Shown here: piece by piece, positions 1-64,000 of the stretch
Numbering within the stretch: the stretch's first letter is position 1
Layout: each line of letters opens with the position of its first letter
Source: Methanomicrobia archaeon
Lineage (GTDB): Archaea > Halobacteriota > Bog-38 > Methanoflorentales > Methanoflorentaceae
Direction of reading: 5' to 3'
Length of the DNA stretch: 64,000 bases
NCBI GenBank assembly: GCA_015660915.1
Contig: JACTTZ010000003.1
Location: 4,479-68,478 of the forward strand
Translations under genes and position numbers: made by a program
The notes under the pieces: generated by a model
What the model saw: the letters and a program-made list of their open reading frames with translations, nothing else
Database searches by the model: none
Told to the model about the DNA's origin: nothing

Positions 1-35
1 TTCATCCTCAATACAAAACCTACTGTACACGGGGT

Positions 36-1403
36 TTGTGGCCGCCCGATATAACCCCTTACATAGAGTTTGATGAATCAAAAAAACAGATTTCACTGAA
101 ATATCTTCACAGTCCTTTTGACATACATATAAACAAGATATGGAAAGCCCGAATCGATGCAAACTATGAAAGCCCTTCAGTGTATGATTGGCAGAAACAG
201 TGGCACAACATCCGAAATAAGTCTCAATTGCTAACATCTGAGTATATAGAAGCATTTGAAGCGTTGATACTTCAAGACCAAAAAAGATTTAAGAGAAAAG
301 CAAATAAGATCGCGAAGCTCACAGAAGCGATTATTTCCTTTTTAGATGCGGACAGAGAATTTCCGACCAAAATTAATACCGCAATTGACTCAGAAAAGTT
401 CGAAAAAGAACTCAAGGACATCTCGGACTGGGCATCTTTTTGGCGCAGGTTTATCACCCAGCAGCCAACGTCAAGTCAAAATCAGATTAGCTATTTTGAT
501 AGACTTAAATTTGCCATCCAAGACACTTGCAGAGCACTGTTGAGTATGCAAATTGCTTACGACAAAATAGTAGAAGCAACCTTCTCTTACTTCAACGTTT
601 CACGTCTCAAAAATCAGGAAAGAGAGACTTACAACTATTTGTTAAAGATCGTAACTTTTCTTGCCCTAGAACCTGACAAAATAGGTAACATAGCCGCTCC
701 TAAATCAGCGATAAATCAATGGTGGGCTCAGCTGGATAAAAAACGAATTGAAAAGATTAGCGATGTTCTCAACCATCTTGAAAAAGAGCTTCATATGGAA
801 TTTATTAGGCCCTGTTATACAGTTCAACGAGGCGGTCTTCGAGAAACTGCGCTGGGCATGAAGGGGAAAAAATTAGAGCAATTTGATGAAGTTTTTCTCA
901 CGTCTTTGATACAAGGTTTGAGTGATTTAGCTGAAATCGAAATTGATCAGTATTTACTTATGTTCATTGATGATCATAACCGCGTGCAACGGTTTGACGC
1001 GATTTTGCTAACTAAAAGCTGTTTAAGCCACGTAAAAGAATTTAAAGGAACAGCGAAAGAATTCGAATGGGATAATTACAACAAGCCGCGTTTTGTTCCT
1101 TTTCAAGAAGACACGTTACGGTCTCTTCCTGAGGTCACATTCAAAATTGATCCAAGTCTGTTGTTGATGAGGAACATTGTGGTTAATATCTGGCATATAA
1201 CAGAAGTGCGCAGAAGGTTATCTCCAAATGTAGAAGTAGAATCCGCGTGGATGAAAGAATTAGTAGACATTCTTCGTTTGGAATTAAACGACTTTTTAGC
1301 CTCCTTAAAAGCTGAAACTTCCCAAGAAACGTGGAAAGCATACAACGATCTAGTAGAAGCTGTCCTTAGCGGAGATGAATCTTATACATCAGGCTTATTC
1401 TAA
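36..1403 (+). CDS. hypothetical protein on AT-rich island cargo; may start upstream of the window
   Basis: 455-aa ORF with no recognisable catalytic motif. Lys/Glu/Ile-rich and markedly AT-rich compared with core genes. Lies outside (left of) the partial tRNA att-like fragment. Confidence 0.4.
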   Translation: MWPPDITPYIEFDESKKQISLKYLHSPFDIHINKIWKARIDANYESPSVYDWQKQWHNIRNKSQLLTSEYIEAFEALILQDQKRFKRKANKIAKLTEAIISFLDADREFPTKINTAIDSEKFEKELKDISDWASFWRRFITQQPTSSQNQISYFDRLKFAIQDTCRALLSMQIAYDKIVEATFSYFNVSRLKNQERETYNYLLKIVTFLALEPDKIGNIAAPKSAINQWWAQLDKKRIEKISDVLNHLEKELHMEFIRPCYTVQRGGLRETALGMKGKKLEQFDEVFLTSLIQGLSDLAEIEIDQYLLMFIDDHNRVQRFDAILLTKSCLSHVKEFKGTAKEFEWDNYNKPRFVPFQEDTLRSLPEVTFKIDPSLLLMRNIVVNIWHITEVRRRLSPNVEVESAWMKELVDILRLELNDFLASLKAETSQETWKAYNDLVEAVLSGDESYTSGLF

Positions 1404-1603
1404 CAATCTCGTCACTATACACAACTTCGATTTTCTTATTGTGGCCGTATCAACATCGAACTTGCGCTGCTATAGTCGGACTCTATTATGTCTTCGAACG
1501 CACTGTCAACGTTAAACTCAAGAGCGACGCTCTAGCTATGTTTTGCAAGACGTCGGAAAAAGCTGAAGATCGAAAGAGAATGTGATTTGGGGTTATAGCT
1601 CGG

Positions 1604-1921
1604 TTAAACGATACCTTTGCAGACGCACCAGATCTCTCTATCTCTAAATTTAGTAGGGTCGAAAGGCTGAGTATCGTGAGTCAAATCGACTCTTTGAAAG
1701 GTGCTTGAGAAAAGCCTTCGAGCCGTTGAGTATTTTCGTTGCGCATACGGATCGGTGTATTTGCCCAGCAGATAATCACGCAGCGCAATCATATTGTCTT
1801 TGCAAAGCTGGCCGCGCGTCAAGTTCCAAAAAGTCTCCGTACACTTATTCATCCACGGAATTGAAGCCTTGCCGATCCTAGCCACACGAAATGCTCTGTA
1901 ACTTTCCAGCTCTTCTTGCAA
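1604..1921 (-). CDS. hypothetical protein; possibly a remnant of an integrase N-terminal (SAM-like core-binding) domain
   Basis: 105-aa ORF next to the tRNA 3' fragment. Weak resemblance (ALRDYL...STARRLF) to N-terminal helices of tyrosine recombinases. Speculative. Confidence 0.2.
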   Translation of the reverse strand: MQEELESYRAFRVARIGKASIPWMNKCTETFWNLTRGQLCKDNMIALRDYLLGKYTDPYAQRKYSTARRLFSSTFQRVDLTHDTQPFDPTKFRDREIWCVCKGIV

Positions 1922-2056
1922 TATTCAAGGGTAATTAAAGCGAGGTTGTTGGATTCGTTTGAGTTGTTTCTGCCTGAAGATTGTAATGGAGATTCCGACT
2001 TTTATTCAGTTTGCAGACTTGCGTAAAAGAAGCTATTTTTGGGCTTTATATCAAAA

Positions 2057-2108
2057 TTAGCGCCCTGTGGAGGCCACGACGCGGGTTCGAATCTCGCCCT
2101 CGGCCTTT
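2057..2108 (+). repeat. partial tRNA gene, 3' half only (variable region + T-arm GCGGG-TTCGAAT-CTCGC + acceptor 3' strand); probable att site of an integrated element
   Basis: Canonical T-stem/T-loop (GGTTCGAATC) followed by an acceptor 3' strand. No matching 5' acceptor (GCCGAGG) or D-arm within about 100 nt upstream. Confidence 0.5.
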
Positions 2109-2912
2109 GATTTTCTGTTTTCGTTAGAGCTATTAGCTTCGTTTGAAAGAAGAAATGATTTTAGTTCGCTAATCTCCGATTCCAATCTATTAAGCCGCTT
2201 AGTCATCTGATTTTGTTCAAGATTTGCACAAAATTTGCCAACGTGGTCGCCAACAGTAATCGCAAACGCAGGTTCTCCTCCAAGTTCCGTTTTGTAAATG
2301 TTGGCTGTCTTTCCGATTAGTCCTTTGAATTCACGTGGAAGTCGGATCACCGGATATGCGTGAGATGGGGTTGCGCTGTGGGCGCCTATCTTGTGCGTGC
2401 AGATCGGTTGCATACATAGCAGAACGCGCCAAACGTGCATAATTATTGTGATTCGCCGCAGTGCGTTTCAAGGGCTTTTTGCAGCATACCTCGTGCTTTC
2501 GCCACCACGCTTCCGAACGGGCCTCAGAAATCAAAGGAAATCGAAAAAAGAGATAACGGCCTAGGAGATAAGGAATGGGCGATAGGAACACGCTATCAGG
2601 CTATAATCTCTAAGAATGCCCCAATGGTTAACCACGACCAAATAATAATAAAAAAATCACAAAGATTATTGTTCCCCAAAATTGACGTACCGCATATGAA
2701 TCTGCGGCTCTTCGTGATTCGAGAAGTCCTGTCACAGCTACCACTAAAAACTCGCATAGCACAGAAAGAATAAGCATAAAGCTGATAGCACGCGCCATGC
2801 CGGTGCTGACGCCGACGAAACCCGCTTACTCTGGTCTAATGAGCCGCCAAATGCACGTACGCCCTACCTTTGTATTGCTACCGATGGTGTCTACTTTTTA
2901 GCGTACTCCCCA

Positions 2913-5723
2913 GTGATTGCGGACGCGACACTCAAAAACGTCACCCAAGATGATGTCGTCCTCAAAACAATCGAAAAAACGGACTGGACAGAGCTGACGT
3001 CGTCTGAAGTTTGTTACTGGCTTGATCGATATTTTCTTCGCCGCCAAGTCCTACCAGTGACAAGTGAACGCGTAATCCACGATTTCGGCACAAAGAGCCA
3101 CGCTTTTCAGACGACAACAAATCTCCTCGCTGCGCTTTGGCAAGAAGTTGAGTCACAGAGTGTCTATCAGGTAATATACAGCAACTGGGAAAAGTACCTT
3201 CGAATAGTTTACGGGAGTGACGTTTCGGATCAACAACTCTTCATTCGGCACACCTACTTGGCAACACTGGCGAAGCTAATGTCGTGGATGCGTATTAGTG
3301 AAAGTGTAAGCCTGCCACATAGCGATGAAATAATCGAAATACTAGAGGGAAGATTTTTCAGAGTCTATGGGATTGACAACTTTTTAGAAGAGGACTTTTT
3401 TTCGTGGCTTACTCACAAAGAAGCTTCAAAAATAGGCGTTAATGCTGTACGCTGGCTGTTTAGCCTGCTGCAGAACTACAATTTGCACGACTTGTCAGAG
3501 GACGTGCTAAAGACATTATATCAAGAATTGGTAGACCCAGAAACGCGGCACGACCTTGGCGAGTTTTATACGCCAGATTGGTTAGCACATCGCATTGTGA
3601 CGAAACTACTTGATGAGAAACCGGACGGGGCCCTCCTTGATCCTGCATGCGGGTCGGGCACTTTTCTTTATCTCGCCATCAGGGAAAAGCGTGAATGGAT
3701 GTCCGATTCTCCTAAAACCCTGCAACACGTATTAGAGTCGGTATATGGAGCAGATATACACCCTCTTGCCGTGATAATTGCTAAAACAAACTATGTCTTA
3801 GCACTAGGCGATCTGCTGAAAAAGCGAAAAAGCACGATTACAATACCCGTTTATCTGGCAGATACAATTCACTTACCTGAATGGGAAACGCAGCATAAAT
3901 TATCAATGGAGTTCTCGAGCTACCGTGTCGAACTAGATGGAGAAAAAATACGACTGCCCGAACCGCTACTTCAAGACCTCACTCTCTACGATCACGCAAT
4001 TGAGCTGGTAAAGGATTTCGCTGAACAGAATAAGGGCAAAGACGTCGAATCTGGACTTTTTCACAATTTTTTAGAGAAACGACATTTCCCAAAAATAGAC
4101 AATGAAATTCTAGTTGAAGCCCTCTTTGATATGGCGACTATCTTAAAACACTTTATCGAAGCGAACCGTGACACGATATGGGCATATATCCTCAAAAACG
4201 CCTATAAACCATTGTTTTTTATGCAAACGTTCGATTTCGTTGTGGGCAATCCGCCGTGGATAGTGTTACGAACCGCAGAGCCTGCGTATCAAGAGTTCTT
4301 AAAACAACAGGTGATGAAGGAGTACAGATTGTTAACCAAACGCGCAGAGCTGATAACCCATCTGGAAGTAGCCGCTCTTTTTTTAGCAAGAGCGGCAGAT
4401 TTGTATTTGAGACCCAGTGGAAAAATAGCCTTTGTAATTACGAGGAGCATATTTAGCAGCGATCAGCACGACGAACTGCGAAGAGGTACCTTCAGATTAA
4501 GCAATGACCCCGAACAACATCTAGCCTTTCAAGAAGTATGGGATTGTGAAGCAGTTACGCCGCTTTTTAATATCCCTGCATGCGTATTAATCGCAGAAAA
4601 AGGCCAAAATCAAACTCTTTATCCAATCAAAGGGCAAATATTAACTGGAAAACTAAGCCAAAAAAATATGTCACTACAGAGCGCGGCAAAAGAACTGCAC
4701 GTTGAAGATACGCGAATATCACTATGTTTTACTGGGACACGCTCTTTCTGGTCTACTCTTGACTGCAAAGAAAAGAAAGCGGTTAGTCCGTACAAAACGA
4801 AATTCATGCAAGGTGCCACAATCATACCTCGCTCTTCATGGATTGTCGAACCTAGCTCACAAAAATATGGATTTGATGAGTTTCGCCCTATGGTAGAAAC
4901 TGCAGGTTATGCCGTAAAGAAAGCAAAAAAGCCGTATAAGGACTTATTTATAAAAGGCAATATTGAAAGTGACTTCCTTTATACTACACTTTATTCGGAA
5001 GATCTGATTCCTTTTGGACATTTTGACTATCGTTTGACCGTTCTACCCGTTGAACCACAGGCAGATCAATACAAACTTGTTGAATCGGAAGAGGCGCGCT
5101 TGCGCGGGTATTCTGACCTAGCACAATGGGTGGAACGCGCAGAAAAAGAATGGACAAAACGGGGCAGTTCAAAAGTGGGGCGAATGAATGCATTGGAACG
5201 GCTAGATTATCGCCACGGGCTGACAAAACAAAATCCCCAAGCACGGTGGCGAGTAATCTACAACACTTCTGGCACTTATTTAACGGCCGCGGTTATTCAA
5301 AGTGCAGAAGTTAAGAACATATTAGGAGAGAACGACACTAGTACAAAAGGATTTGTTGCAGATCACAAAGTCTACTTTTTCGATCTAAACAACAGAAGCG
5401 AAGCATTTTACTTAGCGTCGATTTTGAATGCACCCATCATCGATAGGCTTATAAAGCCAATGCAGAGCCGAGGGTCGTGGGGGCCGCGAGACATTCACAA
5501 AAAAGTTTTTGAGCTTCCTATCCCGCAATTTGACGCCACGAACGCCGAACATCGCAAGTTGAGCGAATTAGGTGAAGGATGTACGGACAAAGTGCAGAAC
5601 TGGGTGTTAAGCGGAGGAAAAGGAAAAATCAAAAGTATAGGAAAGTTACGCTCAATAGTTCGTGAGATGCTGCAAGAAGAACTAAATGAAATCAATCCGA
5701 TTGTTGTGAGAATTTTGCAGTAG
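2913..5723 (+). CDS. gamma-class N6-adenine DNA methyltransferase, type IIG/IIL-like large single-chain R-M/BREX-PglX-like protein
   Basis: Motifs in order GEFYTP (motif X), LDPACGSGTFL (motif I, AdoMet binding), NPPW (motif IV), followed by a C-terminal region of about 480 aa, presumed TRD. The N-terminal 220 aa have no obvious PD-(D/E)xK nuclease motif. Confidence 0.65.
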   Translation: MIADATLKNVTQDDVVLKTIEKTDWTELTSSEVCYWLDRYFLRRQVLPVTSERVIHDFGTKSHAFQTTTNLLAALWQEVESQSVYQVIYSNWEKYLRIVYGSDVSDQQLFIRHTYLATLAKLMSWMRISESVSLPHSDEIIEILEGRFFRVYGIDNFLEEDFFSWLTHKEASKIGVNAVRWLFSLLQNYNLHDLSEDVLKTLYQELVDPETRHDLGEFYTPDWLAHRIVTKLLDEKPDGALLDPACGSGTFLYLAIREKREWMSDSPKTLQHVLESVYGADIHPLAVIIAKTNYVLALGDLLKKRKSTITIPVYLADTIHLPEWETQHKLSMEFSSYRVELDGEKIRLPEPLLQDLTLYDHAIELVKDFAEQNKGKDVESGLFHNFLEKRHFPKIDNEILVEALFDMATILKHFIEANRDTIWAYILKNAYKPLFFMQTFDFVVGNPPWIVLRTAEPAYQEFLKQQVMKEYRLLTKRAELITHLEVAALFLARAADLYLRPSGKIAFVITRSIFSSDQHDELRRGTFRLSNDPEQHLAFQEVWDCEAVTPLFNIPACVLIAEKGQNQTLYPIKGQILTGKLSQKNMSLQSAAKELHVEDTRISLCFTGTRSFWSTLDCKEKKAVSPYKTKFMQGATIIPRSSWIVEPSSQKYGFDEFRPMVETAGYAVKKAKKPYKDLFIKGNIESDFLYTTLYSEDLIPFGHFDYRLTVLPVEPQADQYKLVESEEARLRGYSDLAQWVERAEKEWTKRGSSKVGRMNALERLDYRHGLTKQNPQARWRVIYNTSGTYLTAAVIQSAEVKNILGENDTSTKGFVADHKVYFFDLNNRSEAFYLASILNAPIIDRLIKPMQSRGSWGPRDIHKKVFELPIPQFDATNAEHRKLSELGEGCTDKVQNWVLSGGKGKIKSIGKLRSIVREMLQEELNEINPIVVRILQ

Positions 5724-5873
5724 TACTCTAGTGACGCGATGCAATAAGATGACGATCATTGGCTGGAATCTCGATGATCGCGTTCCATTTGAGGAGCAAA
5801 AGGAGTTTTTATCCTGTTTTTCATAAACACTTTGGAACAAGCGATTGAACTTGATCCGAGACTTAAGTAGAGC

Positions 5874-6785
5874 CTACTCTTCGGTGAAGAAATCAGAATC
5901 GACTTGTTTTATTTCGTATTCGACGACCTTTGACACCCCGATGCCGTGATCGATCATAAGCTGTGCCAACATATCTCCATTGATAAGAACAACCTTATCC
6001 TCTATTTGCGAGGCATAGTCCGTTGCTTCACGTGAAAAATCAGCCGTAGTAATGAATACGCCTCTGCGTGCGCGCTGACCGTGGAGCGCCCCAACGAACT
6101 TCTGAATCTCCGGTCTGCCGACCGTCGCTTCCCACCTCTTAGCTTGCACGTAGACCACGCCTAACCCCAATGGGTCTTCCTTGATAATGCCATCTATCCC
6201 TTCGTCGCCGCTCTTGCCTAGCGCCTGTCCGGCATCTTTGATTGAGCCGCCATACCCCATCTCAACAAGTAGTTTAACCACTAGTCTCTCAAAAAAGCTA
6301 GGAGAACAGACTTTCAGTTTATCGAGCAGCTCTCTAGCCAAGTTCAGCCTCAGCTCCTGATAGGCATTTTCCATCACCTCAACGGGCGTCTGATCAGGGA
6401 CTTTTGCAGATTCGGCTTCGCCTTCTGTTCTATCTTCTTTTTTCCGCTGCAAGAACCCCACGAATCGCGGATATTGCTTTAAAAACTTGACGTCTATTGT
6501 CTTGGGACTCGCCTTAAGCGCATTTACGCCGTCTTCCGTTATTTTAAAAAAAGAGCGCCTCGTAGAGTCGACCAGCCCTGCTTTTTTTAAGTAAAACAAC
6601 CCCCATCGGACTCTGTTATCAAAAACTTGCTCGTAGCCGCTTGGCAATAGTTCTCTCCTTTCCTGAGTTGATACTTCAAAAACCGAAGCGACGTAGTCGT
6701 ATGCGTCGCTTATCGCGTGCTCTTCCTCATCAGAAGCGTATTGTAAGAGTGGGAGCATTGCTTGTTGGTATTTGGGAATAGCCAT
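5874..6785 (-). CDS. mrr: Mrr-like type IV (modification-dependent) restriction endonuclease
   Basis: N-terminal Mrr_N winged helix (AIPKYQQAMLPLLQ...) plus C-terminal Mrr_cat-like region (GIDGII...VYVQAKRW). Likely true start at the internal Met MAIPKY preceded by GAGGTG. The ORF-track start at 6917 adds a 44-aa Arg-rich extension. Confidence 0.65.
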   Translation of the reverse strand: MAIPKYQQAMLPLLQYASDEEEHAISDAYDYVASVFEVSTQERRELLPSGYEQVFDNRVRWGLFYLKKAGLVDSTRRSFFKITEDGVNALKASPKTIDVKFLKQYPRFVGFLQRKKEDRTEGEAESAKVPDQTPVEVMENAYQELRLNLARELLDKLKVCSPSFFERLVVKLLVEMGYGGSIKDAGQALGKSGDEGIDGIIKEDPLGLGVVYVQAKRWEATVGRPEIQKFVGALHGQRARRGVFITTADFSREATDYASQIEDKVVLINGDMLAQLMIDHGIGVSKVVEYEIKQVDSDFFTEE

Positions 6786-6959
6786 AGCACCTCTTCTCAA
6801 ACATCGTCTCGAAGTATTCTCTGTTCGATATCTCCTAGCTAGATGCAGTAAAACCGTGCGACTGTTAAGACCCCTCAAACTCACAGATTTATTGTGGCGG
6901 TTCTTAAATCGCCGCAAACCAGTTGCTTAGCTGACTTGCTCAGTCTTCTTTGCTTACGT

Positions 6960-7430
6960 TTATTTTTTTTGGCTTGTTTTTTTAGCTTGTGAGATTATCC
7001 GATCGTAATCGCTTTGCGGAATCTGAACCACAGCTTTACCTCTAATAGGGCCAGTCCAGTATGTCTTGTTCGGTAAGAAAGAAAGTCTCAGTATTAAAGG
7101 CTTAAAATCGATGGGTGGTTCAAATACCCTTACAGCTTCCAACCGTAATCTCAACGGAAAAGTTTCATTTGGCGTATTCGGAGGTGTAACGAACAGCTTC
7201 TTGCTGTCTTCGAAGACTGTTGAAGCGATCTCATATTGTGCAACTATCTTCGGTCTTAACGTTTCGCCTGCGCTAATTTCACCTTTCACATAAACTAAGC
7301 ATTGGTCGCCTTTCTTTACTCTGGAGAGCGCATTCTTGTATCGTGCAGAAGCCCCGAGAATATTTGTCTTCTTTGTGATTGTCCAGTTGTCAGAGTTTGT
7401 TACATAGATCCAGTAAGCCATAGCCATCAA
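6960..7430 (-). CDS. EVE (PUA-like) domain protein, putative modified-base reader
   Basis: Starts AYWIYVTNSDNW...; size about 150 aa; PUA-like beta-barrel signature typical of EVE/ASCH proteins. Sits directly beside Mrr. Confidence 0.5.
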   Translation of the reverse strand: MMAMAYWIYVTNSDNWTITKKTNILGASARYKNALSRVKKGDQCLVYVKGEISAGETLRPKIVAQYEIASTVFEDSKKLFVTPPNTPNETFPLRLRLEAVRVFEPPIDFKPLILRLSFLPNKTYWTGPIRGKAVVQIPQSDYDRIISQAKKTSQKK

Positions 7431-7569
7431 ACCGAACCTATGCCCCCGCCGCTATAAAAAAGGCGCGTTGTGCACTTACTTGGGATGCTTGCACTGTTCA
7501 ACGACGAGAGTACCCAGCCAAGTAAAACTCGGCGCACTTGAACACGTAAAAAAAAGAATCGCTTGAATA

Positions 7570-7605
7570 CCCGAGTTTTTCCCGAGTTTTTCCCGAGTTC
7601 TTAGC
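7570..7605. repeat. tandem repeat (cccgagtttttc) x about 3
   Basis: Direct tandem copies are visible in the sequence. Confidence 0.7.
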
Positions 7606-7840
7606 TCCAAAAGTTCCTGTCGTAACCCGTCGGATACCCCCCTCATCCGCTGCTTTCGGGTCGATCGAACGTCTCGTGGCAAGGTCAAATAGATATTAAA
7701 AGCTCGAAATGTTTGCTCGGTTTCGCCATCCAACGCTTCCAAGGCTCGGGATTGTGAGGCTTAGGATTGACACCTACGCGAAGGGCTTTTACATCCATTA
7801 TGTTCTCGAAAATCTCTACAAAGAATTGCCCAAATCCCCG

Positions 7841-7920
7841 TGTTTTTACCGTGTTTTTTCCCTACTTTTACCGACCGTTTGCCGCTGCTTGACCGACACT
7901 TTTTTACCACCTGTTTACCC
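7841..7920. repeat. iteron-like cluster of TTTTACC motifs (at least 4 copies); candidate replication origin of the integrated element
   Basis: Repeated gtgtttttacc / cttttacc / ttttttacc / tgtttaccc within 80 bp in a non-coding stretch near the primase-helicase gene. Confidence 0.35.
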
Positions 7921-8185
7921 TTCCTAAAGACGTTCTGTATGATTCCAAGATACACTTTTCACGTTCGTTCAGCTCAAGGGCAAAGATTCGATCAGAAAAA
8001 GCTTGTGCCCGCTTGACCCTATCGTATCTCGCACTATACCGTTCAAGTTGGCGCAAGGAAAGAGAGAGGCTGTAGGTTTGCCGCAGCTTCTGAAGTGATC
8101 GGGAAGGGCCCATGTCTCGATAAAGGCAAAAAAGCTCATACGCCTTGCTGCGTTCATTGGGTAAACGATCCCATGCTTCGGTCAT
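7904..8185 (-). CDS. hypothetical small protein
   Basis: 93-aa ORF in the island, no motif. Confidence 0.25.
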   Translation of the reverse strand: MTEAWDRLPNERSKAYELFCLYRDMGPSRSLQKLRQTYSLSLSLRQLERYSARYDRVKRAQAFSDRIFALELNEREKCILESYRTSLGRVNRW

Positions 8186-8203
8186 TCAAACGATTCCTTT
8201 ATC

Positions 8204-8449
8204 TCAAGGAGGGCAGCACATAATCGATCTTCTGACGCGGCGAATCTTAATATACCCTGACCGAGCCAATCTGTGAACCCTGTAGTAGAGTTCCTGATAG
8301 GCGGTGTCATAGAACTCTTTGTTGAGATCGGCAAGCGGTACGCACTCTAGATTGTGACCAATAGAAAGCCCCAGAGTGAAACGGGATCTCCTGCAAATCC
8401 GAGCTATGATTTGCTCATCGAGTTCATTGATTTTGTTTTTGTTATTCAC
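8204..8449 (-). CDS. hypothetical small protein (overlaps the primase-helicase start)
   Basis: 81-aa ORF with an 8-nt overlap with the upstream gene, suggesting an operon. Confidence 0.3.
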   Translation of the reverse strand: MNNKNKINELDEQIIARICRRSRFTLGLSIGHNLECVPLADLNKEFYDTAYQELYYRVHRLARSGYIKIRRVRRSIMCCPP

Positions 8450-10580
8450 TTTCGTCCCCTTCTAACAAGAGCGGTTTTCCGCCGGTTAGTTTCAAAAAGA
8501 TCGATGCTGCCGGGCCATTTCCGTTCACGAGCTCGCTGAAGCGGCGCTCGAGGATAATGCGCGACTGTCTATCATCGGCCGAGATGTTATTTTCTTCACA
8601 ATACATCGCGACTGTGAAATTGCAGAGATATTCCGGATCGCGGGGTTCCTTGTAATCGCCATCGGCCAACCATCCGAGCCTTTCGCTTACGTAGCCGTCG
8701 AAGTGTGCCTCCCGGTCGTGGTCGTCTGGTACATGCTTACCACGCGAGCAGTCGGCTATGAGCGTCTGCACTTCCGGATCAGTCTCGGCTAACTTTTTAT
8801 AGAACTGCTCGACGGGGTAGTCGCGCAACCAAGGCTTATCTGCCTTAATGGTCTTGCTCAATTCGGCAGCAAACTCGTTAGTTGTCATGTCGATGGGCCC
8901 AGACCGCGCCTTCTTGAACCCGTTTAGTATCTGCTTGACGTCTTCGACGAGTTCTTTTTCATGTTTTTCACGCTCGCCATTCACCTGAGGGCCTGAAGGC
9001 AATGAACCCATTTTGACTAACTTTTCATGATACCCCTCAGCCGTCATGTAACGAATGTCAAAACCACCTTCATAGCCTTCAGCATTCAGCTCAGCCTTCA
9101 GCGGTGCGGCAACCTCATCGTCATACTCGCCAATATCCCGTAACCGAATCCCTGCCCGCAGATTGCCGCTTTCTTTATGTATGCTCTTAAATCCGAGTTT
9201 CGTAAGATATGAGTAAAAACTCGTCGGCGTCGAGACGTTATGACGCTCCTCGGCGGTCGCGACGTTTCGAAATCGCTCATACAAGGCTTTAGACGTCGAT
9301 TCGGCGCCCGCTTCGACTATGCACTCACTCTCGATAAACGCGGCGAGCGGATTCATAGATTTTTGGTAGTCTTTCCGCGCAGCGTTGACCGAATCCGGCG
9401 GCATAAGGCCGTAGTCTTGCCAATCATAGCACCCCTGCACTAACCACGCAAAAATAGCCTTCTGCGCGTTCTCATCCTCTAAGAGAAATTCTTTGATTTT
9501 CGGGTCGCACTCCTCGAGAGCGATCGGGTTTAAGAACTGCACGATAAAGAACCGATTAAACGACGCATCATCGTCGAAGTCTAATTTCGGCAAGAAATTC
9601 GTCTCGATATAGAATTTTGTGCGCGGATCTATCTTGCGCTGCCTTTTTTCAAACAGGCCTCGGGCACTCTGCGGGTTCCCGCTCGTAACAGCCTTGAGAA
9701 ACGAATCATTGAAGACCATACCCCGAGGCACTTCGCTACACTGCGCGGCACGCACGCCCTCGAGACTAACAAGGTCTGCCCGCGCTCCTCCGGGTTTTTG
9801 TATCGCCTTTGCGAATGTCGATATGTTGACCGGGGCAGCATAATCGCCTAGGGTTTTAAAGATCGCATCTAAAAGCGTTGACTTACGTGCGTTCGCTTCA
9901 CCGTAGAGAACGAACAGGGCCTTGTCTCGATTGATCGCTGTCAATCCTGACCCACAAGCCCGCTGTAAAAACGCGCCTTGCTCGAGTGACAACACTTCGA
10001 TAAGCCGTTCGTACCATTCCGAGCTTACCGTCTCGGGTTCATAGGGCACGGCTGCTATTTTGGTTACCAAGTCGTTGCGATCCGGGTCGCGCAATTCCCG
10101 CGCATTTAAGTCAAGGGTTCCGTTTTGACAGTTGATGAGCCAAGGGTTGGCGTCAAAGTCTTTCGCCATGACTGCGATGCGCGGGTCTGACTGTGCAAGT
10201 TGAATCATCGCGTTTATGCGAAAATTGGAATCACTCTGATACGCCCAGTTCGTCAACCGCTTTTGTGCCGCTTTCCGTTCTTTCGGATCATCCTCATCGA
10301 TGAAACTCGCCTCTGCGTGTATGAGTTTGACCGTTTTTTTGGCCAGTTCTCGAATTTTGAGTGTGACGTCTCGAGGCCATCGCGAGTCATCCCATATGAA
10401 CCACTCACCAATTTCAGCGCAATAACGGATATCATCACCGTACAGAGCAATAAGTCGAAGCGCATTGCCGCCGTCTGTCAAAGGATAACCACACACTACC
10501 CGCACGTCGTTATGTGTGCTGGTTTTGAGGTCAAGCTCAGACAATGTATGCTCACGTATCCCGGGTTGTGATCCGCTCAC
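8442..10580 (-). CDS. plasmid/virus-type replication protein: primase-like N-terminal domain plus D5/SF3-helicase-like NTPase (P4/COG3378 family)
   Basis: N-terminal LTDGGNALRL motif (P4-type primase family). Central Walker-A-like YGEANARKSTLLD with downstream D5_N-like region. 712 aa, typical of MGE primase-helicases. Confidence 0.6.
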   Translation of the reverse strand: MSGSQPGIREHTLSELDLKTSTHNDVRVVCGYPLTDGGNALRLIALYGDDIRYCAEIGEWFIWDDSRWPRDVTLKIRELAKKTVKLIHAEASFIDEDDPKERKAAQKRLTNWAYQSDSNFRINAMIQLAQSDPRIAVMAKDFDANPWLINCQNGTLDLNARELRDPDRNDLVTKIAAVPYEPETVSSEWYERLIEVLSLEQGAFLQRACGSGLTAINRDKALFVLYGEANARKSTLLDAIFKTLGDYAAPVNISTFAKAIQKPGGARADLVSLEGVRAAQCSEVPRGMVFNDSFLKAVTSGNPQSARGLFEKRQRKIDPRTKFYIETNFLPKLDFDDDASFNRFFIVQFLNPIALEECDPKIKEFLLEDENAQKAIFAWLVQGCYDWQDYGLMPPDSVNAARKDYQKSMNPLAAFIESECIVEAGAESTSKALYERFRNVATAEERHNVSTPTSFYSYLTKLGFKSIHKESGNLRAGIRLRDIGEYDDEVAAPLKAELNAEGYEGGFDIRYMTAEGYHEKLVKMGSLPSGPQVNGEREKHEKELVEDVKQILNGFKKARSGPIDMTTNEFAAELSKTIKADKPWLRDYPVEQFYKKLAETDPEVQTLIADCSRGKHVPDDHDREAHFDGYVSERLGWLADGDYKEPRDPEYLCNFTVAMYCEENNISADDRQSRIILERRFSELVNGNGPAASIFLKLTGGKPLLLEGDESE

Positions 10581-11119
10581 GAACGACCTCCGTCGTCGCC
10601 GTCGCCCGAGAGCGAACTCGACTGAGGGTCGTTGCCAAAGCCCAGCAGCTTTCGGAGTTCTTGCATCTCCTTTGCTTTCGTATACTCCACATCAATCGCG
10701 CGCACTTGCGCTATGGTCTCATCAGCGTCTTGGTCACCGAGCGGCTTACGTCGTTGGATCCTGCGGAACAGCGCTAAAAGCAGCCATAACGGTACTTCGT
10801 CAGCGTAGCAATCGTTACGCCACTCAGCCCCAGCGCCGTCTTGATAGTTGATTAGGGCCCGTTCATCGCCGCGTTCAGTCAAATACCAGCTCACATTCTT
10901 ATGCTGCGTGCCAAAGCTCTCGCGCACTCCCTGACGCACGAATATCTGATATTCGTAGAGCAAGTGCTCTGCCGCGTCGTATAGGTCGTTGGACAGCGTG
11001 GCCGTCTCGCCACGTCTCAGCTCTGTCGTGACTTCCTTTAAGCTTCTGTGTGTCTCGCTCTCGTAGTCATCGGCGGGCGTGACATAGCCGCGATTCGGGT
11101 CAAAATATGAACTCGTCAT
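10577..11119 (-). CDS. hypothetical protein
   Basis: ORF translationally coupled (ATGA overlap) to a duplicated 3'-end remnant. Likely ATG start at MTSSYFDP. Confidence 0.35.
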   Translation of the reverse strand: MTSSYFDPNRGYVTPADDYESETHRSLKEVTTELRRGETATLSNDLYDAAEHLLYEYQIFVRQGVRESFGTQHKNVSWYLTERGDERALINYQDGAGAEWRNDCYADEVPLWLLLALFRRIQRRKPLGDQDADETIAQVRAIDVEYTKAKEMQELRKLLGFGNDPQSSSLSGDGDDGGRS

Positions 11120-11169
11120 GCCCTCGCCTCCCACAACCGCTCCATTCTGAATATGAAGCTGTCTAGGTC
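11117..11169. repeat. about 53-bp direct repeat copy 1 (gene-junction cassette: 3' end ...F(I/F)(F/G)RMERLWEAR(A/S)* + ATGA start overlap)
   Basis: About 90% identical to 12004-12055. Confidence 0.8.
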
Positions 11170-11183
11170 GTCGTGAATGTCGG

Positions 11184-12005
11184 TCATGCTCGATGCTCCC
11201 CGTTCGCTATTGCCCATAATTTTTCTCTGTCAACACGTTCAGCCCGAAGTACGCCATAAAAAACAGACGTGTCGTAAAACTCGAAAAGAGCAGCTTCGTA
11301 AAGCTCCCGGAGTGTATAAGGAGGAAGGGCGTCGAGTTCCACCTGCATGAGCTGACCGTAGTCTCGAATGAAGCCGGCTGCACGTGAATCGCCTTTTTTA
11401 CCCGGGTTTACCGGTAAATTATATTCACTTACCTGATCCTCATTGAGCGCAATGCGTTGCACATGGTCAAAGCAGCTGCACCGCTTTTTGAAGTCTCTCA
11501 ATATGTCGACGCCGCTCGGATCGAAATCACCAGCATAAATGAGCACGGCTTGACGGTCATTGTTCGTAACATCCTCGATGATCACATCGACATACGTTTG
11601 CGACGAGTACCCACGAAGCGGGGCGATCGCAACACCGTATGTTTCAAACCACTGCTTCAACTGCGGCACCATGCCGTACTTTTCAACGCCGAGATAGACC
11701 GAGTACTCCTGCCTTTCATCGCGGTTACGGCAGTAGCTCCTAGTGAGCGATTTCAAAGCATCTTGCGGGCTACTGAATCCGCCAAAGCGGTGAATATCGC
11801 GTGTCTGGTCAACTAGCTGCGGAAACTGTCCGTTTCGACGAAGAGCCGCGGTGACCCTACTGAGTCTTTTATACGCGTACTCACTGTTCGGTATCGCGCC
11901 TTCAACGACCAAGCGATAGAACAGTTGTCGGAGAGAGACGCCGGTGTCATAAGAACGCACTATTTCAGCAGCTCGGGTGATGACGCGAGGCCATGAAATG
12001 CTCAT
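11184..12005 (-). CDS. Spo11/Topo VI-A-like 'Mini-A'-type protein (winged helix with Tyr + Toprim)
   Basis: wH motif SLRQLFYRLV (5Y-CAP-like R..Y). Toprim glutamate LGVEKYGMV and DxD motif IYAGDFDPSGVDI. 273 aa, shorter than Topo VI-A. Confidence 0.45.
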   Translation of the reverse strand: MSISWPRVITRAAEIVRSYDTGVSLRQLFYRLVVEGAIPNSEYAYKRLSRVTAALRRNGQFPQLVDQTRDIHRFGGFSSPQDALKSLTRSYCRNRDERQEYSVYLGVEKYGMVPQLKQWFETYGVAIAPLRGYSSQTYVDVIIEDVTNNDRQAVLIYAGDFDPSGVDILRDFKKRCSCFDHVQRIALNEDQVSEYNLPVNPGKKGDSRAAGFIRDYGQLMQVELDALPPYTLRELYEAALFEFYDTSVFYGVLRAERVDREKLWAIANGEHRA

Positions 12006-12226
12006 GACCTCGCCTCCCACAACCGCTCCATTCTGCCTATGAAGCTTTCTAGGTCATAAACGAAGGGTGCTAGTACGAGGTGGTATTCGTCGTCTTCGGT
12101 TTCGACGCGTTCAAGCTCGTAACACAGGTCGCCGTAGAGCTCCTGTGCCCCTATCAAAATCAAAAGAGGGCGCTCTGCATCAAAGCGCTTATCAAAGCGC
12201 AGCCCGTCACTGCTCACCGCGTGCAC
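12002..12226 (-). CDS. hypothetical small protein
   Basis: 74-aa ORF; its stop overlaps the downstream start (ATGA). Its last 16 codons are duplicated at 11120-11170. Confidence 0.35.
   Translation of the reverse strand: MHAVSSDGLRFDKRFDAERPLLILIGAQELYGDLCYELERVETEDDEYHLVLAPFVYDLESFIGRMERLWEARS
12004..12055. repeat. direct repeat copy 2 (see 11117-11169)
   Basis: Covers the 3' end of gene 12002-12226 and the start of 11184-12005. Confidence 0.8.
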
Positions 12227-12714
12227 GAGAAACCTCCGTGTGTCTCTTTTGGAGTCTTAGTCGCCAATGGCACATCGGCTTCCATGTTCTTGCGCTCAGA
12301 ACCACGGCACGTTATTGCGCCTCTACTTCGCCCAGCGAATGGTATACAGCTTCTGTCAAGGTCACGCGGCAATGAGCAAAGGCAGTTAGGTACGCCTTTG
12401 ACCTTCTTTTGGGGATCGGTCAACTTCATGCGTTTGCATGAACGATCCGGATTAAAACTGCGTTCAAAGTCTAAGGGACTCTTTTCAGACTCATCCGGCT
12501 GAAGCCTCATTAGAGGAGCCGGCAAGTTTTTCGAAATTTTGTTTCTTCTAAACATGTTTCTCACTCCAAAAAGCCCAATAAATGGAGAGAGAAACGACCT
12601 TATTTCAAGCGGATATTCTTTATAAAAAGAAACCGCAATTACGTACTACCTAATCTAATCAATTAGGTATGGAGAAACAAGGAATGAGAGGATAGATCGG
12701 GATCTACTCTTACC

Positions 12715-12737
12715 GGCGGAGATCATAACTCTCCGCC
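12715..12737. terminator. perfect 8-bp stem / 7-nt loop hairpin GGCGGAGA-TCATAAC-TCTCCGCC followed by a T-rich tract
   Basis: Inverted repeat seen directly in an intergenic region. Confidence 0.3.
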
Positions 12738-12785
12738 ATCTCTCCATTTTACAGTGCTCTGATTGTTTTTGTTTTGTCTTTCCTC

Positions 12786-13418
12786 CTACGGGTTCGCATT
12801 CTCTGTCGGTCGACGTGTCTTATGCAATGAGAACTCCACAGCCACCGAATCTTCTGCACCTTTCCGAGGCTTTTCCCCACGCTCCACCCGATCAAAAAGT
12901 GCCATAATGTCGCCGTCTTGATCCTTGTAAAGCACCCACACATATGTTAGTGACAAGGGTTCATCGATCGGAAGGCCATCCTCCACCTTCTGAACCGTCG
13001 CAATCCATTTTGAAACGACAGAATTGCAGACATAGCACCAGCTTGATCCAGATTTTAATTGGCTGTACGAAAAACCGATAAGGGGGTCGCTGCTGTGAAT
13101 ACCGTCAGCTTGTACACTAAGACCGAGGCTCTTAGCCACGTCGTCAGCGTGGAGAGAATCCCATACGATTCTGATGAACCTGATGGTAGATTTCCGCACA
13201 GGCCAACGCATAGGATCATGTGTAAGCACCCAAAAAGCAACGATTTCGCCGACCGAATACTCAGGCCAATTGCTTGGCCCGCCTCGACCTTTTCCTTCGC
13301 TCTTGTGGTAACGACGAGGCGCGGTAATGACCCCTTCGTGGGCAAGCTTTCTGATTGTGCTGGAAGCTAAACCAACTCCGTATTTGTGTAAATGAGCCTG
13401 AAGTTCGTCGACTTGCAC
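12786..13418 (-). CDS. hypothetical protein with N-terminal HTH-like segment
   Basis: LASSTIRKLAHEGVI helix-turn-helix-like stretch; the rest is unknown. Confidence 0.3.
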   Translation of the reverse strand: MQVDELQAHLHKYGVGLASSTIRKLAHEGVITAPRRYHKSEGKGRGGPSNWPEYSVGEIVAFWVLTHDPMRWPVRKSTIRFIRIVWDSLHADDVAKSLGLSVQADGIHSSDPLIGFSYSQLKSGSSWCYVCNSVVSKWIATVQKVEDGLPIDEPLSLTYVWVLYKDQDGDIMALFDRVERGEKPRKGAEDSVAVEFSLHKTRRPTENANP

Positions 13419-13546
13419 GCTTCATACTGGGTTTGCTTTTTACTTAAACTTGTTCTCCTATAGAACATGTTCCATACAGAACAAGTTAGTGCTTTCACGG
13501 AAGCCACAGTTTGTTATAAACCCTTGAGTGCTACTTCTTCGACACT

Positions 13547-13836
13547 ATGCAAAAGATCCAAGAATTGTTACCAGATCACAGCACCAGCATCCTAGAGATA
13601 ATCAATGATGCCGCCAATGCTTACAAAGGCGCCATCCCTGATGACCGATGGAAAGAGCCGTACATGTCAGCGAACGAACTGGCCGATGAAATAAGAGCCG
13701 GCGTTCGATTCCACGGGTGGTTTGAAGACGGCTTTTTAGTGGGCATCGCGGGATTCAAAATGTCGGCGGCTTCAGGATCAATAAGCGGGGGTAGCGTGAG
13801 GTTCCCAATGCTTTTTAATCTAGACATCCTCTGTTT
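13547..13836 (+). pseudogene. possible truncated/frame-disrupted acetyltransferase-like ORF
   Basis: The N-terminal 95 aa look protein-like. The tail overlaps the convergent pentapeptide gene and is low-complexity. Confidence 0.2.
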
Positions 13837-15393
13837 TCATCCTTGTCGCTGCTGTTTTTCTCTAAATGCCTGCACAAGTTTGGCTGAGCGTTCCCTGTCG
13901 CCTTTAATTGCTTCTTGCGACACCGCCTTAGCAGGCTCTATTACGTTTTTGTTTATCGATTTGACCAGATCGGCCGTATCTTCATACCAATAGGTATCGA
14001 GAATCATCGTTTCAAGTTTCTTTCGCAAGCCAATCAGCACCATATGCTCTCCCTTCGCTTTTTCTGAGGCGACTCGGATGGGCAGTATAGGCACAGCAGC
14101 GCCCGTATCAGCGATGTGTTGCACCTCGATAGGCACCATCTCAGGGTCAGTAAAGTCAGCGATAACGAACTGCGCCATACGTGCAAGAGTAGATACTGTT
14201 TCGATAAACGTTTGGCTCTCCGGTTTTTCAAAGTCGAATACTACAGGCACATAGTCATGATGACGAAGTTCGTCTCGGACTGCGTCGAGCGTCGGCTTTT
14301 GCTCATCAGTGAAGCGGCCGAGGAGAAGCACGACTTTTGAGGTCATAATATCAATAACATTTCGCAGCTTTTCGTATTTCGTTAGCAAATAGATGAACTG
14401 CGCGACCTCAAGGTCGTCAACGGTGATCACGGGCTCTCGTTCGTATATATTGCTGATGTTCAAGTTTGACTGATCTTTTGGCTTACCTTGAAGGTTCCAC
14501 ACCGAGCTACCGTACACGGCACATCCAGCAAAAATGGCATCCGCGATGGTCGTTTCTACAAAAATTGCCCTCGTGAGATTGGCGTCTGAAAGGTCGGTAC
14601 CTGTCAGATCCGCATTTGAAAGATCGGCAGAATAGAGGGTAGCGTGAGAGAGGTTAGCGTGGGAGAGGACGGCTTTGTAGAGGTGGGCTTCTCGCAAGGT
14701 GGCGCCAGAGAGGTTGGCGTCGGTGAGCTTGGCCTTATAGAGGTGGGCGCGGGTGAGGTCGGCTAACGAGAGGTCGGCGCCCCTCAGATCCGCATTTGAA
14801 AGATATGCGTCGACAAGAATAGCGCCAGAGAGGTTAGCGCCGGAGAGGTGGGCAAAGGAGAGGTGGGCCTCGCTGAGATTAGGCCTCACCTCAGAGTACT
14901 TATCACGCCAACTGTTCCACTCGTCAACGCCTTGTTTCAGAATTTCAAGGTGCGATTCATTTGCCGTAGAAGATCTCACTGCGAGCGTCAGGCCGGCGTC
15001 GGTGAGGTCTGCACCCGTCAGATCCGCATTTGTAATGTTAGCGTTAGAGAGGTCGGCGCCGCTGAGGTCGGCGTTAGAGAGGTCGGCGCCAGAGAGCTCG
15101 GCGTTAGAGAGGTCGGCGCCAGAGAGGTCGGCGCCAGAGAGGTTAGCGTCGGTGAGCTCGGCGTGGGAGAGGTTAGCGCCAGAGAGGTTAGCGCCAGAGA
15201 GGTCGGCGTCGGTGAGGTCGGCGTAGAAGAGGTCGGCTCCGATGAGGTTGGCTTCGTAGAGGTCGGCTTCTGGGAGGTGGGCGCCGCTAAGATCGGGCCT
15301 CACGTCATGGTACTCTTCACGCCAACTGTTCCAGACTTTAAAGCCTTGCTTTAGGATTTCGAGATGTGATTCATTGACCATCGAAGATCTCAC
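13837..15393 (-). CDS. pentapeptide-repeat protein with duplicated N-terminal module and a C-terminal non-repeat alpha/beta domain
   Basis: Long runs of A(D/N)LSGA(N/D)L pentapeptides. Two copies of the module ESHLEILKQG..WNSWR..Y.(D/E)VRP(D/N)LS.AHL. The C-terminal 190 aa are non-repetitive (KVVLLLGRFTDEQ...VPVVFDFEKPE...FVIADFTDPE). Confidence 0.7.
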   Translation of the reverse strand: MRSSMVNESHLEILKQGFKVWNSWREEYHDVRPDLSGAHLPEADLYEANLIGADLFYADLTDADLSGANLSGANLSHAELTDANLSGADLSGADLSNAELSGADLSNADLSGADLSNANITNADLTGADLTDAGLTLAVRSSTANESHLEILKQGVDEWNSWRDKYSEVRPNLSEAHLSFAHLSGANLSGAILVDAYLSNADLRGADLSLADLTRAHLYKAKLTDANLSGATLREAHLYKAVLSHANLSHATLYSADLSNADLTGTDLSDANLTRAIFVETTIADAIFAGCAVYGSSVWNLQGKPKDQSNLNISNIYEREPVITVDDLEVAQFIYLLTKYEKLRNVIDIMTSKVVLLLGRFTDEQKPTLDAVRDELRHHDYVPVVFDFEKPESQTFIETVSTLARMAQFVIADFTDPEMVPIEVQHIADTGAAVPILPIRVASEKAKGEHMVLIGLRKKLETMILDTYWYEDTADLVKSINKNVIEPAKAVSQEAIKGDRERSAKLVQAFREKQQRQG

Positions 15394-15581
15394 TCGTCAA
15401 ATTGGCATAACAGAGTCAGCCATAAGCGCATCCGTCTAACGGTTCACTCCACGTTGCACGCTGCTGCACTTTTTGCTTTGTCAATTCTAGTGGAATTATC
15501 TTAGCTGCTGAAAACTTTATCGGCTTGTGTTCTGCGGCAGTAGCGTGGTTTGAGATGGAGTGGCGTTTGATTTTCGCCGGT

Positions 15582-15720
15582 TTATCTGGAAATTATGAGC
15601 TTAACGTTATTCCAATATTGCATATACACATCATATGCGTGCTCAGGCAGCGGATGCTTATAGTGCTTCCAATCGATACCGCTGACGCCGTGCGTCGTAC
15701 ACGCTCTGACCGACAGAATC
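15582..15720 (-). pseudogene. tyrosine integrase C-terminal remnant (...THGVSGIDWKHYKHPLPEHAYDVYMQYWNNVKL*), no start codon
   Basis: Strong protein/DNA similarity to the C-terminus of the intact integrase 20218-21045. Confidence 0.5.
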
Positions 15721-16030
15721 GTAATGCCGCCCAATAATTTCTGCTCCTTCTTATGTGCGCGCTGTGAGCTAAGGCAAACTTGTCTGCCAAGCTACCTGAA
15801 AATGTGAACCCAGAGATTGATCGCCATAGGTACCATCGTCACTATGATAACCAAGATGACGAACAGTGGCGTTATTTTTGCTTTTCCACGCCAGACAAGA
15901 TAAAAAACAATAGCATCGGTGACTGCGACGATGATGGTAGCGATAATAAGAGCTCTCACAAAGAGGTCGACCATAGTTTTACTGCTCACGCTTCAGTGTT
16001 CATTTGATTCAAAAAACTGTTAGCGACAGT

Positions 16031-16264
16031 TTAGTTGTCTAGGCGGGTATTGTGCCAATATTTTATAAACCCGTAATAAACGTGCTCAGGCAAAGGATGC
16101 TTGTCATGCTTCCAATCTATACCGCTCACGCCATGCGTCATTATGTAAGCACGATTTGACTGATCCCAGCCTATTGCGTCACCGCCCTGCTCGCAAAACT
16201 TGCGCAGATCGCCAAGCACGAAATGCCCCTTAAACTGTGACATCGGAATCTTCTGCCGTTTCAT
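16031..16264 (-). pseudogene. tyrosine integrase C-terminal remnant (box II + catalytic Tyr region)
   Basis: GDLRKFCEQ...WDQSN..Y.(L/M)THGVSGIDWKH.KHPLPEHVY matches the intact integrase C-terminus. Confidence 0.6.
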
Positions 16265-16448
16265 CTATATCCCCAAAAAGCCATGTCGGAAAACAGCTTC
16301 ATCGTCTTTTTTTCTTCGATCGACTCCCCGCCAAAGATGGCGTATTGGAAAGGATTATTCGTTAAGTTCAACAAGAGTCGGTTGCGAACCTTCATGCTGA
16401 ACTGGCAAACCACCAACGACAAGGATCTTTGCCTTAGACGACGCATCT

Positions 16449-16781
16449 GTGAATATGGAACTACCTGCACTAACGCAGTTTATCGCTAACATTAGCGTGG
16501 CGGTCGACGCCGGCTACGATACAAACGTTGCCGAGATACGCGCCCACATCGAACGCGGCGATATCATATCGTTTTTAACAGATATGTGCTGCGCCGATCC
16601 CGTTCTAATGGCAAAGCTCGTGCGTGAGCACTGGGCAACAGAGACTGAGAATGAGCTTAATGAGCTACTCGGTGATGAGTCAGGAGACGAAAAACTTGCG
16701 GGGAGCTTCAATCGAAGCGGCTTATGCTACCTCATCGCGCTTACGACGCGACTGATTGAGCGGCGCTCTTTCAGGGCTTAA
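16449..16781 (+). CDS. hypothetical protein
   Basis: 110-aa ORF, no motif. Confidence 0.25.
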   Translation: MNMELPALTQFIANISVAVDAGYDTNVAEIRAHIERGDIISFLTDMCCADPVLMAKLVREHWATETENELNELLGDESGDEKLAGSFNRSGLCYLIALTTRLIERRSFRA

Positions 16782-17134
16782 ACGCACTTAGGCAGTTCGT
16801 TTTATGAGCGCCATGGATTTACGGTGGTTTCGCGCGAGGAGACGAATGAGCTTCTGCAACAGCACTAGAACATTCTAAGAAGGCAAATCGAGACGTCGGT
16901 TGTGCTTAAGCTAATACTTGCAGATTCCCGCTGAACTGCACCAGTCTTGGGCATCAAAAATGGTCTTCTGGCGGCCAAAGCATGGCCCTAAACTCGCGGT
17001 TGAAAAACATTGCAAAGCTGCATACTGGAGCTTAAACTTTGAAGTGTACATCTTTCCAATACCGTATGTACGCATCATACACATTCTCGACCGAAAGAGT
17101 TTAGTGTTGGTTTTATACTTTTTTTTTCCAAATA

Positions 17135-18406
17135 ATGACGATTATCATAGGGATCAATTTCGGTGCGTATGTGTTATTAGCTGCCGATACACGAGCTACT
17201 CTCCTCAACTTGAGCAACCGCCCATACCGCCGTCGCGATGATCACAAAAAGATTAACAAGACTAGCTCTGGCATAGTCGCAGGTCGAGGTATTGATGAAC
17301 TCCTTGAACTTGTCAATTCCAAGTTTGATGAAATTCATGAGATCATTAGTACTGATGAAGTTCGAAGAATCATAAACAATGAAAGACAACATTTCCGCGA
17401 ACTTTACCCAGAGAACAAACAAGGCATTGAAAACACTGCTTGGATTTTTAGCTATTTAACGTTTAGCGAAGGAACTTTCGACAAAGGCACACCGACTCTT
17501 CGACTAGGCGTCAATGGTCGTGGCATAGACATCATTGGACGTCGCCACATAGTCGACAACTGCCCTTGCGTAATTCCGCCACCCGAGGCAACTAAACAAG
17601 ATGCTAGTTTTATCTTTGACTTTCTGAATGAATCAATAAAGGGCTTCGATCAGTTTAAGACGATAGGCGACAGCATCGAATATCATTGGTCATTAATTGC
17701 CCGTTTAATTCGAACAATTCAGCCTAAGTTTGATAGCATAAGTCGTCATTGTCAGATAGGTGTGCATACACTAGACGGTCATACCGGTATATCTTCAATT
17801 CTAAAAGACACCGATACTAGCGCTTCAATAACTCTGAAGCCACCACCTTCACCGTCGAGCGTCATATCTACCGTGGGACGATTAACTACTCTGACGAACG
17901 AAGCATATGGGTTTAGAATAACATATCCTGTAACTTGGAAAATTGAAGAGGCGCTTTCCGCGTTTGATCCCGTCAGAGTCCGCATCTTCTTACCTACAGA
18001 TGATTACGAGGATAACGTTAGCGTTGCTATGTTCAGTCTCGAGCCAAATACATCGCTTGATGGCGTTATCAAATACAACTTAAATGATATTCGAAACCTT
18101 AACGACATCCGCCTTGTATCAGAAAGAAACTCCACTATCGCTAATCATCCTTCCTACACAGCGGTGTTTGAAGGGATTGTTCCTGTTCAGCTAAGCGAAA
18201 CGTCTCCCGTCGCCCAAGATATAATACATAAAGCGAAACAAATATGCGCGGTGAATAATGACGCGCTTTACGTCGTCACCTACAAAACGGCGCGAGACAA
18301 GTACGACCAGTATTTAGCGCCAGCGCAACGAATCATGGATTCTTTTGTTTTCGTCAGACCACACGATATATTCAAACCGAACAAAAAATGGTTAATTCGA
18401 TACTGA
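17135..18406 (+). CDS. Ntn-hydrolase (proteasome beta / HslV-like) domain protein fused to a C-terminal domain of unknown function
   Basis: N-terminus MTIIIGINFGAYVLLAADTRAT mirrors the proteasome-beta TTIVGIK..GVVLAADTRAT, with Thr2 positioned as a potential N-terminal nucleophile. The C-terminal 200 aa are a beta-rich domain, possibly PsbP/Mog1-like. Confidence 0.4.
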   Translation: MTIIIGINFGAYVLLAADTRATLLNLSNRPYRRRDDHKKINKTSSGIVAGRGIDELLELVNSKFDEIHEIISTDEVRRIINNERQHFRELYPENKQGIENTAWIFSYLTFSEGTFDKGTPTLRLGVNGRGIDIIGRRHIVDNCPCVIPPPEATKQDASFIFDFLNESIKGFDQFKTIGDSIEYHWSLIARLIRTIQPKFDSISRHCQIGVHTLDGHTGISSILKDTDTSASITLKPPPSPSSVISTVGRLTTLTNEAYGFRITYPVTWKIEEALSAFDPVRVRIFLPTDDYEDNVSVAMFSLEPNTSLDGVIKYNLNDIRNLNDIRLVSERNSTIANHPSYTAVFEGIVPVQLSETSPVAQDIIHKAKQICAVNNDALYVVTYKTARDKYDQYLAPAQRIMDSFVFVRPHDIFKPNKKWLIRY

Positions 18407-18609
18407 GAAATGTTCTTCTTAGATCGTATATAGATGCCGAACCTGTGCTCAGGCAGACAGATGTTTACAGCGCGGTAAGGGTTCCAATATGGAGCGTTTC
18501 GCGCTTCTTTTTTCTTGGTTGCACGCCTACGCTATATCCGCACGTGCTTTCATCTAAGTTATCGGTCAGGGCACGGATCGTCTCACGCTAACCGCACATC
18601 CGCCCAATA

Positions 18610-18861
18610 CTAGATATACGTATCATAGACGTTCTCCGGCAATGGGTGTTTGTAGTGCTTCCAATCGATGCCGCTCACCCCGTGCGTCAGGATGTCAGCG
18701 CGATTTGGTTGGATCCACTCGATAATACCAATACTGTTCACGAAACTACACAGATCGTTGGGTAGCGCTTCTGTCAGCGGTAGGATCTGGCAGGGCAGTG
18801 CCGCAGTTTGCGTGCGTACGAGGCACATCGAATGCCACCATCCCCACATTTTTTTCATCAA
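18610..18861 (-). pseudogene. tyrosine integrase C-terminal remnant
   Basis: ...ILTHGVSGIDWKHYKHPLPENVYDTYI* matches the intact integrase. The upstream part is unrelated. Confidence 0.55.
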
Positions 18862-19078
18862 GTCTCAAAAGAAGCCCCTGAACGAAGGAAATTCAAAAAA
18901 GAGATGATGATCGGGGAGTAACTAACAGGCTAGTCTAAACGTAATAACTAGATTTCAAGGTGCCACCTTAATCCAGCCGTGCCCTTATCGCGCGGCTAAA
19001 ATGCTCATTCAAGCGCTTTGATGGGGGGAAACCCTATATCGCGGAACCTTTCATAACCGTGTAAAGGAGGTAAGTAGA

Positions 19079-19489
19079 ATGGTCGCACTACCTGAAAAGG
19101 TAATAGAGAACTTCAACACGTGGAAGGGGCGCGCCCGCGCCGTGTTCGCGACGGTAAGCGATGCGGGCGTACCCAACGTGGTTCCTGTTGGGGCGCTTAT
19201 GGTGAAAGATCCAGAGACGATCCTCATCGGCGACAACTTCTTCAAGAAAACAGCCGAAAACGTGAGGCGACCGAACTGCCATGTGGCCGTAACGTCGTGG
19301 ATCGGCAGGGAGGGCTATCAGGTGAAGGGCACTGGTAACTACGTGACTGACGGCCCCGACTACGAGATGATGAAGCAGTTTATAAAGGCGATCAACCCGA
19401 ACCTGCCAGCTAAGGGCTGCCTCGTGATGAAGGTCACTGAGGTGTTTGACGTCGCGCCCGGGCCGAGCGCGGGAGAGAAGATCGTGTAG
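19079..19489 (+). CDS. pyridoxamine 5'-phosphate oxidase-like FMN/F420-binding split-barrel protein
   Basis: Size about 135 aa; pattern NVVPVG..ILIGDNFF..T..N typical of PNPOx-related small flavin-binding proteins. Confidence 0.55.
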   Translation: MVALPEKVIENFNTWKGRARAVFATVSDAGVPNVVPVGALMVKDPETILIGDNFFKKTAENVRRPNCHVAVTSWIGREGYQVKGTGNYVTDGPDYEMMKQFIKAINPNLPAKGCLVMKVTEVFDVAPGPSAGEKIV

Positions 19490-19908
19490 ATCGGTGTCGA
19501 AAAAATAAGCACTCGTGCAGGCTTTTATGATCCCACAAGTATAGCGCATACGCGTCATATGCATCGCAGCGGATGCTTATGACGTCACCACTCTACGCGT
19601 GAAACTCCGTGGGGCAAGACATCATTGCTTTCGCTGCAATCTGAAATGCTTGGTGATATAACCTCTTATTTTGTTTATAACCCCGACGCTGAAGTCTGTT
19701 ACACTTCCCGGCCGAGGCTTAACAGTCGGTTCACCTTTCGCTACCTGCTCACCGGTTTACACTCTCTTGTAGTGGAAAGCGACAGGCTCGTTACCTTTTA
19801 AATGGACTGGCAAAGCGAGTGCATTTGTCTCAAGATATCAGTTGAACCGAAAGACAAAAAATAACTGAACTCAAAGCGACGAACAAACTAGATCCAGTCT
19901 GCGAATGG

Positions 19909-20196
19909 GTGGGAGGTGAAACATTGCAAAGCGACGAAGAACTGATGAGGTTAGCTCGAAAACGCGCTGAAGACAGGGTTGGATTCTATATACACCTCAC
20001 CATTTACGTCGTGGTGAACCTTTTCCTCGTAGCCGTATGGTGGTTTACAGGCGCGGGGTTCCCGTGGTTTGTCTTTGTGATCGGTTTTTGGGCGATCGGA
20101 TTAGTCGCCCACGGCGCGAGCGTCTTTATGGGGGGTGGAATGACGGATAGGATCACTGAACGCGAATATCAGAAACTCAAACGAGATAAGGAATAG
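19909..20196 (+). CDS. 2TM-domain small membrane protein
   Basis: Two hydrophobic helices after a basic N-terminus (RVGFYIHLTIYVVVNLFLVAVWW...); resembles 2TM family proteins. Confidence 0.4.
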   Translation: MGGETLQSDEELMRLARKRAEDRVGFYIHLTIYVVVNLFLVAVWWFTGAGFPWFVFVIGFWAIGLVAHGASVFMGGGMTDRITEREYQKLKRDKE

Positions 20197-20217
20197 CGAG
20201 CGACCTTTTTAACTGGG

Positions 20218-21045
20218 CTAAGCGTCGAATCTCACATCTTTCCAGTACTTCATGTATACGTCATACACGTTCTCAGGCAGCGGGTGCTTGTAAAATCGCC
20301 AATCGACACCTGAAACGCCGTGAGTGAGTACATAGTTCTTATTCGATTGATCCCACAGCAGAATATCGGATTGTTGCTCACAGAATTTTCTTAGATCTCC
20401 GTTTACTATACGGGCCCCGCTGTTCAACAATCGAACGCCAGTGTGCTTGAGCCACTCCTGAAAGGATAGTTGCTGAAAAACAAATTCATCATCAGGCCGA
20501 TCTTCCAACGCGGGAATCATCGCCTCTACAACTTGCGGATGCAGGGGGCAATAATGCTGCATTCGGATTTTGTCTTGCCACGGAAGCACGTCGACAGCAG
20601 GCTTCTTCGTTTTCACAGCTTCCCTGAACTGGCCGACGGTTAACCGTGCTATTGTTGCCAAAGGCCGCTGCCCAGTGAACGCACCAAACAACGTCAGTGC
20701 TTTGTAATTAAGGCGGTGATAGTCATCTATCCGCCCGACACTATAGGAGAGTTCAATCGCCTTCAGCACATTCTCAACGTCTTCTTTCGTAATGATTCTC
20801 GAAGTGACATGCTTACGCGTTTTGAGCGTTTTAGGCATTTCCAAAAAGAGTTCAAATGCCTGAAAGCGCATGTCGAACGTCGTCTTCGCGAGATACTTCA
20901 AAAGACCTTTGGTGAAATAGAGCACTTTGCGTTTTGAATAGACGCAAGTGTATTTTGTCAGAGTGAAATTGCGCACTGCGTCTATCGTTTCCTTGCTAAC
21001 AGTGCCGTGCGTATGCTTCCAGACGATTTCAGCCGCCTTATTCAT
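20218..21045 (-). CDS. int: tyrosine recombinase / phage-type integrase (intact copy)
   Basis: Catalytic signature in order: R (TGQRPLAT), H..LRKF (box II), HGVSGVDWRFY (His/Trp + Tyr nucleophile). Three co-oriented C-terminal remnants lie nearby. Confidence 0.7.
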   Translation of the reverse strand: MNKAAEIVWKHTHGTVSKETIDAVRNFTLTKYTCVYSKRKVLYFTKGLLKYLAKTTFDMRFQAFELFLEMPKTLKTRKHVTSRIITKEDVENVLKAIELSYSVGRIDDYHRLNYKALTLFGAFTGQRPLATIARLTVGQFREAVKTKKPAVDVLPWQDKIRMQHYCPLHPQVVEAMIPALEDRPDDEFVFQQLSFQEWLKHTGVRLLNSGARIVNGDLRKFCEQQSDILLWDQSNKNYVLTHGVSGVDWRFYKHPLPENVYDVYMKYWKDVRFDA

Positions 21046-21271
21046 CCAGTTGCTGCTCTTCCGGTCAAGGCCTGCTTTACGCCATTTTTTATAACCAATA
21101 AGCTGGTTTCGTGAGAACGTTAATTGAAGTGAGCTAATGTCTTGCCCGTTTACTGATTCAAGTGGAACTCTAATCCGTGCTTTTTCACTCGTTAAAATGG
21201 TTTGAAATAAGCTTTGAGCATCAGAAATGTCTTGCTTTGTCGAAAGAGCACCAAAAAGAGGAGGAGAGCTC

Positions 21272-21350
21272 GACAGGGCTCCATGATAGGCCGCTACACT
21301 ACCCGGGCTTGCGCAAAAATGGTGGTTGCACAGAGCACAACTTACTAGGC
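21272..21350. repeat. about 80-bp imperfect direct repeat copy A (gacagggctc..tgataggccgctac...gcttgcgcaa...tgcacagagc)
   Basis: About 80% identical to 22414-22490; the pair flanks the 21390-22169 gene. Confidence 0.7.
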
Positions 21351-21389
21351 AGGGGATGAAAGATAAAGGTTTCTGCGGAGATTCGGAGC

Positions 21390-22169
21390 GTGCTTCTGCC
21401 TCTGACGTGTTTATCCAATCTGTTCTATGAGTTCTTCCAAGCTCAATATCTCACCTCAACCTTCGAGATGTTATGGAAGCAGGCTGTTCCGGCGAAAGAA
21501 CAAATACAAGAGCTTTGGAGCGGGGACCTCAGCAGGCATAAAGGGCGCGCAAGCGACGATAATACAAATGCAACTGCTCCACTTTTAAGCAGAGGTCTTC
21601 AACCGTTTTTTGCGGTACGTGACTCAAATAAGTCACGCGGCCTTATAAACTCGAAGGTCCTTTTTTTAGCAATGGTCTATAAGACAATCCTTGAAAACGT
21701 GAAGGACATTATAGCTGCCAGTTTAACGGTAGTGGAATCTGCAAAGAACGAAATCATCTGGCTCCTACCACCTCAGATGTTGGTCTTCGCCGGTCAATTC
21801 GGCGTGACTAGCAAATCAAAGGCGCTAATAGAAAAAGGCGGACGAGTAAGGGGCATCACTCAGATTTCAGAAACCGACCTTCGTGTCGTGCGCGAATTGT
21901 TGGACATCGGCGAAGATGTGCGCCACGTCGATCAGTATCGAGGAGAGTTCATGGTGGTTGTAGACAAAACAGAATGCATCAGTTCAATACCTCAGCAGAG
22001 TGTCAATATCGGGGATCTCTCGCTTGATGATCGCGTAGTAGGGTTCTGGACTGATGAGCCAGCCTATGCCGAATACCTTATCACCACCTTTGAAGCTGCG
22101 TGGAAAGAAGCAGTCGATGCAAAAAAGCGCATAGAAGAGCTATTGCAGCAAGATCTGCCGCAGAGTTGA
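21390..22169 (+). CDS. TrmB C-terminal (sugar-binding-like) domain protein lacking an N-terminal HTH; mosaic
   Basis: The C-terminal 170 aa are similar to the C-domains of the TrmB paralogs at 39996, 40840 and 43329. The N-terminal segment TFEMLWKQAVPAKEQIQEL resembles the C-terminal tail of those paralogs. Confidence 0.45.
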   Translation: MLLPLTCLSNLFYEFFQAQYLTSTFEMLWKQAVPAKEQIQELWSGDLSRHKGRASDDNTNATAPLLSRGLQPFFAVRDSNKSRGLINSKVLFLAMVYKTILENVKDIIAASLTVVESAKNEIIWLLPPQMLVFAGQFGVTSKSKALIEKGGRVRGITQISETDLRVVRELLDIGEDVRHVDQYRGEFMVVVDKTECISSIPQQSVNIGDLSLDDRVVGFWTDEPAYAEYLITTFEAAWKEAVDAKKRIEELLQQDLPQS

Positions 22170-22413
22170 TTGTCGACCCTCAGGCCGGCATGACTAGCAA
22201 AGGCTGTTTTTGATTGCGAAGAATCACACATATCATCTCTTTTGAAACTCCGCAGAAGAATGTCAATTGGAACGTCCTGAGGCTTTGCTGCTAGTGTGGA
22301 GCAGGCAAAAATCCCAATTGTGCGTTTACAGCGTAAGCGTATTACTAAGCGGCTGCCCGGCAACACAAAATAGCTGTTAATTCTGCGAAACTGTTTCGAA
22401 AATAGGAGTCCCT

Positions 22414-22490
22414 GACAGGGCTCACTGATAGGCCGCTACTTCCCAAGCTTGCGCAATCGCGGGGGTGCACACAGCCCAGTTGCTAGTCAA
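22414..22490. repeat. direct repeat copy B
   Basis: See 21272-21350. Confidence 0.7.
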
Positions 22491-22557
22491 GCGTTGATTA
22501 CATACTTTCTACGAGTGAGTGCAGGCCGTTAGAAGCAACTTGAAACGAAGTGCGAGC

Positions 22558-23595
22558 TTAGCACACGCGTGGAACGGGATCACCAAGCGGTGCATCAACA
22601 AAGCGAGTTCCGCCGATATGCGTCGTCATCAGGACTTTTTGGCCTTCCTTCACCTCGCCGATTATCGCCGCGTTCTTCCCGTACTTGGTTTTCTTGACTG
22701 CGTGGAGCACTGCTTCGGCGCTCTCCGCCTCCACACCGATGATCGCCTTGCCCTCGTTTGCCACTTCGAGCACATCGATGCCGAGCATTTCGGCAGCTGC
22801 CCTTATCGACGGATTGATCGGCAGCGACTCCTCTTGAATGAGCACCTCGACGCCGCTCTTGTGCGCCATGTCGTTGAGCGCGCTGGCGACGCCACCTCGC
22901 GTGGGGTCCTTCATAGCCGTTATTGCTGTTGAGTCAGCCGCGTCGAGAGCAGCCTTTACGGTGTGCCAGATCGGTGCGACGTCTGAGCGCAGTTCAGTTC
23001 GAAAGTGAAAGTCCTCTCGCTTGGCAAGCACAGCGATTCCGTGATCGCCGATCGTGCCGGTGATGATGAGCTTGTTCCCAGGCTTCAGACCGCAATCCCG
23101 CACCGGCCTTTCAACAAAGCCTATCCCGGCAGTGTTAATGATAATCTTATCGAGCGCGCCTTTTTCCACGACCTTCGTGTCGCCGGTCACGATCGCCGTG
23201 TCAACCTCCTGCGTTGCCTCATCCATCGATGCGACTATCTTGCGCAAATCGCTGATCGCAAATCCATCCTCCATGACGATCGCACTCGTCAGCGCGAGCG
23301 GCGCTGCACCCATCATCGCAAGGTCGTTGACCGTTCCTGAAACCGAGAGCCGCCCAATATCCCCTCCGGGAAAGAAGATCGGCTTGACGACGTGCGTGTC
23401 CGTAGTGAGCACAAGGAAGCCCCCTTGAGCCAGCGGAATAGCAGCCCCGTCATCTAACGATTCTAAGCCAATACCGCCGGCGTTCTTGTTTTTGATCTTC
23501 GTCAGGACGTCGGCGATCAAGGCGTTCATCATCTCTCCGCCCGCGCCGTGGAGCAGGCTGACGTTCTTTTCGACTCTCGCTCGTTCCGATTGCAT
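22558..23595 (-). CDS. hypE: [NiFe]-hydrogenase maturation protein HypE
   Basis: AIR-synthase-related fold; N-terminal LHGAGG and overall HypE pattern. Confidence 0.8.
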   Translation of the reverse strand: MQSERARVEKNVSLLHGAGGEMMNALIADVLTKIKNKNAGGIGLESLDDGAAIPLAQGGFLVLTTDTHVVKPIFFPGGDIGRLSVSGTVNDLAMMGAAPLALTSAIVMEDGFAISDLRKIVASMDEATQEVDTAIVTGDTKVVEKGALDKIIINTAGIGFVERPVRDCGLKPGNKLIITGTIGDHGIAVLAKREDFHFRTELRSDVAPIWHTVKAALDAADSTAITAMKDPTRGGVASALNDMAHKSGVEVLIQEESLPINPSIRAAAEMLGIDVLEVANEGKAIIGVEAESAEAVLHAVKKTKYGKNAAIIGEVKEGQKVLMTTHIGGTRFVDAPLGDPVPRVC

Positions 23596-23615
23596 TGGAT
23601 CAGTCCCCTCGCCGT

Positions 23616-23966
23616 CTAGCTCTCGTCTTCGAGTTCGACTTTGAGATTTTTAATGCAGATGCCCCTGCCCGAAAGCAGCTCGTACATACCGCCGCACTTG
23701 GGGCACAAGTAATCCTCGTCGCCCAACGCGCCTTCAAAGCCGCACTTGCACTTGGCTACTGCAGGAAGTGTCTCGACGTTCATTTCGGCGCCTTCAAAGG
23801 GGCCGCCCTCCGTGATAACTTCAAAGCAGAACTTGAGCTGCTCGGGGTTCACCATCGCGAGCTGACCGACTTCGACGGTTACCGAGATAAGCCGTTTCAC
23901 CGGCTTGCTTGCGACCGTTTCCTTCACGACGTTAACGATCTCGGTCGCGAGGCCAAACTCATGCAT
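23616..23966 (-). CDS. hypA: hydrogenase nickel-insertion protein HypA
   Basis: Starts MHEFGLA; C-terminal CxxC...CxxC zinc site. The track start at 24005 is an upstream in-frame extension. Confidence 0.75.
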   Translation of the reverse strand: MHEFGLATEIVNVVKETVASKPVKRLISVTVEVGQLAMVNPEQLKFCFEVITEGGPFEGAEMNVETLPAVAKCKCGFEGALGDEDYLCPKCGGMYELLSGRGICIKNLKVELEDES

Positions 23967-24189
23967 TTTCCTGCTCGAGCTCTTCCAACTCCTTAAAAAT
24001 CGCAAGCGTTTCGAGCGCAGCTTCCTTGCTGAGCTTCTCTATGGCAAAACCGACATGGATAAGCACATAGTCGCCTGGATGGACGTCTTCGACGAGATCC
24101 AAGTTTATTTCCTGTTCTAGGCCGCCGTAATCGACGACGCCTTTGTTTCCTTCGACCTTAATGACCTCGGCAGGAATTGCAAGACACAT
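23959..24189 (-). CDS. hypC: hydrogenase assembly chaperone HypC
   Basis: N-terminal MCLAIP signature; 76 aa. Confidence 0.8.
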   Translation of the reverse strand: MCLAIPAEVIKVEGNKGVVDYGGLEQEINLDLVEDVHPGDYVLIHVGFAIEKLSKEAALETLAIFKELEELEQENA

Positions 24190-24444
24190 GTAAATTGACT
24201 CCTATAACGAGCAAGAATGCGAAGCCCGTCGCAGCACCGGCTTACAAGAAGAGCGGGGCGTACTTCGTTTCGTTACGTACATCTGTCCCGCGAGCCATAT
24301 ATAGCTTACCTCGCTCCGCTTGGCCACAAACGCGCTAAAAAGTTTTTAAATGAAGCGCTCACTATATCCATTGTCGAGCGACCGGCCGCAAGACGCGTGG
24401 TCCTCTTTAGCTTTTTGTCCGTGTGGAGGCGGAGATATGCCAAT

Positions 24445-25677
24445 ATGAGCGACTCAATCGAATCACTGAAGCGCTACGAGTTTAAGCGCGTCATCGAGAC
24501 CCTCGAAGGCAAAAAAGGACAGGCGACCGAACTCATTACCATCTATATCCCGCCTGACAAACAGATCTCTGACGTTGTAAGCCAGCTGCGCGACGAATAC
24601 GGCCAGGCGTCCAACATCAAATCGAAGAGCACGCGCACCAACGTGCAGAGCGCACTCTCATCGATCACGTCGCGCCTTAAGTACTATCGCTTCCCGCCGT
24701 CCAATGGCCTTGTGATCTTTACGGGGACGATCTCGCTCGGAGGTGACAAGACGACCATGGAAACGCTCGTCGTGGAACCCATTGAACCGATCAAGTCGTA
24801 CCAGTACCGGTGCGACTCGACCTTCAACCTCGAGCCGCTCAAGGAGATGCTCAAAGAAAAGGAGGTATTCGGACTCGTCGTGCTCGACCGAAACGAGGCA
24901 ACGGTCGGCATCCTCAACGGCAAGCGTATTGAGCCGATCAAGCATCTCACATCCGGAGTCCCCGGCAAGCACACAAAGGGCGGCCAATCGCAGCGCCGTT
25001 TCGAACGGCTGCGCCTCATCGCGATCCACGAGTTCTACAAGCGCATCGGTGAGGCTGCCAACAACGAGTTTCTGCAGCATCCCGAACTCAAGGGCGTACT
25101 TATCGGTGGCCCGAGCCCGACCAAAGAAGAGTTCGTCGACGGCGAGTACCTCCACCACGAGCTGCAGCAACGGATTCTGGGGGCATTTGACGCGTCCTAT
25201 ACCGACGAGTTCGGCCTTTCAGAGCTCGTCGAAAACGGCGCTGAGGTGCTACAAGAGCTCGATTTGATGCGCGAAAAGAACGTCGTGGAGCGCTTCCTCA
25301 AAGAGCTCGTGCACGACTCAAACAAGGCGACCTACGGTGAGAGACAGGTGCGAAAAGCGCTCCAGCTAGGCGCCGTTGACACACTCCTCCTCTCAGAGGC
25401 ACTTCGCATCCAGCGCGTGACCAATAGCTGCCCGCTGTGCGGGTTCACGCTCGAAGAGACGATCCGCGGCATAAAGGGGGTGGGTGTATGTCCCAAGTGT
25501 GAGGGCGCTATGGAACGCGTGCACGAAGAAGACGTCGTCGATGAACTTATCCGCCGGGCCGGAGACACGGGAACCTCGGTGGAATTCATCTCAACCGACT
25601 TCAATGAGGGCGAGCAGCTTATGCGAGCATTTGGCGGCATTGCGGCCATCCTTCGCTTTGCGATCGACGAGCACTGA
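24445..25677 (+). CDS. prf1: peptide chain release factor aRF1
   Basis: eRF1 domain order; NIKS-like (SNIKSKSTR) and GGQ motifs. Likely start at MSDSIESLKRYEF. Confidence 0.85.
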   Translation: MSDSIESLKRYEFKRVIETLEGKKGQATELITIYIPPDKQISDVVSQLRDEYGQASNIKSKSTRTNVQSALSSITSRLKYYRFPPSNGLVIFTGTISLGGDKTTMETLVVEPIEPIKSYQYRCDSTFNLEPLKEMLKEKEVFGLVVLDRNEATVGILNGKRIEPIKHLTSGVPGKHTKGGQSQRRFERLRLIAIHEFYKRIGEAANNEFLQHPELKGVLIGGPSPTKEEFVDGEYLHHELQQRILGAFDASYTDEFGLSELVENGAEVLQELDLMREKNVVERFLKELVHDSNKATYGERQVRKALQLGAVDTLLLSEALRIQRVTNSCPLCGFTLEETIRGIKGVGVCPKCEGAMERVHEEDVVDELIRRAGDTGTSVEFISTDFNEGEQLMRAFGGIAAILRFAIDEH

Positions 25678-25687
25678 CGGAGACGCG

Positions 25688-27358
25688 ATGTTTCTCACCT
25701 TTCGCGAGCACGTCAAAAAGCTGCTGACCGAGGCGCTAGGACAGTGCGAGTACCCAAGCAGCGACCTTGCCCTTACTGTTAAGCCCGGCTACGCCGATCT
25801 TACGAGCCTCATCGCGTTCAAGCTCGCGCCCGTCCTTAAGCTCGCGCCGCAAGAGATCGCGCGCAATGTGACGCAGCACCTCGGCTCTGATGAGCTCGTC
25901 GCGCGAGCCGAAGCTTCCGGACCCTACGTGAATTTCTTTGTAAGCGACGACTACCTGCGCCGCACGCTCAGCGCCGTCCTGGAAGAAGATCAGAATTATG
26001 GACGCGTCGACGCAGAGGGTGTGGTGATTCTCGAGCACACCTCCGCGAATCCGAACGGGCCCCTCCACATCGGCCACGTGCGAAACTCAGTCATTGGCGA
26101 CACGCTCGCACGCTGTCTACGCCAAGCAGGGTACCGCGTCGAGACCCAGTACTATGTCAACAACATGGGCCGACAGATCGCGCTCGTCGTTTGGGGCATT
26201 ATGAACTTCGAGCTCAACGGGCAGAGAAAATCGGATCACGCTACAGCCGATATCTACGTCAAGGCGAATGCTGACGTAGAAGTGCACCCCACAAAGCTCG
26301 GTGAGATCCGCCAACTCATGCAGCGCTTTGAGAGCGGCGATCGAGACGTTGCGTGTCTGTTCAAAGACGCGGTTGAGTTCTGTCTACGCGGAATTAACCA
26401 GACTCTTAAGAGCCTCCACGTTTCGCACGACCGCTACGTCTGGGAGAGCGAATTCCTCGACGATATTGACGGCATTATCGATGAACTCAAGAGCCACGGT
26501 GTAGCCGAGAGTGACGGGTCGACGCACGTCGATCTATCATCTTTTGGCATCGGCAAAGATCTCGTCGTGCGACGCTCGGACGGCACGTCGGTGTATGCGA
26601 CGCGCGACATAGCTTACCACGTCTGGAAGGCGGGCCGGTGTAACCGTATGATCGACGTGCTCGGCGCTGACCACAAACTCAACGCTCTCCAAGTGGGCAA
26701 GGTGCTTGAACTCCTCAGCATCAACGCTCCTGAAGTCGTGTTCTTTGAGTTCGTCTCATTGCCCGAGGGCTCAATGAGCACGCGTCGGGGACACTTCGTC
26801 AGCGCAGACGAGGTACTAGAGAAAGTGACCGAAAAGGCGTACGACGAGGTCGACAAGCGGCGTCCGACGTTGTCCGAGCAGGAGAAACGCGCGATCGCGC
26901 AAGCCGTTGGCATCGGCGCAACGCGCTATGACCTGCTCAAGGTATCGACCGACAAACCGATGGTGTTCGACTGGACTGAAGCCCTCGATTTCGAGCGACA
27001 AGGGGGGCCGTTTCTGCAGTACGCACACGCCCGTGCTAGCAATATCCTCAAAAAGACGACATTCGATTACCAATACGAGCCAGAGCTGCTTACTGACGAA
27101 TATGAGATCAAGCTCATCAAGCTGTGCGCACAGTTTCCCGCGGTAATCGAAGACGTCACCGTGAACTTGAGCGTGAGTGTGCTCGCGTCGTATGCGCGCG
27201 AGCTTGCCGAGGCGTTTAACCAATTCTATCGGTTCATGCCCGTGCTCTCCGCCGAACCTGAGATGCGCAGCGCTCGGCTGGCCCTGGTGACGTGCGCACG
27301 GGTCGTGTTGCGAAACGTGCTAAACTGTCTCGGGATTGAACCCGTCGATTCGATGTGA
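25688..27358 (+). CDS. argS: arginine--tRNA ligase
   Basis: Class I aaRS HIGH motif (PNGPLHIGH); ArgRS N-terminal and DALR anticodon-binding domains. Confidence 0.85.
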   Translation: MFLTFREHVKKLLTEALGQCEYPSSDLALTVKPGYADLTSLIAFKLAPVLKLAPQEIARNVTQHLGSDELVARAEASGPYVNFFVSDDYLRRTLSAVLEEDQNYGRVDAEGVVILEHTSANPNGPLHIGHVRNSVIGDTLARCLRQAGYRVETQYYVNNMGRQIALVVWGIMNFELNGQRKSDHATADIYVKANADVEVHPTKLGEIRQLMQRFESGDRDVACLFKDAVEFCLRGINQTLKSLHVSHDRYVWESEFLDDIDGIIDELKSHGVAESDGSTHVDLSSFGIGKDLVVRRSDGTSVYATRDIAYHVWKAGRCNRMIDVLGADHKLNALQVGKVLELLSINAPEVVFFEFVSLPEGSMSTRRGHFVSADEVLEKVTEKAYDEVDKRRPTLSEQEKRAIAQAVGIGATRYDLLKVSTDKPMVFDWTEALDFERQGGPFLQYAHARASNILKKTTFDYQYEPELLTDEYEIKLIKLCAQFPAVIEDVTVNLSVSVLASYARELAEAFNQFYRFMPVLSAEPEMRSARLALVTCARVVLRNVLNCLGIEPVDSM

Positions 27359-27379
27359 AGACAAAGCGAGGCCCTATTC

Positions 27380-28327
27380 ATGCGACGAAGTAAGGCCAAG
27401 GCGTCAGCTCCCCTCTCATACCGAGAGACTCTTGCAAAACAAGGTTATCACGCTATCGGCTGTGGCGGGGCAGTCAAGCCCTGCCTGTGGCTCAAAAAGT
27501 CCCTACGAGACGAGGGCGTGTGCTACAAGGAGCAGTTTTACGGCATTCACGCTCACCGCTGTATACAAATGACGCCGACGCTGCAGTGCAATCAGCAGTG
27601 CCTCCACTGCTGGAGGGCCACCGATCTGGACAAAGCAGAGGAACTCGCGTTTGACGAGCCGCAGACTCTCGTCGATGGCTCGATTGCGGCGCAGAGAAGC
27701 CTTATCTCAGGCTACAAGGGCGCCGCGACGACCAACCTGCAAAAACTTCAAGAGGCTTACGATCCAAGCCAAGTGGCCATATCGCTCAGCGGGGAACCCA
27801 CGCTCTACCCGCACCTCGGCGAGCTTATCAAACGCTACCATCGCGAACACATGACGACCTTCGTTGTTTCCAACGGGAGTCATCCCGAGGTGCTCGAGCA
27901 GATTCGTCCGACTCAACTCTACGTTTCACTAAACAGCCCAGATGAAGCGCACTTCTACGTGATGTGCAAGCCACGAACGCACCGGTTTGAGCAGCTGCTC
28001 GAGTCTTTGCGGGTGCTCGCCGATCATCCGTCCCGCACCGCTGTACGTATCACGCTCGCAAACGAGGTGAACACTTTCGGAGAGCCAGGCTATGCAAAGC
28101 TCATTGAGATGGCCGAACCCGATTACGTCGAAGTCAAATCTTATATGCACCTCGGCTTTTCGAGAAAGCGATTGTCGCGGGCCGCGATGCTGCCGTACGA
28201 AGGTGTTATGTCGTTTGCACAAGACTTTGCGGAAAGAACGGGGTATGCAGTCGCCGCGGGGTCCCCCATTAGTCGCGTTGTTGTACTATCTCAAAGTGGA
28301 TCGATTGAGAGAATTGATACGTCGTGA
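27380..28327 (+). CDS. taw1: tRNA wyosine biosynthesis radical-SAM enzyme TYW1/Taw1
   Basis: Radical-SAM CxxxCxxC (CNQQCLHC) plus the TYW1 family pattern. Confidence 0.75.
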   Translation: MRRSKAKASAPLSYRETLAKQGYHAIGCGGAVKPCLWLKKSLRDEGVCYKEQFYGIHAHRCIQMTPTLQCNQQCLHCWRATDLDKAEELAFDEPQTLVDGSIAAQRSLISGYKGAATTNLQKLQEAYDPSQVAISLSGEPTLYPHLGELIKRYHREHMTTFVVSNGSHPEVLEQIRPTQLYVSLNSPDEAHFYVMCKPRTHRFEQLLESLRVLADHPSRTAVRITLANEVNTFGEPGYAKLIEMAEPDYVEVKSYMHLGFSRKRLSRAAMLPYEGVMSFAQDFAERTGYAVAAGSPISRVVVLSQSGSIERIDTS

Positions 28328-28375
28328 CTTTTCATGCAGAGCATGAACTGCTCTAAGCAGAGAAGCAAGTGATGA

Positions 28376-29080
28376 ATGCTGATGCGAACAAAATCTGATA
28401 TCGAGAAGCTCAAAGGAGAGAAAAGCCTCTACGGGCTAATTAACGCACTCAAGGACGCTGATCCGGACGTTCGGTTGCGCGTCGCTGAAATACTCGGCGA
28501 GTTGAAAGACGAGGTCGCCGCCGGTGCCCTCATCGAAGCGCTAAGCGACGACCGCTGGTCTGTGAGACGCAATGCAGCATGGGCGTTGGGGGAGATCGGT
28601 TCGACACGCGCTATCCCATATCTCATCGGCGCCTTCAGCAAAACGTGGGAGGGGATCGACGCTTATTGCGCTGAAGCGCTTGTAAAAATCGGTCGCCCTG
28701 CGGTCACGCCGTTGCTTCGGGTGATAGAAAGCCCAGACCTAAACACGAGATATTGGTCGATTGAGGCGCTCGGCGAGATGGGTGATACGCGCGCCGTAGA
28801 GCCCCTTATTGCGCTCCTTGCTGATAAGGATGTCATCATACGATATGGCGCAGCAAAAGCGCTCGGTGCTATTGGTGACAGCAAAGCGTTTAACCCACTT
28901 GCACAGCTGCTTGACGATCCGAGCGAGATGGTCAAACGGCTCGCACAAAAGTCCTTGAGCAGAGTGCTCCCTCCGGAATCAGCGCGCAAAGCTGGTCTGC
29001 AATCAGGACGTGTGATAAAACTGATTGTTGTCGTTAAAACAGAAGACGGGACGCTTAAAGAAGTCGAAATTGATTTGTAA
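28376..29080 (+). CDS. HEAT (PBS-lyase-type) repeat protein
   Basis: Repeated DxxVRxxAaxALGeiGdxrAvxpLixaL units. Confidence 0.7.
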   Translation: MLMRTKSDIEKLKGEKSLYGLINALKDADPDVRLRVAEILGELKDEVAAGALIEALSDDRWSVRRNAAWALGEIGSTRAIPYLIGAFSKTWEGIDAYCAEALVKIGRPAVTPLLRVIESPDLNTRYWSIEALGEMGDTRAVEPLIALLADKDVIIRYGAAKALGAIGDSKAFNPLAQLLDDPSEMVKRLAQKSLSRVLPPESARKAGLQSGRVIKLIVVVKTEDGTLKEVEIDL

Positions 29081-29420
29081 TCAGCTCGCGGAACGCGAGA
29101 TATGGATTACGCGAGCATCGAGGGAGATCATTTGCCTCTTACAGCTAATCGTAGAAGGAGGCGTCATCTCGCCACGGCTGCGCAAACGAGTCCAGGAAGC
29201 TTGACCTTGCCGACCCCTGATGCGGCCTTCGTGCGCATTTTGCCTTGCTTGGCCTCAACAAGAGATGCATCGACGATCCTAGCGCCTCAGCGGCGGAGGT
29301 AAGCATTTATACCAGGATGACGTCGTATGCATTTGAATCAGCCGGGCGATCCTGATGAGCTCTGCGTCATTTCCTCGACGCAATCATCAAGTGACACAAT
29401 AGTGCAGAATTGGCGTTGTT

Positions 29421-30071
29421 ATGGCTCACGTGCCCCTTTTTATCGATCTACGAGACAGGCGTATCGTCATATTCGGCGGCGGCCACGTCGGAGAGAGAAA
29501 GGCCAAGATGTTTTGCGCCTACGGGCTAACGAAGGTTGTAAGCACAAGCTTTACCGCTGAATTATTGAAAATGGCAGACAGTGGCCTCATCGATGCGATT
29601 GTGGACGATTTAACAGACGTCAAGAAGTACCTTACAGGGGCGTTCATCGTCGTTCCGGCGACCAACAACCGCACGCTCAACGCTTTCATAGCCGACCAAG
29701 CGAAGGCGATGGACATTCTCGTCAACCAGGTGGATGGCATCGGCGAAGTAATCGTGCCGTCGGTCATCAACAAGGACGACATCCACATCGGGATTTCGAC
29801 GATGGGCAAAAGTCCCGCATCGGCCCTTTTTCTCAGACTGCGCATCGAGGAGCTCATCGAAAGCGTCGCTCTCATGGTCACGCTTCAAGACGAACTGCGC
29901 AACATTTTGAAAAAAGAGATTGACAGCCAGCTGGAGCGAAAGCGCATCCTTGAGGCAATCATCAACGACCAAGAGGTATGGGCTGAACTCGCGCGGAGCT
30001 ACGACGCGGGACTGCAATTGGCACTTAAGATTATAGAAAATGAACGAGTGACGCCTCAGGCAGCGACATAA
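29421..30071 (+). CDS. sirC: precorrin-2 dehydrogenase / sirohydrochlorin ferrochelatase (SirC-like)
   Basis: N-terminal FGGGhVgerKa Rossmann motif typical of the siroheme synthase N-domain. Confidence 0.65.
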   Translation: MAHVPLFIDLRDRRIVIFGGGHVGERKAKMFCAYGLTKVVSTSFTAELLKMADSGLIDAIVDDLTDVKKYLTGAFIVVPATNNRTLNAFIADQAKAMDILVNQVDGIGEVIVPSVINKDDIHIGISTMGKSPASALFLRLRIEELIESVALMVTLQDELRNILKKEIDSQLERKRILEAIINDQEVWAELARSYDAGLQLALKIIENERVTPQAAT

Positions 30072-30082
30072 GGGGTTCGCAC

Positions 30083-31330
30083 GTGAATGGTATCAGCAAC
30101 CTTTCGATCTCGCACAAATGGGCAAGCCTAAACGACTTGGAGTGTGCTCGCATTGATAACGTAGAAGATGCTTTACGAGCAATGCACTCGGCCGGCGGCG
30201 TTAGCGAATGCGTAATCGTGCAGACGTGCAATCGGATTGAGCTCTACCTCAACGTGACCAGCGAATTCGACGCCACAGTATTTGTGGCGCGTTTTTTCCC
30301 ATCCGTACCCCCGGAGCTCATCGCCCACTACGAGTCGCGCGAATCACTTCGACACTTGATGCGACTTGCGTCAGGCCTCGATTCAATGATCGTAGGCGAG
30401 GACCAGATACTCGGCCAGCTCAAGGCGGCGGTCGAAACGGCGAGCAAAGAACGCACGTTAGGGCCCGAGCTGGGCTTAGCATTTTCCAAGGCAATCAAAG
30501 TCGGCAAGCGTGTGCGGACCGAGACGCAGATCAACCGCGGCTCAGTCTCCGTTGGCTCTGCAGCGGTCGATCTCGCAGAGCGGGTGATGGGCACCCTCGA
30601 GGACAAGGCGATTCTGAGCATCGGAGCAGGTGAGCTGGGAACGCTCGTGGCTGTCGCGCTCGCCGAACGAGAACTGAAGGCGATGTTTGTGTCGAACCGG
30701 ACCTTCCGGCGCGCGCAGACCCTGGCCAAGAGGCTTGGCGGCACCGCTATCCGATTTGACAAGATAGAGGAGTACCTATGCGAAGCTGATCTGGTGATAA
30801 GCGCCACCGCCGCGCCGCACTACATACTGACGCGTGAGCAGGTCAGCCAAGCGATGCAGCGGCGAAACGGCCAGTCATTGGTCATTATAGACATCGCCAA
30901 TCCGCGTGACGTTGAAGAGGCCGTAGCGACGCTCGACAACGTCGACCTTCATAACATCGATGACCTGCGAAAGATCACCGAACACAACCTCAAGAAGCGA
31001 CGTTCTGAGATCGGCAAAGTGGTCGCAATTATCAACCAAGAGCTCAACCTGCTCGAAGAGCAATACAAGAAAGACCGCGCTAACGAGCTTATTGCGAGCC
31101 TGTACAAGAACGCCGAGGAGCTCCGGGCACGCGAGCTCGAAAAAGCGCACAACCGCCTGCGAAGCGACGGGGACCTGAGCAAGCACGAGCAGATTTTAGA
31201 CGACCTTACCGCTTCGATCGTCAACAAACTGCTCTTCGAGCTCACCGCATCGCTCAGAGAAGCAGCGGCTAATGATGATGAAGACCTCATGCGCTCCGCG
31301 CACAAGCTGTTTAGACGAAAGGGTGATTAG
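30083..31330 (+). CDS. hemA: glutamyl-tRNA reductase
   Basis: HemA family catalytic Cys region (CNRIELY) and NAD(P)-binding domain. Confidence 0.85.
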   Translation: MNGISNLSISHKWASLNDLECARIDNVEDALRAMHSAGGVSECVIVQTCNRIELYLNVTSEFDATVFVARFFPSVPPELIAHYESRESLRHLMRLASGLDSMIVGEDQILGQLKAAVETASKERTLGPELGLAFSKAIKVGKRVRTETQINRGSVSVGSAAVDLAERVMGTLEDKAILSIGAGELGTLVAVALAERELKAMFVSNRTFRRAQTLAKRLGGTAIRFDKIEEYLCEADLVISATAAPHYILTREQVSQAMQRRNGQSLVIIDIANPRDVEEAVATLDNVDLHNIDDLRKITEHNLKKRRSEIGKVVAIINQELNLLEEQYKKDRANELIASLYKNAEELRARELEKAHNRLRSDGDLSKHEQILDDLTASIVNKLLFELTASLREAAANDDEDLMRSAHKLFRRKGD

Positions 31331-32290
31331 TTGGCCAGTCGACCAGCGCGGCTTCGAAAGAAGGGCGTTAGCACGTTGGTACGAGAGACGTCACTGCTCC
31401 CTCGCGATCTGATATGCCCGCTATTCGTCGATGAAAACGCGCAAAAGCCTGTGCCAATCCCATCCCTGCCGGGGTTTTTTCGTCACACTGTCGAAACGGC
31501 TGTATCCGAGGTCGATGCGATCTGGGAACTCGGTATTCCTGCGGTCATAGTGTTCGGGGTACCACGCCACAAAAACGACACCGGGAGCTCTGCGCTCAGC
31601 GGCATCGTGCAAGACACTATCAGCGCAATAAAGTCAGACGTGCCGGAAGCCACGGTCATTGCCGACACATGCTTGTGCGAGTATACGAGCCACGGACACT
31701 GCGGCATCGTCAACGAAGCAGGTGCGATCCTTAACGGGCCGACCCTCGAAATGTTGCGTCGGATCGCAACGTCATATGCACGCGCCGGGGTCGATATCGT
31801 CGCGCCTTCCGGGATGATCGACGGGATGGTCGGCGCGATACGCACGCAACTCAACGAGGAGGGGTTTGATGGCGTCGCCATCATGCCGTACGCGGCGAAG
31901 TACTGCTCAAGCTTCTACGCACCATTTCGCGACGCCGTGGATTCAGGATGCGCGTTTGGAGATCGGTCGACACACCAGATGGATCCAGCGAACAGCGACG
32001 AAGCGGTTCGCGAAGTGCGTCTGGACCTAGAAGAGGGTGCCGACATTATCATGATCAAGCCCGCGCTGCCTTATCTCGATATCATCTATCGCATCAAAAA
32101 GACCTTCGGCGTTCCAGTCGCTGCATACAGCGTCAGCGGGGAGTACGCCATGCTACGCTCAGCGATTGATAACGGGCATTTGACGGATGATTCCATCTAT
32201 GAGACGTTGCTTTCGATAAAGCGTGCCGGAGCCGATATGATCGTTACCTATTTTGCTAAGGAGGCGGCAAAGAAACTGGCCTCAGAGTGA
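31331..32290 (+). CDS. hemB: porphobilinogen synthase (ALAD)
   Basis: HemB TIM-barrel family pattern. Confidence 0.85.
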   Translation: MASRPARLRKKGVSTLVRETSLLPRDLICPLFVDENAQKPVPIPSLPGFFRHTVETAVSEVDAIWELGIPAVIVFGVPRHKNDTGSSALSGIVQDTISAIKSDVPEATVIADTCLCEYTSHGHCGIVNEAGAILNGPTLEMLRRIATSYARAGVDIVAPSGMIDGMVGAIRTQLNEEGFDGVAIMPYAAKYCSSFYAPFRDAVDSGCAFGDRSTHQMDPANSDEAVREVRLDLEEGADIIMIKPALPYLDIIYRIKKTFGVPVAAYSVSGEYAMLRSAIDNGHLTDDSIYETLLSIKRAGADMIVTYFAKEAAKKLASE

Positions 32291-33591
32291 ATGGAATGCC
32301 GATGCAAACAGACGAGTCTGAGAGATTATACAACAAAGCCCTGAAGCTTATGCCCGGTGGCGTTTCAAGCCCAGTGCGGGCGATCGACCCCTACCCGTTT
32401 TACGTCCAGAGGGCAAGCGATTCGCGAATATGGGATGTGGACGGCAACCTGTACATCGATTACTGCATGGGCTACGGCCCACTCATTCTCGGCCACGCTC
32501 GCCCTGCCGTGCAGACGGCGGTTGCCGAACAACTGAAACTGGGGTGGGACTATGGCACCCCCATTAAAGCGGAGATTGACCTCGCAGAGCGCATTCAAGA
32601 GGATTTCCCCTCAATGGAGATGCTTCGATTCGTATCGACGGGAACCGAGGCCACAATGAGCGCCCTTCGCGCCGCTCGCGGGTTTACTGGGAAAGATACG
32701 TTCGTAAAAATTGAAGGAAGTTACCACGGCGCCCATGACGCGGTGCTCGTCAAGCCTGGATCGGCGGCGATCTCCACCGCTAGCTCACTCGGGGTGCCTG
32801 CCGCCGCTGTAAAAAACACCGTTCAAGTCCCATTTAACGACATAGAAGCATTGTCATACGCCTTAGAAAAAGTCGATGCGGCGTGCCTCATGATAGAGCC
32901 CGTGATGGGAAACATAGGTCCCGTGCTGCCCGAGGAGACCTACCTAGCGGACGTAAGAAAAGTCACCGAAGAGAACGAGACGCTCTTGATATTTGACGAG
33001 GTGATTACCGGATTCCGATTGTGCATCGGAGGCGCACAGTGTCTTTTCGGCGTCACTCCTGACCTGACCACCTTAGGAAAAATTGTTGGTGGCGGATTTC
33101 CGATTGGGGTGTTCGGGGGCAAAAAAGAGATTATGGAATGCGTCGCCCCGTCCGGAGGCGTTTTTAACGCAGGGACTTTCAGCGGTCATCCCGTTTCACT
33201 CGTAGCAGGCCTAGCGACGCTCAACGTGCTTAACGAGGAGGGCTACCGACGCGTGAATGGCCTAGGCGACCTCCTCAGAAGGATGCTCGTTGACCTGCTC
33301 GCAGAACTGGATATTCGCTTCGTGGTGCAAGGGATAGGCACGATGTTCCAGGTCTTTTTCACCGACAAGCCGGTCAGAAACTATCAAGATGCGCTCGCCT
33401 GCGACGTTAACAGGTACAACAAACTTGCTGCCTTCATGCGCGAGGAGGGCATCTTCTTAGCCCCTTCGCAATACGAGACTAATTTCATCTCGCTTGCCCA
33501 CTCAAACGAAGACCTGGAGTACACCATTCGCGCGTACGCAAACGCGTTCGAACGGCTTTACAGCCTTGACGTCGACACCCCCGGCTATTAA
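32287..33591 (+). CDS. hemL: glutamate-1-semialdehyde 2,1-aminomutase
   Basis: Class III aminotransferase pattern. Confidence 0.85.
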   Translation: MNGMPMQTDESERLYNKALKLMPGGVSSPVRAIDPYPFYVQRASDSRIWDVDGNLYIDYCMGYGPLILGHARPAVQTAVAEQLKLGWDYGTPIKAEIDLAERIQEDFPSMEMLRFVSTGTEATMSALRAARGFTGKDTFVKIEGSYHGAHDAVLVKPGSAAISTASSLGVPAAAVKNTVQVPFNDIEALSYALEKVDAACLMIEPVMGNIGPVLPEETYLADVRKVTEENETLLIFDEVITGFRLCIGGAQCLFGVTPDLTTLGKIVGGGFPIGVFGGKKEIMECVAPSGGVFNAGTFSGHPVSLVAGLATLNVLNEEGYRRVNGLGDLLRRMLVDLLAELDIRFVVQGIGTMFQVFFTDKPVRNYQDALACDVNRYNKLAAFMREEGIFLAPSQYETNFISLAHSNEDLEYTIRAYANAFERLYSLDVDTPGY

Positions 33592-33627
33592 TCCCCCCGA
33601 ATAACGACAGCGAACAACGGAAAGAGC

Positions 33628-34527
33628 GTGATCAACATATTGCGCATTGGCACCAGAGGCAGCAAACTCGCGTTGATTCAAGCTAGGACGGTCAGGAGCT
33701 TACTCGCAACGAACGGCGTTGAAAGTGAACTCGTGATCGTCAAAACGAGCGGCGACAGTTTTAGCGACAAGCCCTTCCGAGAGGCGGGCACCGGCGCTTT
33801 CGTGCGCGAGATCGATGACCGCATGCTCGCAGGCGACATCGATATCGCCGTGCACAGCATGAAAGACGTGCCTACAAAAAGGCCAGAGGAGATAAGTATT
33901 TGTGCTGTATTGCCCCGTGCAGTGCCGTATGACGTTTTGATCTTCGAGCGTCCGTTGCGTGATGGGGCCATAATAGGCACCTCGAGCTTGCGACGACAGG
34001 CGCAACTGGCGCGATACTACCCCCTCTACAATCGCAAACAAATTCGGGGCAACATCGACACGCGGATGAGAAAACTAAGGGCAAGCGAGTTCGACGCGGT
34101 GATTCTCGCCGAGGCAGGGCTCGAGCGTCTCGGCATCCGAATCAACAAGAAACGCCTCCCGTTCATTCCTTCGCCAAACCAAGGAATCATCGCCGTGATG
34201 GCGAATCGGGGAGTCGACGAGTTCGATGTTGTTGCTAAACTCAACGACAAGCGCACCTTCATTGAAGGCATGGTAGAGCGCATCATAATGGAGGCTTTAG
34301 GAGGTGGGTGCTTAGTCCCTCTCGGCATCTTTGCGCAAGTCGAAGGTGAATCGGTATCCGCCGTTGCCGAGGTGCTCTCGCTCGACGGCCAACGCGCGGT
34401 GCGTCTCACTGACCGCATGCCTGTCGACAGTTACGAGCGCACCTCACAAGCATTTGCCCAGCAAATAAAAGAACGTGGGGGTGACACGTTAATTGCCGAA
34501 GCTATAGCAATCGGTTTCGGCGCCTGA
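33628..34527 (+). CDS. hemC: porphobilinogen deaminase (hydroxymethylbilane synthase)
   Basis: HemC family N-terminal IGTRGSKLAL. Confidence 0.85.
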   Translation: MINILRIGTRGSKLALIQARTVRSLLATNGVESELVIVKTSGDSFSDKPFREAGTGAFVREIDDRMLAGDIDIAVHSMKDVPTKRPEEISICAVLPRAVPYDVLIFERPLRDGAIIGTSSLRRQAQLARYYPLYNRKQIRGNIDTRMRKLRASEFDAVILAEAGLERLGIRINKKRLPFIPSPNQGIIAVMANRGVDEFDVVAKLNDKRTFIEGMVERIIMEALGGGCLVPLGIFAQVEGESVSAVAEVLSLDGQRAVRLTDRMPVDSYERTSQAFAQQIKERGGDTLIAEAIAIGFGA

Positions 34528-34534
34528 TTGACAC

Positions 34535-35311
34535 ATGAACCCGAAAGACAGGTCTGAAGGAAAAGTATTCTTGGTAGGGGCGGGGCCGGGTGACCCCGAC
34601 CTATTGACCCGAAAAGCCGAACGCGTTATAAAAGAAGCTGACGTGGTGCTCTACGACAAGCTCGTCGATGAGCGCGTTATAGCGCTTGTTCCCAAAAAGG
34701 CGACGCTCATAGACGTCGGCAAGGACCCGAACCGCCACAAGGTGCCGCAGCACAAGATCAATGATCTGCTTGTTAGATATGCGCGAACGGGCAAAAGGGT
34801 AGTGCGGCTCAAGGGCGGCGACCCCTTCGTATTCGGCCGCGGTGGCGAGGAGGCCGAGGAGTTGGTCGCCCACGGAATCGAGGTGGAGGTCGTCCCCGGC
34901 ATTTCTTCGGCCGTGGCGGTTCCTGCGTACGCCGGCATCCCGGTCACGCACCGCGACTACGCGTCCACCTTTACCGTCGTCACCGGCCACGAGGCAGCAG
35001 GCAACGAGCTGCCTTGGGACATTCTCGCTCAGCTTGACGGCACCCTTGTGATTCTGATGGGTGTAAGCACCCTCGCAGAAAACGTTGCCAATCTAATCGC
35101 TTTTGGAAAGCCCGCGCAAACGCCGGCGGCGATCATTGCACAGGGAACGACCCGCAGCCAAAAAATCGTCGTAGGTACCTTGGATGACATCGCGCTCAAG
35201 GCTGAAGCAGCTCACGTAGATGCTCCCGCGGTGCTAGTTATCGGCGACGTGGTAAAGCTCACACACATACTGAAACCGCAAGATGCAAACGCTGGCAATC
35301 ATTCGACCTGA
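34535..35311 (+). CDS. cobA: uroporphyrinogen-III C-methyltransferase (SUMT)
   Basis: VFLVGAGPGDPDLLT tetrapyrrole-methylase signature. Confidence 0.8.
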   Translation: MNPKDRSEGKVFLVGAGPGDPDLLTRKAERVIKEADVVLYDKLVDERVIALVPKKATLIDVGKDPNRHKVPQHKINDLLVRYARTGKRVVRLKGGDPFVFGRGGEEAEELVAHGIEVEVVPGISSAVAVPAYAGIPVTHRDYASTFTVVTGHEAAGNELPWDILAQLDGTLVILMGVSTLAENVANLIAFGKPAQTPAAIIAQGTTRSQKIVVGTLDDIALKAEAAHVDAPAVLVIGDVVKLTHILKPQDANAGNHST

Positions 35312-36056
35312 GGAACAGCTGAAGGATTCGAAAAAGATCGTGGAATCCTTCGGGTTCCGACCGCTCGCAGTCTCTATCATCGACATCGTACCGTTACGGG
35401 ACCCACTCTGGCCTGCTTTCTTGGACGAGCTCAAAGTAGGCAACATCGACTATGTGATACTGACGAGCGCCAACGGTGCAAGGAGTTGCGCGAAGCTTGG
35501 ACTGAACGCAGCAAGCATCCCGGCATCGACGTGCGTCGTGGCCATAGGACCAACAACCAGAACTGCACTGCTTAAAGAGCATCTCCGCGTTGATCTTATG
35601 CCGTCAGAGTACAGCTCACGCGGAATCGTTCAGATGCTCAACCACCTTACCCGAAAAAACGTTTGGGTCTTGCGGAGCGCTTTTGGGAGTTCCGAACTGA
35701 TCGAAGGGCTCCAGAATAACGGTGCTACTGTCAAAGAACTCGTGCTGTACACGCTCAAGAAGCGCTGCGGGCAGCCGCAGCGAGACTTTATAGCGAAAGT
35801 AACAGAGGGTGACGTGGCCGGCGTACTCTTTACGAGCGCCATGACAGTACACGCTTTCTTTGACTGTGCTGACCGAACGGGAACACGTAAGCGACTTACG
35901 GCACGACTGGCGAATCAACTCGTTGGCGCCATAGGAAAACCAACAGCCGAGGCGCTTTATGCAAACGAGGTTCAGGTCAATGCCGTGCCAGAAAAAGCAA
36001 CATTCCGTGAGCTCGTTTCGACGGTTCATTTGGCTTTGAACAATCGAGCATTATAG
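35283..36056 (+). CDS. hemD: uroporphyrinogen-III synthase
   Basis: Size and position after cobA; weak HemD-family pattern. Confidence 0.6.
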   Translation: MQTLAIIRPEEQLKDSKKIVESFGFRPLAVSIIDIVPLRDPLWPAFLDELKVGNIDYVILTSANGARSCAKLGLNAASIPASTCVVAIGPTTRTALLKEHLRVDLMPSEYSSRGIVQMLNHLTRKNVWVLRSAFGSSELIEGLQNNGATVKELVLYTLKKRCGQPQRDFIAKVTEGDVAGVLFTSAMTVHAFFDCADRTGTRKRLTARLANQLVGAIGKPTAEALYANEVQVNAVPEKATFRELVSTVHLALNNRAL

Positions 36057-36074
36057 TGCATCCAAAGAGTCCCC

Positions 36075-36962
36075 ATGGATATACTTTTAGCCGAGTACGC
36101 AAGCGCAATGGTGCCCAGCCTCGCAGAAGAGGGGCGTGCGATGTTACACACGCTCGAAGCAGGCTTTCAAAAATGCGGGCACTCCGTGCACGTGCCATGG
36201 CTGCAGAAGGGCGACGCCAGCGCTTTTTATGCGCAGATAGAGCGACTTGCACGAACGTGTGACGCGGGACTCGTCATCGCTCCCGACTACCTCCTTCACG
36301 ATCTTACTGCGCTTATTGAACGACACACGACGAATCTCGGGTGTCCCGCAGAGGCAGTCCAGAAAGCGGCTGACAAACTCGCCGCGTCTGTGGTTCTTTC
36401 GCAAGGATCGCTGACCGTTCCTGAAATAAACCCCCCTACAGGCCCATATGTGTTAAAGCCACGCGAGGGCTGTGGCGCAGAGGGAATTCACATCGTCGAA
36501 ACGTTCGAAGCAAACGGCATCGACGAGAACACGTTCGTCTCGAGGTTCGTCACTGGAGATCACATCAGCGTCAGTCTTATCATCGGAAGAACTGTGCTCC
36601 CTCTATCGATCAACAAGCAGCATATTCGCATCGATGAGACTATCCATTATCTAGGTAACACGACACCGTATTCCGTTCCGAACGCGAGCGAAGTCATCGA
36701 TCAGGCCTCGAGAGCCGCGCAGTTGCTGGGGTGCGAAGGGTACGTCGGCGTTGACATCGTGTTGCAGTCCGACGGCGTCGTGAATATCGTCGATGTGAAT
36801 CCGCGTCCGACGACGGCGATAGTAAGCGTCGACAAGGTGATCGGCAACGTAGCGGATCTAATTCTCAAAGCGCGATTAGGAGAAGAATTGCCAACGGTTC
36901 TGAAACCGCACGGCATACACACTTTCTTAAGAACCAGCTGCGGCAGCAACCGCCTTCTTTAA
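36075..36962 (+). CDS. ATP-grasp family ligase (RimK/MptN-like)
   Basis: About 295 aa, ATP-grasp pattern. Paired with the downstream hydantoinase-like gene as in methanopterin-related loci. Confidence 0.5.
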   Translation: MDILLAEYASAMVPSLAEEGRAMLHTLEAGFQKCGHSVHVPWLQKGDASAFYAQIERLARTCDAGLVIAPDYLLHDLTALIERHTTNLGCPAEAVQKAADKLAASVVLSQGSLTVPEINPPTGPYVLKPREGCGAEGIHIVETFEANGIDENTFVSRFVTGDHISVSLIIGRTVLPLSINKQHIRIDETIHYLGNTTPYSVPNASEVIDQASRAAQLLGCEGYVGVDIVLQSDGVVNIVDVNPRPTTAIVSVDKVIGNVADLILKARLGEELPTVLKPHGIHTFLRTSCGSNRLL

Positions 36963-36968
36963 ACTGCT

Positions 36969-37946
36969 ATGACCCAAGGCGAAACAATCGGAATCGACAT
37001 CGGTGGAGCAAACACAAAAGTAGCCTCTACCAGCGGGACCGCGAGAAGCTTTTATATGCCCCTATGGAGGGAGAACGACCTCGCGGGCTTGTTGAAGAGC
37101 GTGAAAGACGAGTTTCGACCGGAGCGCGTGGGGATCGTGATTACAGGCGAATTAGCCGACGCTTTTACCAGCAAGAAAGAAGGGATTTGCTCAATAGCGT
37201 CTGCTGTCAACTCAGTCTTTACGAAGCCGTGCTATCTAAACATTCGCGGGCAGCTTACGCCTGCCATCGCAGAGAGAGACGCGCTTTTATACGCTGCGTC
37301 AAACTGGACGGCCTCGGCCGCCTTTCTTGCAAAAAGTTCCCAAGATTGCATATTCGCAGACGTAGGGAGCACAACAAGCGACGTCATTCCTATAAAGAAT
37401 GGCAAGCCGGTCACCCTGATGACCGACTTTGAACGGTTGCGGGAGCACGAACTCATCTACATGGGTGTGCTGAGAACCAACATCGCGGCCCTTTTGCGCT
37501 TTGTCAACCTTAATGGCAAGAAGTACAGGCTCTGCTCAGAACTGTTCACCATCACCGCAGACGCGCACCGCATTCTAGGAAACATCGATGAGTCGGATTA
37601 CACTTGTGACACGCCAGATTCTCAATCACGCAATCTTGAAGCATGTTATCGAAGAATCTCGCGACTCGTGCTTTGTGACGTAGACGAGCTTGGCAGGCAA
37701 AATGCACACGAAGTTGCCAAGCAGGTGGAGCGAACCCAGATCAATGACCTTGCCGACGCACTCGCGTTTCAGGCACGAAAATTCGAGTTAAACACGGTCA
37801 TCGGCGCAGGTCTCGGCGAGTTTCTCGTAGCCAAGGCTGCCTTGAAGGCACAACTTGAATGTCGATTGCTCTCGCGGCAATACGGCCGCGAGCTTTCGAA
37901 CATGTTCCCGGCATTTGCGGTTGCACAGTTGGTCCAACACGCGTAG
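36969..37946 (+). CDS. hydantoinase/oxoprolinase-like ASKHA-fold protein (H4MPT-pathway-associated family)
   Basis: N-terminal GIDIGGANTK phosphate-1 motif of the ASKHA superfamily. Confidence 0.45.
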   Translation: MTQGETIGIDIGGANTKVASTSGTARSFYMPLWRENDLAGLLKSVKDEFRPERVGIVITGELADAFTSKKEGICSIASAVNSVFTKPCYLNIRGQLTPAIAERDALLYAASNWTASAAFLAKSSQDCIFADVGSTTSDVIPIKNGKPVTLMTDFERLREHELIYMGVLRTNIAALLRFVNLNGKKYRLCSELFTITADAHRILGNIDESDYTCDTPDSQSRNLEACYRRISRLVLCDVDELGRQNAHEVAKQVERTQINDLADALAFQARKFELNTVIGAGLGEFLVAKAALKAQLECRLLSRQYGRELSNMFPAFAVAQLVQHA

Positions 37947-38159
37947 CTTACTGCAAACGAATCAGTCTCGAACCGCCACTAACCTCAAAACTGCCTGCAT
38001 CCTCTTGACTCGTGCTTCCCTTAAAGAGTTCTTTTTTTAACTTCAGCATCGAAACGCCGTTTGTCGAAGCGTTGTCGTGTATGCATATGTGTGACAAACA
38101 AATGTACTCACGCGGCCTTATACCGTTTTTTGCCTTTCTTGGACCTAGAGGCAACGATC

Positions 38160-38333
38160 ATGGTGACAACGGATACAGGGTGCTACTACGGCGTTCACTT
38201 TGGATGCCTCTGCGCCGCGCGCGATCCCAACTGTCGACGCTGCGCAGAACGCCTCACAAACGCAGTGAATTACTCACTGCAACCGGGTGGAAGCACAGTC
38301 GACGCACCACGCACGGAAAATGCGTCGTGTTGA
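38160..38333 (+). CDS. small 4-Cys protein, paralog of 48576-48920
   Basis: C-x7-C-x8-C-x2-C with the shared motif PNCRrCAeRLTnAVN. Confidence 0.4.
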   Translation: MVTTDTGCYYGVHFGCLCAARDPNCRRCAERLTNAVNYSLQPGGSTVDAPRTENASC

Positions 38334-38382
38334 CGCTGCCACAGAATGTACGGCAAAATAGGAAGCAAGGCAAAACGAGGAG

Positions 38383-39663
38383 ATGACGATGTCAGGCGTG
38401 TTGTCCGTTTCGAACGCTTATGATGGAGCATCGCCCCTGAACAGCTTGGAAACTGTCATACAAAAGCTCAGCGAATTCGGGCTCAGCGAAAAGGAAGCAC
38501 AGCTTTACGTGTACTTGCTGAAGTATGGTCCAAAGCGCGCAGGGGATCTTGCGCGGTCTCTGAAAACGTATCGTCTAGGGGTCTATCGAAAACTAGCAGG
38601 CCTCATCGATAAGGCGCTTGTGACCACAAAGAGAGCGAGCCCCGCCGTGTATACAGCGGTGGACCTTGCCGAAGCGCTTGACGCCGTAATAGCCTCCCGC
38701 CAGCGCGAGCTTCGCTTAGTAGAGGACATTAAGAGCGATCTAGTCGCCCTTGTGAACGGCAGGCACCCGCTGGCAGCCGACGACTCTCTTCCAACAACGC
38801 TTGCGAATGGCGACGAGCAAGTGCTCGTACAACTGTTGAGCGTATTCGGACTTAGCGATAAGGAGGCGCAGCTCTACGTGCACCTTCTTAAGTACGGTCC
38901 GAAGCGCGCGGGGGATCTTGCGCGGTCGCTCAAGACGTACCGTGAAGACGTGTACCGGAGGTGTGCGCGATTGATTGACGAAGGTATGATAGTGAAAGGC
39001 GTAAAGGATAAGGCACGCTACGCACCAGTCGAGCTAGATCAAGCTCTTGACGGCGCGCTCAGGGCCCACCAGAACGAGCTTCGCCGCTTAGAAAGGGCCA
39101 AGCAGGAGCTAATCGAAGAGACGAACGTCATCCTCAACAGAGGATCGAGCAGCGCTCCCGAGTTCAAGAATCTTGACACTGTCGGGGAAGTAGTCACTGC
39201 AATCTCGCAGCTCATTAACTCGGCAGAGACTTCCATTATCTTCGCTGCACATCAACGATTCAGCCCCCTATCAATGGGGGGCTTCTTGGATCACCTAAAA
39301 TGTGCCATTGGGCGCGACGTGCGTGTCCGTGGTGTGCTTGATATCTCGCCTAGGAATTCTTCTGCGGGGCGCGCGTATATAAGCTGTGGCGTTGAACTGC
39401 GGAATATAAACCCGTACAAAGGCATCACGATGGTTATGGCCGACCGCAAGCAGAGCGTCAGCCTCATCCACGCCGATATGAAGAGCGCTTTTTCGTTGGA
39501 TGAAAAAGTCGCGGCAATATGGAGCAACAGCGTTGCGCAATCAGAATTCCTTACTAGCGCGTTTGAGACGGCCTGGGAACAAGCCGTTGGCGCGGAAGAA
39601 TACTTGAATAAGCTACTGCGGCAAGAACGTCCATCACTAGAGTCCGCCCCAACCACCTACTAG
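38383..39663 (+). CDS. TrmB-family transcriptional regulator with tandemly duplicated N-terminal wHTH
   Basis: Two copies of FGLSeKEAQLYV.LLKYGPKRAGDLARSLKTYR (TrmB N-domain), then a TrmB_C-like domain. The DNA shows an internal repeat of about 130 bp at roughly 38440-38580 and 38810-38950. Confidence 0.6.
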   Translation: MTMSGVLSVSNAYDGASPLNSLETVIQKLSEFGLSEKEAQLYVYLLKYGPKRAGDLARSLKTYRLGVYRKLAGLIDKALVTTKRASPAVYTAVDLAEALDAVIASRQRELRLVEDIKSDLVALVNGRHPLAADDSLPTTLANGDEQVLVQLLSVFGLSDKEAQLYVHLLKYGPKRAGDLARSLKTYREDVYRRCARLIDEGMIVKGVKDKARYAPVELDQALDGALRAHQNELRRLERAKQELIEETNVILNRGSSSAPEFKNLDTVGEVVTAISQLINSAETSIIFAAHQRFSPLSMGGFLDHLKCAIGRDVRVRGVLDISPRNSSAGRAYISCGVELRNINPYKGITMVMADRKQSVSLIHADMKSAFSLDEKVAAIWSNSVAQSEFLTSAFETAWEQAVGAEEYLNKLLRQERPSLESAPTTY

Positions 39664-39995
39664 GACGCTTCAACTTAGGCACTGATATGTGACTGAACGA
39701 GAACACTATTTGCTTACTACAGCGAATTCTGCACACCACTATGTGTTTCTCAGCAGTTTGCTTTTGCTTGCTGAGACGTTCGAAATGTTGTGAAAACAGT
39801 CAGTTCCAGCGGCAGAGCGGATTCAAGAGCTATTAGAACGAGGGCCGCCGCAGACGTGAAGCACGAGCGAGGGCACTTGGCAACGAGAACGCATAATGTT
39901 GCGTGCCGCTCACTTAGACTCAGCTCCTAGCATAGCCCACATGAAGGAAATGATGTCACGCAACTTTATAAACCCCTAATCATTTCTCTTTCTTA

Positions 39996-40454
39996 ATGGT
40001 TAAAGAAACAATTATTGAAACTGTGAAAGATGCCATAGCAGTGACTTCGACTATAGTAGAATCTGCAGAGAGAGAGCTCGCCTGGCTTCTTCCAGCGCCT
40101 ATGTTGGTGATGGGCGCGCAATACAACATTCAATCGAAAGGCCTGATACAAAAAGGTGGACGAGTGCGCGGAATAACCACGATCTCATCACCATATGTCG
40201 AAACCGTACGCGAACTCCTCGACACGGGCGTAGACGTGCGTCATCTTGAAAACTACACGGGCTCGTTTATGCTCGTCGCAGACAAAAGCCAAAGCATTAG
40301 TTCGATTCACCTCAACGTCGAAGATCTCTCACTTGATGACAAGATCGTTGCATTCTGGACTGATGATGCTGACTACGCCGAGTACCTGCTTGCAAACTTC
40401 GAAACGGTCTGGGCAGAAAGTACTGATGCGCAAAAGCGGATCCACGAATTTTAG
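39996..40454 (+). CDS. TrmB C-terminal domain protein (stand-alone)
   Basis: Matches the C-domains of 40840 and 43329 (ELLDtGvdVRHl..Y.G.fm.V.Dk.qs.SsI...WTDd.dYA.YLl..FE). Confidence 0.45.
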   Translation: MVKETIIETVKDAIAVTSTIVESAERELAWLLPAPMLVMGAQYNIQSKGLIQKGGRVRGITTISSPYVETVRELLDTGVDVRHLENYTGSFMLVADKSQSISSIHLNVEDLSLDDKIVAFWTDDADYAEYLLANFETVWAESTDAQKRIHEF

Positions 40455-40839
40455 AGAAAGATCCCGACAAATAGAGCGCACGGAGCGCAAGCAGCTCCAC
40501 GCTGATCAAGCTATTTCATATGCTAGTTCTAAGACTTGCTGCGACCCGTGTTAGACCATGTTTTACAAAAACACTCGGCATTCGGATAATTTCGCCAACA
40601 GGTGGAGTTTAACTAATAAGGAGCTATCCTAACCCGCCCCGCGAGTTTGCGGGACTCAGATGATGATTTGACAATTATTCTCATTATTATTTTGATAATT
40701 CCATTAGCCTAGCATAATCACACAACGAAAGAAGAGCTCAAGCGGCCCTTAGAACGATCAGACGTCTGTATGACAAAATAAAACAGTATGGGCTAAAACT
40801 AAGACGGCAACTTTTATCTACGCCCTATCATATCTTTTT

Positions 40840-41679
40840 GTGATGGACGATGACGCGGAATTTATTACTCGTCTGATCGGCTTCGGGCTTAGTGAAAAGG
40901 AGGCACAGACCTATCTTCACTTGCTCAAGTACGGTCCCAAGACGCCCTCGCCGCTCGCGAAGTCACTCAAGACATACCGTGAAGACGTGCACCGGACGCT
41001 CACCAGTCTCATCGAAAAGGGTATGGTGCGCCCCTCACTCGACGCTCCAACGATCTACGCCGCAGTGAACGTCGACACCGCTCTCGCGGCTGCGCTCAAA
41101 AAGCACGAGAGCGAGCTGCACGAGATGGAAGCGCGAAAACGAGAGCTCGAGGAGCTCTCAGAGCGACAGCGTTTTCCGAGCTCAGACGAGCATGCCACTT
41201 TCAAGATTATCAAGAGCGTCAAGGAAGTCGTCGCTGCTGCCTCAACTCTCATATCCTCTGCAAAAAACGGATTCTTGTACATCGTTCCCTCTGAAATGCT
41301 CGTTATCACCTCTTTGCTAGGGGTAAACGCAGAAGCCGAAAAGCTCATAGAGCGAGGGGGGTATATTAGGGGAATTAGTGAAGTTAAGTATGCGGATATA
41401 GCGCCCGCTCAAGAGGTCCTGGACATTGGCGAAGAATTGCGGCACTATGACAGTTATGGGGGGATATATTTCGCGGTAGTAGATAGCAAGCAAAGCGTTA
41501 GCGCGATCAACGTCGATATCAACCGGATCTCACTGAATGAACCCGTTTCACTGCTCTGGACCGATGATCCGACTTACGCTAAATATCTCACAGCTACCTT
41601 TGACACGTTGTGGGAACAATCCATCCCCGCGAGCGAGCAAATCGAGAAACTTCTGCTACGAGGACCTCCGAAAGCCTAA
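40840..41679 (+). CDS. TrmB-family transcriptional regulator
   Basis: N-terminal wHTH (RLIGFGLSEKEAQTYLHLLKYGPKTPSPLAKSLKTYRED) plus TrmB C-domain. Confidence 0.6.
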   Translation: MMDDDAEFITRLIGFGLSEKEAQTYLHLLKYGPKTPSPLAKSLKTYREDVHRTLTSLIEKGMVRPSLDAPTIYAAVNVDTALAAALKKHESELHEMEARKRELEELSERQRFPSSDEHATFKIIKSVKEVVAAASTLISSAKNGFLYIVPSEMLVITSLLGVNAEAEKLIERGGYIRGISEVKYADIAPAQEVLDIGEELRHYDSYGGIYFAVVDSKQSVSAINVDINRISLNEPVSLLWTDDPTYAKYLTATFDTLWEQSIPASEQIEKLLLRGPPKA

Positions 41680-41800
41680 GCGAGCCTTGCGCCACATCCT
41701 TGCTGCCTCCGTTAGTCAGCATCGTCAGAAATGAGGTTGAGCGACGCAACGGCGTCACAGGTTAATAAGCTCCGAGAGCCTCATCAGCACAGGTGTAAAC

Positions 41801-43018
41801 ATGAGGGACGAGTATGACGTCATTGTGGTCGGGGCGGGTCCAGGAGGGTCTACTGCAGCACGCACCGCTGCCGAGACGTGCGATGTGCTGCTGATTGAAA
41901 AGCGTCAGGAGATCGGTGCGCCGGTGCGCTGCGCAGAGGCAGTTCTTAAGAGCGCGTTAGTAGGATTAGTGTACCCAGATAAGAAGTGGATTTCGAGCTA
42001 CATCCGTAGGTACCGAATCTTCGCTCCTGATGGCACGATGCTTGACATATCGGCGGAAGCGATGGGCATTGAGGGCGAGCTCGCGTACATCCTTGAACGC
42101 AAGATTTTCGATCGCGAGCTCGCGAAAGACGCGGCGCGGGCCGGTGCTGACGTCATGGTGCGCACCCGCGCTACGGGGCTCATCATAGAAGACGGGGTAG
42201 TGAACGGCGTGAAAATCAAAAGGCTTGGAGAGAGTCTCGAGGTACGCTCAAAGGTCGTGATAGGTGCAGATGGCGTGGAGTCACAGGTCGGCCGATGGGC
42301 TGGGATCAATACTGCGTTTAAGCTCAAAGACGTTGGGATCGGCGTTCAGTACCTAATGACTAATGTCGATGTGGCAGAAGACTCTTGCGACGTCTACGTC
42401 GGCTCGCGAGCAGCGGGAGGCTATGCTTGGGTTTTTCCTAAGGGCGAAAAACTAGCAAACGTAGGGCTTGGTATGCCAGCGAGCATGCTAAACGGGAGCA
42501 AGCCGATAGATTATTTGAACAAGTTTGTCTCGAAACAGTTTCCGGAGGGACAGCAGCTTGGCCTTATCATGGGAAGTGGTCCCTCCAGCGATGAGCTCAA
42601 AACTGTAATATGCAACGGACTGATGCTGGTAGGTGACGCCGCACACCATTGCGATCCTCTGAGCGGTGGCGGTATTACTAACGCAATGGAAGGCGGAAAA
42701 ATAGCAGGCAACGTTGCGAGCAAAGCAGTGCAGCAACGAGACTCTTCAGTTCGCGTTCTTAAGGAATATGAAGATACGCGGCGTGGATCGCTTTTCGGTA
42801 AGCTACAAAAACACAACTACAGAATCAAAGAGTTTGTAGTAACCTTGTCTGATAATGAGCTAAGCAAGCTTATACGGTCATTGAAGGGCATAAGACCGCA
42901 AGAGATCAATTTTGCAAGCGTCGTGCGCTTAGTTGCAGCGAATCCGAAGGTCCTGCTTGTTATGCACGATCTGGCGCGTTTGAAAGAGCTTGCAGACGCG
43001 CTAACGGAGAAACGTTAA
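41801..43018 (+). CDS. geranylgeranyl reductase family FAD-dependent oxidoreductase
   Basis: YDVIVVGAGPGGS FAD-binding motif; GGYAWVFPKG; GDAAHH..P..GGGI. Confidence 0.8.
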   Translation: MRDEYDVIVVGAGPGGSTAARTAAETCDVLLIEKRQEIGAPVRCAEAVLKSALVGLVYPDKKWISSYIRRYRIFAPDGTMLDISAEAMGIEGELAYILERKIFDRELAKDAARAGADVMVRTRATGLIIEDGVVNGVKIKRLGESLEVRSKVVIGADGVESQVGRWAGINTAFKLKDVGIGVQYLMTNVDVAEDSCDVYVGSRAAGGYAWVFPKGEKLANVGLGMPASMLNGSKPIDYLNKFVSKQFPEGQQLGLIMGSGPSSDELKTVICNGLMLVGDAAHHCDPLSGGGITNAMEGGKIAGNVASKAVQQRDSSVRVLKEYEDTRRGSLFGKLQKHNYRIKEFVVTLSDNELSKLIRSLKGIRPQEINFASVVRLVAANPKVLLVMHDLARLKELADALTEKR

Positions 43019-43328
43019 ACGCTCTACGACAACGGCCTGTGTACGACTGCCGAAAGCACTTTGCGCCTTATTTTGAAATGTAGGCAATGCTGAGGCCCCT
43101 GATAATAAAATTCTCGAGCGTTCTCGAGCAACCCCCTATGACCGAGTGTCTGGTTGATCTGGCATTTATTCTCGTCCCGTTGCTGATAAGGCCCCTTGGC
43201 CAAGCATACCCTAAAGAACGAAAGCAGAGCGTAAGACGTGTTTTCCCGGAACGATTAGATATCTAATTGATCTAACAAATCAACAGTATACAATCAAACA
43301 AAGCAACTTTTATCTACGGCCTATTATC

Positions 43329-44174
43329 ATGCTTTGTTGCATGGATGACGAAGCAGAGTTTGTAACTCGTCTGATCGGCTTCGGGCTTAGCGAAAAGGAA
43401 GCACAGACCTACCTTTATTTGCTCAAGTACGGCCCCAAGACCCCTTCTCCCCTCGCAAAATCCTTGAAGACATACCGTGAGGACGTGCACCGCACACTTA
43501 CTAGTCTCATCGAGAAGGGCATGGTACGTCCGTCGCTCGACGCGCCAACGATCTATGCGGCGGTGGACCTCGACACTGCCATTGACTCTGCAGTAAAAAA
43601 GCACGAAAGTGAACTGCGTGAGATGGAAGTGCGAAAGCAGGAGCTTCACGAGCTTTCAGAGCGGCAGCGGTTCAGACCTTCTGACGAAGTCTCGACGTTC
43701 AAAATCGTTAAAAGCATGAAGGAACTCATTAGTATCTCTGTCCCCGTCGCAGCTGCATGCCAAAATGAATTCGTTATAGTAACTCCTGAAGAAATGATCG
43801 GTATCGCTTCGCTGTTCGTATTAGACGAAGTCGAGAAGATGATAGGGCGCGGAGTGAGCTTCAGAATGCTGACCGATATATCGTACTCCGGAATTGAGTT
43901 AATTAAAGAAGCGTTGCAAGTTGGGGAGGAGGTACGCCACTTACACGAATATCACGGGGTGTATTTGGCTGTACTGGACAGAAAAACTTGTTGGCACGGT
44001 ATTAACATGGATATCAAGCATATCTCGCTCAATCAACCCGTTGCAGTACTCTTTACCGATGATCCTAACTACGCTCAATACCTGTTAGCCACTTTTGAAA
44101 TGCTGTGGAAACAGTCAATTCCCGCCGAACAGCGAATTGAAGAACTACAAAAACAAGGCCCACCACCGGTTTGA
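43329..44174 (+). CDS. TrmB-family transcriptional regulator (paralog of 40840)
   Basis: The N-terminal 100 aa are about 90% identical to 40840-41679. The upstream 40 bp are also duplicated. Confidence 0.6.
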   Translation: MLCCMDDEAEFVTRLIGFGLSEKEAQTYLYLLKYGPKTPSPLAKSLKTYREDVHRTLTSLIEKGMVRPSLDAPTIYAAVDLDTAIDSAVKKHESELREMEVRKQELHELSERQRFRPSDEVSTFKIVKSMKELISISVPVAAACQNEFVIVTPEEMIGIASLFVLDEVEKMIGRGVSFRMLTDISYSGIELIKEALQVGEEVRHLHEYHGVYLAVLDRKTCWHGINMDIKHISLNQPVAVLFTDDPNYAQYLLATFEMLWKQSIPAEQRIEELQKQGPPPV

Positions 44175-44206
44175 CTGGCTTGCTGCGCAGCATCTACAAA
44201 GTAAAG

Positions 44207-45184
44207 TCACCTGTCGTTTTTCAGCACGTGCAAGTAGTAGCACGCAATCTGCCTTCGCACGCTTGTGGGCATCAGCAATAACTGCGGAAGATGTCTGACG
44301 ACGTCAAACGGAAGGACCTTGTTGATAGCTCTCGCAAAAGTAGCATGATTGAAGTAGTGGCGCGCATTGGATTCCTGCGCCTCCAAGGACGGAAGAACAT
44401 ACGTCGATAGATCCTGAGCTATAACGATTGAGAACTCCTTTCGCATAGCATCCTCAACGTTGTCAATGCGTTCAAACGTTTCAAGCACAGAGCCTCTGTA
44501 AATGAGCTTCCACATGGTTTTTTCCGACTCACTCAGCGGGATTGCGCGATTTCTCGTGTACGGGTCAAAAATAATGAAAAAGCCACCCTTTGTTAATTTC
44601 TTCTTCACCTCACGCAGGACTTCTAATTTCTGAGTCGAGTAACACAAGGCCTCAATGACAAAGACGATATCGTACGAATTACCCTTGAACTGGCTTAAAT
44701 TATGGTAGTCCCCAAAACAAAAGTGCAAATTTGGTATCGTTGTGAAACTTCTCAAAGGTTTGTTGGAAATATCAATCGCGTCAAAGGCCACGTGAGGGTT
44801 CCGCCTCGCAAGGTATGCGGAGTTGGTACCTAGCCCGTAGCCAAGTTCGAGCACCTTTTTAGCGTTGTTGTCCTGAATATACGTGTCAACTATTCTTGCT
44901 TGTTCCCTGAAATCCCCTTTTTTGCGTTTCCCGTCGTAGCTAATTCCGCAATGGATAAATCCCTCAAAATTCCATGCCAGTCTATAAGAACGTTTGTTCA
45001 TCAGATAATAGTTGATAATTTGTGACTTGTCGCGCGGTGCGTCAATAATACGTGGTATGTCGAATATCTTACGAATCTGCGCAAGATATAACTCAAGATT
45101 ATCATCTTGTTCGACAATATGCTCGCGCGCTGTGGAATCAGTTGTGAATTCAGTGGTTTTGCACTCGGTGGTTTCTTCACCCAT
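44207..45184 (-). CDS. class I SAM-dependent methyltransferase
   Basis: VLELGYGLGTNSAYLA motif I (GxGxG) and the overall class I MTase pattern. Confidence 0.65.
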   Translation of the reverse strand: MGEETTECKTTEFTTDSTAREHIVEQDDNLELYLAQIRKIFDIPRIIDAPRDKSQIINYYLMNKRSYRLAWNFEGFIHCGISYDGKRKKGDFREQARIVDTYIQDNNAKKVLELGYGLGTNSAYLARRNPHVAFDAIDISNKPLRSFTTIPNLHFCFGDYHNLSQFKGNSYDIVFVIEALCYSTQKLEVLREVKKKLTKGGFFIIFDPYTRNRAIPLSESEKTMWKLIYRGSVLETFERIDNVEDAMRKEFSIVIAQDLSTYVLPSLEAQESNARHYFNHATFARAINKVLPFDVVRHLPQLLLMPTSVRRQIACYYLHVLKNDR

Positions 45185-45185
45185 T

Positions 45186-46067
45186 TCACTGGAACCCCCA
45201 GACAGCTACCGTAAGCGCGTAAACAGCGCTGGCGGCCCCCACAAGATAAGGGAAATACAAAGTAAACATAACCAACTGCTTTCTTACGTTTAAAAGGTCT
45301 GGCGCCCTAAGCAGAGATAAGGCAGTAAAGATTCCGATGGCTCCCCAGATTGCTATGGGAATTAAGTACGCGTCGCCCACAACCCTGACAACAAATGGAA
45401 AGGGCGATGTTAAAACGGAAAGAAGCAGAAAAAGGGCGCCAACAATCGCCGCTATACGTATACCGCGCTTGATGGCCAAGGTGGGGTATCCCACTTTCAA
45501 ATCACCGTCCACAGTTAGGACGTCCTTTAGGACGTTCAGGCCGATGGCGGCTGCAGCAATCATCCCAACAAACGAGAGAGCGGCAATATCGATGGTTTTA
45601 AACACGACTGCCCCTGCAAAGAGCGCTATAGTTGCCCCCAAGTATCCCATCACAAGGTTGCTTAAAAACCCAGAAATCCGCTTGAACACGCGCGGATACA
45701 ACAAAAAAAGGACAACGTTAAGCGCGACAATTCCAAAGGCCAGAACGTTGATCGCATACGACGCGAGCAGCCCAGCAAAAAAGGTCAATGCGGAAAACTG
45801 CGCTGCTCTTATGGGAGAGATCCGGTTTGACGGAATAACTCTTTCGGGATGGGTAAGCCAATCCGACTCGCAGTCAAAGTAATCATTGATGGCTGCACCC
45901 CCAGCAACTACGAGCGACACGGTAAGAATGGCTAAAACCATCGAAACTAGATCGCCGAAACCTTTTTGGAACGTTAATATCAAGAGCACGCAGAGAAGGT
46001 CCAGCATAAGAATATAAGGAACCCTGATTAGACTGACATAAGCCTTCAATTTAGCAGCGAATTGCAT
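45186..46067 (-). CDS. UbiA-family aromatic/isoprenoid prenyltransferase (DGGGP-synthase-like)
   Basis: Polytopic membrane protein with a NDYFDCESD Asp-rich motif. Confidence 0.7.
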   Translation of the reverse strand: MQFAAKLKAYVSLIRVPYILMLDLLCVLLILTFQKGFGDLVSMVLAILTVSLVVAGGAAINDYFDCESDWLTHPERVIPSNRISPIRAAQFSALTFFAGLLASYAINVLAFGIVALNVVLFLLYPRVFKRISGFLSNLVMGYLGATIALFAGAVVFKTIDIAALSFVGMIAAAAIGLNVLKDVLTVDGDLKVGYPTLAIKRGIRIAAIVGALFLLLSVLTSPFPFVVRVVGDAYLIPIAIWGAIGIFTALSLLRAPDLLNVRKQLVMFTLYFPYLVGAASAVYALTVAVWGFQ

Positions 46068-46539
46068 TATTTTCCGAAAAACTTCTTTGATACGCTGTAT
46101 AAGTAAATTCTCATATGGACTCGCTGCTTAAGTCGCTGCCAACGTCATCAGAAACTAGGTTAACTAGCCCGCGCGCGCAAATCCGTTCTGCCGGTGAGCA
46201 CAAAGGAACACCCCAAAAAAGCCAAAATGCCCCGTGATTAGCGATGCACGCGCAAGTGAGGCGTTCAAACACCGAGAAATTTCAGATTGCACGAACGAGA
46301 CCGTTGAAAAGACCTGTTTAGAGCAAGAGTGGTTCAACCTTCGCAAAACTGCCATGATCCAACGAAGCATTTAAATGCGAAAGCTTATCGTTGGCCTGTT
46401 TCTCCTTATGTGCGCCACAACGCGATAGATGCTCAGAGCGTTCTTAAAACGGTGCCCACATTTCTATCAACTGCTCCGAACGACTAACGGATGTGCGTTT
46501 TTTATCGCCGATCCGCACGAATGTGCAGCCAGAGACAGG

Positions 46540-47742
46540 ATGATGAGAGACGAGTATGACGTAATAGTGGTGGGGGCGGGCCCAGCAGGTTCCATCGCTG
46601 CCCAACACGCGGCCGCCCAGTGCGATGTGCTGCTTGTCGAAAAACGACAGGCTATCGGGGAGCCTATAAGATGTGCGGAAGGTGTCCCTCTTTGGCAATC
46701 GCCCATTTTTCCAAAGTCATTTAGCGAATATGTGCAGCCAGATCCAAACTGGATTGCTAGTGAGGTTCGACGAATCCGAGCCACCAGTCCCGATGGCACG
46801 ACTATTGAAGTGTCTTCAGAAACGTTTGGAGTCGACGGGCCGCTTGCCTTTATCATCGAGCGAAAACTCTTCGATCGACAACTTGCCAAAGACGCAGCAC
46901 GGGCGGGGGCCGATATAATGGTGCGCACTCGCGCGTCAGGGCTCATTATTGACGAGAACGTGGTTAAAGGCGTCCGGGCAAACAGGCTTGGTGACGAATT
47001 TGAGCTGACGGCTAAGGTTGTAATCGCTGCAGATGGCTTGGAATCACAAGTTGGTCGATGGGGCGGCATCAATACTTCCCTCGAAGCCAAAGATATCGCG
47101 AGCTGCGCCCAGTATTACGCGGAAAATGTCGACGTATCCCAGGAAACTGTCGACCTCTACTATGGCTCGAATATTGGAGGCGGCTACGCGTGGGTATTTC
47201 CCAAAGGTGACAAAACAGCAAATGTAGGGCTCGCTGTTCCTGGAAGCAGATGCGGTGCTAAGCGGCCAATAGACTATCTTGATGAGTTTGCGGCGAAGCG
47301 CTTCCCTAGTGCTCAGCCTATCGGACTTATACTGGGTGGCATCGCCATCAGCAACGAGCTTCGCACGATCGTGCGAAACGGACTGATGCTTGTTGGTGAC
47401 GCCGCGCACCACACTGATCCACTGACGGGTGGGGGCATTGTCCCAGCGCTGGAGAGCGGGACTATTGCAGGCAAAGTTGCGAGCAAAGCCGTCCGTAAGA
47501 ACGACCCCTCAGAGAGAGTGCTTCGCGAATACCAAACTGAGTATAATCATTCATTTGGCACTATGCGGAGGCTTAGGTACAGTTGCAAGGAGTTGGCCGT
47601 AAGCCTTTCCGATGAAGAAATAAACAGGGTGATGCGGGTACTTAATGGTATCCAACCCGGAGAACTGAGTCTGAAGAGCATTACAATGCGTTTTCTAAGA
47701 AAGGATCCGCGGCTTCTGTTAAAGGCAAGACAACTAGTCTAG
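46540..47742 (+). CDS. geranylgeranyl reductase family oxidoreductase (paralog of 41801)
   Basis: MMRDEYDVIVVGAGPAGS; GGYAWVFPKGDKTANVGL; GDAAHHTDPLTGGGI. The track start at 46429 adds an unlikely 37-aa extension. Confidence 0.8.
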   Translation: MMRDEYDVIVVGAGPAGSIAAQHAAAQCDVLLVEKRQAIGEPIRCAEGVPLWQSPIFPKSFSEYVQPDPNWIASEVRRIRATSPDGTTIEVSSETFGVDGPLAFIIERKLFDRQLAKDAARAGADIMVRTRASGLIIDENVVKGVRANRLGDEFELTAKVVIAADGLESQVGRWGGINTSLEAKDIASCAQYYAENVDVSQETVDLYYGSNIGGGYAWVFPKGDKTANVGLAVPGSRCGAKRPIDYLDEFAAKRFPSAQPIGLILGGIAISNELRTIVRNGLMLVGDAAHHTDPLTGGGIVPALESGTIAGKVASKAVRKNDPSERVLREYQTEYNHSFGTMRRLRYSCKELAVSLSDEEINRVMRVLNGIQPGELSLKSITMRFLRKDPRLLLKARQLV

Positions 47743-48429
47743 CTATTCTTCGTTTTCCCGTTTTCTGCACATTCATATATGTCGCGGGGGTATCAATTGT
47801 CGACTGCGGGCCCTTGATAGGCACAAAAGCGAAAAAAGTTGTTTTCCTGGTTTTGCGGTCGCTTGTGACTGTGACAACAGTTTTCGTGAACTTACGGAAA
47901 CCAAACGTCGTCAGCTAACGCGTAATAATGCAGCTTAGCGCCTTATAGCAACCAAGTGAATTTTCGCGACGTAGTTACGCTTACGTGGGAGTAAGAAAAT
48001 ATTAGCGCGGCAATTCGAAAGTAAGATCTTGACTACTGCCGCGGATGGGGACATTATCGAAATGAACACTAGAATTAAACGTCCTCTTGTTGGCAATAAC
48101 GGCTATTTTTCGAGCTGCAGGCAGGACAAATTAAACCGTGGGACGAGCGAGCGGAACGCGTAGCAAACCTCACTCACAAAACCGCCTGCCGCCATGTGGG
48201 TGCTAAATTTCCGCCTACACTCGTGAGAAATCCAAGGGGGTGAAAGAAAACCCGCCTGCTAGACTACGGCACCTAGCCTCAGCGGAATCGACGGCACACG
48301 ACGGGTATGTCTTCCTCTACAGTTGGGCGCGGATGTGACGCGAGCTTGTTGTCACACTTTCGTACACGTAGGATGCCTCACGCGGCCTAAAGAAACATTT
48401 TTGCGCAGGTTGAAGTGGAGGTGACCGTG

Positions 48430-48576
48430 ATGGTAAACAAGGAACAGACGAAACTTGAACGCGACATTGCCATTATAGAGCAGACGCTTCGTGCGATGAT
48501 CGAGATTGATTCTGCAGTAGCTCAAGCGCCCGCAGATGACACTCGGCAGAGCACCGATTACGCCACACTAATGTAA
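48430..48576 (+). CDS. small ORF (48 aa) translationally coupled (ATGTAATGA) to the downstream 4-Cys protein gene
   Basis: Start and stop are visible; the overlap is suggestive. No motif. Confidence 0.25.
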   Translation: MVNKEQTKLERDIAIIEQTLRAMIEIDSAVAQAPADDTRQSTDYATLM

Positions 48577-48920
48577 TGACCACTGAAAACAGTGTGTGCT
48601 TCTATGGGCTTCGCGTCGGCTGCCCTAGTGCATCGAATCCTAACTGTCGAACGTGCGCAGATCGTTTGACACACGCTGTCAATGAGATGCTGCGCTCGAC
48701 TGGACGTAGTGCTCGAATAAGCAAAAACGCTACCGAACCTCTAATCGATGAAGCCTCAGAACGTCTCACAAAGAAATGGCGTGTCGATCAACTGCGTGAC
48801 AGAGCCCAACTAAACTTCGCGCTGTTGACTGCCCGGACAAGGCTTGCCACTCTGCGCGAGCGGACTCTGACCAGCAGTCTTTCCGAACGTGACATTTTGC
48901 GGTGGCTTGGAGGCCGCTGA
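48576..48920 (+). CDS. small 4-Cys protein (paralog of 38160-38333) with an Arg-rich C-terminal tail
   Basis: CFYGLRVGCPSASNPNCRTCADRLTHAVN. Confidence 0.4.
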   Translation: MTTENSVCFYGLRVGCPSASNPNCRTCADRLTHAVNEMLRSTGRSARISKNATEPLIDEASERLTKKWRVDQLRDRAQLNFALLTARTRLATLRERTLTSSLSERDILRWLGGR

Positions 48921-49314
48921 AGCTGTAGTATTGTGTGACTCGTGATTGACAAGGGTGCGTAGCCACCTCAAGTAAAGTCATCCCAGTGCTTCTTGTCCTA
49001 ATGACCAAGCGGCTATCTGCCGTAGTCACGAGAAACAAGCAATTTATCAACAACTTTTTCCCTAGGACAGCCTCCTTATTGCAAATCGCAAACATGTCCT
49101 TTTATAGGTAGACTCTAAGATCTTTTAGTCCATAGTCACATCAAGAGTGGCCTGGAACGCACATGCGTTGTCTGCAACAATGAAGCGTGTTGAACGACGA
49201 CGTTTGGTGTGGGTGGCCGTGAGCGATCCTCGACGGGCACCTTAAACCTGCGAAAGCCGAATAAGATCTCTAATCGCGGAAAAAACCGCAAAATTGTGAA
49301 ATAAGGGTGAAAGT

Positions 49315-50877
49315 ATGCCAACCGGAATTGTGCTTGGCGGCGGGGGAACGCTAGGCGATTTTCAAGTCGGAGTTTTGAAGTACCTCTACAAGAAGGGCGT
49401 TCTGCCACATATCAAATGTGTCTGCGGCACGTCAATTGGCGCAATCAACGCTGCGATAATCGCAACGGGTGACGGGTGCACCGCAAGACTCGAAAAGTAC
49501 TGGGAGGAGGACGTAAACTCCCGCGTGGACCTAATTCCGCAGCACGAATGGTCAGACACCTTAGGCCCTCTGCTGGAAGCGATCTTTCGGGGCGTGGTTG
49601 GTTCGTGGGTGTACGCGATGGGCTGTCTTGCGCTCGACTCAGAGCACACATTCAGCGACTTTAGGGGCGCAATCAAGGACATGGAAGAAATGTTCGAGCT
49701 TGCTCGCAAGCAACGTGCGCTTTACTCAGCGGAGCTTCTCGAAAAAAAGATGTATGATGATACGCAAGATCTCGACAAAGCCCTGAAATCAGATATAGCA
49801 CTGCGCATTTACGCAACAGACCTTAAAACGGGGGCTTGCACGTGTTTCCACAACAAAGCTTGCAAAATCGATCCTGAGAAGAAAAGGGGAGGTCGTAAAG
49901 AATACGTCCTTTGCGACTCGCGCGAGAAGCTCGTCAAGGCCGCCCTAGCCTCTTCAGCGATTCCAGGGATATTTTCTCCCGCCGAGGTGGACTGCAACTG
50001 GTATATCGACGGTTCGGCCCGAGAAGTCGTCCCTGTCGCGGGGGCGGTCGAGTGCGAGGCCGATGAGATCTATGCCATTCTCTGTCTGCCTCGTCTCACT
50101 CCGGGGGAAGACTCAGTTGTGGATTACGCGACCGAGGACTGGAGCACGAGCAGCGTTTTCGACATCCGCACTGAGGACTTTAGCACGAATTGCATGGATT
50201 GGAGCAGCAAGGGGGATCGTGATTTGATCGACATAGCAAACCGCACAGCAGCAATTGTGTTAGATGAGCTCACCACCGGCGATCTTGAAGCTGCGAAGCA
50301 AAGCGATAAGCCAATCAAATGTCTGAAAGTCATCGACCCCCTAGTCCCCGTTCACGGATTTGCACAGTTGAATATCGGCCTTTTGAAAATCAACATCGAC
50401 CAGGGCCACATGCGCGCTTTCGATGAGCTAGACGCCCCAAAAGCTGAGCGCAAGCGATGTAAGCAGCTGACGAAAGAGATAACGTCTCGACGGGTTGCCA
50501 TCTGGCGAGACGAACACAAACTCATCGAACAATGGGCGCAAGCGACGAAGCAGTGGCCGCTTAAGGGATTATATCCGATGCGGATCCTCTGCTTACCACT
50601 TATGCTATGCGGTTGGGACGAAATCGGCGCAGTGGACACAACGATTCTGTCGGAGATCCGCAGGCAAAAGAAAGAACTGAAGCGATTTGCCGAAGAAAGA
50701 CTGAAACTTGTTGGAATTACGTCGCTACCTGAAAACTATAAGGATATTTACCGAAATTGGGAACCGCACGACTTGCACCACGAGATGGAAGACATACCGC
50801 TCCCGCGAACTCCGTGGGATCGCCTCGACCTCGGCCGCTTGGGCACTGAGGTGATTCCCAAAGAAGAGCTGCCGTAG
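49315..50877 (+). CDS. patatin-like phospholipase with a long C-terminal extension
   Basis: GGGGTLGDFQ (oxyanion GGxR/K-like), GTSIGA (GxSxG nucleophile), and DGS/DGG Asp of the dyad. The patatin domain is about 250 aa, followed by an unrelated region of about 270 aa. Confidence 0.7.
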   Translation: MPTGIVLGGGGTLGDFQVGVLKYLYKKGVLPHIKCVCGTSIGAINAAIIATGDGCTARLEKYWEEDVNSRVDLIPQHEWSDTLGPLLEAIFRGVVGSWVYAMGCLALDSEHTFSDFRGAIKDMEEMFELARKQRALYSAELLEKKMYDDTQDLDKALKSDIALRIYATDLKTGACTCFHNKACKIDPEKKRGGRKEYVLCDSREKLVKAALASSAIPGIFSPAEVDCNWYIDGSAREVVPVAGAVECEADEIYAILCLPRLTPGEDSVVDYATEDWSTSSVFDIRTEDFSTNCMDWSSKGDRDLIDIANRTAAIVLDELTTGDLEAAKQSDKPIKCLKVIDPLVPVHGFAQLNIGLLKINIDQGHMRAFDELDAPKAERKRCKQLTKEITSRRVAIWRDEHKLIEQWAQATKQWPLKGLYPMRILCLPLMLCGWDEIGAVDTTILSEIRRQKKELKRFAEERLKLVGITSLPENYKDIYRNWEPHDLHHEMEDIPLPRTPWDRLDLGRLGTEVIPKEELP

Positions 50878-51239
50878 ACCCGCACGCGCGAGACGCTCTG
50901 AGCTAGGACGCAAGAGTTGATAGTTATGCGACCGAGTCTGCGTCTGCGCGCCGAAACGCGTTCGCACGCGGGCCGAGATGCTCGCAAACGACTCTCGTCG
51001 GCACGCCCGTAGCCTATGAGCGCTAGAATTCGCTGCCGTTGTCGTAACTCTTGCTTCGCTGAAGGAAATGTGAGAGAATGCTCAGATCAAATTGGACGCA
51101 AAAGACGATGCTGGTGAAACCCGCTTGCGATCCCTCACGGTCTCGGATCACAAGTCGAGCAGCAGAATCAGATGCTCAACAACGGAAAACGCCCGCCGTC
51201 CGAACGGCCCTCTTCCGTCGACAGTTATAGCGGGACAAA

Positions 51240-51842
51240 ATGACGCGCACCGTGCTTAAGGTCGGAGGCAGTCTACTCGCAGTCTCCAAAGAGTTGATTG
51301 ACTACTTGATAGAGGCTCACGTGAACGCAGTAGTGGTACCCGGCGGGGGGCCATTTGCACAGACGGTCCGACGCTATGCGGATCGCACCAACGAGACTGC
51401 CGCCCACTGGATGGCAGTTCTCGCAATGAATCAGTATGGATTCTATATGGCAGCTCCAGGAGCGACACTAGTCGAGAAGCTGAGCGCGCTTGAACACGGA
51501 ATTTGCATTTTTTTACCTTTCAAGATGTTATACGACAAAGATCCGCTGCCCCACTCTTGGAATGTCACCTCCGACTCCGTCGCTGGCTGGGTTGCCCACG
51601 AGCTCAAGGCCAATCTCGTGATAGCGACGGACGTCGACGGAATCGTTTTTTCCAATAAGTTGGTTTCGCGTGTTTCGGCGAGCGAACTCAGGGCGCAAAC
51701 GTGCGTCGATGCGTTTCTGCCGCAGCTCTTGGCTATCCACAACCGAGATTGCACGATCGTGAATGGTCATCACTTTCAACGTGTCGTCGCCGCGATTCAG
51801 GGACGCGAAACGGTCGGCACGACGATTATCGGACGAAAGTAG
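51240..51842 (+). CDS. amino-acid-kinase-family protein (MfnE-like small kinase)
   Basis: LKVGGSLL N-terminal motif and VVVPGGG. About 200 aa, matching the short archaeal AAK-family kinases. Confidence 0.5.
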   Translation: MTRTVLKVGGSLLAVSKELIDYLIEAHVNAVVVPGGGPFAQTVRRYADRTNETAAHWMAVLAMNQYGFYMAAPGATLVEKLSALEHGICIFLPFKMLYDKDPLPHSWNVTSDSVAGWVAHELKANLVIATDVDGIVFSNKLVSRVSASELRAQTCVDAFLPQLLAIHNRDCTIVNGHHFQRVVAAIQGRETVGTTIIGRK

Positions 51843-51931
51843 TTAATAAAGGTCCTTGCTCTATAGAGTAGAAGCAACCTTTACTGGCGATTCTCACTAA
51901 TCATAGAAACGCGACCGGAGACGATGAAAAC

Positions 51932-52087
51932 ATGGAAAAGACGTGTATATCGTGCGGTGCACGGATGGCCAAGGACAGCGGCATATCGTACCCGTGCCCC
52001 TCGTGCGGAGAGATCATCACGCGATGCAAGAAATGTAAGAAGCTGAGCAATCCGTATCGATGCACGTGTGGTTTCGGAGGCCCTTAA
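51932..52087 (+). CDS. small zinc-ribbon protein (51 aa) upstream of EF-1beta
   Basis: Two CxxC pairs (CISCG ... CPSCG ... CKKCKK ... CTCG). Its stop abuts the EF1B start. A conserved archaeal arrangement. Confidence 0.5.
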   Translation: MEKTCISCGARMAKDSGISYPCPSCGEIITRCKKCKKLSNPYRCTCGFGGP

Positions 52088-52357
52088 ATGGGGGAAGTAG
52101 CAGTACAGCTTAAGATAATGCCAAACGGCCCTGACGTTGATCTGAAAGGTCTCAGCAGTCGAATTACTTCTCAGGTCGCGCCGTACGGACGACTGTACAG
52201 CTGCGAGGTGCAACCCATCGCGTTTGGACTCAAGGCGTTGATGCTCACGGTTATCGTTGAAGACAAAGAAGGCGGAACTGAAGCTTTAGAAGCCTCCATA
52301 TCGGAAATCAACGAGGTAGAAAGCGTTCAAGCCGGCGCCGTGACCAGAATGCTGTGA
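52088..52357 (+). CDS. ef1b: translation elongation factor aEF-1beta
   Basis: Family N-terminus M.EVAVQLKIMP... Confidence 0.8.
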   Translation: MGEVAVQLKIMPNGPDVDLKGLSSRITSQVAPYGRLYSCEVQPIAFGLKALMLTVIVEDKEGGTEALEASISEINEVESVQAGAVTRML

Positions 52358-52387
52358 CGTGTGGCCGACCGCGCCTGTACGCAGCAA

Positions 52388-52471
52388 TGCACCGACCGGG
52401 ATTCGAACCCGGGTTGTGGGCTTTCTTCACGCGTTGGAAGGCCCAAGTCATAACCGCTAGACCATCGGTGC
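52388..52471 (-). tRNA. tRNA-Gly(UCC) with a 12-nt intron 3' of the anticodon
   Basis: Manual fold: acceptor GCACCGA/TCGGTGC, anticodon arm TGGGC-CUUCCAA-GCCCA, T-arm CCGGG-TTCGAAT-CCCGG. TATA-like ATTAATATA about 30 nt upstream. Confidence 0.7.
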
Positions 52472-52521
52472 GCGACGCAAAACTACTTTAACAGAACGTA
52501 TATTAATGCTTTGCACGACGT

Positions 52522-52830
52522 GTGCGGAAAATGTCCCGACGAAGGAAGAGAAAGGCGTTTATTAACGACATCGTTTTGCAACGTGTAGAGCGTCTCTTCG
52601 ACGCGGCTTTCGTCGAGTTTCCCGCTCACACGCAAAGAAGTGATCGCTACGTTGAGCTAGCTCGGAAGCTAGCAATGAAGCACAGGGTGCCTCTCGGAAA
52701 GACGTACAAAATGCGTTTTTGCAGAAGTTGCGGGGCATATTTCGTATACGGAACGAATGCACGCGTTCGCATAAAAGACAAGCGAACGGTTATCACATGC
52801 TTGAGGTGTCACGACCTAAGGCGCTATTGA
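52522..52830 (+). CDS. rnp4: RNase P protein component Rpp21/Rnp4
   Basis: Basic N-terminus and C-terminal CxxC...CxxC zinc ribbon in the Rpp21 arrangement. Confidence 0.7.
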   Translation: MRKMSRRRKRKAFINDIVLQRVERLFDAAFVEFPAHTQRSDRYVELARKLAMKHRVPLGKTYKMRFCRSCGAYFVYGTNARVRIKDKRTVITCLRCHDLRRY

Positions 52831-52848
52831 ATAAGGGTTCACCACCAG

Positions 52849-53163
52849 ATGACCAGAAGAAGCGAGACGCAAAAACTCAAGGCGCTCTCCATGGAGCTCG
52901 TCCCGACGCTTTGGGTCGGCAAGAATGGCGCGAATGAGGCAATCGTGCACGAGCTGCAGGAGCAACTCAAGCTACGCAAGATGGTCAAAGTGAGGATCCT
53001 TAGGACTGCGTTGTTCGAATCAAGTCGCGATGAGATCGCGCATGAACTTGGGCAAGCGTCGGGTGCGCAGTTGGTCGATTTAAAAGGCGCCACCGCCGTG
53101 TATCTTTCGCCGTACCGCGTCAAAAAGACGCCGAAAAACAGCTTCGCGCATCAGAGAAAATGA
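52849..53163 (+). CDS. YhbY/CRS1-type RNA-binding domain protein
   Basis: LVPTLWVGKNG...V.ELQEQLK..KMVKVR pattern of the CRM domain. Confidence 0.5.
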   Translation: MTRRSETQKLKALSMELVPTLWVGKNGANEAIVHELQEQLKLRKMVKVRILRTALFESSRDEIAHELGQASGAQLVDLKGATAVYLSPYRVKKTPKNSFAHQRK

Positions 53164-53223
53164 TATAAGTAAAAAAGACGTAAAGTCGCTCATTCCAGCA
53201 AGAAGTCTAATTTTGGAGATTAA

Positions 53224-53643
53224 ATGACCACATTGTACGATGTTTCCGCAAGCAAACTTATCGAACTGACCGCAACGAAGCTAAAGGGTGATGAACGATT
53301 TACGCCCCCAGAATGGGCTGCGTGGGTAAAGACGGGGATGCACAAGGAGCATCCACCACAAAACGATGATTGGTGGTACGTGCGCTGCGCCGCGCTTTTA
53401 AGGCGCATTGCAATCGACGGCCCCGTCGGCACCCAGCGACTCCGCTCAGTCTACGGAGGCAAGACCGACAACGCGTCAAGGCCTGAGCGTTTCGTCAAGG
53501 GCAGCGGTTCAATAATTCGAAAAGCGATGCAGCAGCTCGAAATCGCGGGGTTTGTAAGAACGACCCCGAAAGGCCGCGAGATCTCGTCAGAGGGTCGGTC
53601 GTTCTTAGACAACAGCGCGCACGAGCTCTTACAAAGCGCATAG
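53224..53643 (+). CDS. rps19e: ribosomal protein S19e
   Basis: Family pattern (P.W..WVKTG...E.PP...WWY.R.A..LR.). Confidence 0.8.
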
Positions 53644-53664
53644 CCGACGCGGAGCATAATAATT

Positions 53665-53994
53665 ATGGACGATGACCTTGAACAGATACGGAAACGGCGC
53701 CTCGAACAACTCCAAGCGCAGCAGAGCGGTTTGCAAGGGCCGTCCACCGACGAGATAGAGCAAGCACAGGCCCGACGAAGTGCGCTCCTGCGACAGGTGC
53801 TCACGCCAGAAGCGCGCGAACGGCTCAGCAGCATAAGACTTACTCGTCCCGACTTTGCGGACTCCGTTGAGTCACAGCTTCTCGCGCTTTACCAAAGCGG
53901 AAAATTGACCGGACAGATCACCGACGAACAGCTCAAGCAACTTCTCAAACAAATCACCCCCAAGAAACAGAACATACGCATCACGCGCAGATGA
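53665..53994 (+). CDS. PDCD5/TFAR19-like DNA-binding protein
   Basis: LEQIRKRRLEQLQAQ N-terminus and family size. Confidence 0.65.
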   Translation: MDDDLEQIRKRRLEQLQAQQSGLQGPSTDEIEQAQARRSALLRQVLTPEARERLSSIRLTRPDFADSVESQLLALYQSGKLTGQITDEQLKQLLKQITPKKQNIRITRR

Positions 53995-54578
53995 AAGCCG
54001 GCGTTTTGTTCAGCGGGGGCAAAGATAGCGCGCTCGCGGCAGTTCTTCTCAGCCCTTTTGCGCAAATTGAACTTGTAACGATGTCCTTCGGAATCGTGCC
54101 GAACGACGCAGCTGCAGTGGCGCGCGCACTCGGGTTCCCCCACGTAACGATCGGCCTCGAACAAGAACTCGCAAAGACGTCCGTCGATGCGATGATCAAG
54201 GACGGGTACCCCAACAGGGGCATCAATCAAGTGCACCAAACGGCGCTTGAACGTGCATCGGAACGCTATCACTTTGTGGCTGATGGCACGCGCCGCGACG
54301 ACAAGGCTCCGCTCTTGACCTTGCGGGAGGCGCGAAGTCTGGAGGATCGCTTGCGCGTCGACTACGTCAGGCCACTGCTCGGTTATGGACGACGGGCGAT
54401 TGACGCTCTTGCCGCGGAGCATCTCGAGGTCATCTACGGCGAGTGTATCTCGTTCGACTATGAAGTCGAACTGAGGCAACTTATGGCGATTTCGTACGGC
54501 CACGAAGCTGTGAATCGCGTTTTCCCGAAAAAGCATCTCCAATCGAAGGTCACAAAACGAAAAAACGCGTTTTTCTGA
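53991..54578 (+). CDS. PP-loop ATP pyrophosphatase (diphthine--ammonia ligase Dph6-like)
   Basis: LFSGGKDS PP-loop at the N-terminus. Confidence 0.6.
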   Translation: MKAGVLFSGGKDSALAAVLLSPFAQIELVTMSFGIVPNDAAAVARALGFPHVTIGLEQELAKTSVDAMIKDGYPNRGINQVHQTALERASERYHFVADGTRRDDKAPLLTLREARSLEDRLRVDYVRPLLGYGRRAIDALAAEHLEVIYGECISFDYEVELRQLMAISYGHEAVNRVFPKKHLQSKVTKRKNAFF

Positions 54579-54687
54579 GCATTGGGGGCGTAAACAATTA
54601 TTAACGATGAGCGGGTATAGGCTACTCTGATCGGAATATGTTTAAAGTGCCGAGCAACCCAACGACTTCAGCCACAGAGGGACTGCA

Positions 54688-54840
54688 ATGAGCAAAGTAA
54701 CAAAAGGGAAGAAGAAGCGGCTCGCGAAAGCGACAAAGCAGAACAGACGTGTGCCAGCGTGGGTGATTGTACGGACAAACCGCACCGTAAACACCCATCC
54801 GAAGAGAAGGCATTGGAGACGCAGTAACCTTAAGGTGTGA
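54688..54840 (+). CDS. rpl39e: ribosomal protein L39e
   Basis: [32 protein letters not shown]...; 50 aa (below the ORF-track cutoff). Confidence 0.8.
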
Positions 54841-54846
54841 TCGTTC

Positions 54847-55128
54847 ATGGCGAAAGACACGAAAATAGAGGAAGAGCGTGTGTACACCATACCACTGAGA
54901 GGAGTAAAACACACGCCCAGGTGGAGACGCAGCAAGAAGGCGATGTCAGAAATTCGCCAGTATCTCGCCCATCATTTGAGCGCGGAGCCAGACAAAGTTA
55001 AACTCGACCGATCGATCAATGAGAGAGTTTGGGAAAGGGGCTCGAGCAATCCGCCGAACAAGATCACTGTGCGAGCAATGAAATTCGACGACGGCATCGT
55101 CGAGGCAGAACTCGCGACCGAATCGTAA
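54847..55128 (+). CDS. rpl31e: ribosomal protein L31e
   Basis: Family pattern (ERVYTIPLR...). Confidence 0.8.
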   Translation: MAKDTKIEEERVYTIPLRGVKHTPRWRRSKKAMSEIRQYLAHHLSAEPDKVKLDRSINERVWERGSSNPPNKITVRAMKFDDGIVEAELATES

Positions 55129-55170
55129 GCGAGCGTACCGACCAGCAAACGTACGTCTCGAGGCTGCAAC

Positions 55171-55839
55171 GTGGTCAAGCGCATCACTTTAGGCGGAAGT
55201 GCCGTGCTCGGCGTTTTTGGGACGTGTACAGAAGACTTCTTGCTCACTGCGCCGCCAACGACCGATGAAGAGCAGCTAAACTTCTCACAGGAACTAGAGG
55301 TGCTCACTGTCCCGCTTCTCGTAGGCTCGAGTTCGGTTGTCGGGTCGCTCGTGGCTGGAAACTCGAACGGATTTGTTGTTTCCGGTATTGCAATGAGACA
55401 TGAAATAGCGCTACTCGAAGCACGTGCCGAAGGCTTGAACGTGCGAAAGCTCCCTGGGAGAATCAATGCGGCAGGAAACGTCATCCTCACAAACGACACC
55501 GCAGCGCTGATACACCCCGGCTTGATCGCTCGCGCTGAGCGGGTCATTTCCGAGACCTTAGGTGTAGACGTGCAGCGCGGAACGGTAGCCAGCTTAAAAA
55601 CGGTCGGTATGGCTGCGTGCGCCACCAACAAAGGCGTTTTAGCGCATCCAAAGGCGACGGAGGGTGAGCTATCGGAAATGGACGAGACGTTTGGCGTTCC
55701 TGTCAACATCGGCACCGTGAACTACGGCTCCCCGTTAGTAGGTTCTGCACTCCTCGCGAACACGAAGGGCTACGTCGTCGGTCACGAGAGCACAGGAATC
55801 GAGCTCGGACGGATCGAGGACTCATTAGGGTTTCTGTAA
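55171..55839 (+). CDS. eif6: translation initiation factor 6 (aIF6)
   Basis: Pentameric repeat pattern of the eIF6 family (ITLGGSAVLGVF...). Confidence 0.85.
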   Translation: MVKRITLGGSAVLGVFGTCTEDFLLTAPPTTDEEQLNFSQELEVLTVPLLVGSSSVVGSLVAGNSNGFVVSGIAMRHEIALLEARAEGLNVRKLPGRINAAGNVILTNDTAALIHPGLIARAERVISETLGVDVQRGTVASLKTVGMAACATNKGVLAHPKATEGELSEMDETFGVPVNIGTVNYGSPLVGSALLANTKGYVVGHESTGIELGRIEDSLGFL

Positions 55840-55968
55840 ACCGTCAAAAGCACCTAGCATCCACTGCGCCACGTGGTTTGGATACCTATTTAACCGATAA
55901 CCTCGCGAATAACTCAGTGATCAAGTGAGTGCTCGACGCGAGCATGTCAGCCTCATACGCAGACGCCA

Positions 55969-56196
55969 ATGGCGTACAAAACGCCCCTATTGATGGATGA
56001 TTTAAGCATGGAAAGAAAAACCTTTCAAATAATAGGTTCCTTCAAAGCAGGACGTTCGTGGGAACGCTTTACAAAAGAAGTCTCGAGCAACAACGAGAAA
56101 AATGCCGCCGAAAAGCTCTATTCGCTCATTGGAAGCGAGCACGGCTTGAAGCGGAACCTTATTCGAATTGAATCTATTGAAGTTGAAAACGAGTGA
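55969..56196 (+). CDS. rplX: ribosomal protein LX (L18Ae)
   Basis: Size, and position between eIF6 and prefoldin alpha. Confidence 0.65.
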   Translation: MAYKTPLLMDDLSMERKTFQIIGSFKAGRSWERFTKEVSSNNEKNAAEKLYSLIGSEHGLKRNLIRIESIEVENE

Positions 56197-56200
56197 TATC

Positions 56201-56632
56201 ATGGCGAGCGAACAAGAAGTACGCGTGATATTAAGCCAGCTACAACAATCCGAGGCAGAAGCCCGTGCCTACGAACAGCAGATGGAAATCGTCAGCTTCA
56301 CCATCAGCGAGATAGAAAATGCAGTCGTCGCCGTGGAAGCGCTGTCGAAACCTGATATCGGCAAAGAGACGCTTATACCAATTGGGGCAAACTCGTTCGT
56401 GTATGGCACCATCCCCCAGACAAACAGGGTTATAATTGGACTTGGCGCGAACGTCTCCGCCGAGGTGGACGTCACGGACGCCGTGTCATACCTCACTGAG
56501 CGAAAGAAAAAACTCACTGAAATGCAAGGACAGTTCGCCGCTCGACTTAACCAGATCGGCTCTCAAATCTACTCACTCCAATCGAAGTTGCAGACGGTTC
56601 AGTCGCAGTTAAAGGCAACACCAGATGTTTGA
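56201..56632 (+). CDS. pfdA: prefoldin alpha subunit
   Basis: Coiled-coil / beta-hairpin / coiled-coil pattern. Starts MASEQEV directly after the LX stop. Confidence 0.7.
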   Translation: MASEQEVRVILSQLQQSEAEARAYEQQMEIVSFTISEIENAVVAVEALSKPDIGKETLIPIGANSFVYGTIPQTNRVIIGLGANVSAEVDVTDAVSYLTERKKKLTEMQGQFAARLNQIGSQIYSLQSKLQTVQSQLKATPDV

Positions 56633-57746
56633 AGGCTTAAGGCAACGGCTCAGTCAATTTAGAGAGAGCGTTAGCACTAAAGAACGCGAGCTTGATAATG
56701 AGGGAATCGAAGCCACTGCGAGTGAAGCACCGCCTTCTGATACAACTTTAAGAGAGCCCTCGCGCGAACCTGAAGCACCAAAAGCAACAAGCGCTGAGCC
56801 TGTTCAACCTGCTTCTAAATCTGCCGAAGAGCTGACGCAGCGCATTGAACCAAATGATGGCAAAAAGTCCAAAAGCGGCAAGTCCTTTTTTGAACGAGAA
56901 ATCAAAGATAAAGACCTTGAAGAGTCTCTTTGGGACCTTGAGATTGCCCTCCTTGAAAGCGATGTCGCTGTATCGGTCTCTGAAGAGATCATTGAGAATG
57001 TAAAAAAAGAGCTGGTCGGTACAAAAAGAAAATGGCGCCAAGACATCGGTGCTCTCGTCGAACAGGCGCTTCGCAACGGAATCTTACAGGTGCTCGATGT
57101 CAATGGCCTCGATTTCGATGAAATCATTAAAAACACTCCAAAACCTATCACCATTGTATTCACCGGAATAAATGGAACAGGGAAGACCACAACCATCGCA
57201 AAAGTGGCATACCGCCTCAAAAATCAGGGCTATAGCGTCGTGCTCGCTGCAGGGGACACGTATCGGGCCGGGGCTCTTGAACAGATTGAGCGCCACGCCG
57301 AGAGATTAGGAGTGAAGCTCGTCAAACACCAACAGGGCGCTGACCCTGCCGCAGTAATCTATGATGCCGTGCAGTATGCGCGAGCGAAACATAAGGACGT
57401 CGTCCTCGCAGATACCGCCGGGAGGATCCACACTAACGTCAACCTGATGAATCAGCTCAAAAAAATTGAGCGAGTCATAGACGCAGATTTAGTGGTCTTT
57501 GTCGACGAAGCGCTCGCGGGCAACGACGCCGTAGAGCGTGCTCTCCAGTTCAATACGGCAATGGCCATCGATGGATCGATTCTTACTAAGGTGGATGCCG
57601 ATTCGAAAGGGGGCACCGCCATCTCGATAGCGCACACAACGAGCAAGCCAATCCTGTTTTTGGGCATAGGACAGAATTACGAAGACATCGTCAAGTTTGA
57701 CCCCCAGTGGCTTTTGACTAGACTGTTCGACGAGGCGGACACGTAA
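56625..57746 (+). CDS. ftsY: signal recognition particle receptor FtsY
   Basis: SRP-GTPase G-domain (GINGTGKTTT, DTAGR). Confidence 0.9.
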   Translation: MFEGLRQRLSQFRESVSTKERELDNEGIEATASEAPPSDTTLREPSREPEAPKATSAEPVQPASKSAEELTQRIEPNDGKKSKSGKSFFEREIKDKDLEESLWDLEIALLESDVAVSVSEEIIENVKKELVGTKRKWRQDIGALVEQALRNGILQVLDVNGLDFDEIIKNTPKPITIVFTGINGTGKTTTIAKVAYRLKNQGYSVVLAAGDTYRAGALEQIERHAERLGVKLVKHQQGADPAAVIYDAVQYARAKHKDVVLADTAGRIHTNVNLMNQLKKIERVIDADLVVFVDEALAGNDAVERALQFNTAMAIDGSILTKVDADSKGGTAISIAHTTSKPILFLGIGQNYEDIVKFDPQWLLTRLFDEADT

Positions 57747-59066
57747 ATGGTAATGGAGAACTTAGGCAGCTCGCTTCGCGACACGCTCAAGAAACTAGCT
57801 CGAGCTAATCGCATCGACGAAAAAACGCTCAATGAAGTCGTAAAGGATATTCAACGTGCGCTCCTCAGCGCTGACGTCAACGTCGCTCTCGTGCAGCAGC
57901 TGTCGAAGCGCATTAAAGAAAGAGCGTTGAAGGAGGAGCTCTCGGGGAAACTGAACCCTCGTCAACACGTCATCAACATAGTATACCAAGAGCTTGTTGC
58001 GCTCCTTGGTGAGCCGATAACGGTACCACTCACCCGTCACACCGTGATCTTGGTCGGGCTTCAGGGCAGCGGCAAGACGACGACTACGGTGAAGCTTGCG
58101 CGATTTTTTCAGAAAAAGGGCTTGAAAGCCGCGGTCATCTGCGCTGACACCTTCCGCCCGGGGGCGTATGACCAGCTCTCACAGCTGTGTGAGCGGATCG
58201 ACGTCGCTTTTTACGGCGAATCAGAGAACACCAACGCGGTCGAAATAACGGCCCACGGCATCGCTGAGCTCAAACGCCACGACGTTATCCTCGTCGATAC
58301 AGCGGGACGCCACGCACTCGAATCAGACCTCGTTCTCGAGATGAAGGCCATCAACGACATAGCGAACGCTGACCAGCGCTTCCTGGTGCTCGACTCTGGC
58401 ATAGGTCAGCAGGCGAGCGAGCAAGCGCGAGCGTTTAACGCAGCGATCGGCTTAACAGGCGTCATTGTGACGAAGCTCGATGGAACAGCGAAAGGAGGTG
58501 GCGCACTTTCAGCAGTTGCGGAGGTTGGAACAGGCATAGCGTTCATCGGCACGGGCGAAACCATAGATGACTTCGAAAAGTTCGAACCGGACCGATTCAT
58601 CTCTCGGCTGCTCGGAATGGGGGATATTAAGACCTTGGTCGAAATGATCGAAGAAGAACCTCCCATCGAGACAGAAGAAGCAGAGGCGATGCTCAAAGGC
58701 GATTTTACGCTGAAAGATATGTACAAACAAATGAAAGCGATTAGTAAGATGGGTCCCCTCACTAAAATCGTCCAAATGCTTCCGCTTGGATCACTCGGTG
58801 TCGATATCCCCGACACTGCGCTTCAATCGACGAAAGAAACGCTAGACCATTTTAAAGTAGTCATGGATTCGATGACTGATGAAGAGCTCGAACATCCGCG
58901 CATTATTCGCAGTTCACGCATCAAGCGGATCGCGCGCGGCTCGGGCGTCCCTTCTGATAACGTGCGTGAGCTCCTAAAATATCACAAAATGATGCAGAGA
59001 ACGTTGAAAGGCGTTCGCTCGCAAAAAGACATGCAAAAGTTCTTGAGGAAACAAGGGCTCAAGTGA
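57747..59066 (+). CDS. srp54: signal recognition particle protein SRP54
   Basis: N-, G- (GLQGSGKTTT, DTAGR) and M-domains. Confidence 0.9.
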   Translation: MVMENLGSSLRDTLKKLARANRIDEKTLNEVVKDIQRALLSADVNVALVQQLSKRIKERALKEELSGKLNPRQHVINIVYQELVALLGEPITVPLTRHTVILVGLQGSGKTTTTVKLARFFQKKGLKAAVICADTFRPGAYDQLSQLCERIDVAFYGESENTNAVEITAHGIAELKRHDVILVDTAGRHALESDLVLEMKAINDIANADQRFLVLDSGIGQQASEQARAFNAAIGLTGVIVTKLDGTAKGGGALSAVAEVGTGIAFIGTGETIDDFEKFEPDRFISRLLGMGDIKTLVEMIEEEPPIETEEAEAMLKGDFTLKDMYKQMKAISKMGPLTKIVQMLPLGSLGVDIPDTALQSTKETLDHFKVVMDSMTDEELEHPRIIRSSRIKRIARGSGVPSDNVRELLKYHKMMQRTLKGVRSQKDMQKFLRKQGLK

Positions 59067-59372
59067 CAAAATGTGTGGAGATGCGAACATCAGAGAAGTT
59101 GAAGCAATTCGGTTTTTCGCTTTTCATAGGCCTCGCTAGTGATAAAACCTTTCTCACGTAACACATCGAGCTTTTCTATTTGCTCGATTATGTCCTCTTT
59201 CATGCTTTGATGCTTCTCTTCGTTAGCCATCGTGTTTCGGATAGCCTTTATGAACGATAAACTTTATGTATTTTCACACGTAATAATATATTCTTTTTTG
59301 CTTGCACCCTTCACGTAGACGTTAACCCAAGAAGTGGTACACGCGTAGCGTGTAAAAGCAGTACTTTGAACA

Positions 59373-59468
59373 AGCCGCCGGAGGGATTTGAACCCTCGAT
59401 CTGCTGATACTTCTTTGAGCGGTGCTCAAATACGAATCAGCCGCTATGCCGAGCTTAGCCACGGCGGC
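59373..59468 (-). tRNA. tRNA-Thr(CGU) with a 22-nt intron (hairpin UUUGAGC...GCUCAAA) after position 37
   Basis: Manual fold: acceptor GCCGCCG/CGGCGGC, D-stem GCTA/TAGC, anticodon stem GCTGA/TCAGC with loop UUCGUAA, T-arm GAGGG-TTCAAAT-CCCTC. Confidence 0.6.
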
Positions 59469-59488
59469 CACGCATAGTATGTTTAGAC

Positions 59489-59500
59489 ATATATAAATGC
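59489..59500 (-). promoter_or_regulatory. TATA box (TTTATATA, with upstream AAAGCA BRE-like) for tRNA-Thr
   Basis: AT-rich TATA about 22 nt upstream of the tRNA 5' end on the coding strand. Confidence 0.35.
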
Positions 59501-59905
59501 TTTACACGTTCAGCTGGACAAACTCTCGATAGCGGGTTCACATTAAGACCGAGCACGAGAAAAAGATGGCTCGCGCGCTACAGCTGATACGCCCCTGCAG
59601 CTTGCTTAGCAAACAGCGCTCCTACGCACCCAGTTTCATGAACCCTTAATCCTGAAATAGGAAGGAGAGACGTTGATAACCGCAACGTCAATCTGGCACC
59701 AGCTGACGCATAACCGCAGGCCGCTCATAACCCCCACAAAATCTCGGGCTATCCAAAACTATTATGGAAAACGTTAACTGTATTACCTGACTGTGTCGCT
59801 CTTGTCACGGCGAACCTCATAACCACCTAGCGGTTCTTGAAATAGACGTGCGACGCCACCAAGACAACCTCGTTGTTTTGCATACAGATGACGAATCAAA
59901 GCGCG

Positions 59906-61111
59906 ATGAAGACAATCGATTCCATCTTAGTCCGATACGGCGAAATTGGGATCAAAAGCGACAGAGTTAGGAGCCGCTATGAGCACACGCTCGTTAACAA
60001 CATAGAAAAAGCATTAGACTTTTGCGAAATTCCGCATGATGCTGTTGTTAGAGATTTTGGCCGCATTTTTGTCCATACGCAACACGCGGCAGCAGCTCCG
60101 GCGGTAGCACGTGTTTTTGGGGTGGTCTCAGTTAGCCCCGTCCAGACGAGCATAGCGACGTTAGACGCTATGAAAGACGCAGCCTTGCGAATCATATCGC
60201 CGCTGCTTACGGGGGAAAAATCCTTTGGAATTCGGCCACGTCGAACAGGAACGCACGACTACACTAGTAAAGACATTGGCGTCACTGTCGGACGCGCGAT
60301 TGAAAAAGCCACAGGCGCACCCGTGCGGTTGACAAAACCAGATGTCCCGTTATTTATCGAAGTTAGGGCGGAGCGCGCTTATATCTACACAGAGGTTATC
60401 CGCGGAGTCGGAGGCCTGCCGCTCGGAACCCAAGGAAAAGTGGTCGCCCTCATCTCAGGTGGTATCGATTCACCAGTCGCAGCGTGGCTCATGATGAAGC
60501 GCGGTTGCACGATCGTCCCTTTGTTTTTTGACTGTGAGCCCTACACAAGCGACGCCGGACGCGAGCGGGCACTGGGTGTTGTCAAAGCACTCGCGGTGTG
60601 GGCGGGACGCCCGTTAGATCTCGCTATAGTGCAACACGGCGGTAGTTTAGGTCAGTTTAGGAAGCTGGCCCCACGAGCAACCTGCATACTTTGCAAACGC
60701 ATGATGTATAGGATCGCCGCATCGATCGCGAAAGCAACTAGAGCGCACGGTATTGTGACTGGAGAGAGCATTGGACAGGTTGCAAGCCAAACGACCCAAA
60801 ATCTCTTAGCAATCGACCAAGCTTCCGATGCCCCCGTTTACCGTCCACTTATAGGCCTCGATAAGACGGAAAGCATTAAGTTGGCGCGACGTATCGGAAC
60901 ATACCCTTTGTCGACGGCTGGTCATCCTGCAGTTTGCGGGGCTGCGCACCGACACCCGACTACTAATGCGGATCTTGCCGAACTGAAGGCATTAGAGACA
61001 CAACTACCGCTACGCGAACTGACCGCCGCGGCATCAAAAAGCCTCACTTGGCAACGTATCTTCCCCGAAAAGTCATTTCGATGGGTTTTGTGCCCCGAGC
61101 GAAAAGCGTAG
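59906..61111 (+). CDS. thiI: tRNA 4-thiouridine synthase ThiI (THUMP + PP-loop)
   Basis: SGGIDSPVAAW PP-loop and ferredoxin-like/THUMP N-terminal region. Confidence 0.8.
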   Translation: MKTIDSILVRYGEIGIKSDRVRSRYEHTLVNNIEKALDFCEIPHDAVVRDFGRIFVHTQHAAAAPAVARVFGVVSVSPVQTSIATLDAMKDAALRIISPLLTGEKSFGIRPRRTGTHDYTSKDIGVTVGRAIEKATGAPVRLTKPDVPLFIEVRAERAYIYTEVIRGVGGLPLGTQGKVVALISGGIDSPVAAWLMMKRGCTIVPLFFDCEPYTSDAGRERALGVVKALAVWAGRPLDLAIVQHGGSLGQFRKLAPRATCILCKRMMYRIAASIAKATRAHGIVTGESIGQVASQTTQNLLAIDQASDAPVYRPLIGLDKTESIKLARRIGTYPLSTAGHPAVCGAAHRHPTTNADLAELKALETQLPLRELTAAASKSLTWQRIFPEKSFRWVLCPERKA

Positions 61112-61203
61112 TGGCCTAACGCGTCTCGTTGCGCCTAAGCTGCTATTTGCGACCTTCTTGCGTTTCATTGAGCGCTCACACACGGCAATGTGCGCTGCGT
61201 TTT

Positions 61204-61524
61204 TCATTTTGAAAGATCGGTCCAACTTTGCGTGACTTCGTCGAACGCCCTCTGCAGGTATTTCTCTTGTAATAAGCGGTCGACATCCGCCTCGAGCAGG
61301 TTTGCGATTGAAAGCGCGCAAAATATGACGTCAACAACCTCTTCTGTGGCAGTCGCTTCCTGACGTCGTACCGCAGTCGCAAGCTCGCCACATTCTTCTA
61401 AGAGGACCGAAAGAAGAAAGAGTGGACCCGACGCCCTGTCGATCGTGCCGTACCTGACCTTGATTTGCTCCTGTATGTCTGCAAGATCCATCTTAACTTC
61501 GCGATGCGGCCAAGCGGACGTCAT
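61204..61524 (-). CDS. MazG-like nucleotide pyrophosphohydrolase domain protein
   Basis: E..ELA.A all-alpha NTP-PPase pattern (EECGELATAV...EE..D). Confidence 0.55.
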   Translation of the reverse strand: MTSAWPHREVKMDLADIQEQIKVRYGTIDRASGPLFLLSVLLEECGELATAVRRQEATATEEVVDVIFCALSIANLLEADVDRLLQEKYLQRAFDEVTQSWTDLSK

Positions 61525-61699
61525 CGACGCGAATCGTTTTCCTTCCAGCGTGCTGTGCCAATATCAAAGCGCGTTCAGTCAAATCAATTACGTAGTTTTC
61601 CATAACGTTAGCAAGGGCTTCCGCTGCCTCTTGGCTTACCCGTTCCGCGCCCGCCTTTCGGATAATTCTGTCAACGGGAGCGATAGGTAGTTCAGTCAT
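61493..61699 (-). CDS. archaeal histone (HMf family)
   Basis: 68 aa; histone-fold signature LPIAPV.RIIRKAGAERVS..A...L.....TIRV.DV.LA. Confidence 0.8.
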   Translation of the reverse strand: MTELPIAPVDRIIRKAGAERVSQEAAEALANVMENYVIDLTERALILAQHAGRKTIRVDDVRLAASRS

Positions 61700-61762
61700 T
61701 TTGGCCTCCTAACTTTTTTTTTGCTTCCAGTTTAGCACGCGAGCGTCATTGTGCTCCTTTCG

Positions 61763-62257
61763 CTACTTGAAGCTAGTATACTGCCAATCCCACGGCTGTC
61801 CACAACGCTGATCCTGCGCACTTCCATTTATGAGTGCGGGACACACGGTGGGATCGTTCCAAGGGCGCCGCTCCTCGTCAGGTGCCGCGTAGTCGTAGAG
61901 CTTGTTAACGAAGTATACCAGATATGCTCGCTGTTCGCCGAGGACTTTGAATCCGTGCCAATACTGCCCGGGAATACGTACTGATTGTGAAACGTCGCTG
62001 GTGAGAATGATCTCGTTTAGTTCTGCAGTAGTATCGTCAAATGCACAAAGCTTAATCGCACCGTGCAAAATGACGAATTGGTCGGTCTGTCCCCGAGTAT
62101 GCCGATGCCACGCCCGGACGACGCCGGGGTAGGTGATGGAGAAATTGCATTGCTGCAGTGAATCATCGCCTATCCAATCTTGCCTGACTAGTTCTGTGAA
62201 GAATCCTCGCTCGTCTGCGTGTTTGATGAGTGGTCTCGTCTCAACCCCTCGAAGCAT
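61763..62257 (-). CDS. rmlC: dTDP-4-dehydrorhamnose 3,5-epimerase-like cupin
   Basis: RmlC family pattern (RGFF.E....W, H.H....DQ). Confidence 0.65.
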   Translation of the reverse strand: MLRGVETRPLIKHADERGFFTELVRQDWIGDDSLQQCNFSITYPGVVRAWHRHTRGQTDQFVILHGAIKLCAFDDTTAELNEIILTSDVSQSVRIPGQYWHGFKVLGEQRAYLVYFVNKLYDYAAPDEERRPWNDPTVCPALINGSAQDQRCGQPWDWQYTSFK

Positions 62258-62325
62258 AACTGAACTCTGCGCTCCTAGTTTAACTTGTTTGCGTTATGGC
62301 GCCGCGTATCTTCAATCGCAGGGCG

Positions 62326-63288
62326 CTACGTCAAGGCTCGTCCGAACAGCAGCACGACCGCGAGTATGAAGGTGAACATCGATGTGAAGAGCATGACGTT
62401 TACCGCGCGCCTGACGGTGGCCCTAGTGGTATCTTCTTTGCCTTCGCCAATTTCGTAGCTTGAAGGCTTAGTCAGCGTCACGCCTAAGCCTCCTGCGAAT
62501 AGGGCAACCGGGATCCCCGAGTTGATCGCGCGCTTCTTATGTCGGTCCCGTTTTAATACTGACCACGCCAAACTGCAGGCCGTTTTGCCTGACATCACGC
62601 GAAACCCGAGCAGCATGGGAATAACTGCGAGGCGAGTCGGAAGGTAGTTGAGGAAGTCGTCCAGTCGGGCTGAAAACAGCCCTGCGTGCTCCCTATTATC
62701 TCTATAGCCAAGCATTGAATCGAGCGTGTTCACGGCACGATAACATAGGGCGCCGACGACGCCAAAAACGGCAAAGAACAGGAGAGGAGAAACGACGCTG
62801 TCAACGGTGTTCTCCGCGACTGATTCACATACGCTCGAAAGGATACGCTCGCGATTGAGACCCTCTCTGTCCCGGCTGACGAGTGCTCGCAGTCGGAAGC
62901 GAGCCGCCTCGATGTCTGTGTAAGCCAGATCCGTCACGCAGAGGGCTTCTTTTTGCAGCGTAAATATAGTGAAGGAGGCCTTGAGCAGGTAAGCACTCAG
63001 CCCAACGTAAAGCAGCAGTAAAGCACTGTTTGCGCTTGCGATGCGATAGCCGAGCAATTGAAAAAGCGCCACAGGCACGGCAAAACTAACAATCACGACT
63101 GCGGCTGCTGCCGTTCCCTTAAGTCTTTGAGTGCGTTCGGTTCCCTTATACAGACCTTTCTCGAGTGCTGCAACGATTCGCCCCATCCAGACGACAGGAT
63201 GGACTTTTGCGGGAGGTTCGCCGACAAATGCGTCAAGCGCCAAGGCAACAAAAAGGATCGAGATCTGGACTAGAAGCCAAGAAAGCAT
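62326..63288 (-). CDS. cbiB: adenosylcobinamide-phosphate synthase CbiB/CobD
   Basis: Membrane protein with the CobD family N-terminus (DAFVGEPPAKVHPVVWMG). Confidence 0.8.
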   Translation of the reverse strand: MLSWLLVQISILFVALALDAFVGEPPAKVHPVVWMGRIVAALEKGLYKGTERTQRLKGTAAAAVVIVSFAVPVALFQLLGYRIASANSALLLLYVGLSAYLLKASFTIFTLQKEALCVTDLAYTDIEAARFRLRALVSRDREGLNRERILSSVCESVAENTVDSVVSPLLFFAVFGVVGALCYRAVNTLDSMLGYRDNREHAGLFSARLDDFLNYLPTRLAVIPMLLGFRVMSGKTACSLAWSVLKRDRHKKRAINSGIPVALFAGGLGVTLTKPSSYEIGEGKEDTTRATVRRAVNVMLFTSMFTFILAVVLLFGRALT

Positions 63289-63291
63289 TTC

Positions 63292-64000
63292 TCACAATCC
63301 AATGATTGAATACAGCGCTTCCATGTCGACGTGTTGCTGCACTACCCGAGCCAACTCATTAAAGGGATCCCCATCGTAATCGGAGTGCGGAGCACGTTGC
63401 GAAGTCGTTGAGAGCGAGAGCGCCTTATGGCGCACGTGTTGTCGCCGCTGCGAATGTCTTGAGTGCAGATATTCATACAAAACTGAGCGAAAATTGTCGT
63501 TGTGGAACAAGCCGTGCAAGTAGGTGCCCAAAACGAGGCCTTTTTCATCCTGCGCCCCATCATCACTGAATATCGGGAAAGCACTTGTAGTGGTACCCAT
63601 ATGAATTTCGTATCCTCGTATCGTATTGTTTCGCAAGCGGTCGAGCAGTGGCCCGTTTCCTGTAACGTATTTTTCCACCTGTTTCGTCTCTTTCCTACGC
63701 GAGTTAAAAACGGTATGGACGTGCAGCAGCCGTAACCCTTCTATCGCTTTGCTTTCGTTTTTCGTGCCCTCAAAGCCCTCATCAGTTATAGTCTCACCGA
63801 GCATCTGAAATCCACCACAGATGCCAATGATCGGGATTGTTCCCGCACTCGCTAAGATCTGCTTATCCATCCCCGACCGGCGCACTGCGGCCAAATCGTC
63901 AATGGTGTTTTTTGTGCCGGGAATAATCAACGCGTCTGGAGAACCAAGATCGCCGTCTAGCGAGACATATCGGATTTGGGCAATGGCTTCGAGGGGTTCA
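63292..64000 (-). CDS. cbiP: cobyric acid synthase CobQ/CbiP, C-terminal (GATase) part; the gene continues beyond the window
   Basis: GICGGFQMLG class-I glutamine amidotransferase motif. The ORF is open to the window edge. Confidence 0.7.
   Translation of the reverse strand, partial: EPLEAIAQIRYVSLDGDLGSPDALIIPGTKNTIDDLAAVRRSGMDKQILASAGTIPIIGICGGFQMLGETITDEGFEGTKNESKAIEGLRLLHVHTVFNSRRKETKQVEKYVTGNGPLLDRLRNNTIRGYEIHMGTTTSAFPIFSDDGAQDEKGLVLGTYLHGLFHNDNFRSVLYEYLHSRHSQRRQHVRHKALSLSTTSQRAPHSDYDGDPFNELARVVQQHVDMEALYSIIGL

Follow-up and report, generated by a model that had tools for sequence, protein, structure and literature searches.

A proteasome-type Ntn-hydrolase domain and a PsbP-like domain predicted in a single protein encoded on an archaeal mobile-element island

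The gene and its start

The window considered here, a stretch of 64,000 nucleotides from a Methanomicrobia archaeon (contig JACTTZ010000003.1), carries on its + strand, at 17135..18406, a complete ORF of 423 codons plus stop, which encodes a proteasome-type Ntn domain followed by a linker and a PsbP-like domain. These boundaries, found in the ORF list, coincide exactly with those given in an initial, sequence-only reading of the same DNA. The ATG start lies at 17135, so that the N-terminus of the protein encoded by this ORF is MTIIIGINFGAYVLLAADTRAT. Since 17135 is also the first possible start codon past the upstream stop, a propeptide cannot be encoded. In the alignment of 98 diverse family members (about 25% mean column identity), Met occupies the common N-terminal column in 90 relatives, and the remaining eight show V or L at this place, owing to GTG or TTG starts. 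Thus, the window protein has no propeptide, as had been noticed from the sequence, and M-T/S is the conserved N-terminus of the family.

More than 100 assembly blocks contain exactly this protein, and at the three places that were displayed its gene context is that of the window. Full-length orthologues share 54-70% identity with the window protein, with dN/dS values of 0.20-0.35 in the N-terminal domain and 0.23-0.48 in the C-terminal one; purifying selection acts on both domains. As to possible transcription signals, a TATA-like TTTTATAC is located at 17111-17118, some 20 nt ahead of the ATG, and no promoter is claimed for it because it lies too near the ATG for the usual archaeal spacing; a sigma-70 promoter scan was set aside as irrelevant to an archaeon. 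On the other side of the gene, 85 nt past the stop codon, a pattern scan picked up a stem-loop followed by a T-run (18491..18517, + strand), a possible transcript end, with one such site found against 2.0 expected by chance, which alone is no evidence of a terminator.

A cassette within a mobile-element island

The earlier reading placed the gene between integrase remnants, and two such remnants, both on the - strand, do directly flank it. The upstream boundary, at 17033..17088, retains the final ~18 codons of an integrase-like gene (…ENVYDAYIRYWKDVHFKV and stop), as recognized from the direct-repeat family D4 and from translation; an orthologous locus (L048) has a longer integrase remnant at the equivalent place. 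The downstream boundary, at 18581..18861, is a C-terminal integrase-like remnant (…THGVSGIDWKHYKHPLPENVYDTYI and stop), identified by the repeat families D3 and D4, by translation and by a BLAST cluster, and here the orthologous locus shows the same arrangement as the window. The source family of the remnants is represented in the window by an intact gene for a tyrosine-recombinase-like protein of 275 aa (20218..21045, - strand), assigned by homology and PHROG: a 504-aa homologue above the threshold of Pfam Phage_integrase aligns with the whole of this protein at 45% identity, and the 275-aa protein itself matches phrog_216 'integrase' with an E value of 3.4e-6. Further integrase-like remnants are found at about 15589-15734 and 16031-16264. 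The gene, then, sits in a cassette flanked by 3' remnants of a tyrosine-recombinase-like gene.

On a larger scale, the gene is carried on a mobile-element island, and the genes that recur near family members encode integrases or serve plasmid or virus replication. The mobile-element hallmarks of the window are a D5 primase and the integrase array; other loci of the family contain Cdc6/ParB/integrase, Prim-Pol, or a type ISP restriction-modification system with Mrr. Analysis of the neighbours in 24 dereplicated loci revealed no alpha-subunit gene, no AAA+ regulator and no other conserved enzymatic partner, the only recurrent adjoining families being integrase-like genes and a small AbrB-like gene. 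The neighbour clustering also recovered antisense artefacts of the gene itself. The immediate upstream ORFs in the window and in two other loci (L006 and L014) are mutually unrelated and have no significant Pfam match. A scan of the viral contig collection, which detects only copies matching two peptide patterns, found no relative, leaving a virus-borne origin unsupported; the window protein has no match in PADLOC or PHROGs, so that a role in a known defence or conflict system is likewise without support.

The family and its sequence relationships

In public sources, the members of the family are labelled 'hypothetical', and no Pfam, NCBIfam, PHROG or PADLOC model covers them. At 50% identity, the family falls into about 440 clusters, nearly all of metagenomic origin; the relatives in the genome collection are 30-42% identical to the window protein, and most hosts belong to the archaea (Bathyarchaeia and 'Euryarchaeota' MAGs), with some bacterial elements as well. 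Most members are stand-alone proteins of ~230 aa that lack the C-terminal domain and stop at the position of the linker, the fusion to a PsbP-like domain being restricted to the small sub-clade of the window protein. The C-terminal extension of one relative (P0144, 419 aa), considered as a second case of fusion, was rejected as an unrelated Ala-rich helical region.

At the sequence level, the family resembles proteasome subunits only marginally, and not beyond the first ~50 residues. Single-sequence searches of Pfam, NCBIfam and PDB (phmmer) gave no proteasome match, nor did an earlier 27-sequence family profile searched against the PDB; the 98-sequence profile alone gave one. Compared with all PDB sequences, this profile returned 28 matches at E<=10; 20S beta subunits account for 24 of them, with a best E of 0.017, and each of these 24 is aligned in the catalytic register. 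The comparison with proteasome beta and HslV profiles that the sequence-only reading had proposed yielded, by hhalign against validated beta/HslV references, an E value of 1.9e-4 with a probability of 47%, again over the first ~50 residues. The Pfam family PF00227 does not match the window protein even at E<=10 and matches seven of the 98 members, all below threshold (best E 0.029). The likeness of the family to proteasome beta subunits nevertheless exceeds chance.

Predicted fold of the N-terminal domain

For the N-terminal domain, residues 1-232 (17135..17830, + strand), an AF2 model built from the 98-sequence alignment reached a pLDDT of 93.7 and a pTM of 0.90. The model contains strands at residues 4-8, 12-18, 21-24, 30-34, 40-42, 47-51, 102-110, 120-128, 131-133, 144-147, 206-212 and 217-219, and helices at 54-66 (H1), 73-100 (H2), 154-167 and 177-198. 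It follows the proteasome-beta-type topology with strands S1-S11 and helices H1-H4, passing from S11 into the linker with H5 absent. Residues 21-34, the S3/S4 segment, are modelled as a short beta hairpin, and the S2-S4 segment is about five residues longer than in proteasome beta subunits.

A Foldseek search of the PDB with this model gave 476 matches at E<=1e-3, the best 50 of which are all 20S beta subunits or Anbu, with E values from 7e-7 to 1.6e-5 and TM scores of 0.45-0.65 across the whole domain; the similarity of the folds is moderate (TM 0.55-0.65, rmsd 5-7 Å). The model thus indicates, with high confidence, that residues 1-232 form a complete proteasome-beta-type Ntn fold. In agreement with the initial assignment of a proteasome-beta/HslV-like Ntn hydrolase, the predicted fold, the Foldseek results, the profile matches and the putative catalytic residues all point the same way.

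The putative active site

The catalytic register was established from the hmmsearch alignment to yeast beta2 and from hhalign with the validated beta/HslV references. In this register, Thr2 (codon 17138..17140, this and the following codons being on the + strand), the predicted N-terminal nucleophile that would be Thr1 once Met is removed, aligns with the mature Thr1 of yeast beta2. Asp18 (17186..17188), in the conserved motif LLAADTR, is the equivalent of proteasome Asp17; Lys39 (17249..17251), in the motif DDxxKI, aligns with K33 of yeast beta2; and Gly52 (17288..17290), in the motif G-x-x-x-G-x-G, aligns with G47 in GAG47T of yeast beta2, the glycine of the oxyanion hole. Asp18 and Gly52 are kept in all 98 family members and Lys39 in 97, position 2 is Thr in 80 members and Ser in 17 (T/S in 97 of 98), and 87 members have Arg20, which corresponds to the conserved Arg19 of proteasomes. 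Judging from the alignment, a complete predicted catalytic set of Thr, Asp, Lys and Gly is conserved across the family. The Thr directly after the initiator Met, singled out as a potential nucleophile already in the sequence-only reading, is thus accompanied by equivalents of the other triad residues.

The surroundings of these residues appear less canonical. The Gly128-Ser129-Gly130 turn of beta subunits was not found; the S9-H3 turn reads I-P-P149-P-E, with P149 in 90 of the 98 members and no conserved Ser. The equivalent of Asp166 is not conserved, position 200 being a mixture of P, D and E among the 98 members, and a Ser169-like residue, S203, is conserved in 78 of them; the register for Ser129, Asp166 and Ser169 was taken, by inference, from the secondary structure of the model. 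Because a Pro149 turn replaces Gly-Ser129-Gly and the Asp166 equivalent is unconserved, the periphery of the predicted active site differs from that of beta subunits, and activity is not guaranteed.

The linker and the C-terminal domain

The two domains are connected by a Pro/Ser-rich linker, about residues 228-242 (17816..17860, + strand; …SASITLKPPPSPSSV…), which has no regular secondary structure in the model. It is followed by an alpha/beta domain of the PsbP-like (Mog1/PsbP) type, residues 243-402 (17861..18340, + strand), as indicated by Pfam in orthologues and by Foldseek, and by a C-terminal tail, residues 403-423 (18341..18403, + strand), which is of low confidence (pLDDT <50 at 410-423) and is not conserved: across it, the orthologues differ or end sooner.

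The Pfam model PsbP_2 (PF18933) scores 24.2 bits with the window protein (E 3.8e-5), just below the cut-off of 27 bits. Two orthologues, P0006 (29.9 bits) and P0007 (35.2 bits), exceed this threshold, the former also exceeds the Pfam threshold for PsbP (PF01789), and one orthologue matches, more weakly, Lpp-LpqN as well. The model of the domain, with pLDDT mostly 60-88, was matched by Foldseek to PsbP and CyanoP at E values from 5e-8 to 1e-7 and target TM scores of 0.70-0.72; the matched structures include spinach PsbP 2vu4 (E 4.6e-8, target TM 0.70) and CyanoP 2xb3 (target TM 0.72), and LpqN 6e5d is also among the fold matches. By its predicted fold, the C-terminal domain (243-402) is PsbP-like. 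The extra beta-rich domain of ~200 aa that the earlier reading had described as unknown does exist, then, as a strand-rich alpha/beta domain, but the word 'unknown' no longer applies: the fold prediction suggested there for the C-terminal region gave a structured PsbP/Mog1-type sandwich at 243-402.

The fold is common to PsbP, CyanoP, PsbP_2 and LpqN, which belong to the Mog1-PsbP-like superfamily. Whereas the known PsbP-like members are extrinsic photosystem II proteins or secreted or lipoprotein binding modules, the domain in the window is archaeal, fused to a protease-type domain and devoid of a signal peptide, which would be impossible in this protein because its N-terminus is the predicted catalytic Thr. 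A literature search found no paper that joins a proteasome homologue with PsbP.

Comparison with known proteasome homologues

The 20S beta subunits (PF00227; yeast beta2/PUP1, Thermoplasma PsmB) share with the N-terminal domain the Ntn topology S1-S11, H1-H4 and the N-terminal motif T-[TI]-I-x-G…AADTR…K-[IL]…G-x-G in register with the family, including equivalents of Thr1, Asp17, Arg19, Lys33 and Gly47, and they provide its best PDB sequence matches and its best fold matches. The family differs from them in staying below the Pfam threshold, in having neither a propeptide nor H5, and in the Pro-containing turn that stands for Gly-Ser129-Gly; the window gene, moreover, is borne by a mobile element and is fused to a PsbP-like domain. 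The assignment to the canonical 20S beta subunits was rejected because the family scores too low with PF00227, the Ser129 turn is absent and no alpha or AAA+ genes are linked in the 24 dereplicated loci. HslV was rejected as well, given the size of the domain (~230 aa versus ~175 aa for the compact HslV subunit) and the absence of an adjacent AAA+ gene in all these loci, HslV being encoded next to hslU; no HslV chain is found among the PDB sequence matches at E<=10 or among the best 50 fold matches.

Anbu (PDB 5nyg, 5lox) gives an equally high fold match (E 3e-6, TM 0.58-0.60) and likewise has no propeptide, carries Thr1 directly after Met and lacks an AAA+ partner (PMC8665760). However, Anbu is bacterial only and has at its C-terminus a long helix, H5, which makes a coiled coil (PMC8665760), whereas the N-terminal domain described here is without H5 and the hosts are mainly archaea, so that this assignment was rejected, too; the PDB sequence matches at E<=10 include no Anbu chain.

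Connectase (MJ0548 family, PF09894, PDB 6zvz) resembles the window protein in being archaeal and stand-alone, with Thr/Ser1 and no ATPase. At its C-terminus, connectase optionally carries an accessory beta-rich domain, which helps to bind the substrate (PMC7980362), and by analogy this enzyme may be taken as the best functional counterpart of the fusion architecture. In structural respects the two diverge: connectase is without H1/H2 and has a two-helix S3-S4 insertion, which covers its active site, whereas the N-terminal domain of the window protein is modelled with H1/H2 and with no such insertion, and the C-terminal domain of connectase is a small beta barrel, in contrast to the PsbP-like one in the window protein. 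Furthermore, connectase is a chromosomal methanogen gene tied to MtrA, unlike the window gene with its mobile-element carriage. PF09894 matches two of the 98 family members, below threshold.

The sequence-only reading called free-standing proteasome-like hydrolases rare, a view that no longer holds after the description of 22 further proteasome-like families, including WPH, PHI, ACC, PMI-1 to 6, GPH, DAH, RPC and FC1-5, by Fuchs, Alva and Lupas (2021; PMC8665760). [quoted passage not shown] PPH and AAH are phage-borne proteasome homologues (PMC8665760). Similarly to the family described here, the families of that list, which are divergent prokaryotic homologues, combine Thr/Ser1-Asp17-Lys33-Gly47 with no propeptide, no linked AAA+ gene and an uninformative gene context. 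None of their described C-terminal domains, however, is PsbP-like, and the features described for the archaeal families among them, the coiled coil of ACC/WPH, the helical insertion of PHI and the multiple insertions of PMI, are all absent from the N-domain model. The family is separate from HslV, Anbu, connectase and the canonical 20S beta subunits, and it is unannotated.

Proposed function and alternatives

Taken together, these data make it likely that the window protein is a cytoplasmic, propeptide-less enzyme of the proteasome superfamily with an N-terminal Thr nucleophile, and that its family is accessory cargo of integrative elements in archaea and in some bacteria. The reaction can be envisaged as follows. 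Methionine aminopeptidase would remove Met1, which is feasible because Thr and Ser are permitted in the second position, and would thereby expose Thr as residue 1. The hydroxyl of this Thr would attack a peptide bond while protons are relayed by the free amino group of the same residue and by Lys39; Asp18 would position Lys39, and the backbone of Gly52 would form the oxyanion hole. The acyl-enzyme would then be either hydrolysed, as by a peptidase, or passed to another amine, as by a transpeptidase such as connectase. In the sub-clade of the window protein, the flexible Pro/Ser linker would tether the PsbP-like domain, which, similarly to the optional beta barrel of connectase, may act as a module for binding, by which a specific partner or substrate is recruited. 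Because no dedicated unfoldase accompanies the gene, the target probably is specific or already unfolded, rather than the enzyme serving bulk ATP-dependent degradation.

A different organization, conceivable although doubtful, would be a self-compartmentalising protease ring of the kind known from HslV, BPH and the 20S beta subunits. The N-terminal domains would be stacked in hexameric or heptameric rings and would be active only on assembly, with the PsbP-like domains placed outside as docking sites and unfolded polypeptides entering without a dedicated ATPase. The model keeps H1/H2 and H3/H4, which mediate intra- and inter-ring contacts in proteasomes, the absence of a propeptide would be tolerable if activity depends on assembly, and BPH functions without a known unfoldase (PMC8665760). 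Yet the model offers no H5 or coiled coil to stabilise double rings and matches the ring-forming subunits only moderately, and neither an appendage of 190 residues on each subunit nor the spread of a single gene on mobile elements lends a ring positive support.

We consider it rather improbable that the protein is a connectase-like, sequence-specific transpeptidase or ligase, that is, a monomer which would form an amide-linked intermediate at Thr1 and re-ligate it instead of hydrolysing it, the PsbP-like domain helping to hold one cognate substrate. Such a function would fit the parallel architecture, an Ntn domain with an optional C-terminal beta-rich substrate-binding domain, and the alternation of Thr and Ser at position 1 that is seen in connectase, too (PMC7980362), as well as the missing ATPase partner and the two members, out of 98, with sub-threshold matches to the connectase N-domain. 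The defining traits of connectase, however, are not those of the model, in which H1/H2 are present and S3/S4 is a short beta hairpin; no connectase chain is among the PDB sequence matches or the best 50 fold matches listed, and no candidate substrate gene is linked. Finally, a catalytically dead scaffold (a relic comparable to the alpha subunits) or a decaying passenger of a degraded mobile element seems highly implausible, since, even though the gene lies amid degraded integrase remnants, some relatives (P0004 in L050 and a copy in L003) look N-terminally damaged and the Ser129 turn is not conserved, the four predicted catalytic positions are invariant or nearly so in 98 sequences that have a mean column identity of only ~25%, dN/dS amounts to 0.2-0.5 in both domains, the identical protein occurs in more than 100 assemblies, and the reading frame is unbroken and keeps the M-T start of the family.

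The preferred reading, that of a propeptide-less enzyme carried as accessory cargo, has a more far-reaching version, in which the family would be an undescribed proteasome branch carried by archaeal integrative elements, where one gene would suffice to provide a protease or ligase that needs no ATP, is directed at a specific target and takes part in element-host interactions. An example would be the cleavage or re-ligation of one host or competitor protein recognised by the PsbP-like domain. We regard this version as unlikely.

Implications

The study of proteasome-type Ntn hydrolases other than those of the 20S particle has opened up only recently. To our knowledge, characterisation has so far reached HslV, Anbu, BPH and connectase alone, the last of which turned out to be a protein ligase of high specificity that is of use in biotechnology. 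The locus described here extends the growing number of stand-alone proteasome homologues by a family named in no profile library and, with the predicted combination of a proteasome-type Ntn domain and a PsbP-like domain, by a new domain architecture. If the protein is merely another stand-alone homologue, this is a useful annotation that brings no surprise. If the family does act as a target-specific cargo enzyme of archaeal elements, connectase would have a counterpart of similar kind, equipped with a new recognition module, and a proteasome homologue would for the first time be linked to the mobile elements of archaea. Provided that the enzyme is active and specific, the PsbP domain could be used as bait for substrate finding, and mobile elements would be seen to disseminate proteasome homologues in archaea, as phages do with PPH and AAH in bacteria.

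The gene and its family

The gene at 17135..18406 (+), which the sequence-only reading had singled out for a proteasome-like N-terminus, is indeed present as an ORF of 423 aa with an ATG start and the N-terminus MTIIIGINFGAYVLLAADTRAT. This ATG is the first start codon downstream of the preceding stop and, hence, no N-terminal propeptide can be encoded, as had been proposed. Over 100 assembly blocks contain a sequence-identical protein, and the gene neighbourhood of the window is repeated in the three places displayed, so that the observation is real and reproducible.

Single-sequence searches of Pfam, NCBIfam and the PDB with the target protein did not find the proteasome family. A word-indexed search of 5.8 billion proteins returned 26 relatives, about 7 of them full-length (54-70% identical) and about 19, of ~240 aa, matching residues 1-232 only. 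With a profile of this N-domain, an HMM search run exhaustively over 1.84 billion cluster representatives picked up 442 at E<=1e-3, 259 of them at E<=1e-10; almost all are stand-alone proteins of 220-250 aa. When 98 of these matches are aligned (mean column identity, 25%), position 1 is the initiator Met in 90 sequences and Val or Leu, from alternative start codons, in 8. The Thr noticed straight after it, the equivalent of proteasome Thr1, is Thr in 80/98 and Ser in 17/98 (together 97/98). The other equivalents are Asp18 (proteasome Asp17; 98/98), Arg20 (Arg19; 87/98), Lys39 (Lys33; 97/98) and Gly52 (Gly47; 98/98), so that the catalytic residues by which the sequence-only reading proposed to judge the case are conserved.

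Against the PDB, the 98-sequence profile yields 28 matches at E<=10. Among them are 24 20S beta subunits, the best at E 0.017; in the alignment with yeast beta2, mature Thr1 falls on position 2, Asp17 on D18, Lys33 on K39 and Gly47 on G52. The profile-profile comparison that had been suggested, made with hhalign against Thermoplasma beta, yeast beta2 and beta5, M. tuberculosis PrcB and E. coli HslV, gives E 1.9e-4 at 47% probability over the first 48 columns, in the register of the PDB search; the five references were confirmed by full-length matches of 1e-79 to 1e-93 to the corresponding PDB entries. In a Pfam scan of all 98 members, just two families recur, always below threshold: PF00227 Proteasome, in 7 members (best E 0.029), and the connectase N-domain, in 2. 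As judged from these comparisons, the likeness to known proteasome-type proteins is real but marginal, and restricted to the catalytic N-terminal ~50 residues.

Predicted fold of the N-terminal domain

AlphaFold2, run on residues 1-236 with the 98-sequence alignment as input, gives a model (mean pLDDT 93.7, pTM 0.90) that has the full proteasome-beta topology, with eleven-plus strands and the helix pairs H1/H2 and H3/H4, H5 being absent. Foldseek finds 476 PDB matches at E<=1e-3; the 50 best are all 20S beta subunits or Anbu, with alignments that span the whole N-domain (E 7e-7 to 1.6e-5, TM 0.45-0.65), and an earlier full-length model gave the same fold result. On the predicted fold, the question is settled: the N-domain is proteasome-type.

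The family departs from canonical beta subunits in several respects. The segment from Asp18 to Lys39 is about 5 residues longer than the canonical Asp17-Lys33 spacing. With the register inferred from the order of secondary-structure elements rather than by superposition, a turn in which Pro149 is nearly invariant takes the place of the Gly-Ser129-Gly turn ahead of H3, Asp166 has no conserved equivalent in the 98-sequence alignment, and Ser169 is retained as a Ser169-like Ser203 in 78/98.

The C-terminal domain

A Pro/Ser-rich linker (about residues 228-242) leads to a strand-rich alpha/beta domain (residues 243-402), which is followed by a disordered tail. The extra domain reported by the sequence-only reading is thus present, but need no longer be called unknown: sequence matches and predicted fold identify it as a PsbP/Mog1-type module. 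Specifically, the target matches Pfam PsbP_2 at E 3.8e-5, just under the curated cut-off; the orthologues P0006 and P0007 exceed that cut-off, and P0006 exceeds the PsbP cut-off too; and the best Foldseek matches of the full-length model, the fold prediction that had been called for, are spinach PsbP, cyanobacterial CyanoP, PsbP-like NDH subunits and mycobacterial LpqN (E 5e-8 to 5e-5, target TM up to 0.72). Since the catalytic Thr must be the very N-terminus, a signal peptide is impossible and, therefore, the PsbP-like domain of the target would be intracellular.

The fusion is restricted to the sub-clade of the target (P0001-P0007). The sole other long member among those listed, P0144, was rejected as a second case, its extension being Ala-rich, helical and unrelated. 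Purifying selection acts on both domains: in comparisons of the target gene with four orthologues, dN/dS (Nei-Gojobori) ranges from 0.20 to 0.23 in the N-domain and from 0.23 to 0.37 in the C-domain; among the orthologues themselves, it is 0.22-0.48. The N-terminus appears damaged in two relatives, namely P0004 (L050 2993-4225), where the catalytic strand is replaced by MTIYLIFDTCETSF…, and a locus (L003 10001-10727) where the ORF begins downstream of the tblastn match and lacks the MT…AADTR segment; these are possibly decaying copies or assembly errors.

Genomic setting

The window is archaeal by content, with eRF1, TrmB regulators, geranylgeranyl reductases and two tRNA genes. The two tRNA genes, at 52388-52471 (84 nt) and 59372-59469 (98 nt), both on the minus strand, passed the Rfam tRNA model, and ARAGORN could assign no normal anticodon; they are probably intron-containing archaeal tRNAs.

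Roughly the first 21 kb of the window is a mobile/defence island. A defence-type cluster (2913-7430) comprises a fused N6_Mtase/Eco57I/MmeI-like type IIG-like restriction-modification (R-M) gene (936 aa), an Mrr restriction endonuclease and an EVE-domain protein, and the island also carries a D5-type primase-helicase that strongly matches phage primase PHROGs. In the primase module, a Toprim-like protein of 278 aa (11184-12020, -) matches phrog_6247 'DNA topoisomerase' (E 4e-45) and has a weak match to PADLOC's JetD Toprim-like domain (E 5.6e-4), but no Pfam match at E<=0.01. A 63-nt direct repeat, 89% identical (11107-11169 and 11993-12055), lies at the 5' ends of the consecutive minus-strand genes 10577-11134 and 11184-12020, both belonging to this module; the repeats may be duplicated translation-start or regulatory regions. 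A pentapeptide-repeat protein of 518 aa (13837-15393, -) has two long repeat blocks, which account for the 15-nt periodic direct repeats at 14522-15312, and then a repeat-free C-terminal region of ~170 aa (…VVLLLGRFTDEQKPTLDAVRDELRHHDYVPVVFDFEKPE…) with no Pfam match.

The target gene lies in an integrase array (15560-21045), a tandem of copies in the same orientation with 63-77% DNA identity, made up of an intact tyrosine-recombinase-like gene (20218-21045, -) and four 3'-terminal remnants (~15589-15734, 16031-16264, 17033-17088 and 18581-18861, all -). The intact gene is identified as an integrase by a direct match to phrog_216 'integrase' and by full-length 45% identity to a 504-aa homologue that passes Pfam Phage_integrase. 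Successive copies enclose one or two small genes as cargo: a 110-aa ORF, the proteasome homologue, and PNPOx with a 2TM protein. As the sequence-only reading had it, the target gene sits between integrase remnants; it fills exactly the interval between those at 17033-17088 and 18581-18861. There is no tRNA gene near the array, which has the look of serial integration where the target site overlaps the 3' end of the integrase gene, or of cassette-like accretion. The unit of remnant, gene and remnant is conserved, since the orthologue P0001 (70% identical) has minus-strand remnants of the same integrase family on both sides (L048 946-1137 and 2822-3049; L049 1009-1200). Its upstream remnant measures 64 codons, that in the window 18.

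In a comparison of 24 family loci after dereplication, neither an AAA+ ATPase nor any other enzyme recurs as a partner. If antisense artefacts of the family gene are set aside, only three kinds of adjoining genes do recur: the integrase family of the window (5 groups), Pfam-type integrases (3 loci, counted as 4 groups, one locus having two paralogues) and a small AbrB-like protein (5 groups). An integrase lies within the fetched region in 8 of the 17 groups having at least 8 kb of sequence. The small proteins (L015 8849-9214; L006 11283-11501 and 8750-9028; L019 6789-7076; L004 7596-8381; L007 875-1279; L023 1115-1348) share the motif 'Y-P-[TL]-I-R-L-P…Y-Q-T-V-H-E-G…F-L-V-V', AbrB/SpoVT-like by eye, with no significant Pfam match (DUF2080, E 0.16); they lie 0-1 kb from the proteasome-homologue gene in several lineages, and in L015 overlap the integrase gene start.

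One element (L009) combines Cdc6/Orc1, ParB, HTH_17, a Phage_integrase fragment and an ApeA_NTD1/HEPN_Apea pair with family members; its two diverged stand-alone paralogues (7431-8192 and 10001-10780) lie 2 kb apart. Elsewhere, the context is a Prim-Pol/PriCT replicase or Tc-toxin genes. Type ISP R-M, Mrr and TBP form the context at some loci, type ISP R-M and Mrr adjoining the member in L007/L008; a type ISP R-M gene is also found near the member in L026. Plain metabolic neighbours occur occasionally. Genome matches come from Bathyarchaeia, from 'Euryarchaeota' MAGs that are unclassified and, among bacteria, from one of the Vicinamibacterales; the viral contig collection yielded no relative, and no PADLOC or PHROGs model matches the target. 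Members in public sources (3 of 41 from NCBI) are named 'hypothetical protein' or, for fusions, 'PsbP', and none has a precomputed Pfam domain on the N-domain.

Relation to known homologues and possible function

The sequence-only reading held free-standing proteasome-like hydrolases to be rare. On the contrary, Fuchs, Alva and Lupas report that stand-alone homologues are widespread, and add 22 new families to HslV, Anbu, BPH and connectase; the S1-S11 core and Thr/Ser1-Asp17-Lys33-Gly47 are common to all, propeptides are confined to beta subunits and HslV, neither an informative gene context nor an AAA+ partner came to light, and two families, PPH and AAH, are phage-borne (PMC8665760). By these features, the target is the same kind of thing, and the missing propeptide and existence outside the 20S particle are ordinary in this superfamily. 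With the C-terminal domain now identified, the earlier interpretation is otherwise supported.

As to the individual families, a canonical beta subunit is excluded by the sub-threshold Pfam scores and the absent Ser129 turn, HslV by size and the missing hslU, Anbu by the absent H5 coiled coil and its bacterial distribution, and connectase in that H1/H2 are not lost and its two-helix insertion is absent. By their published descriptions, the archaeal families ACC/WPH (coiled coil), PHI (helical insertion) and PMI (multiple insertions) have features not seen in the N-domain model. We found no paper in which PsbP is paired with a proteasome homologue. The fusion to a PsbP-like domain appears to be new, as does the recurring link to archaeal integrases and replication modules.

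Methionine aminopeptidases cleave off Met1 if residue 2 is small, as Thr and Ser are, which is what happens in HslV. In proteasome-type catalysis, the Thr1 hydroxyl is the nucleophile, the Thr1 amine, Lys33 and Asp17 serve proton transfers, and Gly47 contributes the oxyanion hole. The target protein would, accordingly processed, begin with Thr and act as a Thr1 peptidase or transpeptidase. Its PsbP-like domain, on a flexible linker, might recruit a partner or substrate. The analogy is with connectase, whose optional beta-barrel 'may assist in binding' of the connectase substrate (PMC7980362). Since no ATPase accompanies the enzyme, it probably acts on a specific or unfolded target. As the main alternative, the target may be a ring-forming protease, H1/H2 being retained in the model; a connectase-like ligase comes second. 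An inactive relic is unlikely, given the near-invariant Thr/Ser-Asp-Lys-Gly positions and the dN/dS values. The boldest reading, a target-specific protease or ligase spread by archaeal integrative elements, we consider a long shot.

After 2021, the finding would be no great surprise to a specialist. Even so, it is a clean case that lends itself to testing: the catalytic set is intact, the protein brings its own bait domain, and the gene lies in a mobile-element setting.

Follow-up and report, generated by a model that had tools for sequence, protein, structure and literature searches.

A candidate ether-lipid or isoprenoid modification island with an array of TrmB-type regulators in Ca. Methanoflorens (Bog-38) methanogens

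Geranylgeranyl reductases (GGRs) occur in archaea as several paralogues per genome with an unknown division of labour, and the GGR of M. acetivorans is accompanied by an adjacent ferredoxin (reviewed in PMC10821996). Multiple GGR paralogues are likewise found in Ca. Methanoflorens, which corresponds to Bog-38 (PMC12296737). The other described systems closest to the locus reported here are the DGGGP synthase of M. jannaschii (6m31) and the Thermococcales regulators TrmB (3qph) and TrmBL2 (5bpd). In the window—a 64,000-nucleotide stretch of peat-methanogen DNA belonging to Ca. Methanoflorens (Bog-38)—eleven genes lie together (Table 1), and their order and family assignments are those given by the first-pass annotation. 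In our best reading, to which we assign a probability of about 0.6, the region is an old, lineage-specific and often reshuffled genomic island of Ca. Methanoflorens/Bog-38 methanogens, in which numerous TrmB-type regulator genes stand beside isoprenoid enzymes of the ether-lipid type; it probably serves to modify ether lipids or other isoprenoids under regulation.

Table 1. Coordinates of the island and related features in the window.
Feature	Position	Strand	Description
Outlying copy of trmB-relic/promoter/trmBC unit	21441-22169	+	
Outlying unit: trmB-tail relic	21441-21515	+	
Outlying unit: palindrome	21618-21647	+	GTGACT-N6-AGTCAC and TCACGCGGCCTTATA
Outlying unit: second trmBC paralogue	21672-22169	+	
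Island gene set	38160-50877		11 genes
Promoter/operator-like block before cys1	38089-38122	+	dyad GTGTGACAAACAAATGTACTCAC directly adjoining GCGGCCTTATA
cys1	38160-38333	+	small 4-Cys protein, 40-aa core C-x7-C-x8-C-x2-C
trmB1	38383-39663	+	two tandem winged-helix HTH domains, one C-terminal TrmB-type domain
trmB-tail relic	39776-39849	+	3' end of deleted trmB gene; matches trmB2/3 residues 250-279
trmBC	39996-40454	+	HTH-less; TrmB C-terminal (PLD-like) domain only
trmB2 upstream region	40752-40828	+	palindrome CAGACGTCTG 40759-40768; core promoter GCAACTTTTATCTACGCCCTAT 40807-40828
trmB2	40840/40843-41679	+	TrmBL2-like: HTH, coiled coil, single PLD-like domain
GGR1	41801-43018	+	GGR-family flavoprotein; TIGR02032 213.8 bits (cut-off 158.8), PF22578
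trmB3 upstream region	43249-43324	+	palindrome TAGATATCTA 43256-43265; core promoter GCAACTTTTATCTACGGCCTAT 43303-43324
trmB3	43329/43341-44174	+	TrmBL2-like; C-domain in different clade from that of trmB2
MT	44207-45184	-	class I SAM methyltransferase; second gene of UbiA-MT operon, 1-nt gap
UbiA	45186-46067	-	UbiA-superfamily prenyltransferase, DGGGP-synthase-like
GGR2	46540-47742	+	second GGR-family flavoprotein, different GGR clade; TIGR02032 217.4 bits
Conserved non-coding block	48332-48429	+	GTGNCAC/GTCACAC repeats, promoter-like box TCACGCGGCCTAAAG, SD GGAGGTGA
orfX	48430-48576	+	small unannotated ORF, 48 aa; stop overlaps cys2 start
cys2	48576-48920	+	cys1 paralogue; conserved core 48576-48695, variable tail
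Patatin-like lipid hydrolase	49315-50877	+	PF01734 99 bits; GGGxxG, GTSIG, DGS motifs in translation

The anatomy of the island, the ages and phylogeny of its genes, its synteny, the family assignments and the conserved promoter blocks are established here; the comparison covers ten related loci, and the trees are neighbour-joining only. One relative is a MAG named 'bog_38'. Wherever a contig reaches the flanks, these are a hydantoinase (MfnF-like; TIGR03123, 346.7 bits) and an AA-kinase (MfnE-like), the island lying between methanofuran-type mfnD/mfnF-like genes and an mfnE-like gene. The UbiA-MT pair occupies the same place in 10 of 10 loci (UbiA being fragmentary in L015), while only four loci carry GGRs: besides the window, GGR1 occurs in 3/10 relatives (L007, L009 and L090) and GGR2 in 2/10 (L007 and L090). 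trmB1 is never missing where the contig of a related locus extends far enough, and cys1 orthologues (61–76% identical) lie upstream of it in all relatives. The patatin gene is present in most, not all, relatives, being absent from L014 and L090. The combined copy number of trmB and trmBC ranges from 2 to 7, with one to three trmBC copies per related island. In support of the trmB-tail relic, a complete trmB gene precedes trmBC by about 135 nt in relatives.

We propose that an invariant skeleton—a promoter followed by cys1 and the double-HTH trmB1, at least one TrmBL2-like regulator, the UbiA-MT operon in divergent orientation, and a promoter followed by orfX and cys2—is surrounded by cassettes that were gained, lost, pseudogenised and swapped between lineages. 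These comprise GGR1, GGR2, patatin, additional MTs and TrmBL2-like genes, and genes for the TrmB C-domain without an HTH. The gene trees of the island form a mosaic, in which the closest relative is L010 for MT (85%), L007/L008 for UbiA and L014 for the flanking genes. In keeping with an old age, genomes that share orthologues of each paralogue have flanking genes only 67–74% identical. Some 'pseudogenes' of the relatives may be frameshift errors of the MFD MAG assemblies, which we believe to be long-read; yet L009 (Stordalen) and L012 (SPRUCE), MAGs that we take to be short-read assemblies, have split trmB genes too. The variable content and mosaic trees, together with the weak similarity of the patatin to CBASS-type lipases and of MT to a 'mad2' model, would suit an anti-virus defence or mobile island with a patatin effector, HTH regulators and a methyltransferase. 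However, the PADLOC matches are all generic domain similarities and include no recognised system, the borders carry neither integrase nor repeats, the island keeps one and the same position in every genome compared, and the core genes encode isoprenoid enzymes, which makes this explanation extremely unlikely.

The order TrmB-GGR ... TrmB-[MT, UbiA]-GGR resembles an interrupted repeat, and the first-pass annotation had read it as a tandem duplication of a TrmB+GGR unit, later split by insertion of the UbiA/MT pair. Its claimed paralogies are true and far beyond chance: trmB2 and trmB3 (blastn E 2e-96 over about 1 kb; 63% amino acid identity), GGR1 and GGR2 (E 3e-56; 55%), and cys1 and cys2 (50% over 44 residues). 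MT and UbiA are indeed AT-richer in total GC (0.449 and 0.489, against 0.53 for the GGRs). The duplication and insertion are nevertheless highly improbable. The roughly 180 bp described as nearly identical (40808-40940 and 43304-43438) actually share 83% DNA identity; the first 300 nt of the trmB2 and trmB3 coding sequences are 80.7% identical, with a best 60-nt window of 90%. Coding identity is 66–69%, synonymous sites are saturated or nearly so (dS 1.36 to saturated for trmB2/trmB3, 1.86 for GGR1/GGR2), and the gene-to-gene spacers show no similarity. What is really shared outside the coding sequence is GCAACTTTTATCTACGSCCTAT, a core-promoter block of 22 nt at 40807-40828 and 43303-43324, in front of trmB2 and trmB3. 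Judged from substitution patterns, the likeness of the two HTH domains (87% identical) is due to purifying selection rather than recency, because dS is near saturation, the HTH has a dN of 0.08 but the C-domain one of 0.41, and the HTH is 83–89% identical among all copies in all related genomes, where the C-domains split into orthologous clades.

Moreover, GGR1 and GGR2 fall into separate clades and are not each other's closest paralogues. They are never sisters, the GGR1 clade excluding GGR2 in 100/100 bootstraps; among 32 sequences ordered by similarity to the window GGR1, the window GGR2 comes 31st, and GGR1 shares 66% identity with a ferredoxin-linked GGR at another locus, as compared to 55% with GGR2. 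In L009 and L090, GGR1 is preceded by trmBC, not a full trmB. The supposed insert, UbiA-MT, is invariant in position in all relatives, while the GGRs that it should have separated are variable. Since the GC3 of MT and UbiA (0.53) equals that of their neighbours (0.52–0.56), their composition does not point to a foreign source. In essence, these are diverged paralogues with no duplication at the DNA level, the outcome that the first-pass annotation had itself named as contrary to its model.

What kind of prenyltransferase is the invariant UbiA? Its PF01040 match reaches 109.6 bits, the NDYFDxESD and second Asp motifs are invariant, and among DGGGP synthase, MenA and other classes it is closest to archaeal DGGGP synthase, with 6m31 as the nearest solved structure (E 2e-28). 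It may be the cell's housekeeping DGGGP synthase. If it were the sole one, the GGRs would be redundant standard saturases, and MT, the TrmB proteins and the cys proteins unrelated neighbours; the universal, syntenic occurrence of UbiA in the clade, its top matches to DGGGP synthase models and the M. jannaschii structure, and the intact GGR motifs (in GGR1, GxGxxG, RCAE and YAWVFP...GLG) agree with such ordinary lipid synthesis. We regard it as possible but doubtful. UbiA reaches only half of the DGGGP synthase equivalog cut-off (143 against 296), falls below every such NCBIfam cut-off, and is part of a radiation that includes six or more paralogues in one genome. It lies 1 nt from MT, whose family was recovered only from the same clade and which follows UbiA in relatives too. 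Both families were recovered almost only from Bog-38-type archaea, in several copies per genome; the named ones among 229 MT homologues are all 'Halobacteriota archaeon' MAGs. An identical GGR1 occurs in GCA_049523195.1 and many peat metagenomes.

In addition, paralogues of UbiA, MT, GGR and TrmB co-recur elsewhere in these genomes, in clusters of UbiA, patatin, two TrmB and a PEMT/ICMT methyltransferase; of ferredoxin-GGR, polyprenyl synthase, MT, GGR and UbiA fragments; of MT, polyprenyl synthase and UbiA; and of three MTs, a lipase-like hydrolase and two TrmB. The ferredoxin-linked GGR adjoining a polyprenyl synthase resembles the housekeeping set. An isoprenoid pathway under multiple TrmB-like regulators, as first annotated, is plausible because catalytic motifs are retained in all island enzymes and UbiA, MT, GGR, lipase-like and TrmB paralogues co-recur at these other loci; its quinone variant is not favoured. 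A quinone- or methanophenazine-type pathway would pair an aromatic prenyltransferase with a ring methyltransferase and side-chain reductases, and the trio of prenyltransferase, SAM methyltransferase and GGR-family reductase does parallel MenA/MenG/MenJ, with a weak MenJ match of GGR2 (77.8 bits) and a 'UbiE' label on MT in some sources. It is quite unlikely, because the top UbiA matches are DGGGP synthases, not MenA or 4-hydroxybenzoate prenyltransferases, and MT scores 18.3 bits against a UbiE/MenG cut-off of 158; the MenJ cut-off is 700, and ring-biosynthesis genes are absent from the island.

The regulators form an array of unequal parts. trmB1 matches PF01978 in two stretches (93.6 bits) and PF11495 at 24.7 bits, and contains an internal 369-nt repeat (38456-38588/38825-38957). 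trmB2, whose start is likely ATG 40843, matches PF01978 at 53.4 bits, and the best Foldseek matches of its low-confidence model are TrmBL2 and TrmB, with a C-domain resembling the PLD fold; trmBC is 30–35% identical to its residues 123–271. The 4-Cys genes have a promoter/operator-like block in common with the TrmB genes that lack an HTH. Upstream of cys1 it is about 90% conserved in seven relatives, and TCACGCGGCCTTAWA occurs three times in the window against 0.24 expected. The block preceding orfX shows 76–80% nucleotide identity in all relatives and is duplicated beside extra cys2 copies. In orfX, which is a 48-aa gene call in public assemblies, inspection shows most changes at the third position of codons, and the SD is retained. 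The 4-Cys family is small, 1.84 billion proteins yielding only 47 cluster representatives. Because the cys/trmBC promoter block was not found at ggr1, ggr2, ubiA or patatin, TrmB control of the enzymes is putative, and the neighbourhood of array and enzymes could be historical rather than functional.

We infer substrates, product and regulatory wiring of the modification locus as follows. The DGGGP-synthase-derived UbiA would prenylate a glycerol-phosphate-type or similar acceptor, and the translationally coupled SAM methyltransferase would methylate either what UbiA makes or the prenyl chain on it. In islands that have them, GGR1 and GGR2 would saturate the prenyl chains, and the patatin would hydrolyse or remodel a lipid. 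In tuberculostearic-acid synthesis, a SAM methyltransferase is followed by an FAD reductase; by analogy, finding MT paired in the genome with FAD reductases and enzymes of the prenyl chain would be compatible with double-bond methylation and subsequent reduction. As the HTH is tightly constrained and the PLD-like C-domains are divergent, the TrmB paralogues could bind related operators at island promoters, each answering different signals, and the HTH-less copies could serve as partners or decoys.

Compared with the known systems, the island UbiA shares the fold, both Asp-rich motifs and top sequence match with M. jannaschii DGGGP synthase, but lies in a Bog-38-specific, multi-paralogue radiation and is coupled to a SAM methyltransferase. 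MT (Methyltransf_31/11/25; AF2 model pLDDT 85.6) has SDMT, RebM/AtmM, TleD, GPP and FPP C-methyltransferases and PMT as fold neighbours, a comparison that does not tell C-, N- and O-methylation apart. It shares the fold subfamily of the prenyl/olefin C-methyltransferases (GPP C-MT 4f86/3vc2, FPP C6-MT 9tb4, TleD 5gm1; TM 0.53–0.60), but the N-/O-methyltransferases 2o57, RebM and PMT score equally or better; the likeness is one of analogy, not membership. The Bog-38 clade, like M. acetivorans, has a ferredoxin-linked GGR, which in Bog-38 adjoins a polyprenyl synthase, whereas GGR1 and GGR2 have no neighbouring ferredoxin gene, are surrounded by an island rich in regulators, and can be dispensed with, as many sister lineages lack them. 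Unlike TrmB and TrmBL2, to which the island proteins are only 17–20% identical, the array comprises 3–7 paralogues, including the double-HTH form and HTH-less C-domain-only genes, and to our knowledge such an array is undescribed for either regulator; the sugar-binding second subdomain of TrmB is also missing. The island proteins nevertheless share the N-terminal winged-helix domain (PF01978), long helix and PLD-like domain of both, and trmB2 and trmB3 match TrmBL2 in length (about 278 aa).

All genes of the island named in the first-pass annotation, and their order, were recovered by ORF listing and family scans; one small ORF, orfX, had been absent from that annotation. The patatin gene scores 99 bits against PF01734 (cut-off 27.7), and the GTSIG and DGS motifs of the Ser-Asp dyad are readable in its translation, as in patatin-like phospholipases. 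The Rfam and tRNA scans gave no match inside the island. A reading of the array as a defence island was rejected, since PADLOC returned generic HTH, MTase and phospholipase similarities only, and no defined system. Beyond the island, Rfam places two tRNA genes at 52388-52471 and 59372-59469, both on the minus strand; ARAGORN assigns them odd, 4-base anticodons, and they probably carry introns.

Genes and relics of the island, in window coordinates
Feature	Position	Strand	Description
cys1	38160-38333	+	small 4-Cys protein (ORF listing, family scans)
trmB1	38383-39663	+	HTH of PF01978 in two stretches; internal repeat
trmB 3'-end relic	39776-39849	+	74 nt, from self-comparison
trmBC	39996-40454	+	TrmB C-domain gene without HTH
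trmB2	40840-41679	+	probable start ATG 40843
GGR1	41801-43018	+	geranylgeranyl-reductase family (family scan)
trmB3	43329-44174	+	probable start ATG 43341
MT	44207-45184	-	SAM methyltransferase (family scan)
UbiA	45186-46067	-	prenyltransferase (family scan)
GGR2	46540-47742	+	geranylgeranyl-reductase family (family scan)
orfX	48430-48576	+	48-aa ORF; stop overlaps the cys2 start
cys2	48576-48920	+	4-Cys paralogue of cys1
patatin	49315-50877	+	family scan

How did the paired genes of this array arise? The first-pass annotation had proposed that a TrmB+GGR module was duplicated in tandem. The dot-plot check that it had suggested, run as a self-comparison of 36-51 kb, confirms the paralogous pairs but at no more than moderate similarity. 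The trmB2 and trmB3 loci are 69% identical over 1008 nt (E 2e-96), within a range of 66.5-69% for trmB DNA, and GGR1 and GGR2 are 66% identical over 966 nt (E 3e-56). HTH-to-HTH matches are also present in this comparison, while the trmB-to-GGR spacers of the two modules have no DNA similarity. The protein identities are 63% for trmB2/trmB3, 55% for GGR1/GGR2 and 50% for the cys1/cys2 core. The trmB2/trmB3 stretch described as nearly identical is 83% identical (112/135; the peak is also given as 83% over 133 nt): the paralogies are real, but the near-identity is not. The first 300 nt of the two coding sequences are 80.7% identical and the C-terminal halves 57.5%. Over the N-terminal 110 codons, dN is 0.08 and dS is 1.36, and in the C-terminal part dN is 0.41 and dS is saturated; for GGR1/GGR2, dS is 1.86. 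These dS values, the low DNA identity, the dissimilar spacers and the fact that the copies are not each other's closest relatives contradict a recent segmental (tandem) TrmB+GGR duplication, which is the outcome that the first-pass annotation had itself named as refuting it.

The local similarity of trmB2 and trmB3 could alternatively be ascribed to gene conversion between the two genes. The HTH of every trmB2/3-like gene in the ten related loci compared with the island (among them L007-L012, L014, L015 and L090) is 83-89% identical to the window copies, and the window's own pair, at 87%, is no closer than copies across genomes. Gene conversion is rejected on this ground and on the dS of 1.36. 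Since dS is high and the HTH is equally conserved across loci, we attribute the local DNA similarity to strong purifying selection on the DNA-binding domain. The TrmB C-domains form separate orthologous clades, trmB3 grouping with L007, L008 and L010, and trmB2 with L009.

Among the regulators, PF01978 (cut-off 25.6) matches trmB1 at 93.6 bits (two copies), trmB2 at 53.4 and trmB3 at 55.0, and does not match trmBC. PF11495 matches trmB1 only, at 24.7 bits over profile positions 10-132 of 233; thus a full-length PF11495 effector domain with both subdomains (sugar sensor) was found in none of the island TrmBs, and the TrmB equivalog models give 28-52 bits where 500-650 are required. The architecture of trmB2 and trmB3 is TrmBL2-like, and their C-domain, as well as the whole of trmBC, is PLD-like without the HKD motif; the low-confidence structure model of TrmB2 (pLDDT 66.6) lends support to the sequence-level assignment only. 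The array, in which the DNA-binding domain is conserved, the sensor domains have diversified and some copies lack the HTH, offers a testable model of archaeal regulator-family diversification.

The phylogeny of the reductases gives the same answer on duplication: GGR1 and GGR2 are paralogues but not sisters. Both pass TIGR02032 (213.8 and 217.4 bits; cut-off 158.8), match PF22578 at 80 and 70 bits, and keep the FAD, catalytic Cys and YxWxFP motifs in their translations. They stay below the cut-offs of both equivalog models for digeranylgeranylglycerophospholipid reductase (NF041160, 289 and 263 bits; cut-off 780; NF041080, 163 and 150 bits; cut-off 580). A search with GGR1 retrieved thousands of GGR-family proteins, the named sources among the closest being Halobacteriota archaeon, and many of them share 60-67% identity with GGR1, more than GGR2 does. 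In the tree, several other clades part the island GGR1 clade from the GGR2 clade. The GGR1 clade leaves out GGR2 in 100/100 bootstraps, the two are never sisters, and the smallest split with both always holds at least 19 of the 33 taxa. The exact GGR1 protein occurs in many peat metagenomes, on contigs up to 216 kb, and in NCBI GCA_049523195.1.

Was the array later split by an insertion of UbiA and MT, as the first-pass annotation had supposed? Where the contig reaches far enough, the related islands have an MfnD-like ATP-grasp and an MfnF-like hydantoinase (TIGR03123, 346.7 bits) at one flank and an MfnE-like kinase at the opposite flank. The constant elements are cys1-trmB1, at least one trmB2/3-like gene, the MT-UbiA pair and cys2. 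The UbiA-MT pair is found in 10/10 loci, with a gap of 1 nt in the window, L007 and L008, whereas both GGRs are absent from six (L008, L010, L011, L012, L014 and L015). GGR1 and GGR2 occur together in the window, L007 and L090, and GGR1 also in the partial locus L009. The insertion claim is thus reversed, the pair being constant and the GGRs the variable part; no relative has the array without UbiA-MT, and composition as evidence for insertion was rejected, as the GC3 of MT and UbiA equals that of their neighbours. Nor is "TrmB+GGR" a fixed unit, because trmBC, not a full trmB, precedes GGR1 in L009 and L090. In the flanking-gene tree, L090 is outermost and GGR-bearing and GGR-less lineages interleave; therefore, the GGRs either are ancestral, with at least three losses, or move between lineages. 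The remaining content varies too: patatin is missing from L014 and L090, trmBC numbers one to three copies, additional MTs and additional or broken trmB genes occur, and L015 has a second UbiA-patatin-cys2 module. The gene trees conflict: the nearest locus is L010 for MT (85%), L007/L008 for UbiA and L014 for the flanks, which points to recombination inside the island.

In the window, the island parts the MfnD-like and MfnF-like genes (36075-37946) from the MfnE-like kinase (51240-51842), and a complete hemA-hemD/uroporphyrinogen methyltransferase run lies upstream. In L007 (9585-9700) and L008 (9634-9714), UbiA has a cys2-like relic as its direct neighbour, degenerate and in part frameshifted; these relics give a hint that cys-promoter units mark cassette junctions. 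A cys-like relic seen by eye directly upstream of the window's GGR2 was discarded, as the cys HMM did not back it.

The 4-Cys proteins have in common a 40-aa core, C-x7-C-x7/8-C-x2-C, and differ in the tails behind it; the family comprises 47 cluster representatives in 1.84 billion proteins, all small. Every Bog-38 relative has the ~100-nt non-coding block before cys2 (48332-48429), at 76-80% identity, which exceeds the conservation of most coding DNA of the region. The block ends with a strong SD (GGAGGTGA) followed by orfX, and the additional cys2 copies of L007 and L015 have a duplicate of it alongside. A dyad with TCACGCGGCCTTATA before cys1 (38089-38122) is ~90% conserved in relatives. 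The exact TCACGCGGCCTTATA box recurs behind the perfect palindrome GTGACT-N6-AGTCAC (21618-21647), before a second trmBC paralogue at 21672, and a variant precedes trmBC at 39996 (39956-39973). The former site belongs to a second unit of trmB-tail relic, promoter and HTH-less trmBC at 21441-22169, 18 kb off the island. GCAACTTTTATCTACGSCCTAT stands ~15 nt ahead of the ATG of both trmB2 and trmB3 and occurs at these sites only (40807-40828 and 43303-43324). The short palindromes ~75 nt upstream of both genes occur in the window only; as a conserved operator they were rejected, being non-palindromic in L007/L008, and they are a weak lead. Core promoters are related across the cys, trmBC and trmB genes ((T)CACGC[GA][GA]C[CT]TTATA / GCAACTTTTATCTAC), and this shared block was not seen upstream of the GGRs, UbiA or patatin. 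The conserved dyads and promoter blocks are candidate sites for putative TrmB DNA binding and control of neighbouring genes.

UbiA matches PF01040 at 109.6 bits and has both Asp-rich motifs, with N61, D62, D65, D69, D182 and D189 invariant. On its identity, for which the first-pass annotation had set DGGGP synthase (DGGGPS) against MenA or another enzyme, the result is divided: the best solved relative is the M. jannaschii DGGGP synthase (PDB 6m31, E 2e-28), but the scores reach about half of the NCBIfam DGGGPS equivalog cut-offs (143.4 bits vs 296; 130.7 vs 269). No UbiA paralogue of the clade reaches such a cut-off (with their best DGGGPS-type model, all homologues from Bog-38, Bathyarchaeia and 'Methanocella' stay at 123-171 bits), and these scores are therefore uninformative as a marker of the housekeeping paralogue. 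UbiA is one member of a clade-specific radiation that counts at least six paralogues in a single genome, the genome-scan tally being an unreliable lower bound, as a known OY969924.1 paralogue is absent among the matches listed. The closest relatives among the matches listed are MAGs including 'bog_38' (UbiA alignment, one genome per species), and the nearest homologues outside the Bog-38 clade, among the same matches, are from Bathyarchaeia (37-42%). The UbiA of a contig labelled Methanocella sp. (JBLNCY010000008.1, L025) is 67-71% identical to Bathyarchaeia UbiA and 33-42% to Bog-38 copies, which suggests misbinning of the contig or a transfer.

MT is a class I SAM enzyme with 229 homologues, several per genome, the named ones all from Halobacteriota archaeon MAGs. 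Its confidently predicted structure (pLDDT 85.6) resembles a fold subfamily in which N-, O- and prenyl-C-methyltransferases all occur, with TM scores of 0.53-0.60 to GPPMT, TleD and FPP C6-MT and 0.59-0.69 to N- and O-methyltransferases. The quinone methyltransferase model UbiE/MenG (TIGR01934) gives 18.3 bits against a cut-off of 158.35.

What might the island do? Our main argument that MT, UbiA, GGR, the lipid hydrolase and the TrmB regulators may act together on isoprenoids is that their paralogues recur together at other loci of Bog-38 genomes: UbiA with patatin, a small ORF, two TrmB and a PEMT/ICMT methyltransferase; MT with a polyprenyl synthase and UbiA; and two MTs with a hydrolase. 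An isoprenoid pathway under several TrmB regulators, as the first-pass annotation had guessed, remains the best reading of the sequences; it would be of the ether-lipid type, the quinone type not being favoured. More specifically, and at about one chance in five, UbiA-MT, with or without GGR1/GGR2, would make a Methanoflorens-specific modified ether lipid or isoprenoid, for example by prenyl double-bond methylation and then reduction. The TrmB array, with one DNA-binding specificity and different ligand domains, would switch production, and the HTH-less copies and 4-Cys proteins would modulate it. If true, the dominant methanogens of thawing peatlands would have a lipid biomarker and a regulatory design that are both new; a distinctive lipid product would be a biomarker for Methanoflorens/Bog-38.

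Two further loci with co-located paralogues belong to the same argument. In OY970258.1 (1161105-1176028), the island MT has three paralogues in tandem, accompanied by a PGAP1-like hydrolase and two TrmB-like genes; the group adjoins an integrase, a family-A DNA polymerase and a DnaB-like helicase, and this may be an integrated element with such modules. In OY969924.1 (1005713-1022939), UbiA (299 aa), ferredoxin, GGR and polyprenyl synthase come first, and MT-GGR and UbiA fragments come next; this is a candidate set of housekeeping lipid genes with another MT/GGR module as its neighbour.

We know of no pure culture and no lipid analysis of Ca. Methanoflorens/Bog-38; our literature search found nothing on Methanoflorens lipids beyond an Hbs (H-GDGT) survey, and no paper that connects TrmB regulators to GGR/UbiA clusters. 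PMC12296737 treats Bog-38 as Ca. Methanoflorens and reports it to be the methanogen genus with the highest abundance in northern peat. The DGGGPS-like radiations, the private MT family, the many GGRs and the TrmB regulators together suggest membrane or isoprenoid chemistry hidden by annotation, because standard annotation labels all of them "DGGGP synthase", "GGR" or "UbiE".

The original observation was thus largely right but overstated, and duplication followed by insertion is contradicted. As described by comparative genomics, the locus is a clade-specific variant built of known families, of moderate interest for the organism's ecological weight and the unusual regulator array. For the lipid GGR of M. 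acetivorans, PMC10821996 describes a ferredoxin-linked arrangement, and the same arrangement is found for P0166, a protein 66% identical to GGR1, which sits behind a 58-aa ferredoxin and adjoins a polyprenyl synthase.
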